Shown: one piece after another, positions 1-64,000 of the stretch
Position numbering within the stretch: position 1 is the first letter of the stretch
Layout of the letters: each line of letters starts with the position of its first letter
DNA from: Intoshia linei
Lineage: Eukaryota; Animalia; Orthonectida
DNA: 64,000 nucleotides
Direction of reading: 5' to 3'
Assembly (NCBI GenBank): GCA_001642005.1
Contig: LWCA01000059.1
Location: forward strand, 1,238-65,237
The notes under the pieces: generated by a model
Told to the model about the DNA's origin: nothing
Databases searched by the model: none
What the model saw: only the letters and a program-made list of their open reading frames with translations
Made by a program: the position numbers and the translations under genes

Positions 1-1525
1 TCTACTTGGTATATTTTTGAATTTCTTAAAAAAAATATTTGATGTGACACCCTAATATATATGTCTAGTGCATAATTTTCACTTTACAATACGAGTTTGG
101 CAGAATGCATGAACTCGAAGAGTAAGAGCATTCAACACATGAGTTTTGTAAAAGTGTGAAAATTATAAGCTATGACATGTAATTTTTTTACTATTTAGTC
201 TATTGAATCAAAATTTCAATTTTTGCATGTTGAAATATATAAATAATTTATTTTCAAAAACTTTATTATTTAACGATATTATATTATGGATTATTCTATG
301 TTACAGGCAATTTGAATTATTGAATTTAATTATTCCATTCCATTGGTATTGTTCCACATGCCAAAAGTTGTACTTTGTCGTAGTAAATAAACTTAAAAAT
401 TGAAATTTAACTTAAATGTTTTTTTCTAATAAAAAATTAATCAAAAACATATTTTGTTTATAAGCAATAAAGTACTACTTTTAGTACGACAAAAATATGG
501 TCAGTAGGGTGTTAACTTTTTGATCGAATTTTAGAAATTAAAAAAATACAGGGTCGTACGGTATGAGAAATGCAATGAAAATAACATCTGCGGTGTTTGT
601 TTTTAATATTATTACAAAAACATCGGCCTGCCTGCAATTTAAAAATACCCATAATATTTTGAACTGAAATTTATTATTATTATATTATTTTTTATGATTA
701 TTAATTTCAAGCGATTAACGGTGTCATTATCTAATTCACCGTCAATACATGTAACCGATTTAATTTTTGTAGGGATTTGAAAGTATTTATGGTACTGTCG
801 TTACTTCACACCGTAAAGAATCTGAGAAATAGTATAAATAAATTTTTTTAATAGAAGTGGAAAGGTTGCTTTTTATGAGTGAATTCTACGGTAGAACATT
901 TAACAGTGAAAAAATATACATATGATGCAACAAACTTTTTTAAATGTATCATTATAATTCAACTTACAACCATACAACTTGTATGGGTCCAACAGTTACG
1001 AATTTGGCTTCCTTAAAATTTCATCAACTTTATACTCGTGATGTATAATTTCTGTGAGATTTTATATACGAATTATAGTTTTGTCAAAAATGTTGCTTCT
1101 CAAAGATATCTACATGAGATTGAGGGTTCCTTTTATTTTACAGATAGAATATGGAAGACATGAAACATTACAATCTGATTAGAATCAAAATAATTATTAT
1201 TTTTTCATTGAGCTGAATTTTATTAAGTGATTTATGTCAATTATATTACGTTTATATTATTTTGACACAAAAAAAAAATTTAGCAATTACTGATGAAATT
1301 TTGAATATAAAATAGAAAGAAAAAAATATTTTTTTGTCATTAATTAGACCCATTTTAATTTTTTTCGCAGGCAGGTAAGATTGTTGTCAATAGAAATGAC
1401 GATTTGAATAAATAATATAAATATAATGGCAAGGTTACACACAATGTTATAAATCTTATTTCTGAAAACTATTTCCTTTCAGCAGCCTGATGTTTTTCAA
1501 AATTTAGGCTTAAAGAATGATATAA

Positions 1526-4500
1526 TTATACATCAATACTTTTGATAGCATTCCAAGCATAATCAACATCTTGTTCCTTGGTTGACTCGGCACAAATTAC
1601 GAAACGTAGTATAAAAATGTCTTTAACCATAGCACCGATAATGTGTATACGTCCATCTCTGTTAATTTTATCCAATATATCTTGATTGCAACTATTGGAA
1701 CCCTGAAAATAATATAACATAAATAAAATGTACCTTGTGTCGAAAACAAACTAATCCCATGTTGACAGGATGCGTGATATAAAAATGGTCATCCTTTATC
1801 ACATAACTTTCAAAACGATGTGCCAATTTGATTTGCTACTTTTATTATATACATATAAACTGTATTATAGACGTTCTCAACCTTTATCTTTTAACGGCCA
1901 CGTTAAAATTTAAATATATTTAAATTAAAACTTTAGTTTTAATTATTATGGTCGTAATTAATTATTAAACACTTTCTTAATAAGATTATTTTACCGTAAA
2001 CATTAACTGAATAATATTTTAAAGACTCTTGGATTTTGAGGATTGTTAGAATATGCAAAATTACGATTTTTCCATGCATGAAACGCTATGCACCAGTTTA
2101 AGTGTCCCACAATGAAAGTATAATATAGATTTGGATACTCAACCTGTCATTTGAAAAATTTTAAAATTTTTGCTTGGTGTTCTTAAATTAAACGTTTTTT
2201 ATGATTTTTATAGACATTTTTTCTTATGTCCATTATATTGTTATAAACATCTTAGATAAACCATATTATTATTTAAATTTTGTTGAAAATATAATAATCT
2301 TATTGTCTAATCTCTTTTAGAGGTTAAATTAAAATAAATTTGATATATAACTACATTAAAGAATCTCTGAATAAATATTCTAATTTATCGTAAATCTTAT
2401 GTTTGACCTTATATTAAAAAGTAATCTTAATTTTAGATTGTAATATATAGTACAGTAACAATTATTATATTTTACATTTAATACAATTTGGTATTTTTAA
2501 CACATATCAAAATTCTTATATAATTATACATTAGGGCAGGGGTGGCCAATTTTTTACATACAATGCACGATATTTTTATCATGCTATCTCAGATTAGCCA
2601 AATTTTTATGTGAAACTTCGGTTACTAATAGAATTTATACGTATAGAAATATAAAGTATTAAATTAAACACAAAATTAACTTTGATATTGATATAAAATA
2701 AAATATTGAGAAAATTTAAATCCATTTTGAGAAAGTGATCAAAGTCAAAAATGTAACTTTATTTTATAATTATTATGATAGAAATATTTTAAATTGAATG
2801 GAATCTGATTTAAACTTTTTCAATTTTAACTAAAATGATATATTTCATTGTATTGTATTAATACAATAAAGCAACCACAAATATTCTTACAATATAGTAT
2901 TTATTTCATAAAAAATGTGAACGTATGCATATTAGAACTAATCTGTATTCAAAAATTTTTTCTTTGTGTAAATTGATACTAATACATTTTCTGCTAATTG
3001 ACGATTTCATTAATAATCATATGATTAAAAGTAACATATTCATACAGATATTTTTTAAGACACTGGCATAAATTTTATCTTAATTTGACGTTTAAAAGTG
3101 ACCACTGTATTAAGGCCTATATTTTAATCTAAATTTAAAAAATAATATGATTTAGCAAGGATGTTTATAACAAATGACTTGTTATTGATAGAAAAAAATT
3201 AAATGATAATAAATTTTAAAAATACTTTGTGTATATTTAAAGATTTCAAACATCTACTGTAATGAGAAAACGTCTATGTTGATAAACCTTATTTAATATT
3301 ATATTATTTTATATTAATAAATACGTATCGAATATATTGTTGCAATCCATCAACTCCATAGGATCTGATTACAAACCACAATTTTAAGGATCTAAATCTT
3401 CTCCCTAATGGAATTTGCCAATGCTAGTAATATGTTTATTGTATTATATTTATAATAAATTATTGACTATAATATTTATATAAATCAGCTCTGAAGAACA
3501 CGTTACCAGCGGGAAATTGTTGTCCATGTGGAATTTTATTGCTGCCCGCCACTTAAATTTTTTAATTTAGAGGATTTTTCATCTTACAGTTTATTTAGCT
3601 TATTTAGCTTAGGAGTGACATCTATACTGAATATCGATAGAGGGGGAAGAATAAGAATGAAATTTGTAAACTGAGCCATTTAAATTAAATCATTAATGTA
3701 GTGAAAATTTAATCAAAATTTAAATTATAAACTCATTGGCTTGTAATTATATGTAGAATAACTAAATTTATTAATAAATACATGTATTATTAAAATGAAT
3801 TAAAACTTTATCACTTAACTTAAAATTTGTAAATTTTTTTAAAGAAATATAAAAATTTGACTTTCAAAATTTTATAATGGAAATATATATAGAAATTGAA
3901 ATAAACTGTTGATAAAAAACAAATCCAATATATACAATATAATTAAAATTATAATTTAATTCAGTGGCCACCAAACTACCACCCGCGTGCCAAACCTGGG
4001 CCGCAATTCAATTTTATTCGGTCCGCGAATTACAAAGTTATTGCAAAATATACCCGTCATATCTTACAAATTATCATATATCATCGACTTGTCATTTCTA
4101 GATCATGAGAAACATATAAATTAATTAACTTAAATTTTAATTAATAAATTACTCTAAAATCAATAGCGTTTTTATCATTAGCATATTGTAAATATGAAGG
4201 GTTGATTTTGAATGTCTCTGTAAAGTATTTGTGGTTCTTTAACCTGTAATTTTAAATAAATTAAATTAAATTTTAATTACACAGTCCAACACCAAAAACA
4301 TGCAAGGATGATGAATACATCATTTTGTTCGTCTCAACGAGCTGGTCAACGTTAATCACGTTCAAATTTGTTTTAAAATTGATGTTAAAGTTGCATAAAT
4401 GCTCAAAATAGAGGATTTTAAAGCCATATGAAACACAATTAAAAATGCCGATTATTTGTTTTATGAAGTAATAATATATTAATTAATGTCATACTATATT

Positions 4501-6771
4501 TTGTTTAATCAAAAATATTATTCTTTTTGAGAAACGTCAAATAATGTAATTCGACCAAATTATATGAGATCAAAATATTGAAATGCAAGTTAAACAGTAT
4601 AATGTATAACATAAAGTCAAGTAAAATCTTTATTACGCAACATAAGCTGGAATTAATTAGTATTAAAGACCACATTACACAAATTTTCTCTATAATTAGT
4701 AGCAGAATGGCAGAATTAGTGGCAGCTCGTCATTAAAGTCAGAATTGACAAATTATTTAAAAATTATAATTTTATAATACACAGTACAAAGAAAATTGTA
4801 ATAGTTTGAGCTTCACTGTTTGCAGCCTGAAATTTGTAAATTTCGTTATATAACCATCATATTACAATTCAATAAATTAAACACAAATTGTAATTTCTAT
4901 TCAAAATGTAATAATGTGGGCTGCACTGTTTGCAGTCCGTGATTTGTGAATTTAAGTATGTAACTTAAACATTGAAATTCACAAATTAAAAAGTGTAATA
5001 GCCATATTACAGTTCAATACATAAAACATACATGTTCTTGCAGTCATCAAATTATTTTGTGCACTAGCCGCCACTGAAATCAATGTAACATTTATTGAAA
5101 ATAGTAATTTTCTGTCAAAATAGGGAAGAGGCCGCAACCTTCTGCATCTCGTGGGCCACTTTTTTAAATTAAAAAATTATATGGGCCCCGTTTTTACAAC
5201 TTTAAACATGATCGATTTCAATTTTAACTGAAGAGAAACGTTTCTAGTATATTCAACAAAATAAAATCCGGGACAATCTGAAAATTTAGTATTAAAATGA
5301 TTATAATGAGCCAATTATACAATTATATTGTAGTAGAAAATGTTCAAAACGGTGATTAAAAGTTGAAAAATTTAAAAATAAATAATTAACATATTTACTC
5401 AAATAAGCATCAAAATTATTCTGTGGGCCACTGGTTGTCAACTCTTGCAGTGAAAAGGTAACATTGTTAATCTGTTAAAACATTATTTACTATATAAAAT
5501 TTATTTTACTAATTTTAGATTGTAATATTAAAATCTAAATTTATTTACCATAAAGCTGAAACATCATAGTTAACTAAGAGCCATTTATGAGGGTTGAAAT
5601 TAAATGAATCTGCAAGCTAATATGTAATGAAATTTAATTTACTATTATTATTGAAATTACTTCTATTCCTTTCATATAAAACCTATATTCAGGGCAAATA
5701 AATGCAGACCCAGCGTATGCTGAATCAATATGTAACCAGATATCATGAACTTTAGCTATAATATTAATAATCATCATTATTCATATATAAACTTATATTT
5801 CCAATTAATGCTAGATTGTCGAATGAGCACGTTGATGTTGTCCCTAGAGTAGCAACAACCTATGTAATTATTATTAAAATATATATATCAATATTTTTAA
5901 ATTACGTAGAATGGATATAAACCGTTAAGTTTATCAGCCAAAATGGTACTACTCAGCTCTGAAACATTCATACTGTTATCCTCGTTTGTAGGTATTTTAC
6001 GTAATATTACGGAAGCTAACATCCCTGCTCTTTCCACGGAACTGTGTGACTTGTAAAAAAATTAAATATAATTATAATACATAATTATGATCAATTAATA
6101 TTTAAAATACCTGATCTGATCCATACATGACTAATTTATGTAGTTGATCTGACGCTTTTGTTTTTTGTAATAATTTCGATCGAGCAGCCATCAAACAAAT
6201 TAATGTAGATTCACTGGCTGATGCCTAAAATTAATTATTTTTCGTAAAAAATGCATTCACTTGAATGACTCCACCACCTGTTTTAGAGTTTGATTTAAAA
6301 TGCTCAGGTAAATCAAGCATTTCACAGAGCCAGTCCATCATGACAATCTCCAATTCTGTACAAGATGGACTCGATATCTAAAGTTATCGAGATATAATAT
6401 GTTAATACAAAATTAAACCCACGAAAATCCAACACATCCTAGACAGCTTGACAGCATATCGGCACAAATTGACGGGTACGATTGTCCGGCTGGAAAATAT
6501 GCGAAAAATTTGGGACTATTCCAGTGCGTAGTCTACACTTTTATTAATAATACTATTTTAAAAACTATACCCCACCAACAATATGTTTTTTAAAATCTTC
6601 CATAATATCCTGAAATTTATGACCTTCGCTAGGAGGGTGTTCTGGTAGACATAATTCCATAAACCCTGGCTCAACCTTTGAAAGTACTGGTAATTCACGA
6701 ATGCTATCCATATAATCGGCAATGTAATCGACGATCTCTTTACCCACCTTTCTAAATTCTTTACTATCCAT
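1526..6771 (-). CDS. DDC: Aromatic L-amino-acid (DOPA) decarboxylase, multi-exon
   Basis: Spliced by eye: [20 protein letters not shown] (6571-6771), [13 protein letters not shown] (6419-6532), [41 protein letters not shown]-lysine motif [13 protein letters not shown] (~5550-5616), [16 protein letters not shown] (~3330-3424), last exon 1526-1702. All introns GT-AG. NPHK and PLG (not PLS) favour DDC over HDC/TDC. Confidence 0.93.
2537..3107. mobile_element. hAT-type MITE in DDC intron
   Basis: Ends CAGGGGTGGCCAA ... GTGACCACTG; degenerate 8-bp flanks CATTAGGG/TATTAAGG. Confidence 0.55.
4717..5076. mobile_element. hAT-type MITE with internal ~110-bp duplication, DDC intron
   Basis: TAGTGGCAGCTCGT ... 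CTAGCCGCCACTG inverted ends; CACTGTTTGCAG block repeated at ~4815 and ~4925. Confidence 0.55.
5126..5446. mobile_element. hAT-type MITE; related inverted copy at ~43310-43458 (ADK2 intron)
   Basis: Shared ~150 bp (AAACATGAT...TTTCAATTTTAACTGAAGA...TATATTCAACAAAATAAA...ATCTGAAAATT) on opposite strands; ends GTGGGCCACTGGTTGTCAACTCTTG. Confidence 0.65.
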
Positions 6772-7569
6772 GTATATTTAAATATTTTTGTCAATACTGG
6801 TATTTTAAATGTTATTTATTCGAGTTTATTTACAGAATATCAAATTCTAAGACCACTATATAAAAATGACTAATTACATTCCAACTGTTAATTAGAATAA
6901 TAAACAGCTTAAATAAATACATATATATAGTTTTTTCAATGTCGACACTTACTCATAGATTATTAAACATTAATAATTCCACTTTAGCTATTTTTTTGCA
7001 ATTATATCAAACCTGTGTTTGTTCACACTTTCTTATGGTGTACAGTTTTTTGATGAATTTAAATATGAGAAATTTATTTTTAGTTAGTTTTGCGAGGTTT
7101 TTGATAAAGGTCGCTATTTTATATATATTAAATAAGGTTGGCAATTTATTGAATAAATTTTTACCCGTAAATTACCTATACATTTTATTTATACATTTAT
7201 ATTTAATTATTTATCAAAACTAATTTAATATCAGATATTTTGTATCAGATAGATAATAAATTATATATTATTTAATTTATTAAACATTTATTTTTTGAAA
7301 TAGTATTTTAAGAATATCAATGCATTAACAAAATCTGCAGATATTCTAGATCGACTATTAGTAATTTATTGCCGGCAGCACAAAATTCCTTTTATGACTT
7401 TGACTCAATGGTAGGTTTAATACTTGTCAGTGCGGGTATAACCTTGTTACATTATCGGTTCTCATTCCTTATCTTTCGAAAGCTGATAATTCACCAATTA
7501 CTGTTTTTAATATTTTTTATTAGTTATCTGGATATAACTGTATTAATTGTTATTTTTGTAAAATAGTGT

Positions 7570-8070
7570 TTAAATTCTAGGACTATTTTCATTTTTAACA
7601 AAATAAAATGGTATTCTCTGGTTTTAATCGTGAAAATGCACTTTTTGGAGGTTGCAATGTATGATAATGTTTATGATTTTTAAACATATACCACAATTGA
7701 CGTTGTATAACATTCTAGGGCTTTTATCATTTTTACTAAAAGAGGGTAATTTGTGGTTTTGGCCGTGAAGATATAAGATTTTCGAATTTAAATTTATCAT
7801 AATGGTTATGATTTTAAATGTTTATCAGATTGTGTATTTGTTATAATTCTAGGACTCGTTAGAATTTAAAAAAAAAGATGATTTGGTTTTTTGACCTTCA
7901 ACGACTCAATTTCTGAAATTTGCATTAAATTTGCTATAAAACAACACACTCGACAAACTGCATTAGAAATGGGATTAGTAAAAATCTACGCCTCTTAAAT
8001 AAACTGGAACAAACAAATAAATAAACGGACATACCTTTTTAACTAAATTACTTTATATAAGTTAGGATTT
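7570..8070. repeat. Dispersed repeat with ~140-bp internal subrepeats; inverted copy at ~35800-36690
   Basis: ATTCTAGG-anchored subunits recur about three times; reverse-complement homology to 35880-36095 and 36565-36690. Class uncertain (possibly Helitron-like). Confidence 0.55.
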
Positions 8071-8400
8071 ACCTTTATAAATTTAAAAAATATTTTACCG
8101 GTAATTTACCTAAATATTTTTATTATTAATTTAAACATAAATTTTGTCGATTCCTAATATTTTCAGAGTACTTTACTACATTGTACAAATTATATATCAA
8201 GTTAAGTTCAATCATAGCGGTTATTAATTTATTTTATGTAGTTTACTTTTTAGTTATTATTCGATATGCATTAACTTTGATTATACAGTAATTCAATAGT
8301 ATTAATTTAACCTTGACATTATTTATTCAAATGTACATTCAAATGTAGTTATACATTATAGTACAAAAATATTTTCTAAATTTAATACATTGTATTAAAC

Positions 8401-8700
8401 CAGTGGTTCCCGAAAGGGGGTCATTGGACCCCGGGTCCAAAACTACATGCCTTGGGGTCGGTAAGATTCAAATAAACTATAAAAATATAAATATATATAT
8501 TAAAAAGTCTACCAACCTAAATTATAAGAAAAATCACCTTTTCTAATATTTTTTTGAAAAACACGATTTTACCAAATCTTATTAGAAATAACCTTTAATT
8601 TGGTCATAAAATTTATGTACATGTGTATTTCATGTTTCCTTTGGGGTCAAAAAAAATAATATTTTGAAATGTGGATCGGTAGTACGGACTCCGTACACTG
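8401..8700. mobile_element. hAT-type MITE
   Basis: Starts CAGTGGTTCCC, has GGGGTC subterminal motifs, ends CACTG. Confidence 0.5.
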
Positions 8701-8749
8701 TTTAAATCGGACAATACTGTATTAATCATTTAAAATGTAAAATGAATGC

Positions 8750-8900
8750 ATTATTTTTCCTGATGGCTGGATATCCTATACGAGAATTCCATTATATGGT
8801 TTCGACCATGGCGTGGTAAACCACTCACAAAATTTTGTGAACCCTGAAACTGGTCACCTCACACAAATAAGATTGAATCGTTATGGGCTTCATTAGTTTA
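8750..8900 (+). mobile_element. Merlin (IS1016/IS1595-like) transposase remnant
   Basis: Translates IIFPDGWISY...FDHGVVNHSQNFVNPETG / frameshift / HTNKIESLWASL, matching the Merlin xDxW.xY...VNHS..FV.P.TG.HTN.IE..W core. Confidence 0.8.
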
Positions 8901-9291
8901 GCACATTTTACACAAAATAAACTTTTTAAATTTCTGTGAAATTATGTATTTTTTTATCATTTCACATTACACATATCTATAGAAATGTGGGAACATTGTT
9001 GATTTAGAATCTAAATCAATAATCTAAATTTGAGATTAAGTATTGGCACGGTCGAAAGAAAAATAATAATAATTGTAATTCGAAATACAGTCCGACAGGA
9101 ACTATTTATAAATAAAGAGATAAACCGAGAATATAAATATGATTACATAATTCATTTATTCATTCAGGTCAATATTGTATTCACAGTAAATACCAATAAA
9201 GTTTATTTGAAATTATTTGATTTCTGTTTGTTGACTGATATAAAAAATATTAAAATAAAATATCTTAAAATTGTACAATTAATATTGAAAA

Positions 9292-11241
9292 ATGGAAAGT
9301 ATTGTCGAAGAATCTTTAGAAAAGCAAAAATATCTCGCTGTCGATGAAGATGTTTACAATCCAGCTGACTTTTTAGAAACCTCAATTGATCCGACAGATG
9401 AACTTTACCCTATTGCGGTACTGATTGATGAAATGAGAAATGATAATGTTCAATTGAGGCTGAACAGTATCACAAATGTAAAAACAATTGCCTTTGCTTT
9501 GGGACCTGAAAGAACTAGAAATGAATTGATACCATATTTGACTGACAAAATTCATGATGATGATGAAATATTATCTGTCATGGCCCTAAAACTGGGTGAT
9601 TTTATTTCTTTGGTTGGAGGAATCGAATATTGCCATTTAATTCTAAAACCACTTGAAATGCTGTGTTCAAATGAAGATACGCAGGTTCGTAAGCGAACTA
9701 TGGAGTCTTTAACTAAAATTATTGACAATATGGATATATCAGCGATAAATGAACACGTTGTTCCAATGATACACAGATTACACAAAGCTGAATGGTATTC
9801 AATGCGATGCGCTTGTTCCTGTTTACTAATAAATTCATATTTACATTCTGATGAAGACACCCAATCAGAATTTCGTAATTTGTACATTTCTTTATTGCAG
9901 GATCCAGTAGCAATGGTACGCAGAGCCACAGTAAGTAGGTTTACCAATTTTATCAAAGTCGTTGACTTTCGTCATGTATATGAAGAATTGGTTCCAATAT
10001 TTCAAACTCTTATATCTGATGGACAAGATTCTGTTAGATTTATGGTAGCAGAAGAATTTGCAGATGCTATTAAGATTTTAGTACCTTCAGAAGTGTTTGA
10101 TGAAACAAATGAGACTAGTGATATTCAAGAACGAAAAAAATGTATCATTGATGATAATTTAGTTGAAAAATTTTTCAATTTTTTGGAGGATTTGGTTAAT
10201 GATTGTAGTTGGAGAGTTAGATGCGTCATTGCTAAAAATATATTTAAATTTCAAGAGTCTTTCGGAAAATGTTTATCAAATGAAAAAATTGCCAAATGTT
10301 ACGGAAAATTACTCAAAGATGATGAACCTGAAGTTAAATCAGCAGCATCCTTGAGTTTTACTGATTTTATGAATGCTGTTAGGGAGGAAGAACGTGAAGG
10401 TATTTACACGTCAATTTTTTCAGAATGCATTGTGGCATTATCATCTGATGTCAATGAATATGTCAAAATTTCACTTTCTTCTGTAATAATGAAACTGTCT
10501 AAAACAATGGGTATCGATTTTACCATTTCCGACCTACTACCTATATATTTGCAGTTATTGAAGGATGAATGTTCAAACGTTCGTTTAAACATAATATCCA
10601 ACCTTAATTATGTCAATAATGTGATAGGAATGACACAATTAACGGAATGTTTATTACCCGCCATGTTTGATCTAGCTAATGATGAAAAATGGAGAGTTAG
10701 GTTGGCTATACTTACATTGACTCCAGTTTTGGCGTCTCAACTGGGTGAAGAATTTTTTAATAAAGAATTCCTTAGTATTTGTTTCAAATGGCTGGATGAT
10801 CCAGTTTACGAGATACGCAGAAGTGCAGCAATTACATTTGATGAAATCATTCAAAATTATGGCAAAGATTGGGCCAATGAAAAAGTTGTACCACAGCTTG
10901 TTCTTAAATTAGAGACATCATCCAATTATTTACGCAGATTGTCTATCATTAACTGCTTGGCCGTTATTTCTGAGCCATGTGGCACTGAAATTGTTGAAAA
11001 TAATATTATCCCTGCTTTAATCAAACTCACAGAAGACAAAATTTCTAATGTTAGATTCAATGTATGCAAAGCTTTTTTAAAAATCGATCAACTCATAAGT
11101 GGTGATTTTTACTATCAAAATATTGAACCTATTCTTAACGGCCTCATCAAAAATGACAAGGATTCTCTAGTTAAATTTTTTGCTCAACAAACAATTGACA
11201 ATATTCACAAAAAATCTATTCCACCAAAAAATTTTGATTAA
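9292..11241 (+). CDS. PPP2R1A: Protein phosphatase 2A 65-kDa scaffold subunit A (HEAT repeats), single exon
   Basis: 649-aa ORF: LYPIAVLIDEMRNDNVQLRLNSI, ALGPERTRNELIPYL, WRVRLAI, NVRFNVCK motifs. Confidence 0.96.
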   Translation: MESIVEESLEKQKYLAVDEDVYNPADFLETSIDPTDELYPIAVLIDEMRNDNVQLRLNSITNVKTIAFALGPERTRNELIPYLTDKIHDDDEILSVMALKLGDFISLVGGIEYCHLILKPLEMLCSNEDTQVRKRTMESLTKIIDNMDISAINEHVVPMIHRLHKAEWYSMRCACSCLLINSYLHSDEDTQSEFRNLYISLLQDPVAMVRRATVSRFTNFIKVVDFRHVYEELVPIFQTLISDGQDSVRFMVAEEFADAIKILVPSEVFDETNETSDIQERKKCIIDDNLVEKFFNFLEDLVNDCSWRVRCVIAKNIFKFQESFGKCLSNEKIAKCYGKLLKDDEPEVKSAASLSFTDFMNAVREEEREGIYTSIFSECIVALSSDVNEYVKISLSSVIMKLSKTMGIDFTISDLLPIYLQLLKDECSNVRLNIISNLNYVNNVIGMTQLTECLLPAMFDLANDEKWRVRLAILTLTPVLASQLGEEFFNKEFLSICFKWLDDPVYEIRRSAAITFDEIIQNYGKDWANEKVVPQLVLKLETSSNYLRRLSIINCLAVISEPCGTEIVENNIIPALIKLTEDKISNVRFNVCKAFLKIDQLISGDFYYQNIEPILNGLIKNDKDSLVKFFAQQTIDNIHKKSIPPKNFD

Positions 11242-11334
11242 ATTTATATATTAACCAGCAAATATCCTCAATTGTGTTTCTATAGTTTTTAGATATGTAT
11301 CTTAAATAAACTATTTGTAATATTATTTTGTATA

Positions 11335-13371
11335 ATGACAATCGAGCAAAAAATTAAAGATATAGAAGATGAGGTACCATATTCATATGTTGTTTTTCCT
11401 TTACTTATCGTTTCTGTTTATGCTTATATTTGAATATTCAATTTAAATCCGAAGATGTTTAAATCTATTTACAAAACGTGCTTTAAATTTGATTATCTTC
11501 AGAATCTAAAATTAATGATATGAAAGTCACATTTCCTTTACTGTTTGAATTTGAAACATAAAATAGTTATCCATCATGACATGATATTCGAAAATATAAT
11601 TTTTATAATTTGGACAAATGATGCTTTTATTTTACACAAATTTCGTTTAAGACACGAAAAAGTCTATCGGTACTATAGATTCGCATTTGCTCTTTTTCAT
11701 TAGCTACAAATATATACTGTATTACAAAAAGGTCAATTCTAAAGATTAAAAAAAATCAAAATTAGTAAGTGGATCTAACTAAATTAATATAAAACGTTTA
11801 AATGTTTTCAGTTTATGGACACCGGTTCTGGAGACGTGACGGGGACATTTGTTATTCCAATTGAACCCTTTACTGTATTCGTTATTTATAAACAATACAT
11901 TTAAAATATAAAATGTTTCCAATCCATCTCGCGGTCCCACGAAAATTTTGTAAAAAACGACAGTGAGAAACTAGTCAGCATTACTAGCTATCAAAATTAA
12001 AACTTATTTTCCTTTGTTAGTCGGCTCTTTTAATTATTTTGAAAAAACATTTTAAAATATTTTTTAAAGTGAAATTAATGTAATGTACAGATGAATCGAA
12101 CCCAAAAGAATAAAGCTACCATGAACCACCTTGGTATGCTTAAGGTAGGACTGAATAGGGTTCAGTGTTTATTTTATTTATTTAGGCTCGCATGGCGAAA
12201 CTAAAACAGCAATTAATCAACCCAAAAGGTGGCGGAGGAGGTGGTCCAGGTGAAGGTTTCGATGTAGCTTCAACTGGTGACGCTAGAATTGGATTTGTCG
12301 GTTATTTGGTATTATTATTATCTTATATCATGTTTAGGATTCCCCTCAGTCGGGAAATCGACCTTAATGACCAATTTAGCCGGTATAGAATCTGAAGTTG
12401 CTGCCTATGAATTTACCACACTAACGACAATCCCTGGAGTAATTAAATACAAAGGTGCCAGAATCCAGCTACTTGATTTACCGGGAATTATAGAAGGAGC
12501 AAAGGATGGAAAGGGTCGCGGGAGACAAGTTATTGCAGGTTCATTTTTTTTGTATCTATTAAATTTTTTAGTGGCTTATACGTGCAATCTACTTTTCATT
12601 GTATTGGATGTTTTGAAACCGATGATTCATAAAACCATTATTGAACGGGAACTAGAAGGTTTCGGAATAAGACTAAACAAAGGACCACCAAATATTCGTG
12701 TTAGAAAAAAGGAAAAGGGAGGCATTGGTATAAATATTCAGGTTCCACAAACTGAACTAGACCATGACACTATAAAAGCTGTTCTAAGCGAGTATAAAAT
12801 ACACAATGCGGATGTTACATTATTTATCGACGCTACTGTAGATGAACTCATTGATGTGATTGAAGGAAATCGTGTTTATATTCCCTGTGTATACCTTTTA
12901 AATAAAATAGACCAAATATCAATTGAAGTAAATAGTTCTATCGAATAATATTAATTTTTTTAAGGAACTTGAAATTTTACATAAAATGCCAAATTGTGTA
13001 CCCATTTCAGCTAAAGATTTTTGGAACTTTGATGATTTATTAGAAATGATGTGGACAAAACTCAGCTTAATAAGAATGTATGCTTTTTAAAATTTAAATG
13101 ATTATAATGTAGTTATACCAAACCAAAATTTGAGGAACCAGACTTCAAAAGTCCTGTAATATTAAAATGTGCACGATCAGTTGAACGTTTCTGTCAAAAG
13201 ATACATAAAGAAATACTGCAACAATTTAAACAGTAATTCTTTTTTAAACTTTGTTATATTAAAATATATAGCGCTCTTGTATGGGGTACATCCGTTAAAC
13301 ACCAACCACAAATCGTAGGCAAAGATCATTTATTGGACGACGAGGACGTTATTCAAATAATAAAAAAATAA
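11335..13371 (+). CDS. DRG1: Developmentally regulated GTP-binding protein 1, 8 exons
   Basis: [13 protein letters not shown]|[61 protein letters not shown] end [16 protein letters not shown]; first intron 11374-12090. Confidence 0.96.
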
Positions 13372-13406
13372 CGGTGTAATCAGTTAGGGATATAAACAAT
13401 TTATAT

Positions 13407-16400
13407 TCATTTTTTAGAAGGTTGAGGAATAGGTATAAAACTTCTTCGTTTAGTTTTATCTTGATTTTTTATGGACCTTCTTTGTATTATATTGTTCGAA
13501 TCCATAGGCCTATAACTAGATTTCTCAACAATTTTTTCATCCTTTTTTACTTTAAGTTTATTTGAAAAGGCATCTACAAATGAAGGTTTTCGATTGATTT
13601 TGATTGGTTCACACATTGCTTTTGTAAATATCTCTTTTTCAGTGGTAGGCTTGATTTTCATTGATGCAGAAGATTTTCTCTTGGAAAATAATGATGTAAA
13701 TGTAAACTTTTTCGGTGGAGCTACCAACGTTTCTTTGCTGAGGCTTTTTAATTTTAAATTTGTTTTAATTGGGTTTGATGGATTGGTAGGTGGTTTACTA
13801 ATTGTCATTGATATTGCTTTTGTTATGATTTTTGGCTTTGTGTGTGGAGAACGTAGTATATCATCGTTTGCGTTTTTCCTGGGTAGTGTGGATGTACTAT
13901 ATTCTGATTTATTAAATTTCATACTGGCACTTTTTGCAATTAAACTATTTCTTTTGCTTTTTACTGAAACAGGTAAATTTGAATTTGTAGATTTTCGCAT
14001 ACTGGATACACGTCGTACTATATTTTTTTCAATTGGTACAATTTCTTCAGGCTTTTCAAAAACTCTATTATCATCAACTATCTTATGTTTCCCATTTTCA
14101 GATCTACCGATGATGAGCACTTGTTTGGTTGTTTTCTTTTTATTCAAACTTGCGTCTTTTTTTAAAGTTTCTATTGCTTGAGTATCAATAATTTGTTCTG
14201 GTTCTTGAATTGATTTTTTATTTTTTTGTTTTCTAATAAAATAAATATATTAATTAATCTATAGTTCACAAAAAATTTTTAAAATGCGACCATAATATGG
14301 TATTCAAACTTTTTATATCCTAATTGCTTTCACTAACTTCTTACCAAACAAAAATCTGCATTTATTTTACTTATATATTTTTTAAATGTAAATCTTCAAA
14401 AATGTTACTATTTGCAAACTTTCAATTCACTCATCTGAGCCATTTTTTACACCCAAAATTTTAAATTTTCATGATAAATGTATTTACCGCTTTGCAAATT
14501 GAGCATTTCGTTTATTCGTTGTGTGACCATTATCACATCTGCAAGGATCGTGTCTATTTAAATAATCTTCAAAAGTTGCCCAGCCGCCTCCAATTCGAAC
14601 CATCAAATGATTTCTCAAGGACTTAATATTAATATGATGTAATTTTATTTTATTTTAATAAATTATATAAAATTTACTCTGACAAATATTGGCGTAGATT
14701 CATCTCCAATTAAATATCTGCCTTCACTTACTTCGTAAACTGGGAAAATACTTGGACATGTGCACTTACTAAGTGCACGACGAACCTAAAATTTACAGTT
14801 ACATTAATGTCACTTCTCTCAGACATAAAATATGAAACAGGAGTTTAGAACTAATGATCGAAACGGTGTATCTAGGATTATAAAAACTATTGCAATTCGT
14901 TGATAATGGCTATTTAAAGATTGTTGCTTTTTAATTGATGAAACCATCGATCGAAAAATTGGTTATTTTGACTCAGTATTTGAGTCAATTTTTTTTACAT
15001 CTATAAATATAAATGTTATTTTTATTAGATGAATAAAATTGAATCTGTATAAAGTTTAGGAACCCCTGTTTTAAAGGGTTGGTCATAGTTAAATATTTAT
15101 GTAAGAATAATTTTGATTATTTAAAAAACAGTTAATATTATTGTCACAATTGTAAAACATTAATTATTATCCAAACTTTCAGAGGGATTTTAATTTTTTT
15201 TTAAACCAAATTATCTTAAAATCCCCTGAAAATTTGGTTAATAAGTGATGTTATTACAAGTGAAAGAATATTTTATAATTGTGAAATGAAATATAACCCT
15301 ATAAAAAAGTCTACTGTCGTGAAGCGAAATGTTGATAGATAAGTTATGGACCACTAATATACCATTCTACAAAATTTACCAATTCATTTAAAGTCAAATC
15401 CTCCAATTTTAAAATTCTTCTAACTGGTTTTTTTTGTTTAGGTTTGGGTTTATCTTTCTTAACTTTAACATTTTTAACTTCTTCATTATTTGAAACTTGG
15501 CTAATTGTAGTATTTAAACTGGAATCGACGTATTCTTCAGGTTTCGGTGATTTCGGTAAATACAAATTATCTTGCGACAACGTTAACTGGCTTTTCACAG
15601 ATTCAATTTCTGAATTGTTCAATACAGTGTCTGTGTCAGTTTCTAGAGAATCCGATAGTCGCGACATTGGTTTCATGTCAGCTATATTGAAATTTTCAGT
15701 ATCTACCTTTTCGGCTTTTTCTTTTTCAATTTCCTGTTCTAATTCTATTATTTTCGGAGCTATCATTCCATATCTGATATAATTCTTTATATAATTATGC
15801 AATCAATGATAATTATCATTGAATACCACGTTGTTATGTCATACTTTTTACATAGGGTGTCATAAAAATAGATTTTTTTAAATATATGATGTACGTTGTA
15901 TATCACGGATCACCAAAATACCATCCCAATTATGATTTTATAGACTTTTCAAAAAATAAACCAGTTCTAGAAGGAAACCAATTTTATATAAAATCATGTT
16001 TTTATGATCCAAAAAATATTATTTTTTCAACTTAAATCAATAATTAGCATCAAGGGATAGAGAATTTTATATGTATTTTTTACTTTACAAAAATAGATTT
16101 CATCTGATGATTTATTTAAATTATAATTCTATGTTGATGGACTTGGACCCAAATTGTATACTTATTACCTAGCTCCAATTCTTCCCAACTCCAATAAGGT
16201 GACAATTACATTGTGTTCATTTTTCCGCATAACCAAATCTTCTGTTTCTTAGAAAAAAATATAAATTATACAATCAAACTACTTACCAAACATGACTGAA
16301 TTTGGCAACCCCAGATTTTTACACCAATTTAAGAATTTCGCAATATTGTCTCTCGCAAAAAACGATTTTGCTTGAACATTTTTACGGTACGTTATTTGTG

Positions 16401-16784
16401 AATTGGGTATTTTTATATCTACTTTATTTAGCATGCCTATAACCAAAGATTCATTTTGAATTAACCAATTTTTAATGTGAGTAGTCATTCTAAAATATTT
16501 TTACGACAACAATTGCATATTTACAGATTGGCGTGAATGCAGAGTAAACTCCCGTCCTCCAGGTTATTAAAAAAACTGATGGCATGGATTGAAACATTGT
16601 GAAGTTCGTTCAGCCATTCGGACAAGTCTTCTCTCATGGCCTAGCAAAGATTCTACCAATGAAAGATAAATTTACTAATTACTTCATGATAAGTCCCACG
16701 ATTTTGATATTTTTGTACCGAAATCAAATCCATTGACAATATGTCGCCAGAAGATTTCGTCAAGCTATTGGAACGTCTAAGCAT
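13407..16784 (-). CDS. GAS2-family actin-microtubule crosslinker (CH + GAR domains, basic Ser/Lys tail)
   Basis: [10 protein letters not shown]...[26 protein letters not shown]...FETEDLV (CH); [18 protein letters not shown]...[28 protein letters not shown] (GAR); tail ends ...[11 protein letters not shown] (SxIP-like). Confidence 0.9.
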
Positions 16785-17815
16785 TATTCATTTCACTAAA
16801 TTCTCCAGTGTAAGTAAAATCAATACAGTGATTACTTCTTCACAAGTTTTATTTCAGTTTGTCAATATTTGAGAATAGTATATAATACCATTAGTTATTA
16901 TGTAGAATCTACATTGAGATAATATCAAACATTCATTTTTTTAGACCTGTAGTTGTTATTTTGCGTTTATTTGAACGATATTATTAAGTGTATAGCTTTA
17001 CTTATCAAATAAATGACACTAGTATTCAGTTATGCGTAAAATTCTTTTTTTAAATTTTTAAAAGACAAAAACATATTTTGTAAATACATTAATTTTGGTT
17101 CCGTATTTCGTCACAAATATTGCCAATCTTTATATTTCACCACATTTATTTTGTCATGAACTCAATTATACATTAGTATTATTATATATGTTAAATTTAG
17201 CGGATAAATATACAGTTTATATTTATCACTGTTTGTTGTATATTATACACATATCCAGAATATAGAATATCATAATGAGGTGACCTTGTTATTGAACGGT
17301 TTGAAATGTGTTGAACAAATAGCTACAAATATGTATTTCCTTTTTTGGGCAAAGACGAACAAATCATATGTATTAAAGTTGTTCCCATGGTTGAATTGTT
17401 GTGTCCTTTACATTGTAGTAAAGTAGAGGTAGAATCCTTAAGTGTCCTTGTAATCCTTGTAAGTGTATATCACTATAGCATAGTGATTATGCACTAGTCA
17501 TGAATCATGACTCATGATTTTTGATATATCTCACTTGTGATGTATAACTGTCACTGTGGTTATAATCATATATAATTGCATAGTATACAATAGTTCGAAT
17601 CCGATTTGGACATATTTTTATTTAAGATAAACTTATCTGAGTTCGCTCTGCCAATCGTTACAGTAAGATTAGAAAATATTATAAGTGTCAAAAATTTATA
17701 TCGTAACGAATCGGTTGCAAAGGGAAAAGGTTGAAACCCACTGTTATAGTTAGTTTATTTATGTTACTAATAAAGTTTGAAAGATAACAATATAAGTTTA
17801 TTTGTATTATTGTAT

Positions 17816-19126
17816 ATGTTGCAATTTTTCTATTTGCAAGCAAAAGTCTCGATTCCTTGTTGTTTTATGAGTAAAACAAGTAAACTAGCTAAATATCTTC
17901 CTGAAATCATCAAAAAAGACGTTGTAGAAGATTGGGTAAAAGGATGGGGACCTGGTGGTCAAAGTGTTAATACTTCTAGTAACTGTCTTGTTCTTAAACA
18001 TTTACCTACTGGAATAGTGATTAAGGTATTTACACATATTCATAAAATAATAGATATTTTTATTAATGAGACAAAAAATTTTTTAAAATATGTAGGACTG
18101 AATTGATTGAAAACGGTATAAAAAAGATTGATAATATCCAAGGGTATTACCAGCATAATTAAAAAATTAGTTTATTTTTGTAAATTACATCATTATCTAA
18201 AAAATCCAAAGTTTAATAATATTCTTCATAATTATTGATACACGCATGTACTTTAGGGTGTCACTGTTGATACTTTTTTGATTTTAAACATTTATCTAAA
18301 AAATCGGTTAATATTTACTCTCTCCTAAATACAAATATTAAAAGTAATTCAGAAGTGTTTAGATAAATTAAAAATATATCTTAATTCAATTTATTTGCAG
18401 AATTTTTGTAATTTTTATGGCTGTATTGTCTTTGATGGGTTTACCATATTTTATATTGCATTTTGTTTTTTAAATTTATTTTGGTTTTTAAGCATGTTTG
18501 GATTATTATATAATTAACCCAAACAGCTGGAGAAAACTCAAAATAAATTTCTTTACGCAAATTCTCATCATAAAATTTTCTATAAAATTGGAGCTGTTAT
18601 GATGTTTAGCTATTATGAACGTTTATCTGATAGACTTAGACCAAGGGTGCACTGAACAACTTTTCTACCATTTCAGCCGCAAAGCTACTTTATTGATTGA
18701 TACTACGGCCGCACAAAATTTACTTTAATACTGAGAAAGTTTTAATCCATTTTGAGAATGTGGCCGAAGTCAAAAATGTAAAATTCGTTGTTGTTTTGTT
18801 TAAAAATTATATCCAAACTTACTACTCGATTAATTGTTATTATATAAAAAAAGGTTCATCCACACCTACGTTTTATTATATATTTTAAAACTACTTGTCT
18901 ATAAAAGCTAATTTAGTGTCATGAAACAAAAAGCATCGAAACTAATCGAAAAAGGGCATACGAAAGACTACAGGTAAAATTAGATCAATTCAAAAATGGT
19001 GAAAATAGCGTCGTCGTTCAGTTAGAAAATAAACTCAGAGAAAAACAGAAAAGAAATAACATAAGTAAAAATAAACACAGAGAAACTGCTAAACACTGGA
19101 AGGAATATATAAAGAATATCAATTAG
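17816..19126 (+). CDS. MTRFR: Mitochondrial translation release factor in rescue (C12orf65), 2 exons 17816-18025 and 18917-19126
   Basis: WVKGWGPGGQSVNTSSNCLVLKHLPTGIVIK|CHETKSIETNRKRAYERLQVKLD: RF-1 GGQ domain plus basic C-terminal helix. Confidence 0.88.
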
Positions 19127-19167
19127 AACATATCTTCATTTGTATATATTATCGTCTACAAATTTAA

Positions 19168-19725
19168 ATGCGACCTCTTACGACAGAAGAATCTAAAGCA
19201 GTATTCAAGAAACTAGCAAAGTATATTGGTCCAAGGTGTAAAGAATTGATTGATAAATGTAGTGGCATCAATGGAACTACCGAATATTGTTTTAGGTATC
19301 ACCGCCAACGAATTTTTTATTCTTCTGCAATGTTAGCTAAGCGTGCTAGTAGTATAAAAGCAGATAATTTACTTAGTTTTGGAATATGTATAGGAAAATT
19401 CACAAAAACCCACCAATTTATATTAAAAATTACTTCACTGCATGTCATCGCACCACTATTTACAAATAGAATGTGGCTCAAACCAGCAGCAGAGCAACGA
19501 TTTTTGTATGGACGAAATATAGAAAAAACAGGTCTTGCTCGTATGACTGATACAACACAAAAATATGATGGTATATTAATGGTTTCGATGAACGAAGTTC
19601 CTCTAGGATTCGGATTAGCAGCCAAATCATCTACAGAATGCAGAAACACTGACCCTGGAACATGTATTGCGTTTCATCAAGCTGATGTTGGCGAGTTTAT
19701 TAGAAACGAAGACACATTGCTGTAA
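19168..19725 (+). CDS. NIP7: 60S ribosome biogenesis protein NIP7, single exon
   Basis: MRPLTTEE..VFKKLAKYIG, GKFTKT, EQRFLYG, FHQADVGEFIRNEDTL. Confidence 0.96.
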   Translation: MRPLTTEESKAVFKKLAKYIGPRCKELIDKCSGINGTTEYCFRYHRQRIFYSSAMLAKRASSIKADNLLSFGICIGKFTKTHQFILKITSLHVIAPLFTNRMWLKPAAEQRFLYGRNIEKTGLARMTDTTQKYDGILMVSMNEVPLGFGLAAKSSTECRNTDPGTCIAFHQADVGEFIRNEDTLL

Positions 19726-19731
19726 TATTTA

Positions 19732-22700
19732 TTATATTAAAGTCAAACATTTTTCACATTTCTTTATTAAAATATCTTTTATCGTTTCTTCTCGTTTGTT
19801 TTTTAAATCTAAATTCAATTTTTCTCTGTAATTTCCTAAAATATATTTCACTCCTTCACATGAATGTATTTCTGCTGCCTGTATTAACAACTATGAAAAA
19901 AGTATATGTGATAGTTACTATATGCAAAGGTGTATTATCTAAAAAATCTGTAGAATTGATGTCTGCGCCAGCCAGTATATAACAACTCACTTTTTCGTAG
20001 TGACCTAATGCCATTCCTCTAAATTTTTTTTAAAAATATATTACGATAATGATATAGATATAGTACTCAAATTTAAAAATGTCGAATTTTTTATCAATTT
20101 GTTTTCATACAAAAATGGTCATTGTAGTATTTCATAACTTTTTAGAGGTATCAGTGATTGACAAACTACACCAGGTGCACACAAAAATTTAATAGAGTTT
20201 TGAAACTAATTGATTAAAATTCTCAATGAATGCTGTTTTCATCACGTTATGCTAGAAAGCATGTATATTATCGATAATTACTGGCATATTTTGTATCCAA
20301 CTTGATGTGGGCAGTTAAGGTGAGCTCCAGTTGCAATGAGAAGTTTTATAATTTCTGGGTAAATAAATTGTACTGCATTATCCAATGGTGTATATCCAAA
20401 TCTATCTTTCACATGAACAGTGGCTCCTTTTGATAGTAAAAACCTAGTAATGCTCACATTTCCTTCGGAAGCAGCTATGTGTAGAGCAGTTCTACCATCG
20501 TAGTCACTGCTATTAATTACACCTCCCTATATTTAATTAATAAATATTAAAATGATTTATACGGGTTGTAATATAGTATTCAATGCACAAATATCATTAT
20601 TTCTGGTGGCAAAACATACTAAATAAGGCATTATTACGTCACACAATTCATTAGACGCCTATTTTTAAGTAAATTATATTAAATTATAATTATACAGATC
20701 TTGTTTTGAAATTCATGGCTAAGGATATTTGTTGAATAAGGGAACTGTTGTATAGTGCATTGTCTTTAGTAGATTTTATGCATTTCATTTCTCCTCTCAT
20801 ATTCGTTGCCATTAATTTACATTTATCTGAATAGCTTAGATATTTTCCTAACACATAACTTAGTTTTGCCAAAGTAGCTTCAACTGTCATGTCACTACCA
20901 GAAACAACTCCGATATCCTTAAAAATCTATATTCTAAATAGACATTTAACACATCAAATATATACCTTTCCAGTTGCATATGATGTAGAAACTGAACCTT
21001 TGGCACATTGACTTAAATTAACAATTAAGACGCCTCTGCTTATAGCCTTCTTTAAAATTGCAATAAATGTAACGTTTGTATAAGGTCCATTTCCTGACCC
21101 GTACGATTGTATTACGAACCCTTGAATAGGAGGTTGACAAAATGTTTCTATCTATGAATTTATTTGTGTAAATAAATAATTACTATTTGATTTGGTATTC
21201 CAGGGTTAAGTCTAATTACTCCCACGTTTTCGGACATTTTACAAAAAATATCAAACGGTTCAGACACTCTAGCCATCAATATTTGATTCCAGTTTACTAA
21301 ATTTATAGTATAAATAAAAAAAAATTTAAACCATTTATATTGATTCCTAAGGTGACCAAAGGGGCTTCGTTGTGAGAATCAAAAGCATTAAACTCTGACG
21401 TGTCATGTTTTGTAGTTCTGTTGCCTCTGAAAATTTTATTGCTGAATGCGATAAGTACCTATGTTATAAGATAAATTTTTCGTATAACTTACTTCAGGGA
21501 TGTTATAATATCCGGCAATAACAAGGGCATCTATAAAATTGTCGCGGCCGTCACTGCGAAGTTCGAAAATTGGTACCTAAATATCTGTATTTGAGAATTT
21601 TAGATAACCATACTTGAGAACCTGTTAAAATGACTGGTTTTCCTAAATTTTCCAACATAAATGATAGCGCTGAAGCTGTATAAGACATGGTATCTGTTCC
21701 GTGTAGTATGACAAATCCATCAAACTTTTTATAGTATTTCTACAAAATCAATATTTATTTTTGTAAATAAATACTTTTATGTCATTTGCCAGCTGTACCC
21801 AATTGGAAATAGCCAAGCTAGCCGAGTCCATCAATGGGTAATATTCTATTACATCGTAGAGTATTTTAAAATTATCCTTTATACCCCTAAATAGAAATTT
21901 TATTGGCACATTAGTGAAATACGGAAGTATAAGAGGTGTTTGGTCCAATTTTGGAAAATTGTCGTTAATATACTCGATATCGTTGAATAGAGTTGAATTA
22001 GTTAGTTCTTTTTTCAAAATATTAGGACATGGTACATATACTAAAATAGTATTAAATATTAAATTAAAGTATCTCGTATTATTATTAATTAAAACTAAAC
22101 TATGCATTCAACGAATTATGATTTAAATTTTAAATGATAAACCAGCGGTTCCAAAATGCCGCTGGGTGGAAAATTATAAATATAATATTGTAATGTTTAG
22201 ATTTTTTAATTTAGATTAGATATCATTGTATTTGTTATAATTTTCCCAAGTAATTTCGTTTTAGTGGTCCGCGTAGAAGAAACTGTGATAAACCATTGTA
22301 TGCGTCAAGTAAGACATTGGATTAATTTACTAACAAAGTGAAATTACTTATATTAGAGACTCATATTAAGTTTATTTTTCAATTACATTTTAAATGTTTA
22401 TTATTGTCAAACCTTTATTATGTTTCTGGTACTGAAGTGTATATATAACCCGCCTTCGAATATATGCAGTCTACTATTATTTTTATGAAAAGAATTAGAA
22501 ATAAAGCTAGCAGTAAAGAAAATGTTGATTCTTCATTAATTTACAAACCATAAAATGGAACTACGATATTTATTTATTTAGAAATCTAAGTATTTTTGTT
22601 AATTAATTTTAGTTCACCTATAACTGAGTTTTTCAAAGTGGGAATCGTTTAAATTATTATAAAAAATATATTTAAATTAAATCTAAATTAAGAATAAAAA

Positions 22701-23144
22701 TACATTTTGTTATTTTCAAAAAAATATCCAACTACATGTACTGAGTACATTGTATTCATAATATTGTCAATAAGGATTCCTCATCATTACTAATATATTA
22801 TTTCAACTGCATTTGATGTTGGAGTGTAATTTTAATAAATAATTTGTAGGTCTATAAAAATTATTTTGTTTATTTTGTATAAAAACGATCCTAGTACAAA
22901 GGATCTTAGGTCTTAGGATTTATGATCTTAGGTCATTATTAAATCTAAACATGTATATACCAAACTATAATTATAGATAATAACGATACTTATTAAAAAT
23001 ATTACCGCTGTTTTTTGTTTTCATTCCAATTGTACCGCCAGTATATATGACCAATATTGATTTAAAACACTCTTTAACGTTTAATAGTGAAAGTAATTTA
23101 TGAATATCGGTTATGCCATTGTTGGTATGCATTTTTGTTTTCAT
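19732..23144 (-). CDS. ASPG: L-asparaginase / 60-kDa lysophospholipase with C-terminal ankyrin repeats, copy 1
   Basis: [62 protein letters not shown]; all introns GT-AG and frame-consistent. Confidence 0.93.
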
Positions 23145-23199
23145 AATAGAATCAAATATTCACAAAAAATTTGATTTCATGTTCTAAAATTTTAACACA

Positions 23200-23256
23200 A
23201 AATGTTGAATTTATTTTAAATAAACACATACATTGTAGATATACAAATATTTTCCT
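23200..23256 (-). pseudogene. Degenerate copy of SPOUT1 last exon upstream of ASPG copy 1
   Basis: AAATGTTGAATTTATTTTAAATAAACACAT...GATATACAAATATTTTCCT aligns with 28203-28253 AAACGTTGAACTTATTTCTCAATAGACACATGGATATCCAAATTGCTTCCT. Confidence 0.6.
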
Positions 23257-23872
23257 TATGCAAATAAAATTTTTCAGTGACAATGACGTATTTATTATAC
23301 GAAAACTTAAAGGGATTTCAATTTACTTGTTCTGTAAATCAGGGATACCAACGACGCGATCGGGATGGGTTGGTCGATCGCCATAATTTAATTACTCTTT
23401 TAATGTTATTGCTTTTGAGTAGAAATAATTTTTGTGATACGAATTGATAAAAGTTGACACTTTTAATTATCATGTATTGTACAATGTACATAACGGGGTT
23501 AAAATTTAGCCGTTAAATCATCATCAGGAAAAGTATACAACTCAAAAATGACACCAGTAATTTGAATATTCCTGACATATTTTATACATCAAAAAATTAC
23601 TGTTAACTGGTTTTTTGAAAGGTTAAATTTCACCCTAGAATAAATTTTATTTTTTCATTTTGAAGGAAAAGTGGTTTTGCGCATTCGTCGTATATTTAAA
23701 CCAGTGACGATTCGAATCATCACTTATGAATTAATTGCATCTTTCGTCGATTTTTGCGGTCAAATGATCTACGTATAACAAATGTTGTTCCTAGAATATA
23801 TTGATTTGCATCAAACTTATACAAATTGTATAAGAAACTTTTGAAAAAACAAAAGAAATGTTTATGTGATTT

Positions 23873-26800
23873 TTATTGTAATAAAAGTAAACATTTTTTA
23901 CACTGATTAACAAGAATATTTTTTATTGTTTCATTTCGCTTGTTCTTTAGATTCAAATTTAATTTTCCCTTATAATGTTCAATTATATATTTTACTCCTT
24001 CGCATGCATGCATTTCTGCGGCCTATATAAAATATAATATTAAATTTATTATTACTTATAAAAAGATTCATTAAATGTGATGAATAATTACTGTATGTAA
24101 TGGTGTATTATCCATGTAATCTGTAGAATTGATGTCGGCGCCAGCTGTTACATAGCAATTAACTTTTTCGTAATGGCCTAATGATATTGCTCTAAAATTT
24201 TAAATATAATCCCTATATGTTCGGTCTATTTTTACCTTGTATTCGTATCTAATTTGAAAAGTATAATATTTAGCAAAAAAATACAAATATTTTCACTTAG
24301 CATATATAATATATGTATTAGGAGTGTGAACGAATTTTTATATCAAAAGTGCACCCTTCCACCATATGAACATTTTGAAAATATTCAATTTGCACCCAAT
24401 CTTACCTCTCAACTGTTAAAAAAAACCCTGGGGCATCGCCTCTAAAGTTTTGAACAATATATGACAATTTTCTTAAAAATATTATTTTAAATATAAAATT
24501 TTTTATACAAATAGCTATAAAGATGCCCAAAATTATCGTCTAAAAAATCATGAACGCCGAATTAATAAAAAAACCGATATTAATAAGAACTGAATAAATA
24601 TAAATTGAAAATTAATTGTTATGGAAATAATTATTACTATGAAATTTACTATACAAAAAAAATTAAATTTTGATTACTATTCATATTTTGAAGTGCTTTG
24701 CCCTAGGGTTTTTTTAATCTTTTTTATATAATTTATTGATAATTGTGTATCATTCAACCCCATCTTCCACGTATGGGGTGGCACTTTTGTATTTTCGCAA
24801 AAAAGTGAAAAAATTCACACCCCTAATATGTATGCTGTATTATATATAATACATACAGCAGCCATGTAAAACTTGCGGTCCACATCGACTTTGTATATGT
24901 ATATATACTATATTATTATTAAATATTCCAAAATTAATTGTGTATCATTATCAGACCTAAACTACGAGAAAATCACATTGACGAGATCAACGATATAATT
25001 AAAATTATGATAATTATCTCTTACTTCAAAATTAGTAAAAATACGTGCAAGTCATATCAAATTAAATTCTAGTTTTATCATTCTAATGTTAATTTAATAA
25101 AATCAATGGATACAAAAAAATAAATAATTAAATCATTGAGTATTACACACTGATCTCGATTCATATTATAATGACTTTCAAAGGTAATACTAGAAAAAAT
25201 TTTTAAAAAAATGGCCCGCTTCGTATTTCAGTTTGACATGGCTGACATACAGTGTAAGTGTATGTTATACACGTAGAAATATTAATCTATTAAGTATAAT
25301 ATCAGTGGTTCTTATATTAGTTTCAGTTATTGAACAGGGAAATGTAAATTACAGTATAGATATCAAAACTTTTAGATGCTTCACAAAAACACTATTAGCC
25401 CTAGAAATTGAATTTAAACATTATTTTCCTTTTCTTAATTAAATGAAATTTTATTAAACTTATATTTTTTTGAGTTGACGATATAGATATTAAAAAAACT
25501 ATTTTGATGATGAATGTTCGTTAGAATCAATAAGCTTTTATACAAAAATATATAAAGATTTTACTCCCGTGCAACGTGTAATACACAGTGTGTATATAAC
25601 TGGTTTTCTACCTCTTAGATATAAAAATATAGTAAATTACACATATTTAAAATCATAAAATTAACTCTACTAACTAAATTAGTGGAAAAGCTGAGAACCA
25701 CTGTTTAAAAACGTACTACTAAATTACTGGCAAATATTATATCCAACAAGATGCGGATTATTAAGGTAAGCCCCAGTTTTGATTAGAAGTTTTATAATTT
25801 CGAGATGAATAAATTGTACAGCATTATCCAGTGGTGTAAAACCAAATCTATCCTTCGCGTGAACAATGGCTCCCTTTGCCAACAAAAACCTAGTTATGCC
25901 AACATTTCCTTCAGAAGCTGAAATGTGTAAAGCCGTTCTTCCGTCATAGTCACTGCAATTAATTACACCGTCCTACATTTTATGAATACATTATATTGTA
26001 AGAATACATGTTGCAATATATTATTCAAAGCCGAAATATCATTGTTTCGAGTGGCAGAACAAACTAGATAAGGCATTATTGCATCACATAATTCATTAGA
26101 TGCCTGTTTATAAATAAATTTTGATTGGTAATATATAATTTTACAGCTCTTGTTTTTAAATTCATAGCTTCAGATATCTGTTCAATGAGGGAATTGTCGT
26201 ATAATGCACCATCTGTGGTCGTTTTTATGCATCTCATTTCTCCTCTCAAGTTTGATTCCATTAATTTACATTTATCAGAGTAACTTGCATTTTTACCTAA
26301 TACATAGCTCAACTTTGCCAATGTTGTTTCTACCGTCATATCACTACCAGAAACAACGCCAATATCATGAAATATCTGTTGTACCGTTGAAAATTTTTAT
26401 ATAAAATATACCTTTCCCGTTTCATATGCTGAGGAAACTGAACCTTTTGCACATTGACTTATATTAACAATTAAAACGCCTCTATTAATAGCTTTCTTTA
26501 ATATATCAATAAATTTAACATTTTCATAAGGACCATTTCCTGATCCATACGATTGTATTACGAATCCTTGAATAGGAGGTTGACAAAATGTTTCAATCTA
26601 TTCAGTTGGTCATGTAAATATATGATTACTATTTGATCGGGTATTCCAGGGTTAAGTCTAATTACACCCACATTTTCGGACATTTTGCAAAAAATATCGA
26701 AAGGTTCAGACACACCCGCAATTAATACTTGATTCCAGTTAACTAAATTTATATTAGAAATAAAAAATTATTAACCATTTATATTAATTCCGAAAGTGAC

Positions 26801-28147
26801 CAAAGGAACTTCGTTGTGAGAATCGAAAGCATTAAAACCTGCACTGTCATATTTAGTAGTTCTATTTCCTCTCAAAATTTTATTACTAAAAGCAATGAGC
26901 ACCTATAATTATATTGTATCCTATATAAATCTTTATATAAATTACTTCAGGTATGTAATAATATCCGGCTGTAACAAGGGCATCAATAAAATTATCGCGA
27001 CCGTCGCTTCGAAGTTCAAAAATTGGAACCTAAATGTCAGAGTGAAAAATAATTATATTGTTTACTTGCGATCCTGTCAAAATGACAGGTTTGCCTAAAT
27101 TTTCCAACATAAACGATAAGGCAGAAGCTGTATAAGCCATAGTATCTGTTCCATGTAGTATGACAAATCCGTCGAATTCTTTATAATAATTCTATCCAAA
27201 AAATAACCCAATTTATTACTTAAATTACTTTTATGTCATTTGCTATTTGTACCCAATTTGAAATACACATGTTAGCCGAGTCTAACAACGGATTGTATTC
27301 AATAACATCGTAAATAATTTTAAAATTGTCCTTTTTACCCCTAAATAAGTTTAAATTTAAATTTGATGTATTTACGGAAGAACAAGAGGAATTTCGTCCA
27401 ATTTAGGAAAGTGTTCATTAATATACTCGATATCGTTGAATAGAGTAGAATTGCATAGTTCACTTTTCAAAACATTTTTGGATGGAACATAAACTAAAAC
27501 ATTAGCGTTGAATAATTATATTCATTTTCAGGGGTAAAAAAAAGTTAATTATAAAAGACACAGGCATATTTCAATTTTTTTTAAATCAGAAAAACTCTAA
27601 ATAATTCAGATTTTATAATTATAAAATTTAATATAAGTTATTTTTTCTTAATCATCTAATACAGAGGTAGGGGAAGCATTTAATATTCGAAGACCGCACT
27701 AACGTCCCAAAAATTTAATAAGGCCGCACCTTTCTAAATAAAAATTAAATCAACTACTGCAGTGCTTCTCATGTGGGTGAATACGAAAATTTTAGATGAT
27801 TAAAGTGAATTATACATTTTTAGCATTTGTATTCAAATTAATGAAATTTTATGAGAAAAAACCAAAATTTTACCAATATTTTTTTTAAAATCCCATTTCA
27901 CCAAAAATTACTATAAAATATTTTAAATGAAAAATTGTTCAGAAGGCCGCACTTTTACCACTTCTGATCTAATATATATTAAATTATTTTTAAAATATAC
28001 CACTGATTACGCAATATTACCTCCATTTTTTGTTTTCATCCCAATTGTACCACCCGTGTATATGACCAATATCGACTTAAAACACTCATTGACAGTTAAC
28101 AAAGAAATCAATTTACCAATATCAGCAATATGATTTTTTTTATTCAT
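23873..28147 (-). CDS. ASPG: L-asparaginase / 60-kDa lysophospholipase, tandem copy 2
   Basis: Same exon structure and catalytic motifs (GGTIG, HGTDT, RGNRTTK) as copy 1. Confidence 0.93.
24319..24825. mobile_element. hAT MITE, family A copy 1 (ASPG2 intron)
   Basis: TIR TAGG(A/G)GTGTGAA; perfect 8-bp TSD ATATGTAT; closely similar inverted copy at 44504-45009. Confidence 0.9.
27662..27966. mobile_element. hAT MITE in ASPG2 intron 1; related partial inverted copy from ~59890
   Basis: CAGAGGTAG...CCACTTCTG ends, perfect 8-bp TSD ATCTAATA. Confidence 0.85.
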
Positions 28148-28200
28148 AATAAAATCAAATGGATTTAAATTTTATTTTATGTACAATAAGATGAATGACA

Positions 28201-29590
28201 TTAAACGTTGAACTTATTTCTCAATAGACACATGGATATCCAAATTGCTTCCTAATAGAAATATAATGATGAGTACAAGATTGAATATGTTATATTGAGA
28301 TAAACCTCTGTTCTAATAGTTTTAGTTCCTTGATTTGGACATGTATTAACATAAAATTCGAAAAAATCTCGTACATTATCAGGCATATCACTATCTAATA
28401 AAACTGCATTCTCTAATCCTTTTACACCTCCAAAGACTACTAGACAGTGTCTAAAAAATAATAACATAATAGCGATTTGCATTTAAAAATATAGAAAAAA
28501 CCTAAATTTGGGGAAATCCACCTTTTCTACATTATCGCCTTTATCCGAAGTACCTATGATTAAATCATACCCGTTTTTAGAAAAAGAACATTCATTAAAA
28601 ACATTTGATAATTTATCTGCATATCGAATATAATACCCCCTGTAAAAATTTTCCTCCATATTGTAACGATATGGGTTTTTTATAAAACTGTCAATTTTAT
28701 CTAAATATATATTTTTTTTAAAATTATATTTTTACTTTTTTTCATAGATACGGTAATTCTTTCATTTAATTCAAATGCACCATCTACATGAGCCATAGAA
28801 TCCAAGCCAACATTTACCAAACATCGAGTATCATTAATTTTATCTACAATTATTCCCTCTCGGTATTTACATTCATCTGTGGATTGACAATGATGAGTCA
28901 TGTTGGTTGGATGCAATAAACCAGCAAATTTTAAATCTTGATGCATGTCAAATTTCTGACGTCGTAAATATGCTGGACATTCCAAATAATCCAGGATTCG
29001 CATCATTTTTTTGCACGCTTCCGTCGATTTACTAAAAAAATAATAACATTGATTACAAAAATTACCTATCATTTGGATTTTCATTAAAAATAATAATTTC
29101 ATCAATAGAATATACCGCTAAAACTTTTGATATCTGAAAATAAAAGAAATGTGAGTCGTTTTTACCTGATAAACAAGGGCTGTCTGTAAAATTGGATTTT
29201 GAACATTTGATAAAATCGATGCTGGAAGTGCTACTGAAATTGATCCGTTAAAATCTGTTAAATTAGATGAAACAATGAAAGTTTAGTGTCATATCATAAA
29301 ATTATACAAAAAGAAGTAAAGGAATATTTACTTTAATGTTCACGTAATACTTTATTTAATATACCTGTTTTATTTTTTCTAATGTTTTTCATAGCTTTTC
29401 TTAACTAAATATACATTAAATATTCCATAAATATTTTTTACGTGTATTAATGATTTGGAGGGTGTGTATAAATCTAAATTTTATAATAAATATAAATGTA
29501 TGATAAAATACCCTTCACAATTTTAATTGATCCATTAAATTTTTCTTTTTTTGCCATTTTTTTAGGTGGTTCTATCACTTCAGATTTTAA
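28201..29590 (-). CDS. SPOUT1: SPOUT-domain RNA methyltransferase (C9orf114/CENP-32); own ATG at 29557 or spliced from LYAR
   Basis: SISVALPASILSNVQ, IDEIIIF, LDYLECPAYLRR, AGLLHPTNMTHH, YREGI, IGTSDKG, VVFGGVKGLE, NTCPNQGTKTIRTE|EAI. Confidence 0.92.
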
Positions 29591-29827
29591 CTAAAACGAA
29601 ATATCACTAAATATTTCAGCATTAACTCATCATTCATGAAGACGTTAATATTAAATCAATATGGTTGTATAAAAAATCGTAAAATGATAAACACAACACT
29701 GAATTGCAATCTGGGGTAAAATGATGTACAACAAAATCGGCCTGTAGGTTTGCCTGACTTCGCAGTACAAACTTTGTACATATTTCGAGACAAAATAAAT
29801 TTTTTCTCTATGATAACATAAAATTAC

Positions 29828-30887
29828 GCAGATTTCCTTGAGTTTTTTATTTTTTATATAATCATCAATAAATTTCCATGCATTTTCGACTGTATTTGTA
29901 TCTCTAATTTTCAAACTATTCGAAACGAATGCCTAAAAATTATATCACATTAAAAGTAAATACAATATTTTTTCAATAATTAGCCAGTTCCGTAGTTTAC
30001 CAATCCAGTATAAATGTATGTCTAATTATCTTTGTATTTTGGAAATGTTCATAAACAGGGGCCAATGTATGGAAAAATTATTTAATAAAAATTCATAGTA
30101 TTATGTACGATTTGTGTTATATATTTCGCAAAATCACGGTAAAATTGGTGCCAACATTGGCGAACTAGTTGAAGAATATTGTAATTGTATCCAAATATAA
30201 TAAACAGTTTTTACAACAATGATGTATTTACCATAAATTTCTTAATTTTTTTGGGGATATTTGTAGATTGAAGTAATTTTTGGTAAACATATTTATCCTT
30301 TGACGTTTTTACAATAGCCACATTACATGCTTCATGAACCATCTAATATAAGAGTTATTTCATATAAATATAGTATTATAATATTACATTGGTCCAGTCT
30401 GCTTGCTTCTTATCACCCTTGGAGTGATCAATTTGGTTAACGTCAAAATTTGGCCCATATTTATTTTTTTCAGAAACGCACATTCTATGACTGTCAAAAG
30501 TATCCAAGCTAAATATTGATAAATAATAACAATAATATACAAACAGGTCATATACATCCGAAAATGACTATTCTCAACCTATCGGATATCGCCACTTCTG
30601 AGAAATTTCAGATTGTAACTAAATGATGAAAGAATTTTGATTTGATAATACAGAGATTAAATTATACAAATTATGTATAAGAAAAATTTAAGAATAAGAA
30701 ATTGGTACTAATATGTATTATTTAAAAAATTTCATGAAAAAAACTAAAAATTAATAAATATCAATTACCTAAATGTTTTTTGACAATCCATACAAGTGAC
30801 CATAGATTTGCAATTATATTCAATGTGATTTCTAACCATTTTCTTTCGAAGAGAATCTCCACAATTTTCACACGAAAACACTACCAT
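29828..30887 (-). CDS. LYAR: Cell growth-regulating nucleolar protein LYAR (C2HC zinc fingers + helical domain); 3' end unresolved
   Basis: MVVFSCENCGDSLRKKMVRNH..C..VTCMDCQKTF|..FDSHRMCVSEKNKYG..KGDKKQADW|..NIPKKIKKFM|AFVSNSLK..AWKFI. Confidence 0.88.
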
Positions 30888-32038
30888 TAATATCAAATTA
30901 AAGACTTCACGTGATTAAAATAAATAAAGTTACTATCTATTTAAGATTAGTCATTTTTGATATTCAATTTTACTATAAATTTTATACTAACGTAATTACT
31001 AATTAGTCGTATTGACTTTGGTTTAATTGACCCCACAAATACACAATATTAAATTTTCTAACCATTTTTTTTCGATCTTTTGGTTAATTGTACCGATATT
31101 CATGTAACCTTCGCTTAATGCAGCTAAATCAAATCTCTTCAAATTGGTAATTTATGAATTACCTTGAATTAGTGTGGTATAATTCTAGAATCCATTAACC
31201 ACACTTTGATGGTTAACTGTACTCAGTACAGTTAACCTTATATTATAGTACACTGTAATGTCAAAATTATCAAAATTTTTATTGAATATTCAAATATTAC
31301 ATTTAAAGTAGTGTTCAAAATGGTTCAAATTAAAATTGTACATTTATAAAATTAGCCAAATGAGTAATTCAACGTAAAAACGACAAATTTTTATAAAATT
31401 AGTAACTTTTTGAAAAGATAGAATAATACATATACCCGTTTACAACATTTGTAAATTAAGTAAAATTTTAAAAATCTATAATTATTATAAAATGTTGATA
31501 AACTTAATTTTTAAATTTTAAATCAAAATCAGTTATTCTAGCCTAGAACTTCGAACCTATCGTAACCGAGACCCCTTTTCACGGATTTGAACGAATTTTT
31601 TGTAAAATGGGGGCCATGTTTCCAAAGTGAGCATTAAAAAGATTATCTTTTTGAATATCATAACTATTTTGTGTTACATTTAAAATGTCAAGTTAAGAGC
31701 CTTAGAGAGGTCATACAATATGACACTATGCATCATTTTGTAAAAACATTTTTTAGGGGTAATTTTTCAATTTGAAGTGACTTCGATCTTGGTAGGTTCG
31801 GCTCTCGGGATAATTCAAATTTAATCATCAAAAAACTTATGATTATCGCACATAGTCAGTATTCAAAAATTTAAACTAAGTTTAAAACTAATGTTATATT
31901 CAATCTTTGTACTATGTAGTATATGATATTAACCATGTTAATAATAATAACTTGTTACATCTAAGTTGAAAATGATCAATAAATAACCACAAATAAAGAT
32001 ATGTTGACGAAAATTTGCTTAAAAACATTTCCAACATT

Positions 32039-34583
32039 ATGATTATATTTCAAATTTTGCTAATAGTAAAATATATTCACGGATACAACAAAAAATTGTC
32101 TGGCAATTTGCCAATAACTGAATATACAATACCATCTACTGCATATTACCCTTGCATAACTCGGAATGGAATTAAAATTTTTGGTTGCACATCTGATTAT
32201 GGGGGAAATTCAGGGATTGTAAACTTTCTTCTTCCAAGATCCGAATATACCTGGGAAGATGAATTCCACACAAATGTTATTAATAACAATGAAAATGTTG
32301 TTTATTTTATAAATGCTGACATGATCAATGAGTAATTTTTTTATAATAAAAATATTTATTAATTTTAGAAAAACTTTTAATTTTATATTTTTAAAACCCG
32401 ATAAAATTGCAGGGATTGTATTTTATGATGATACCGGAAAATATAATCATTGGAATGATACGCTATTTAGAAAATACATGTGTAATTTTTAAATTATACT
32501 GATTATTGTAAAAAATGTATAATTATGATAAATTTAGACGATTATTCAAAAATTCCCATAATCTATTTAAAAGATGTAACAACTTTGAAATTTATCAAGG
32601 AAGAGGTATACTAAAAATATAATGGATATCATTCCAATTTTATATTTCAGTGTTATGAAAAATATAATGCTAATGATAATATGGTTCGTAAATGTAAAGC
32701 CAACTTGCGGACAAGCATGACATCCCAAGCACCAGTAATGAAATGTTTGAATAGATCTGATGATAATTTCTCTTCCGCAATTTTTCAATCTCCCGGTATT
32801 TAACTATCAGTACACACACGGGGAAAGTGCTCCCGCGTTATGATTATTTAAGGGTTATATGACAGTGGGTTTAAGGTGGATAAAGTCCACTAGGAATATA
32901 TAAAATATCATGCCAGTGTGGAAACTTGATACAATTCATTTAAAAATAATTTAATATTTTTTGTCGTCATCAACTATAATATATTTATTCCCTAATTAAA
33001 ATATTTAGTTAGATGTAATTTATTGGGCGGAAAAAGCGTTCATTACATGACAGAATCAGATGAACCAATTTCATATCTGTTCCAAATACCTGTAAGTTCA
33101 TTTGACTGTATTTATGAAAAATAAAACATTTAATTGATTAGATTGATGGATTTTCAATGTTTGACGGATTTGCACCTAGTATTACCACTACAGTTGTCCC
33201 ACTTGCTCTATTTTTAAATTTTATGAATTCTTTAAACATGAAAGATTTAAAAAAAGAAATAATTTTCTCATTGTTTGGTGGAGTAATTACATTAAATATT
33301 AAAATTAATTCATTTAAACAGGAAACAATGAATTCGATTGGAAGTACTCGAATGAATTTAGACTTAAAAGATAAAACGTTTCCCAGAATGTTCAAAGTTT
33401 CTAAAACTGCTAAATACTACAATTTCAAATATTACAACATTCTATATGATTTTAATGCTACGCTTCAAGAGAATGTAATATTTAAATAAAAATGTGTATT
33501 CAGTATTAGTGTTTGAATTATTTTGACCAAATGGAACAGTACAAAACTGATTCAAAAGCAAAAAATACAGGACTCCTAGCATGTCATCAAAAGGAATTTG
33601 TAGAAAATGAGTAAACTAATTTTATTTTTTATTCCAGCATTTAGATTTCTATTCACGTCAATTTTTGATACCATTAAAAACTTTGAAAGGAATTGTAAAG
33701 TTAATAAAACTGATGTTAATGAGGCTATTGATAGTCATACCAAAAAAATTATTCAATTTATTTTTGGATATGAGAAAGTAAAACTATTTGACAGCAAAAG
33801 AAAATTTGACGTAATATAATTTAAATTGAGAGTTTATAATTTAGTAAATTATATTTAAAGTAAATTAAATTTACTAGCCAAACGAATTTATAAATTGTGT
33901 TGCTGTCAATTCCAATTGTACGTTATTTAATGCAGTCATTTCAGATCATGAAAAAATTCAATTAAGTAAAACCCTTATAAATTATATTACTAAAAAGAAT
34001 ATTATTTAATATTTTCTTGTATAAAATATTTAGGTGGTCCAATGGATTTATATGTTGGTATAAACGAAAATGAAAATATGTTCACATTCATGGTCAAGCG
34101 TTTAGTGGATTATATCACCGGAGAAAATGTACCCAATGTTAACATTACTGAATGCCACAACATGACTACCAAAGTATTTTAATACTGTATTTATCTTAAA
34201 TAATTTTAGAACTACACGTATATATGGATGAATGGATACAAAAAAGAAGGGTTATGTATAAAATCATCAGCATTTTATTCCAAAGCAATGTTAGAAAACG
34301 CCACAGATGATAAAGGTAGATTATGTTAAACATGTAACTAAAATATTCAGTGTACAGATATATAAATTCAAAACATTTAATGGCGGAAAGTAGTTGGAAT
34401 ACTGATAGTATACAATTTACCCTTTATATTGTACAGTCAAAAAATTATCAAGTAAATTGAAAATATTGTTATTATAATATATTTTAATTTTATTAGCGAA
34501 CAATTATTTCTGTTTCAATAGTATGGACAATTGTTGTTATTATAGGTTTGTGGTGGATATTTAAACATGTAACTTTGAAATAA
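32039..34583 (+). CDS. NCSTN: Nicastrin (gamma-secretase subunit), divergent and compact
   Basis: Signal peptide; YPC...FGCTSDYGGNSGIV; IDGFSMFDGFAPS; FSLFGG|ETMNSIGSTRM..DLKDKTFP; MAESSW; single C-terminal TM helix. Confidence 0.82.
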
Positions 34584-34602
34584 ATACATTTTATATATAA
34601 GT

Positions 34603-37600
34603 TTACATAAACGGTGGGGTACAGTCATGTTGAATTGTGAACCCGCTTTGTTGTATAATATAATGTGCTGCTTTGTTTCCAGTTATTATTCCTCTTTTAT
34701 AATCATTTTCATTTTTTATATAAACCGAAAGGAAGCCTATAAATTATTATAGTGAAATAAAAGCAAACCTCCAACAAAGGCATCACCAGCTCCGTTGGTA
34801 TCTACAATATTTTCTGGATTAATTTTTGTAATTTCAATTTTTTCAAATTTTACTGGCTCACAATCATCAAATTCTGCATAAAATACTGGATCAGAACCAC
34901 ACGTCATGATTAGCTTTAAAGAATGGTTATTGTATTGCGAAATTATTTTTTCTCCTAATAATTTTAGTAAATCTTTGGGTTTTCCTTCTATATTGTATAA
35001 TTTTGCCAAACTCAAAAATTCCTATAATTTAAAAATAAGAGTAACCTCTAAACCCGACACGTATAACCTAATTATAATTAAGTTATTATATTAATATTTG
35101 TTTCATCATAACAACTTTCATTCTACCCAAAATATTTTCCTATTTGTGTTTAAAAATTTATATATATGGCAGTCGTGGGGTAAAGGTTATACATGTCGCT
35201 GCGACATATCTGCAACATTGTCGCAATGTTGCGACTAAATGGTCATAAATAATATTTATTAAACAGATAATAAATAACCTGATCGTTTCCAATAATAATG
35301 TGAACATATTGCATCAATTTAACAATGTACGTGGATGCCAGATTACAAATAAATTCTGCTGATATATTGTAAACAATACGCTTGTTACCATCAAAAAGTT
35401 CCTTTGCCAATTTTATTATACATTGTGGCTTTAACATAAAGAAATAACCCTACATATAGTGTATAGAAATTTCTACAAAGATAACATTTAAAACCATGAA
35501 TAATTTATTATTTGTATTTTATGTAAATTATATTGCTCGCCGAAATATTATAATATAAATAAATTTAAATGGGGCCTCATATTTTCAAATTGATTATTTT
35601 ATAAATCATAGCATTTTCAAGTTGATAAAGTTGTGTACAGAATATATAATAAATGGTTTTTGTTAAAAAATTAACAATCGCCCCATTAAAAAATTTACAA
35701 TTATGGTAATTAAATTAAATCATAATTGCGTTTCAATTAATTCAGACTTCGTGGTCCTGTATAACTAAAAACTATTTATCTATGCAATTCGAAGAAAATA
35801 AAACTCCAGTTTATTTAAGAAAGTAAGAGGAATCGAGTTTTGAAAATTACATATTTCTATTACAGCTTTTCGAGAATATTGTTTTATTGCAAATTTCAGA
35901 AATTGAGTCCTTCAAAGTCAAAAACCCCAATTGTCCTTTTTTTAAATTCAAACCATTATAGAAATATAAAAAATACACAATCTCATAAAGATTTTAAATT
36001 CATAAACATTATGATAATTTCAAAATATTATATCTTCAGTTCAAAAACAAATTATCCTTTTTTGTAAAAATTAAAAGTCCTATAATTGTATACAACAGGG
36101 GTGGGGACCCTTTTGCGTGCAACGGGTCAAACCGCACATTTTATTTTATCACCTATCGCACCAAGAAAAATTCTTCAATTTTACTTCGTTCCATTTTTTA
36201 AAAATTTTTTTAATCAATATTACAAACCCTTATATCTATTTTCACTAGTTTAAGAATATTTTAAGGTTAATCGTCAATACATTTACTCTTTAAATGTATT
36301 TGAATGAAGTAAATTCTCATATTCGGCAAAATTTATAAAAATAATACTAAATCATTATGGTTTATTATTAATCAGTTAATTCACTTATACTTATGAATGA
36401 TTTTGCTTTTTTCTGACAATTGAATAAGACCTGGTTTAATGCTACTTGTGTATTAATTAAATTTAAACTATTTGAAATTTTTAATTTCACTCGCGTGTAG
36501 CAAAAATTTATAAAAGGGTCGCATGCGGCCCGCGGGCCATACTTAGCTCATATATGGTATACAACATAAATTCTGGGATATTTTTTAAAATCATAAGCAT
36601 TACATAAATCGCAACCTCAAAATAGTGCATTTTCACAATCAAAATCCCAGATTACCCTTTTTTTTAAAAATGAAAACAACCATAGAATTTAAAAGAAATA
36701 TACAGATGATACAGTAATTTACAGGTAACACAAATACAAAGTTTTAATTTGAACTAGTGACGCCTTCACGGTCAAAAAAGAACTTTAGTATTCATCTTTT
36801 TTATATAGAAACTATATTATTAAAACAAAAAATTTGAAATAATGAACGGTCTTACAATTAAAAAAAAAGATTATTCTTAAATGGCTTATCCAGTTGATGT
36901 AGATACAAAAATTTAAAACGTAAAACGTCAAAACGTAACTAATTTTGAAAAAACTTTAGTTGTATATTTTAAATTAATCATTAATTTAATGACAAGTTAT
37001 AGTATACAATGTTAATACATTAATGTTTGTATTTCCATATTACAGTAATAATCATCACACAGAGAATACTGCATTATTAGGTAAATCACAAAGTTATGTC
37101 GTTTTTATTGATGTAATTGATTAAAAACGCTATATCATCGATAAGATTTCACATATTTCCAAATATAAAATTTTTTTTTGTAACAATCATGTGTATGACC
37201 ACATCAGATGAGAACGTAATTTATTTAAATCTACATTTATTCAATGGTTATTTAGACGAAATATTTTAATGATTTTGAGGGACATTTACGTCATATTTTA
37301 CTGTATGAGTACTTTAAGGACCGCAGTGTAGTGGTATCTACCAAAAATATATGTGCTGTGTATGTTAAGGATGTTTTAAAAAACAGAAAATGTCAAATAT
37401 GGTTTAATAGATTTCGTGATGAAAACCACACCCTAATGGATTTCCAACGTTCCGGTAAATCAGTGGTTTTGTAAGATTTAATGAAGTAATAGATTTAATA
37501 AATGATTCCACTGCAAGTAATATTTTCTATCAAAAACCACTAAGTTCTTTTTGGTGTAATATGATTGATTTATATCCAAATGTATTTACGATTGCTTTGA

Positions 37601-40600
37601 GATTGCTACTATCTTTACTGTCAACTTATCTGCATGAAGCAGGATTTTATACGCTTTTTCATATAAAAACAATCAATAAACAGATTCAATGTTAAAAATG
37701 ATATGAGGCTCGCCTTATCGCATACACTGCAAAATATCAATAATTGTATCTAAAATGGAACCTGAAATTTCACATAAAGAAAATAAATTTAATTATTATA
37801 ATAATACATTGTACTGAGGTGCTCACTGAGCACAGTATAAAATATAAATAGAACTGAATATGATTTTTTAATATTTTCATTTATGTAAACTGATATGATG
37901 TTTAAAGTATATAGAAAATTTTTGTGTCGCGAAAATTTTTTATGTTTATAAGAGGGTCGCGAACACAAAAAAATTGAAAACCACTGCGGTAGACCTTCAA
38001 CTATTGATATTAATATAATAAAAATTGAATTGAAAAAATATCCAATTCAAACATGTCAATCGCTTTCCATTGTTGCCAGCTGTTCAAAAACCAGTGCCTA
38101 TAATTGGTTGAAACGTTACACAAAGTGAATAAGTCTGAAATATGAGTACCCCACTTATTAACGATTCAACATAAATTCAATATAAAAAACATGCCAATAA
38201 TTACTAGACAGACTAAAAAATGAACCGTTTTTAGAAAATATTGTGACTGGTGATAAAAAATGGATACATTGTGATAATACTAAATTGAAAAAACAATGGC
38301 TATCTTCCCAGGAATCACCGATATTGACTCCAAAACCAGAACTCCATGGTAAAAAGGTAATGATGAGTATTTGGTGGGATATGAAAGGCATACTTTATTA
38401 TGAATATCTTAAAAACATAAAAACCATTAATGCGGAAAACTATTGCGAATAATTGGATGAATTGACCGATGCAATTGACCGTAAAAGACCTCAAATTTTA
38501 TCTAAAGGTAATATTATTTTGTTACACGACAATGATAGACCTCATACTGCTATAAAGACTAGAAAACATTTAATGGACCTTAATTATAAGGTATTAGATC
38601 ACCCACCATATTCTCCAGGCATTGCTCCTTCTGACTATCACCTTTTTAGGTCAATGAGTAACCATTACCATGGAAAAAACGATTCAATTGAGCATTTAAA
38701 ATCTGACATTGATACCTTTTTGACAAATAAAAGCCAGAGTTTTTTTTAAAATGGAATTAAGAGGATACCGGAACATTGGAGAAGAATTGTCAAATGTAAT
38801 ATAGAATGTTTTGTAGAATAAATGTTAATCAAAATTGTTATTTTAAAAGTTTTAATTATACATTAAATTTAACTATGTAGTTATAAAAACGACATTACTT
38901 GGTGATTAACCTAATAGTAATAAATTAATACTACATTTTTGCCATTTCATTTATACATTATATTGCAAACGTAGTTATAATTTAAGTCTAATATATACAT
39001 TTATATATATTTAAATATTTATAAACGTAATTATAATTTAACTCTAATATATATTTAAATTAACCCATATACTCCCTGTGTGACCATATGATCACTTTTA
39101 TAAAAAACACGTATCAAATTGAAACAAAGTTAATTAAATATAAAAAATTAAATTAATTAGTATATTATATACCATTCGAGTATATTAGTTATGAGTTTTC
39201 ACCGATTAGCCTCCTGTGTCACTAACAGTGGGCCAAAATGATTTTTTGAAAAAATTTTTTATATTTTTTTGTTGTTAAAGTTGTGATAACTGAATTTAAT
39301 GAATACCATATGATGAATTCATGTATTGGCTACAATTTGATGAAATAATTAGGTATATTGACGATACGGTTTTATATATACATGCTTTTATTTGCCTTAT
39401 TCTCCCAATGTGAACATATGGAATGTGAAATAACTCCATAACTACAATTGGTAATTACCTAAAATTATATATGGTGAGCAATAGGCAAGTATGTATTAAC
39501 TTCCCAAATTTTTGGAAAAATCGAATCCAAAAAATTGGAAAAATTTGTCTGGGAGTATAAGGGTTAATGTAAACTATCTGAGTTTAAAAGGTTCGATATA
39601 TTTTTTTCATAAGAAAAATTTAAATATAAAAAATTGTAGTAGTCGTCTTAGGTTTCTTACAGCTGGTTTAGATCATAAGGTTTAAGAAAACATTGCATTC
39701 AAATCATAGATAAATATAAATATTTTAAAAAAATATTACCGTTATGTAAAATACGTTAGTATTTTTCAGATAATTTAAATTTTCAGGTGAAAGCATAAAT
39801 TCTTCAGATATGTCTTGAGTCGCACCAAGATTTGTGGCTAAAGACCTGCAATTCAAATAATAAAATGTATATACAAAACTTTCCTATATTTTCGGTCTTT
39901 TGAAATCATGGCGCAACAAATGCCTGTTGAATTCTTGTGTGATATTTCAAAATTTGTTTTCAAATGTGACTTACTACACTCGATTCGTAATTGTCTACCC
40001 TCTTCATCATTCCCAATGCAACTAGCATAAGCTATACAGTTTTTTTCGTTGATAATCCACTTTTATATTAATTTTAAAAATGTAGTGAATAACATTTTAT
40101 GTAACATTAAATATTAACGGGCGGACACATGGTATTTTAAATATTGATTGAGGGTGAGTCAAAATTGTAATGATTTAAAATTGATTTTATATTATTGTTG
40201 TTGGGAATCGTTCATATACCGATGAATTAGATGTGATATTGGTCATTAGTAATGACTCATTACGAATAATGTGGACATATTTACGGTTCAGTTAAACATA
40301 AAATTGTAATCATGGAGTAAAACGTTCGCCCGTTCGGAGCGGTGTATACCTGTAACATTCTTAAAACATTCAGACTAGAACCACCTAAATGTAAATATAA
40401 AAGTAAATGATAAGTTAACCTGGCACAATATCATATTCATACGTATCGATAAAATCTTTAAAGCTAATATTAATATTTAACGATATACATTGTATATTAT
40501 ACAATAATAATATATTAATAACATATATAATAGTAATGTATAATATTACAGATTTTTCTGTTTTTCGCCAACAATAATTAACCCATCCTTCTCCAAGCCA

Positions 40601-40802
40601 TATCTAGTTTTTTAGATTATAATACGTATTAGTTTTGCACCACGAACGATGACGAATTTTGAGATACATATTTTAGAAAAATTTTGTACATTTTGATAAT
40701 TTAATAATTAAATAATAAAAGTTACTTTTCTAAAAATGACTCATCTACAACAGCACTAATGTCAAGTAAGGCATTCCCAAACGCAAATAACTGATTTTTC
40801 AT
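34603..40802 (-). CDS. ADK: Adenosine kinase (PfkB family), copy 1
   Basis: FGNALLDISAVVD, PGGSSLN, CIGND, TGICC, RSLATNLGA, GNDQ|E, DTNGAGDAFVGG; ~4.3-kb TE-filled intron ~35451-39739. Confidence 0.9.
36096..36556. mobile_element. hAT MITE nested in an older repeat inside ADK1 intron
   Basis: Starts CAGGGGTGGGGACC, ends GCGGCCCGCGGGCC...; perfect TSD GTATACAA. Confidence 0.8.
37077..38914 (+). mobile_element. Full-length but dead mariner (DD34D) element
   Basis: TIRs TTAGGTAAATCACAAAGTTATGTCGTTTTTA / TAAAAACGACATTACTTGGTGATTAACCTAA with TA flanks; LRHILLYEY..WFNRFR..RSG|RPS, VTGDKKWI, HDNDRPH, YSPGIAPSDYHLF; internal stops and frameshifts. Confidence 0.93.
37461..37986 (+). mobile_element. 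Non-autonomous hAT (Buster/Charlie) element inserted in the mariner
   Basis: CAGTGGTTTT...AAAACCACTG ends; TSD CGGTAAAT/CGGTAGAC; encodes hATC remnant FWCNMIDLYP..ALRLLL..STYLHEAGF...DMRLALS...ISH*. Confidence 0.88.
39064..39563. mobile_element. piggyBac-type MITE
   Basis: TTAA|CCCATATACTCCC ... GGGAGTATAAGGG|TTAA. Confidence 0.85.
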
Positions 40803-41513
40803 GCTTTTTTGAAATTAAACGCTTAAAATAAATAAAAATTTATTTATACTACTAGGCAAATATGTTGCTATATTTTATTACGCTTTGAATTACGTTTGTA
40901 TTGTTTCAAATATCATGTAAATATCACTTTACGATTTTGTGGCATAAACTTTATGCTTGAAATAATCGTTAAATAAAGAATTGCAATTGCATTTGTATAA
41001 AATACTATTGTACCGTCTCGTTGGAAGAATTAAATTGTGTGCAAAACCATAGAACTTCCACTAAACAAAAATATTTAGATTTGAATGGTACAACTGTATT
41101 AGACAGACCTTTAAATTCTAGAGGTTTAGAGTCTAGAACAAGGGAGAAATGTGATCAAAAAAAAATTTTAAGAGAAGAGATATAATACTGTTTTTACTGT
41201 ATTCTAATTTGAAAATTAAAAAGTTATTTTGTTCTATCTTCTGTTAGATTTTGCGGTATAGAAAGAAGTTTTAGCATGCTGAAGAAAGTACTACAAAGTA
41301 AGTAAGCAAAGAAATTTTTTTATAGATCAGCGTACCAATAAAGTAAAGCGACTAAAAGTACATTTTTTTGGCAAAATCGAAAACGTACTAATTAACAAAT
41401 TATTTAATTAAAGTCATACACAAAAAATAAACTTTTGCTTCGCTAAGCCATGAATCATGAAATCTTATCCGATCGCAATGTTAACATTACATTTTACATT
41501 GTTAACATTTATT

Positions 41514-43931
41514 TTACAGAAACGGTGGGTTTATATCGTGTTCAATGTTAAAACCGCTTTGTTGGATAATGTAATTGGCTGCTTTGTTTCCTCGTAATAT
41601 TGCCTTTTTGTAATCATTTTCATTTTTTATATACACTGAAAGAAACCCTAATTTAATTTTAATATTTAAAAATGATATGTAAACCTCCAGCAAATGCATC
41701 TCCAGCACCATTAGTATCATTTATATCTGCATTGTCAATTTTTATTATATTTATTTTTTCACATTTTATAGATTCACATTCATCAACTTCGGCATAAATT
41801 ACAGGATCAGAACCACAAGTCATTATCAATTTCAGTGAATGATTAAAATATTCGTTTATTAGTTTTTTACCCAACGTTTTTAATAATATTTCATCTTTAA
41901 CTGATATATCGTACAATTTGGCCAAACTTTCAAATTCCTATAATATTATATTATATTATATATGTTAAGATTTATTATTTCAAAAATTGAAAAATTTTTG
42001 TTGATAACTAAGACAATTTTTGAATGTAATTTATGTTTTTCATTGAAATACTATTTATATTGTTAACGTACATTATAGTATATTTATTGTATGTATCAAT
42101 AAATTCATTCTTACAAGAGAATGAAAATAGTCCTATAATTATAAAAAACAAATTATGCAACAGTTTTCAAATCACTAACATAATCGTAAATCTTACCTCA
42201 AGTGACACTTTTTTTGAAAATGAAAAGGGTTATAGAATTTTTACAATATTATGCTTATTCGATAAATTTATGCGTAATTTTAATTATATTGTAATATAAA
42301 AATTTTTAGATCAATAAACCTGATCATTCCCAATTACAATATGAACGTATTTCATCAGTTTAATAATGTGTTTCGATGCCACATGACAAATAAATTCTGC
42401 TGATATGTTGTATATGACCCGTTTGTTACTTTCATAATATTCTTTTGCCAATTTTAAAATGCATTTAGGTCTCAACATAAATATATAACCCTAAATAAAA
42501 TGCATATATATTGTAGTAAATAAATATTGCTAATGTCGAACCTACCGTATTCTACAATACCCTCTTCAGGTGGGGTAGAATCGAAAAATTTAGGTCAAAT
42601 TGTAGGTTCTATACTGCTTAAATTAATTCATATTTTTCATAATTTACCTAACAAATTCGACAAACGAATCATAAAAACATCGAGTTGATTTACAAAAAAT
42701 AATATAATACCCAAATCTCTCAACTCTTTTAATATATCATCAGATATACTTCAATAAACAGGCTTAACGGATGTAGCTAAAATAACGATATACAAAATAT
42801 TAAAAACTAAAGGTAAAGTAGGGAATACTGAATCTAAAACACTTTCCCCTAAAAGACACAATAAATTACGGTTGATTAGGGTAAATAGTTATATGAAGAT
42901 AAATTTTGGTAATTTAATTATAATTATATACCGTAATGTAAAATATGTGCGAATCTCGTAAATGATTCATATTGATGGGTGAAACCATAAAATCTTCGGA
43001 TATGTGTTGAGTGGCACCTAGATCCGTTGCCAGTGATCTAAATTAAAATGTAAAAGTGTTAAATTCAACTTGCCTATATCTTCTGTCTTTTGAAATCATG
43101 ACACAACAAATACCTGTTTGGTGCTCTTTTGATATTTCAAAGTTTGTTATTAAATTCGATTTACTGCATTGGATGTTTAACTGCCTCCCCATTTCGTCAT
43201 CACCAATACAACTAGCATAAAATATAACATTTTCTTCGTTTATAATCCACTAAAAAATAAACATAATAAATAAACGACTAAATAAATAAAAATACGTAAG
43301 GAAAATGTGATTACTGAATTTTCAGATCGCCCTGGACTTTATTTTGTTGAATATACTGGAATCGTTTTTCTTCAGTTAAAATTGAAATTTATCATGTTTA
43401 CATTTTCAAAAACGGGGCCTGTATAATTTTTTGATATAAAAAAGTGCCCATAAGATGAAAAAGGTTGTCGATCCCTGGTGTAATATATAATATATTTCTA
43501 ATTTTAAAAATTTTAAAAAACCTGCATCATTCTGAAAACATTTAAAGATGATCCACCTACATGAATTACATATGAATACTTTACATTTAGTAATTACCTG
43601 GTACGACATCACATTTATAATTTCTTGAAAATTCAAGTATTCTAAATTTATTTATATTAAAACAAGTACAAGTATGTGCGAATAACGGAAGTTCCACAGT
43701 ATTTAATTAAAGGTAAAAGTAAATGTTAGGAAATATAAATTACAAATTTTTTGCTTTTTCATCTATGAGAATGATTCCATTTTTTTCCAAATTGTATCTA
43801 TAATATATATTGATATAATATCAAAAATTGATTATATTGTAGTACAAAAAATACTTTTGAAGGAAGGTTGTGTCGACAATAGCACTTTTATCGACTAAAG
43901 CATTTCCAAATGCAAATATTTTATTTTTCAT
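41514..43931 (-). CDS. ADK: Adenosine kinase, tandem copy 2 (one GC-AG intron 43038-43073)
   Basis: FGNALVDKSAIVD, PGGSSLN, RSLATDLGA, GNDQ|E, DTNGAGDAFAGG; same exon structure as copy 1. Confidence 0.9.
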
Positions 43932-44503
43932 ACTCAATTTTTTTTTTTATTATGTAATTAAGAAATACTGGAATAAATGTTGAAAATTTAGCATACAAGT
44001 TAAGTATACAATATTCTAGCATTTTATTGATATATTTATCTAATACAAAAAATTTATTTTGTGTAAATATCATAAACATTTTTTATTTATATTATTGTAT
44101 AACAAAGATTTTATAAAATTGGTGTATTGTTGCAAAAATTTGTTAAAATAACGACTGCTATACATATACAATGTATACATATGCATAAAATACACCAGAA
44201 AATGATAATTAATGTTACCGTACTACAAATACATGTACGTTGCACATTAGAATATGGTCAACTTTAATTAACAGTCAGTGAACGTATTTTAATACAAAAA
44301 TATTGATAAATAATATTCTATTACATAAATAAATGTCATTTATATAATTTAACATGCAAGTAGTTTCTCGTTTATAAGTACACTTGCTATTAAGGGCGCA
44401 CTATAAAAAGATCGTAAATCAAAAGATCGTAAAAATAAACTTTGTAACTAAAATAAATATACTAAATTAAATTGGATACAAAAATATTATCTGGTGTGAA
44501 CAC

Positions 44504-45009
44504 TAGGGGGGTGTCAATTTTTTCACTTTTTGGCGAAAATACAAAAGTGCCACCCCAGACGTGGAAGATAGGGTTAAATGATACACAATTATCAAAAAAT
44601 TATATAAAAAGGATTAAAAAAAACCCTGGAGCAAAGCACTTCAAAATATGAATAATAAACAAAATTTAATTTTATTTGTATAGTAAATTTCATAGTAATA
44701 ATAATTTATATAACAATTAATCTTCATTTTATATTTTTTTATCAATTCGGCGTTCATGATTCGCTAGACGATAATTTTGCGCATCTTTATAGCTATTTGT
44801 CGAAAAATTTTTATATTTAAAATAATATTTTTAAGAAAATTGTCATCTATTAGTTACTGTGAGCGATATATTGTTCAAAATTTTAGAGGCGATGCCCATC
44901 GGGTTTTTTTAACAATTGAGAGGTAAGATTGGGTGCAAATTGAATATTTTCAAAAATTTTATATGGTGGAAGGGTGCACTTTTAATATAAAAATTCGTTC
45001 ACACCCCTA
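44504..45009. mobile_element. hAT MITE, family A copy 2
   Basis: TAGGGGGGTGTCAA...TTCACACCCCTA; perfect TSD GTGAACAC; reverse complement of 24319-24825. Confidence 0.9.
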
Positions 45010-45329
45010 GTGAACACCATAGAATATTTATAATTTTTTTGTAATATAGTTTGTAGGTATAATATGGTATTTTAATATTTTAGTTTTAACTTGGGTCTGT
45101 AGTCTAAATTAAATGAATTAGTTAATGAATTATTTGATTTTTATTAAGCTTTTTAGTTAGTTATTATATTGACAGTGAAAACTAAAAATATTATGTACAA
45201 AATCGAAGACTAAAAATAATAACTTATATATTAATACCAATATACTTATATACTATTAATATTATATTACTTAAATATTTTACACTGAATGTTGCTAAGA
45301 ATTATAACAATATAAGTATTGAGAATAAG

Positions 45330-45600
45330 ATTAACATTTAATTTTTATTAATTAATTTGCATTTAAGTGTATATAAGTTATTAAAATCTAATTTCATTTC
45401 TTGTTTTTGGGTATATGCGATTAATTTATCTACAGAACTTAGCATATCTTGCCTCTCATCCTCGGATATGGATGGTTCAGCATCGTCCCTATATAATCGT
45501 TAGTCGTAATCATAGTCGATATTACTGTTTTGCATGGTCGTTGGTAATCATCAGTTACCTATTGGTATGATTTACCATCTTCAATTTCGGATATAATGTT
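45330..45600 (-). mobile_element. Probable pogo/Tigger-like transposase remnant
   Basis: Fragments IISEIEDGKS (HTH-psq-like) and acidic C-terminus DDAEPSISEDERQDMLSSVDKLIAY, with stops. Confidence 0.4.
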
Positions 45601-46083
45601 TAATTACATTACATTTAAAGTCAGTAAATAAATTTAGTAAAGCGACTAGTAAAGTCAGTAAAGCAATTCTTCATTTGACATACATAATTAAATTTTAAAA
45701 TGAAAATAAGCAGACTTTGATAATTTAATTTAATTATATTTATTTTAATTTGCGGAATTATTTCACCCATCAACAATTTTAAAATTGGTGTTTTATTGCT
45801 GTATTTAATAACAAGATACTACTGTATATAAAAACAATTAGAAATAACATTTATATGGAAAGTTAAATTTTAACTATTAACAGTAGTGTAGAATCTATGA
45901 AGTAAATGTAGTACGATGTATGTTTTTGATTTATAAATTGTTATACTGAATGCAGTGAATTATTATAATAAATAATATATATAAATAAATAATAATAAAT
46001 ATTCAATAATTATTGAATATTCAATGAGCAGCACTGCAGTAATTTGTTCAAAATTTATATTGGTACCGCCTTATTTTGGTTTG

Positions 46084-46215
46084 TATACAAACCATAGTAA
46101 ATTTATGAGTGTAGTTTTTGGCATTTATACAAATCAATGTTAATTTATGAGTGTAGTTTTTGGCATCTATACAAACAAATATAAATTTATGAGTGCAGTT
46201 TTTAGCATCTATACA
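46084..46215. repeat. 42-bp tandem repeat, 3 copies
   Basis: Unit TATACAAA.......AATTTATGAGTGTAGTTTTTGGCATY at 46084, 46126, 46168. Confidence 0.9.
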
Positions 46216-46244
46216 TGCAATCGTCTCGTAAAATTGAAAATGTA

Positions 46245-46600
46245 AATAGTGATCCTACAATTTCAAAAAAAATTTGCATAGAACATATACACATTTCCAA
46301 TAAAGAAATATGGGTGAAAATCTATATAATTCATTCTTTCTTATTTTTTTCATTGCTACGCAATTTTTCATGCTCAAATACTCATTTTCAAAAAATTTAT
46401 CAAAATTAAAATCTAAATCAAAATAATATATTAACTGATAATATTAATTAATAATAATTAATATGATAAAAACTTATTAATATTTTTGTATCTATTACAA
46501 TGCTTTGCAATGTTGGTAAAATTCTTCTTAAATGTTTTTAAACTTCTGCTTCCGTTATTATTATTATTGATACATAATTGGTATTTTTAATTATTTATTG
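46245..46600. repeat. Dispersed repeat, direct copy at ~56283-56600
   Basis: GATCCTACA.TTTCAAAAAA...CATTTCCAATAAA.AAATATGGGTGAAAATCTATATAAT...CATTGCTACGCAATT shared; explains the near-identical ORFs at 46215 and 56308. Confidence 0.85.
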
Positions 46601-46942
46601 TATTGATAATGAATCATGTTACATCAAATTTAAATTTATAATGTTAAAATTAGATAGGCCCGCCCTCGGCAGATCTAGGTGCTGTTTGTACGTAGTATAA
46701 AGCAACCAAACTAGTTATAATTATAATAATCATATGTTTGAGTTTCTTATACTACAAATAATTTTTTATTATTTATGATTATAATCATTCCTGCATACTA
46801 TATAGTTTTAAACAAATATTTTAAAATTCGGGATTGGTTCGATTTATTTTTAAATTTTTAAATAAATTCAATTTTCTTCGATATCTTGCCAATCCCAATA
46901 AATACTGATAAAACTATTATTTATTTATATTTATTATAAAAA

Positions 46943-49900
46943 TTATATACAAAATTTTTGTCTCTTTTTCCTAGATAAATTGAAGCAACATTGTTTCATA
47001 ATATAATTTGCACATTTATTTCCTACATGCAAAGCTGATTTATAATGATCTTCTTCGTTTATATAAACAGATAAAAATCCTTAATTACGTGATAAATGAT
47101 TAAAATTTAATTAAATCATACCACCCATGAATGCATCACCAGCGCCATTGGTATCCATAATATCATTGTTTTTTATTTTTATTGTATCAACGGAATCCAA
47201 AATTTTACACTTACTATCTTGGAATTCTCCATAAATTACGCTTTTTTCAGCCCTCGTCATTATAATCTTTAATTTATATTGGCAATTAAATATCAATTTT
47301 TCTCCTATAGCTTTCACTAAACAAATATCATCATTATTTTCTATTTCGTATATTTTAGCAAAAGACTCGAATTCCTAAAATAAAAGCATGAAACAATTAA
47401 TTTTAGTGTAAAAATACTTCTTTATTTCCAACCAAAACATTCACAAATTGCATTAATTTTTTTAATTCGTTTGGTACTTTCATTGATATAAAACATGCGG
47501 AAATGTTATATATGACACGCCTTCTTGATGTATAAAAGTTTCTTGCATATTTTGTTATAGATTCATGATGCATGTGGAAAAAATAGCCCTAAAATATTAA
47601 AATTATTACATTATCATTTTGAATTTACTGTTATGTAAAATATGTAACATTTGTCCATCAAAATAGAGTTTTGATTAGAAGACACAAAATTTTCGGTAGT
47701 GAAAAGATTTGCTCCCAGGTCGGTAGCTAAGGATCTATGCATTTATATATATTAAAAATAAATACAAACCTGGATGTGCTTTTATTCGATATCATTACAC
47801 AACAATTCCCTGTGTATATATTACTAATAACTTCAAAATATGCAACAATATTAGTTTTTTCACAATCTTTTATCAGCATTTTCCCGATTTTATCATTGCC
47901 TATCGAACTAGAAAAATATAATGTGTGAGGTTTCTGCAAAAGGAACTAAATTGAATTAAGCTATGTAGACTCTATATAATACATCAAGCATTCTTAAAAC
48001 GTTCAGAGCCGATCCACCTAATTTTATAGATGTTTAGTTTGATAATTATAAATTAATTCATGTCGTGTGCACTAGGGAGTGATATTCGATTATTAAGAGA
48101 AAAATGGGAATATATTCCGATTAATCGATTAATAACATTTACATTAAATTTATTATTTTTTATAAACAATTTTAATTATCACTAATGTTTGGTTGTGATT
48201 ATAATTTCATCATATTGCAGTGTTAGAGTTATAATGTTCTATCTGCATTTTTGTCAAAAATGAGGTTTTTGATGAAAAATGTTTTAAATCATATCTTTTA
48301 CATTTTTACCAAAAAAATTAAGCTTGAAAACGTATTATTTTATGATATAACGAACATTTACTGGTTCAATTACTAAATCTCGACTTGATAATTCCTTACA
48401 AAATTATCAAATTCCTATTAAAAATAACCTCACAGATTCTAAAAAGCAAGATATTAAAAGTATGTTAATTAAAATGGACAATGAGTAAAGAATTGTATAA
48501 TTTAATCATATAAATTGATAAAAATTTTGATGCTAAAAATGTTAAATGTTATCAGTTTTAATAGAATAATGTTCTATTTGCAATTTTTTCAAATCAAATA
48601 GTTACAGATTGTTCCATTAGTAAAATTAAAGTTTTGAAAAACCTTTATCTTTTTATTTTTATCGTACGAAACTTTTCAATATACTTTAACAAATATTAAA
48701 AAACTAAATTGTATAATTAAATTTTAACATAAAAATTATATTTTAGGCAATATAGTACTTTTAAACTTTAAAGTCGATTTATGAAAAACTATGTTTATGC
48801 AGATAGAACATTATAACTCTAACACTGCGATATATAAAGATAATATTACTCTATCTGAGATGTAAATATATGCGATCGCATCAAACCTAGAATGAACCCT
48901 ACTCTTTCCCACATTTGTGAATTTCTTAAAAATTAAAAATCAGTAGATTCGTCCAATTGTAAAATAAATTTTACTGGATTTTTTCCAAGTTCATCCATAC
49001 CTTGAATTTCGATAACTTCTGGAAAATATTTAATTCTTTTACAAAGGAATTGATTTAAATGTCTTTTTTTCATCATTTCCAAGTTCTGCAATTTTAAGAG
49101 TATAGGGTTTGATCAACGTTTGCGATGGTATGAGACTTTTTTTGTTTATTAATCATGTAAGCAACATGATATTATGCCTGTAAAATTATGTTACATGGTG
49201 AAGAAATGATAAATTTATCAACTGTTCCACCTATATCGAAACGTCTTCTTTTTCGAGAGATAACTTCAACACTGTCAATGATAATTGAGTGTTTTACATG
49301 CTTATTGTTACATAGGCGGCTTGGCTTCGTGCTATTATAGCATAAAACACCAAACATTAAATGCACAGACTCAAGTTTTTCGGATTCACCTGAAATTCGC
49401 CTGAAATATGTTTATAAAATGAAGACTCCGTTAATTATTGATAATTATTAGTATATTAAATTCAATGAGCGTTAATTATAATTAATTAGTTAATAATTAT
49501 TAACTTAATTTACACTTTGTTAATAAGTAATAACAATATGAAATTATATCTTATATATAATTTTTTTGTTGATAATAAAAATATTATGTAATTTGACTCA
49601 TTTAGAAACAAAATTAATAGATTAATTACCAATTAATTTTTAGCTAATTATTTTATTATTATTAAAATTTTTACTTTACATAAACAGTAAAGAATTATAT
49701 TATAATATAAATATCAATTAATCATAAAAAAATATTTATATGAAGTTTAACTTCCAGTTTATAAGAATAGTTTGAAATGTCTTATAGTTTTTTCGCGCAC
49801 TGTAAACGATCTCCACTAAAAAATATTTTACAAGTTTTAGGAACAAGAAGGATTTTGTTAAATTTTAAAAGGCTTTGTTAGGATAGTTTTAATTTTTTAA

Positions 49901-51360
49901 TTTAAAACATTTTTTCGATTAATCGATTAACCCTTAGACATTTTGATTGTTTTTTACATGATCTACACACCAGATAAATTTTCTCAAAATGTCAAAAATT
50001 AATTTTAAAATATTGTCAAACGTATGTATACATTGTATAACAATAGTAATACACAGAGCCGTCTTAAGCCACTTCGGGGCCTTTAAAATTTCGAGCGAAG
50101 CGATAAAAAAAATTAAGTCCCCTGTTTAGAAGACAGAGCATACTGTTGGTTGGAGACTTAGAGTTTTATTTTATTGAGTATTAGTAAAAGCATTAAAAGA
50201 TATTATGTGAATTTCTAGTAACTTTTATTTATTTTACAAAAACCTACTAACATTAATTAATAAACAAAGTTTACTTTTTCATTTGAAAATATGCACCATG
50301 CGTCACAAAAAACTCTTGATAATTCTTCACAAATGTTGTTTTCTCACTTTTTTCTGAGAGAAATCAAATATGATATTATCAAAACTGATATCATTCTCAA
50401 TTGACATTAAGGAGAGCGCATTCAAACGAGGTTGAGCTAAGCAATTTCGAAGTTCATTCTTAATTATTTTTAGTTTAGAAAAAGTTCAAACTTCAATAAA
50501 CTTCAAAACTTATAAACTGATTCTTAAGATATAAATGTGAAGTATTTTTTAATAAATTGGGGCCTCTTTTTAAGATATAAATGTAAGTACTTTTATTAAT
50601 TTGGGCCCTTTTTAATGAGGGACCCATATTGCCCATGCCTTAAAACGGATCTGGTAATACATTAATATACATAAACTTATTGAAAAACATAACATTTTTG
50701 TGTCGCATATACATTTATTTGCATTTTGAAGTCTAAGGATTAATCGGTTGCAAGTTAACCGGAATTATTCGAAAATAGTATTTTAATTTTTCAAATAATC
50801 GATACTCCCCAGTGGGCACTGCGTAATCTGATAAATACTATTTTAATTATTGTTTTTCAGCGTACAAATGTAATTATAATTTATAAAAAAAGTTGGTAAC
50901 TAAACTTTATACCTACCTTCGAATCTTTGACACCGGGAGTTGGTGATCATGAAAAATAAAAAATGTTCAATATATTTAAAAATACATACATGTATATCAA
51001 TTTCTATTTACAAGATAATGATATCATCACACAATTGTAAACAGAAACCGTTATAGATATTTAAAGATATCTAAAATTTTATACCACTAATAATTTTGCA
51101 ATCGTATGTGTTTATCAAGTCCTCGTATCTAATTCTATTTTAATATAATAATATATAATATAATAATAACAACACTATATTAAAAAAATACAAATATTTA
51201 TGAGCATCTCCTCGTAGAATCATGGAATTTGGATTTAGATCATATCTAGATAATTTTATATAAAAAAATTATACTGTTACTTTTCTAAAAATTCTTGATC
51301 TACATGAGCACTTACATCCATCAACGCATGTCCAAAAGAAAATATAGCTTTGTTCAACAT
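46943..51360 (-). CDS. ADK: Adenosine kinase, tandem copy 3 (most divergent)
   Basis: FSFGHALMDVSAHVD, GGSALN, SIGND, TGNCC, RSLATDLGA, GNKE|E, DTNGAGDAFMGG; ~3-kb intron ~48019-51083. Confidence 0.88.
48218..48827. mobile_element. Tc1/pogo-like MITE
   Basis: Perfect ~30-bp TIR CAGTGTTAGAGTTATAATGTTCTATCTGCA. Confidence 0.85.
48900..49400 (-). mobile_element. Buster/Charlie hAT transposase N-terminal remnant
   Basis: NSTKPSRL..KH, YHVAYMINKQKKSHTI..TLIKP, FILQLDESTD; paralogous to 60855-61115. Confidence 0.8.
49931..50739. mobile_element. piggyBac-type MITE
   Basis: TTAA|CCCTTAGAC ... GTCTAAGGA|TTAA. Confidence 0.7.
50054..50653. mobile_element. hAT (Tip100/ZMYM-like) non-autonomous element, family B copy 1
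   Basis: CAGAGCCGTCTTAAG...CTTAAAACGGATCTG, perfect TSD GTAATACA; minus strand FSKLKIIKNELRNCLAQPRLNALSLMSIEND. Confidence 0.9.
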
Positions 51361-54300
51361 TTATAGTTTAATACTAAAGTTGAGAGTGAAAATTTATTTA
51401 CCAGTATAATGAAAATGTTTATTTGATCTAATCTCATCTTTAACTATGAAAATAATTTTGATATTTAAACTAGATTTAACATTGAAAAATATTTATTCAA
51501 ACGAGTTTATAGTTTTCGAGTGATTGCCACTCTGTGTCGATGTAGTTTACATAACTTTGAAAATTCAAAATACATGTACTTTGTGTAATAATAATCGAAA
51601 CATTACTGTATAGAAAAAAAACATTTACATTTGTAAATTAAATCAGGCTGATTCATAGTGAGTCCACGGTACAAAAATTTGTGGATTCATAAAATAAATT
51701 AATAAAAATTTTAACTTATTTATTTGTGCAATTTTTAGTCAGTTAGTTTAATAATAAAAGATAATAATTTTTTAATAAATATATGCTATTGCGGCTATCA
51801 AAACATTTTTTAGATAGAATACTACATTTTGTTGTTAATTAAATTATACATATCAAAGTAACTATCTTTTTAATTTTAGCTTACTAATCGTATGCGTCAT
51901 ACCCTACAAAGCTACCGTAATTTTTTTATTTTACAAGTGGTTCACTGTCAAAAAAATTTCAAACCCACTCATTTAAATAATGAACTAGAAATTATATTGT
52001 TAATATCATGGAAGAAATGATTTATTTATTTACGGTTTTACAGTAAATAAGATTTTCGTTGCATTATTTTGTGATAATTCGATCTTGGAAATTAGAAATG
52101 AAATATTTTAATATATGGTTTTGTATCCATTGTGTAAGATTTATGTTTTTTAAATTAACGTCCGAATGATACAACTAGAATTTTAATTTGATATGATATA
52201 TTATTTTTTATATTTTTTTTTAACTGAAATTGACAATTTATTTAATAAATTTATTGTCAGTAGATTATTTATTAGTAATTACAGCATATATTTACACATA
52301 AAAAATTTACTGCTTTTAACCCTAATATGTTTATACAAAGTTTTCCCTCAATGTTTTGATGCGACGGACCAATAAGATATGATATATATAAGGGTGTTTC
52401 ATTAAATCAAACTATGTAAAAATTTAAATTAAATTAGGTTTCATTTGGTATAGAAATCACTATGCCAAAAAACATTTTCCATACAAATTCGGTTTAAAGT
52501 GTCGCAGGTCATTTTTATAACCTCATACATAAATGTTAGATAAAAAATAAAACTGAACTTTATTGCCTAAACCACTGGAATTTATTGGTAACTAAGTTTA
52601 ACCGTGCTATCATATTAATTAGTCTGCTCCCACTATATATTTTAAATTTTTAAATTACGTTGTAGCTTAATTATTTTGATTTTTAAACGTCTTTTAAAAT
52701 ATCAAAAAAAACCAAAATATAAATATTTGTAATTAATATTGGGTTTTTCTCATTTTTAAAAATTAAGTAACTGCAACAGTTTCAGGTTACAAGTGATAAT
52801 GTTTTTGACAAGATTACTTAATAACGGTGGAACTAGTAATTTTAAAGTTTAATGAAATACCGCAGGATATTTTTATTATGATAAATAAGTTAAAAACACC
52901 CTGCGCAACTTGATTAGTGGTTAAAAATAATTTTGTTTCTGGTTTTAAGTATTACCGTGAAAAACTTTATAGCTTCTTACCCAAAATTGTTTGCAATGAC
53001 AAAATTTGTACAAATATGAAATACCCTAATACAATCAAAATCTCATTTAACGAATGTCGAAATTTTATTTTCTATATAAATGCCTAAATATCTGATATTT
53101 AACCGAATTTTTGATTAACGAACGCGTAAATTCAATATTATTTTATTTTTTTAATAGTTTTTTACTATATTGTTATAGTTTTATGGCTTTGAATATTAGA
53201 TCGTCTCTTTTAAGAAGTCATGAATGTTTTTATATATATAAAATTACAATAAATTATCAATGTCAGATATTATTATAAAAAGTTTAATTATATGTTCATA
53301 TTAAATATAATTTTGATAAATTTAAGACACGTGTGCAGCAGCACATTTCTAATAGTTATATTTCTAATATTTTCGTTAAATTCATTTAACGAATACGCCA
53401 TTTTAACGTTTTTCCATTGTAGCGATATTAATTGTATAAACGAACTGATATGAGGTTATACAAGATTGTGTTCGAAGAATTTAATATTAATTATACACTA
53501 ACTTTATGTTTATATTATATTACACTATAGTGATTATCACTACAGCCATTATCGTTAAATGAGATTTTGACTGTATATTATGAATACAACTTTATATTAA
53601 AATACCATGGATATAAATAGTAACAGTTATACTTAGTACCAATGACCAAAAAATTACAATAATAATTAATGTTTTATTTCATTTTAAATAAATAAATTGT
53701 AATGTTTTGGTGCTTGAATGTCTTCGATATTAAGCGAAACTTATTACAAATAATTTCAAGACAATTTGACGTAACTGTTTAATACAAAATCATAAAGTGA
53801 GCGACAACTTGCTCACTTGATTACAACCATAACAACTAAACTGGTACAACACTACAAAAATAAAAAATCAAAGAAAATCAGGTGTGCTTTATATAGGAAT
53901 ATAAAATTTGCGTGTGACACTCCATTTGTTGTGAAAAATTTTTTTTTTGATTATGTGGGCATGATCAAAACTTCACAACTTGTGACTTAAAGTTGTTACC
54001 AATGACAAAATGTTCCAAATTTTGAAACACCATAATGTATATGTAATGATGTGGACTCTAACAGAGGCAAAAGTTCAGGGTGAAATGAATAAATACAATA
54101 CTAAAGTGGTTCTTAATCGCGGCGTCGTTAAAAATATTTTGGAGTAGCGTGATTTTACTCAATTTTTTTATAATTTTAAATGTATACATTTCTATAAACA
54201 CATAGAAATCTCTATTAGAGTATTTATCTCAAATGTTTGGACTAGATTTACTTTACATTAATAATGTAATACTGGATTTACTACAGTGCCAAAAACAACA

Positions 54301-54420
54301 CCAAAATTTGAAGATCAAAGTCAGATAAAAAAAGTTTATCATGTATCAAATTTTTATCATTTCATTAATTGTATAATTTGAATTTTACATTTATTTATAA
54401 CTCAAACTTGTGATGTTGGT

Positions 54421-54960
54421 CAGAGCCGTCTTAAGCAATTTAGTGGCTGTAGACTAAGCAAAGGGCCGGAGGCCCTTTACAATTTAAATAGCGAAGTCAT
54501 CAAAAAAATTTAGGGCCCCTTTTTAGAAGACAGGGGATACTGTTTGTTGGAGACTTATTTCATTGAGTATTAATAAAAGCATGACAAGATATTATGTAGG
54601 TTTCTAGTAACTTTTATTACTACTTTACAACTTACCTACTTTCTTTTTTGAATGTTCACTTAATAGAAAGGTTTTAATGTTTAATATTATCATTTGAAAC
54701 AGTTTTTATGACAATATCACATGATGAACATTGTAGAATATATTTTAAATCGAATAATAACCAGAACTTTAATTCTTTAAACTATTTTCTTTCTAGCTAT
54801 TTGAATTCCCACACTTCAAAACTTATAAAATGTTTTTTAAGATATAAATGTAAAGTATTTTTTAATAATTCGGCCTCGTTTTAAGATATAAATATAAAGT
54901 ACTTTTATTAATTTGGGGGCCTTTTTTAATGAGTGGCCCTGATCTACAGCCCATATTGCT
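54421..54960. mobile_element. Family B copy 2 (right end eroded)
   Basis: Same CAGAGCCGTCTTAAGC start and TTAGAAGACAG / TAAGATATAAATGT blocks as 50054-50653. Confidence 0.8.
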
Positions 54961-55449
54961 CGTGTGGGATCAGTCGTCATAAAAGTTGAAGAAGTCTGCA
55001 GTATTGATTTTAATACACATTTTTAAATTTACATAAATTATAAATATCAATAAACAGATAATATAAATAAATAAGGTATAATGACTAGAGTGGACACAAT
55101 TTTCATAGTAAATTTTTTTTTTACATTTTCTGATAGGCCCTTCGATAATTTTGTTCATTTTATGAATACATACACACATGCCAAATTTTACATAAAAAAA
55201 TAACATCATATAAGTGCTCAATGACGTGCAAAGCTAAAAAATTAGACATTTTGGTCAAAAAATTGGCATAAATGGTCATATATATTTGTTTACTAATATT
55301 CTCTAATGGGCCATTCTCTAATTTTATTCTTCTGATTCATACGTATGTCTATGCAAAATTTTAGGAAGCAAGATTAATTTTAATGTAGTGCTCAAGTTGG
55401 TTTTAAGTTTACCCAGCTTTATTAATTTAAATTATAAAGTTTTGTTTGA

Positions 55450-55585
55450 AATGCACGTATTAACAAAATCCGCGGATTATATTTGGATAATAGGCAATGT
55501 GATGGAAGATTTTTGTAAATATAACTTCCCAACATTACGGGACGTATTGAAGGTTTATTTTTATCATAGAAAAAAGGAATATGGG
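55450..55585 (+). mobile_element. Possible hATm transposase N-terminal remnant
   Basis: IWIIGN.....NFPTLRDVLKVYFYH resembles the start of hATm transposases; CACCCTA end nearby (~55891). Confidence 0.35.
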
Positions 55586-57051
55586 GGTTTTTTAATTAGG
55601 CACACCTAAAAACCTTTGGTAATAATTTAAACACAATAGTTTTCGCCAAACTGAACGTCTCCGTAATCAATATTATTTTAAATATGGTAAAACTAAGATA
55701 AACCCTCGGTATATTTTACTCATAGATAGTTATATATACAAATCGTATACTAAAATTCAGTATCCTTGAGCACTCTCGCAGAGTTTTCAAATTTTGTTAA
55801 AATTTTGTATTTTAAGTTAACTTAAGAAAACGAAACTTTCTGGCTAATGGCCCATAAGAAATTCAAAAATATTGAAATTGTGTTCACCCTAATGATGACC
55901 GTTGGCACATGTCAATGAAATCTTAATTGAGTAGACTTTTAAGTGTATATCACTGTATATCAAAGCATTTTCTATTAATTTATTTTCGTTGAAACCTATT
56001 TGAGAAGCATTACTAAATGATTGAAATTTACCAAATACTAAGTACAAGTTTAATGTAATTGATACATGAAACTAAATTCACGTACATGAACATTGAAATC
56101 TTTTTTTAAGAATAGGCAAAATTTAACCTTTTTTATGATTTCGATTCTCTACATTTTTTTGAGAAATTATTCCAGATGATATAAATATAAAATTTCAATC
56201 CCAGAATCTACGCATTCCCGGTTAAAAATAATTTTTAATATATTTTCAACCATTATTTTTCAAATATTTGCATTAAAATAAAAATTGATCCTACATTTTC
56301 AAAAAAGATGTGCATTGAACATCTACACATTTCCAATAAAAAAATATGGGTGAAAATCTATATAATCATTCTTTTGAATTTTTTTCATTGCTACGCAATT
56401 TTTATATCTAAAATTCTCATTTTCAAAACATTTTGTTTAAAATTTAAATTAAAACTACAACGAATTACTAAAAGTAATCCAACTTTATTATTATCATTTT
56501 TATATTAATTACAGTTCTTTGCAATATTTGTAAAATTCACCTAAAATATGTTTATAAAGTGAAGATTCCGTTAATTATTGATACATAATTGGTATTTTTC
56601 GAATTATTGTCATAATTCTGGAATTTATGAAAGGGTTAAATCGAAACTTTTACATTAAGTTTGACGTGGTGGCTTCAATGGCGTAATTAAAAAAAGTATT
56701 AATTTGAAACATATTTATGGCGAATTACCAGTGCCGAACCTATATATAGGCCTATAAATGAATATTTCTGCATACTAAAAAGTATAGATAAAAGTTTTAT
56801 GCGATCGAAGTTTGGCCCCTGCAATATAATAAAATACATGTATATTCAATGAATATTATTCATATAATGAAATTAGTTTATTAAATTAAATCTTTAAAAT
56901 TTCACCAAAACCTCAAAATAAATAATTTAAATCTGGTTTCATAATATATTAATTAAATAAACAAAATTGGCATATGCTCATAATATAATGCAGCCATTTA
57001 GATTTTAAATTAAAAAACAAATTAATTACGGAAAATGGATAATTTATTTAA

Positions 57052-59217
57052 TTACAACTTATTGTAGATACGACTTCCAAATAAAATTGTACCGAGACGG
57101 ACTATATCGCTCCCATGTTTTATCTAAACATAAATGATCATTGTAATAATCTAATTACAGCATTTTCATAATCATTTGACATTCCCATACTCAATAGAAC
57201 ACCAATATCTCCCATTTGATGGTATATATCTTTTCGTAGATTAGCCAGTGTCTAAATAAAGGAAAAATTGAAACGAGATATTTATATAACTGCAAAATCA
57301 TTGTTTTCAGAATTTTTTTTTATTCCAATAGTCATAAGGCCACTAAATTCCAAATTACCGCAATCACTTTGAATATATTTAATGATGTCAAATACATCAC
57401 TCTCAATGCACCCAGATTTAACTAAAATTAAGTTATGATGTAATATATCGATATAACAAGTTTCATGAGAAGTATTGACTTGAATCAAAACATTTATTTT
57501 CTTTTCGAAACAATCATTATTTGAACTGTCCTTTAAATATTGAATCCTAGAATTGATTTTCAGAGCAATTGCATGGTTGTGAATAGATTGTATCATTTTT
57601 AAATTTTTACAATCTATAAAAAATATGAAATCAGGATCAATATACATTTATACTTGTATAATTTTGTTAAAAATTGTAAACAAAAATGGACACTGTAAAT
57701 TTTAAAAACTGATGAGTAAATTATAATATTATGTTACACATAACTATAAAAACTGAAACCAACCTGTTTTACAAATTTTCGAATTTCGGACATTGTGAGT
57801 CAAAAAAATTTGTAATTATTTAAAACAAAATTTTAAAATTACTTAGCAGTTTATTGACTTTATTGGATTGAAGATGACCAACAAAATGCCATCGTATATT
57901 GGGACAATAAGATAAAATCTAAAAAATATACAAGAAATTAAATTAAATTACCAATTCATTCGTTGATTTTTCATACAACTCATCTACCTATTTAACCAAT
58001 ATAGTTCATGTTTCATGGGTTTAAAAATTACATAATTTTCACCAAAATCGCGATGACCAAATGCATATGCACATATTATTTTATCTATAGTTTGTTTCTT
58101 TGATACAGCTAGAATAATAACGTTGGTGGACTAGAAATAGATACAATATATATTTTTTCATATTAGTTTGAGAAGCGTTGTCTATCGTTCATTATTGAAA
58201 AAATGATAATGGTAAATACCTATTGTAGTGAGTCCTTGTAATATACCTTAACGCGATCCGTAGGTTACAACAATGTAGAAATTACAACAATTAAAAAATG
58301 TCATGTTGATGTTTTCAGCTTTAGTAATTATGTTCTCAGTAATGCAGTATAGTAATTTATTTATTTTGTAAAATTGTAAGGGTTCTCGAATTAATATTTG
58401 ATGAATGTTATGTTAATGAAAAACAATATTTTAATTCGCATTTACATATTTATATTGTATATGCATATTTATTTCACTCAGTTCAATATATAAGATGCAA
58501 TTCTGTCTATAGTTGAGACAGTACACTATAATGACAGTAGTTGTCATAAATCACACAATTTTATAAAAATTTTCTTGTGCTCTGACTTAGAACTTCGATA
58601 GTCAGTTCTGTAATGAAGGTAATCACTTGTATATAAATTTAATTTCAAAACATTAATTTTATTCATAAAATGTATCATTAAAATGTAATTAAATGGAAAA
58701 TAAGAACGCAGTAAATACAATGTAATTGTAATTGAATTTGATATGTACTATAAATCGATAATACGAATATATACTGTTATAAATGTTTGTCTCACATTTT
58801 TGTTTTACATTTCAATGCGTTTAATTTTAATTTTTCAAACTTGCCATCAATTTCCTTAAAATTCATTAATTTTTTTCCTTTTATAACGGGGAGATATTTT
58901 ATGATAATATGCATGTCATGAATACTATATTTTAATTCCTAGTCAAATAAAAATTAGAGATTATTGCATGGGTTAATGATTATAATATGAAAAAACCCCT
59001 ACGTATCTTTTGGTTAAAAAAATATATTTATGAATACCTTTTCTTTGTTATTCATAGTTATCTTTTGTATATTTTCAGTTACTTTGTAGAAAGAGTTATA
59101 AATATCATTTTTTAGTTTGGTTTCAATATTGTATTCAGGTAATTTAAATTCAGGATAATTATTTTTTTGAACTTTTTCGGAATTTAAATCCAAATCCAAA
59201 TTTTCATATTGATTCAT
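57052..59217 (-). CDS. PLPBP: Pyridoxal phosphate homeostasis protein (PROSC/YggS)
   Basis: Exon 1 59038-59217 splices in frame to [12 protein letters not shown]; FGENY|[46 protein letters not shown]. Confidence 0.92.
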
Positions 59218-60121
59218 GGTTAAAATTTGAAATTCAAATAGAAAATATACATTTTCATATTAAATTTGACATGTATAACTACTATAACAACATATTAACG
59301 TAATAGGTTTAAATACCTGGTTGCTTCAGGTTGGTTCCAAAGAAAATAGATTCAATTAAATTTTTGTTTGTTATACACATTCTCTATACGTCTTTGAAAA
59401 AAACTAGTCCAAATAAGCAAACAATGCTATATTTTTAGTTTTTAGTTCATCCTTTATACACAAATCCATATAAATTTGTATTACTTTTTCTGTAATTCAC
59501 TTACAGTACAAAAATATATAAACTTAATTAGTAGATATAGTAATATTTATATTATAGTTGCAATTATTGATATTAATACTCCATGTTAATATTATCCACA
59601 ATAACTGATAATTTTAATTATTTTTTGATTCTAGAAATACAATTCTAGCTTTCCAAATATATTTAAACCTTTACTGATATAAAATGGAATGTTTGTGTGT
59701 GTTTCCCTTTATTAAAAAACTAACTGTCGTAGCATTTATATTAGAAAAATATAAATTCTGGGATTCCTTCTAAAATTATTTTCGTACACCTCAGCCTCAA
59801 AAACGCATACTTTCATTATCAAAACCAAAATTACTCTTTGTTTTAAAAATAGTTAAAATTAAAAAATAAAAAACATTGAACGTCCACATCAGATGTGGGG
59901 AAAGTGCGGCCTTATTGACGATTTGGTGCTGCCTTCTGAACAATTGAATTATTTTTAAAATATTAATTATTGGTAAAAGCAGTTTTTTTCCTTAAGGGTT
60001 GGTAAAATTTTGGTTTTTTCTAATAAGATGCTTCTAAATTGAATAAAATAAGCTAAAAAATTATCTTACCCCAATTAACTAAAATTTTAGTATTCACCAC
60101 CTAATAAACTATTCACTAGGG

Positions 60122-61514
60122 CGGTCGTTCTTAATTTTTTTGTCCTATGCACCCCCAAATATTGATCTTAATGACTGTGCACCCCTGATTAAATATACAA
60201 TAATAATATTTAATAATTAGTACAATATGAATTATAAATAAAGTGTTAACTAGTTACTTAAATTAAACGGATACAATTTAAGAATTAAAGCTGATTTGAT
60301 CATAATAATGGTCGTGGAGAGCCAGCAAAAAGCCCGGCACGATGGAAAGTATAAACCCCTATAAAAAATTTTTTAAAAAAAAACCTTTATATATTAATTA
60401 ATCGAACGTTCATTATCTAAAAATTGAAAATAACCATTAAAAATCGTATTGATTATTGAAAATATGATATACTTAAGAAAATTTTCATCAATATATATTA
60501 ATAAATTAAAAAAGTAGGCCCTCATGATTGTAGACACGGGACATATGACCCTCTCAATGACCATGTCTGTACTTACTTCAAACCTTTATAAAAATAAAGA
60601 CATGTCAACTATCATATCCACTAAAAGTTTTGTAAGTACTACTGCAATATCCAGTAGATATATTATCTATTTTCCATTGAAAAATATCGGAAAATGTAGT
60701 AGCCCTGGTCATACCACCAAATTCATTAATCAAAAATAGAATATTCAAATATAATGTTAAAAACTCAGAAAATAAACGAATTAAGTAGTAGTAGAAAACT
60801 TTTACATAACAATTGAACAAATTTATTTACATAAATTTTAATAGGATCGTTATTGTTGATCAACGTTTCCGATGGTATGATGCTTTTTTTGTTTAAAAAA
60901 CATGTAAGCAACATGATATTATGCCTCTACAAATTTGTTACATTGAGAAGAAATGATAAATTGTCAACTGTTCCACTTATATCAAAATGTCTTATTTTTC
61001 GAGAGATAACTTCCATACTGTCAATGAGGTTTGAGTGTTTTATATTCTCATGATTACGTAGGAGGTTTGGCTTTATGCTATTATTTCATAAAACGCCGAA
61101 AAGTAAATGCACTGAGGTTTTTCGGTTTTATCTGCATCATTACGACAGGTATAACTAAATTCTACGTAACTGTTATTTTATTGTCTTTTTTTAGACATCC
61201 TTAGAGAAGGTTAAAAACTCGATGAATATGTTATATGCTAATGATAATTTATATATTAAAATACACAATTTGTATACCTTAAAAAAGTTAAAATATAAAT
61301 TAATTTGATTATTAAATGATTGTGAATAAATTCAATGAGCGTTAATTATTAACTTAACTTAATAAGTATAAATTTTTAGTAATTATGTATTATATCTAAT
61401 CTTTTTGTTGATAATAAAAATATCAATTATGTAATTTCATTCATTTAGAAAAAAATTGAAAATAGCTCTGTGCACCCCCAAAAATTGATTATGCACCCCG
61501 GTTATGAACCACTG
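60122..61514 (-). mobile_element. Buster-type hAT element with transposase remnant and non-transposase interior
   Basis: Perfect TSD CACTAGGG (60114-60121 / 61515-61522); ends CGGTCGTTCTTAA / TTATGAACCACTG; GCACCCC subterminal motifs. Confidence 0.85.
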
Positions 61515-61517
61515 CAC

Positions 61518-62130
61518 TAGGGTGTTAACTTTTTTTTAAATCAAAAATACAGGGTACTACAGGGTGAGAAATATACATTTCAGAGTCGTGGTATAGTTTT
61601 TTAATCTTAAATTTTGAAAAAGTCCGGCCACCCCAAGCAAGTTAGGTATTAGAAATATAATTTTTGAAACCTTAACATTTAATTTATTTTAATTGCTGTT
61701 ACCATAGTTTTTATTTTATAATTTGATTAGTATAATGCAATTGTTCCGCCTTTTTTATTGGCTGACCGGTAATAAATTGTAATATTTATCGCAGACCATT
61801 AAAGCGAAACTGCTACCTTTATAAAAAAGTTGATAAAAAACGTAATAAATTCACTTTAATTAGTAAAAAAATTTTCACAATTATTTCGCGAACTAGGTAA
61901 CAATTTTCACGGGTACCACCTCTTCAAGTTGTTCTAACAATGAGGTTTCTGAGCGTGCAATAAACAGAGTACAATACCAATGAAACAGATCCTTATTGAA
62001 GTATATTGACGATAAACTAAGTCAATACTACCATTAATAAACTGAAAAATATATAAATATATAGAAATAATAAACAATCGTTCATAATAAAATGTGTGAT
62101 TTTTCAAGATAAAAGGTGGCCGGACTTTTT
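61518..62130 (+). mobile_element. hATm-like element (TAGGGTG terminus); related start at ~506
   Basis: TAGGGTGTTAACTTTT..ATACAGGGT shared with 506-560; internal IR AAAAGTCCGGCCACC / GGTGGCCGGACTTTT; peptide NNEVSERAI. Confidence 0.55.
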
Positions 62131-62483
62131 ATCATTATATTAAAAAATTATTCAAAAATGAAAACATTTAAATATTTATTTGTATTCCAGTAGCACGTAA
62201 GTTGCGACATCTCCGACTTATCTATCTAACATCAAAAATAATTTAAGTGTCGGATAATAACGATGAATAATTCATAGTGAATTTCAGACCATGATAGGAA
62301 TAAAAAGTTCAATTGTTTGTAGTTAATGCTAAGAAACTTGTAGTTATTTGAAAGAAAAGCAATACATGTTTAGTTTCTATGTTTTGATTATAACTTTTTT
62401 TGGTATTTAAAATTACTCCAAATTATTATTTTGCTAAATAATTGAAATTTTAAAAGTTATCTATATTTTGTAAATATTAAACT

Positions 62484-64000
62484 ATGAGTAATATTAACAT
62501 TACATTTTTCGATCAATCGAATCGCGTTTACAATAGGTAATTTAATAAAATTTGTAAATAATGTATAGTTTTGTTGCAAATAACAAAAAATTTGAATATG
62601 CTGGAAATACTAATCCCGACTCATTCAAATATTTTTTGAACAAAAAAATTATTAAAGTCGTTAGTGGAAAAGATTACATAGCTCTGTTGACTCAGGTTTG
62701 TAAAATAATGAATGGTTTTGATGTATTCATAGGATGGAGGTATTTGTCGCATTAAATTTACTGTAAAGGAAGCTATACCGTAATTTTAATATTTTACATA
62801 TTTAATATATTTGAAGACTCCCTTCAGAAAAAAGCGTTGGTATGGACTCGAGTTATTCAAATATATATGGACCTATCGTTATGAATGAGTAAATTTTTCT
62901 ATTCGCTAATTATACCTCATAATTAGAAGTATATCATCACCAATAGAAAATATTAGAAGACCTTTCAGATTTCGGCGTTTAATGCCCTATCGTGAATCTT
63001 TGCTTGATATAACTGTAGACAGAGGAAACAGAACAAATGCTTCGTCAATATCAGAATCTATCATTGACGAAGTTTGTTATTTTTATTACATTCACTATTT
63101 TTTAGGTTGCTACTATTTTACAAGGGAGGAATAGAGACTCTATTAGACGAGAATTACGACGAAGTGTAATTTTAATTATTTTGTTAATTAAATCATTTTT
63201 GGTAGGGTCTTGATGTTCACGTGGCAATAAATAACTTGTTAAGTAGAAACGATGAAGAAGAAGAACCGGAAGGTATATTCAACTTTAGAATTTTGTCTAA
63301 ATAATTTGAAATTTAGAAAACGAAAATTTTAATAATACAGTTTTTATTAATAGAAAAGATAAGAACTCGTTAATTCATTTCAAAGAACCAGTAGTGAGCG
63401 AAAATGTCACCTTTGATAAAAATATTAATTATATTTATTTCAACGATGTAAATTTTAATATTTACATTACATGTTTATATAATTTTAGAGTGATCCAAAT
63501 TTGGTAATTAATGATAAATTTGTATCTATCGCTGCTCTTTATTCGGAATTACTTATTTTAACGGAAAAAGGAAAATTGATTCAATGGAAGTGGGATGATA
63601 AAAAACCGTATACTGCAATTGATGGGTGTTTTGTATGATTATTTTATTAATTATACCGTACTTTTCGACTAAAATATTTTTACGCGAAAAGAATGTTTTG
63701 GGTAATAACGAATATAATAATTTACCTGTTTGATAATTAGTTAAACAATTTGCTTTCTTTCCCTCTTAAAATACCCATTTTATTAGATGAAAAAAGTCAT
63801 TCTCAATTTTAAATTATTTATTGTCTTTTAGAAAATGTATAGTCACCCAAAAGCAGAAATGTATCAACTGGATTCATATAAATTTGTATCTATAAAAGCT
63901 TGTCATATTCGGGCGGCTTGTCTAACGGACAAAAATCAGGTACATATACACTATTGGAAAAAAGTATTGCACAATTTGCACATTGTTAAATAAAAATGGA
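62484..64000 (+). CDS. UBR5: E3 ubiquitin ligase UBR5/hyd, 5' part (runs off window)
   Basis: ALLTQ|DGGICRIKF; UBA: VATILQGRNRDSIRRELRRS|GLDVHVAINNLLSRND; KFVSIAALYSELLILTEKGKLIQWKW. Confidence 0.9.

What the first reader, a model, noticed from the sequence alone, without database searches (positions are those of the whole stretch)
39846..39883. GT / GC / GA series of 5' splice sites at one homologous intron in three ADK paralogues
Seen: the phase-2 intron splitting the Arg of RSLAT is AG|GTTTGT (35 nt, 47735-47769) in ADK3, AG|GCAAGT (36 nt, 43038-43073) in ADK2 and AG|GAAAGT (38 nt) in ADK1. The GC and GA versions keep the flanking U1-pairing bases (AG at -2/-1, AAGT at +3..+6), and 38 nt is typical intron size here. 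The nearest GT (+5) shifts the frame; the next GT gives a 29-nt intron and a 3-aa insertion. The ADK1 frame is otherwise intact. Known: GA-AG introns are very rare. Inference: a natural snapshot of donor relaxation via GC in a tiny-intron spliceosome.
Basis: partly seen in the sequence, partly recalled or inferred. Interest (0 to 1): 0.78.

Follow-up and report, generated by a model that had tools for sequence, protein, structure and literature searches.

The report
Spliced GA-donor intron in worm kinase
One short intron of an adenosine kinase gene in the parasitic worm Intoshia linei starts with GA instead of the near-universal GT in the assembly, and assembled transcripts skip it exactly; it is a rare but known exception, likely tolerated because the rest of the splice signal is perfect, and perhaps helped by a predicted RNA hairpin around it.

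Summary
Confirmed. Three tandem adenosine kinase genes of Intoshia linei share eight intron positions. Intron 5 begins GT (ADK3), GC (ADK2) and GA (ADK1, 39883-39846, 38 nt). Spliced contigs from 3 of 4 runs laid skip exactly these 38 bases; no register of the joint is canonical, and the 29-nt GT alternative was not seen. Base 39882 itself is not independently confirmed, because the DNA run laid nothing. The GA and GC donors match the consensus at all six flanking places; 0 of 73 GT donors do. The intron splits a near-invariant arginine codon and has a GT donor in 4 distant eukaryotic loci, so GT is ancestral. The route through GC is plausible but not shown, and has a published precedent (Trema SYMRK). 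All 51 non-ADK donors are GT, so there is no sign of copepod-style general relaxation. New lead, found post hoc: a predicted 22-bp stem between the flanking exons encloses this intron, in ADK1 only, and is the most stable of 638 coding windows. The scan has noted isolated GA-AG introns in other genomes. Verdict: new member of a known kind.

The parts
39846..39883 (-). ADK1 intron 5, 38 nt, GA donor, AG acceptor (C at -3), phase 2
   Evidence: skipped exactly in contigs of 3 of 4 runs
39878..39885 (-). ADK1 donor: AG at -2/-1, GA at +1/+2, AAGT at +3..+6; the odd base is 39882
   Evidence: 6 of 6 flanking matches; base 39882 rests on the assembly alone
39884..40059 (-). ADK1 exon 5; ends in the first two bases of the Arg129 codon
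39740..39845 (-). ADK1 exon 6
39894..39917 (-). 5' arm of the predicted stem (in exon 5)
   Evidence: predicted
39819..39846 (-). 3' arm of the predicted stem (last intron base and start of exon 6)
   Evidence: predicted
39846..39874 (-). 29-nt GT-AG alternative used by the public model P0002 (3-residue insertion); not seen in the contigs
34603..40802 (-). ADK1 gene, 9 exons, 349 aa; publicly split into P0001 and the tail of P0002
   Evidence: contig loose ends join exon 2 and exon 7
43038..43073 (-). ADK2 intron 5, 36 nt, GC-AG
   Evidence: homology only, no RNA laid
41514..43931 (-). ADK2 gene, 9 exons, 349 aa
47735..47769 (-). ADK3 intron 5, 35 nt, GT-AG
   Evidence: the public model P0003 has the same junction
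46943..51360 (-). ADK3 gene, 9 exons, 353 aa

Best explanation
ADK1 intron 5 begins with GA in the assembly and is cut out at exactly that register in assembled transcripts; it is likely an ordinary major-spliceosome intron whose lost +2 base is paid for by a perfect match at the six flanking donor positions. Shown: the 38-nt joint in 3 runs, the open frame, the 6/6 context, the homologous GT and GC introns, and the near-invariant arginine codon that fixes G at -1. Inferred: ordinary GT donors in this animal work with little further U1 pairing, so a full-consensus donor has pairing to spare. U1, U5 and U6 would still place the cut before G+1, while the GTs at +5 and +10 have almost no predicted U1 pairing. 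Inferred history: ancient GT, then GC in the ancestor of ADK1 and ADK2 with the strong context locked in, then C to A in ADK1 (my odds about 0.6; independent origins 0.25; GA before GC 0.15).
For:: joint skipping 38 bases in X2, X3 and X4, with canonical introns 3 and 4 as controls; no other joint listed; no other letters; intron-4-containing contigs at depth 5.6 and 3.5 but none covering intron 5; no register canonical; GA-AG alone keeps the AG acceptor and the paralogues' position; 6/6 for GA and GC against 0 of 73 GT donors (independent-site expectation 0.006); modelled duplex with the complement of the textbook consensus is -5.3 kcal/mol (rank 21 of 75; GT median -1.8), against 0 and -0.5 for the +5 and +10 GTs. 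ADK1 and ADK2 are 69% identical, dS about 1.6, with intron interiors no more alike than shuffles (7 of 7 pairs tested), yet both keep AAGT. Arg in 116 of 117 homologues; ADK1 keeps 41 of 50 conserved columns (ADK2 40, ADK3 37); same phase-2 intron with GT in 4 of 36 loci examined. Papers: GA donors carry obligate upstream AG and A at +3 (PMC5714493, whole text; PMC7072748, passages); GC donors adhere more closely to consensus (PMC2490688, passages); a GC-to-GA change is functional and about 95% spliced in Trema (PMC10668435, passages and Discussion).
Against: Base 39882 is seen only in the assembly; the spliced contigs cannot show it and come from samples other than the best DNA holder. The 6/6 context argues against an error at a random GT site but not against a true C, as in ADK2. 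The three runs are one study, their kind is not on record (RNA is inferred from the joints), one is labelled organism B, and contigs drop rare variants, so splicing efficiency is unknown. The GA and GC donors are homologous and not independent: for GA alone, AAGT against 2 of 73 gives p = 0.04. Identity at +3..+6 between paralogues also occurs in 3 of 12 asparaginase intron pairs. The Intoshia U1 sequence was not seen (no genome; no Rfam match in the window).
Confidence: 0.8

Rival explanations
1. Base 39882 is an assembly error or a private allele; the animals whose RNA was seen carry GC (or GT) and splice normally.
For: No read or contig laid covers the base. The sister gene has GC in the same context. 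P0002 carries the same base but derives from the same assembly.
Against: No other letters over the covered exons and all of intron 4. Consensus errors in short-read assemblies are rare (general knowledge). The site has the known GA-donor signature (PMC5714493), and a functional GC-to-GA change has a precedent (PMC10668435).
Confidence: 0.1
2. Splicing at GA needs more than the strong donor: the stem between exon 5 and exon 6 holds the ends together or hides competing sites. This adds to the best explanation and does not exclude it.
For: 22 predicted pairs (20 Watson-Crick, 2 G-U) with probabilities 0.75-1.0 in a 320-nt context. First of 75 donor windows, of 638 coding windows and of 51 junction windows; 3 of 5000 synonymous shuffles reach it; ADK2 438 of 500 and ADK3 414 of 500. 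All 5 ADK1-derived changes in the span improve a pair, and the stem buries an upstream GT and GC.
Against: Found post hoc. The z-score depends on window size (0.0, -1.2, -3.7, -2.4, -1.6). No two-sided compensatory change; 44 of 61 positions are paired, so derived changes fall there easily; the stem was defined on ADK1. It also buries the acceptor G, leaves a GC competitor at 39923 free, and the donor is itself partly paired in the model. DNA-level quasi-palindrome correction could perfect such arms with no function (recalled mechanism). Trema's GA worked after a single base change.
Confidence: 0.2
3. Intoshia has a spliceosome with generally relaxed +2 recognition, as in Eurytemora and Oikopleura.
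For: Two non-GT donors among 75; very weak GT donors. Public models fail at both non-GT sites, so annotation-based counts would hide them.
Against: 0 of 51 non-ADK donors are non-GT; at a 10% rate that has probability about 0.005 (my arithmetic). Caveat: my gene finder penalised non-GT donors, and uncertain introns and several genes were left out.
Confidence: 0.07
4. The intron is retained (ADK1 is a dying copy), and the joint is a reverse-transcriptase template switch across the hairpin at the 3-letter repeat.
For: A stable hairpin and a 3-letter direct repeat exist. Template switching is a named source of false GA-AG calls (PMC7072748, passages).
Against: The skipped form is the only one assembled, at depth 76-148; it falls exactly on an intron shared with two paralogues and distant eukaryotes and restores the frame; dN 0.20 against dS 1.59. 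The skip lies inside the loop, not across the stem base.
Confidence: 0.02

Closest known systems
Trema orientalis SYMRK intron 12 GA-AG (PMC10668435; passages and Discussion read)
   Same: Constitutive GA-AG intron in an intact gene; GC and GT at the same intron in relatives; efficient splicing; GC proposed as the stepping stone.
   Different: There the three states lie in orthologues of different plants, with population and transgenic proof. Here they lie in three tandem paralogues of one animal genome, the intron is 38 nt, and the genomic base is unconfirmed.
GA/GG donors of Eurytemora affinis and Oikopleura dioica (PMC5714493 whole text; PMC7072748 passages)
   Same: Obligate AG before the intron, A at +3, constitutive use, broken automated gene models.
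   Different: About 10-12% of introns and, in the copepod, recently gained. Here 1 of 75 donors, and an old intron position with GT in the outgroups.
Human FGFR1-3 and ITPR1 GA-AG introns (through passages of PMC4176328, PMC6280755 and PMC5714493; the Brackenridge paper was not held)
   Same: U2-type GA donor; mis-annotated to a nearby GT (ITPR1).
   Different: FGFR use is alternative and needs a GT 6 nt upstream, which is absent here.
U2-type GC-AG introns with compensating consensus (PMC2490688 passages)
   Same: ADK2 intron 5 is a plain example; a strong context is proposed there to allow neutral fixation.
   Different: ADK1 goes one step further, to a purine at +2.

Membership tests
U2-type GA-AG intron | Removed precisely in mature RNA | tested here: met
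   38-base joint in contigs of 3 of 4 runs
U2-type GA-AG intron | No canonical register fits the joint | tested here: met
   Four registers, none GT-AG, GC-AG or AT-AC
U2-type GA-AG intron | GA present in the genome of the animals sampled | tested here: inconclusive
   Assembly only; DNA run X1 laid nothing, and no contig covers the intron
U2-type GA-AG intron | AG at -2/-1, A at +3, U1-like consensus, AG acceptor | tested here: met
U2-type GA-AG intron | Lariat formed by the major spliceosome | not testable with these tools
   Needs lariat sequencing; U1 is not in the window
Eurytemora/Oikopleura-type genome-wide GA donors | Several percent of all introns GA or GG | tested here: not met
   0 of 51 non-ADK donors in the window; small sample, finder biased to GT
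Eurytemora/Oikopleura-type genome-wide GA donors | Recently gained, lineage-specific intron position | tested here: not met
   Same codon and phase in 4 of 36 distant loci
FGFR-type GA donor | Helper GT 6 nt upstream | tested here: not met
   Nearest upstream GT is 34 nt away (sequence)
U12-type intron | U12 donor consensus (ATCC at +3..+6, recalled) | tested here: not met
   +3..+6 read AAGT
Adenosine kinase (PfkB family) | PfkB domain and conserved catalytic motifs | tested here: met
   PF00294 on exons; PDB adenosine kinases E about 1e-40 for P0002; 41 of 50 conserved columns

The most novel reading that the evidence does not exclude
The flanking exons of ADK1 evolved a 22-bp stem that clamps the whole GA intron in its loop and makes the non-canonical donor usable: coding sequence serving as a cis-acting splicing aid that arose with the step from GC to GA, with the GT and GC paralogues next door as natural controls.
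Probability: 0.2. Interest if true: 0.7.

Novelty: new member of a known kind. Interest (0 to 1): 0.45.

Why it matters
How GA donors are recognised is an open question in the papers read. This locus holds GT, GC and GA versions of one old intron side by side in the same nucleus, so trans-acting factors are held constant and cis swaps (base +2, the +3..+6 context, the exon stem) can be tested directly. It also corrects the public annotation: ADK1 is split and fused to ADK2, and both non-GT introns are mis-spliced in the models, one at a likely catalytic arginine loop. If the stem proves functional, it would be an exon-encoded structural aid for a non-canonical donor; my one search for that idea (listing only, plus passages of one review) found no such case.

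Tried and rejected
Whole genome: none held, so no genome-wide count and no U1. Run search: no RNA holder listed on record. DNA run X1 laid 0 contigs, which is no evidence either way, and the lack of cover inside intron 5 does not prove the absence of retention. Only ADK1 exons 3-6 were laid; ADK2 and ADK3 junctions were not. ADK1 as a truncated pseudogene: rejected, exons 7-9 lie beyond a 4.3-kb intron and contigs join them. The 29-nt GT intron: not seen, and shorter than the shortest intron I accepted in these genes (32 nt). The +5 GT: shifts the frame; its products could be lost to decay and stay invisible. A-to-I editing: cannot turn GA into GT or GC (general knowledge), and no other letters were seen. 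IRE1-type splicing: no matching loop motifs by eye (motif recalled). The gene finder was unreliable across long introns and itself chose the 29-nt GT in ADK1; donors were curated by paralogue alignment and by eye. The search of protein representatives was busy three times. Exon 6 alone found no PDB match. A search for the human ADK exon borders found nothing. The genome paper and the FGFR paper were not held. No report of GA-AG in Intoshia appeared in the listings; PMC7072748 has no 'Intoshia' in its text or in the one supplementary file held; files not held may list it.

Full report
Observation. The window is from the orthonectid Intoshia linei, by the source names of its proteins. On the - strand lie three adenosine kinase genes with 9 exons each, the same 8 intron positions and open frames of 349, 349 and 353 residues. 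Intron 5 is phase 2 inside the Arg codon of RSLAT and begins GA in ADK1 (39883-39846, 38 nt), GC in ADK2 (36 nt) and GT in ADK3 (35 nt); the other 21 introns are GT-AG. Most short introns modelled here are 32-43 nt. The paper PMC6543705 (passages) gives a median of 57 nt with most introns above 30. Near the site, only the GA intron and a 29-nt GT intron keep a near-full-length frame. The public model takes the 29-nt one and also mis-splices the ADK2 GC intron.

RNA evidence. Six runs hold the region, none on record as RNA. Four were laid on 39730-40465. X2, X3 and X4 (one study, three samples, X2 labelled organism B) each give one contig that skips exactly 38 bases here, at depth 148, 76 and 102. 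They also skip introns 3 and 4 and run on into exons 2 and 7, so they behave as spliced RNA. No other joint and no differing letter was listed. The joint has 3 letters of slack; its registers read AA-GG, GA-AG, GG-CA and AG-GC, so none is canonical and only GA-AG matches the paralogues. The DNA run X1 laid nothing and no contig covers intron 5, so base 39882 rests on the assembly. Contigs cannot give splicing efficiency.

Compensation. I curated 75 donors from 8 other-and-ADK gene models in the window: 24 ADK, 24 in an asparaginase pair, 5, 5 and 9 in three single genes, and 8 of low confidence. Uncertain introns and several genes were left out, and the finder penalised non-GT donors. 73 are GT. 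At the six flanking consensus places they match 3.0 on average and none matches 6; both non-GT donors match 6. The two are homologous, so the joint p of 0.0004 overstates the case; GA alone gives p = 0.04 for AAGT against 2 of 73, and the independent-site expectation for 6/6 is 0.006. A duplex model with the complement of the textbook consensus (an assumption, as the Intoshia U1 was not seen) gives -5.3 kcal/mol for the GA site against a GT median of -1.8, and 0 and -0.5 for the GTs at +5 and +10. All 51 non-ADK donors are GT, which argues against copepod-like rates.

History. The split Arg is kept in 116 of 117 homologues (117 of 121 proteins held; the three Intoshia models and one long protein were dropped), and ADK1 and ADK2 are sisters with support 0.979. 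The likely equivalent residue in maize ADK holds the gamma-phosphate, and its Ala variant keeps 24% activity (PMC12369479, passages); the equivalence is inferred from motif position and was not aligned directly. An Arg codon cut after its second base always gives G at -1, which would favour tolerance at +2 (inference). Of 80 metagenome loci, 36 were examined and 4 carry a phase-2 intron in this codon, all with GT, so the position is old and GT ancestral. ADK1 and ADK2 have dS about 1.6 and unalignable intron interiors but the same +3..+6. This fits long constraint from a non-GT ancestor, although 3 of 12 asparaginase pairs are also identical there. Three two-step histories remain; I favour GT to GC to GA at about 0.6.

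A predicted stem. Folding the region gave -27.6 kcal/mol, z -3.2, with 1 of 200 shuffles as stable. The end of exon 5 pairs with the last intron base and the start of exon 6 in 22 pairs that enclose the intron. It ranks first of 75 donor windows, of 638 coding windows over 10,194 nt and of 51 junction windows; 3 of 5000 synonymous shuffles reach it; ADK2 and ADK3 are unremarkable. All five ADK1-derived changes in the span improve a pair. Against a function: it was found post hoc, depends on window size, shows no two-sided covariation, buries the acceptor G and leaves one GC competitor free; DNA quasi-palindrome correction (recalled) could produce it. I give it 0.2.

Comparison. The closest case is Trema SYMRK intron 12, where a GC donor became GA, is about 95% spliced and complements a mutant, and where the GC route was already proposed (PMC10668435). 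Eurytemora and Oikopleura have the same donor signature at about 10-12% of introns (PMC5714493, PMC7072748). Human has 14 GA donors among 222,263 introns, as quoted in PMC5714493. In reporter assays GA ranks below GC, TT and AT (PMC6280755, passages). The FGFR helper GT is absent here. PMC13326754, PMC4176328, PMC2490688, PMC10639083, PMC13149111 and the TOGA2 preprint were seen as passages only. Searches listed no report for Intoshia, but its genome paper was not held. This scan has unchecked notes of isolated GA-AG introns in other genomes and none for this genome.

Verdict. A real, spliced, non-canonical junction, most likely a true GA-AG major-class intron (0.8), with an assembly error or allele as the main rival (0.1). 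It is a new member of a known kind. Its value lies in the in-genome GT/GC/GA series and the testable exon stem. Interest 0.45.

Noticed in passing
window 34603-43931: The public models are wrong at both non-GT introns: P0002 fuses ADK2 (frame-shifted at its GC intron) to the 5' half of ADK1 (29-nt GT intron); P0001 is the ADK1 3' half alone. P0003 differs from my ADK3 model at exon 4.
   Followed up: yes
window 37256-38749: Broken Mos1/mariner-type transposase pieces (PF17906, PF01359) on the + strand inside ADK1 intron 6.
   Followed up: no
window 19700-28150: Tandem pair of asparaginase-ankyrin genes with 12 matched intron positions, all GT.
   Followed up: partly
window about 32000-34500 (+): Convergent gene ending near the ADK1 stop; nicastrin-like by eye only, no Pfam support. 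ADK1 contigs of 2.7-2.9 kb run about 1.8 kb beyond the remaining coding sequence, perhaps through overlapping 3' ends.
   Followed up: partly
window-wide, 73 GT donors: Very weak donors: G at +5 in 7 of 73, G at -1 in 42%, mean 3.0 of 6 consensus matches.
   Followed up: partly
window 9289-11241: Uninterrupted 650-codon HEAT-repeat frame (PP2A scaffold-like) in an intron-rich region.
   Followed up: no
window 40060-40062 and about 6050: Two acceptors with A at -3: ADK1 intron 4, confirmed by contigs, and one in the decarboxylase gene, read by eye.
   Followed up: partly
L028, L029, L032, L074: Unnamed eukaryotic loci with a phase-2 GT intron in the same Arg codon; the L029 acceptor is atypical; L030 appears to start inside such an intron.
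   Followed up: partly
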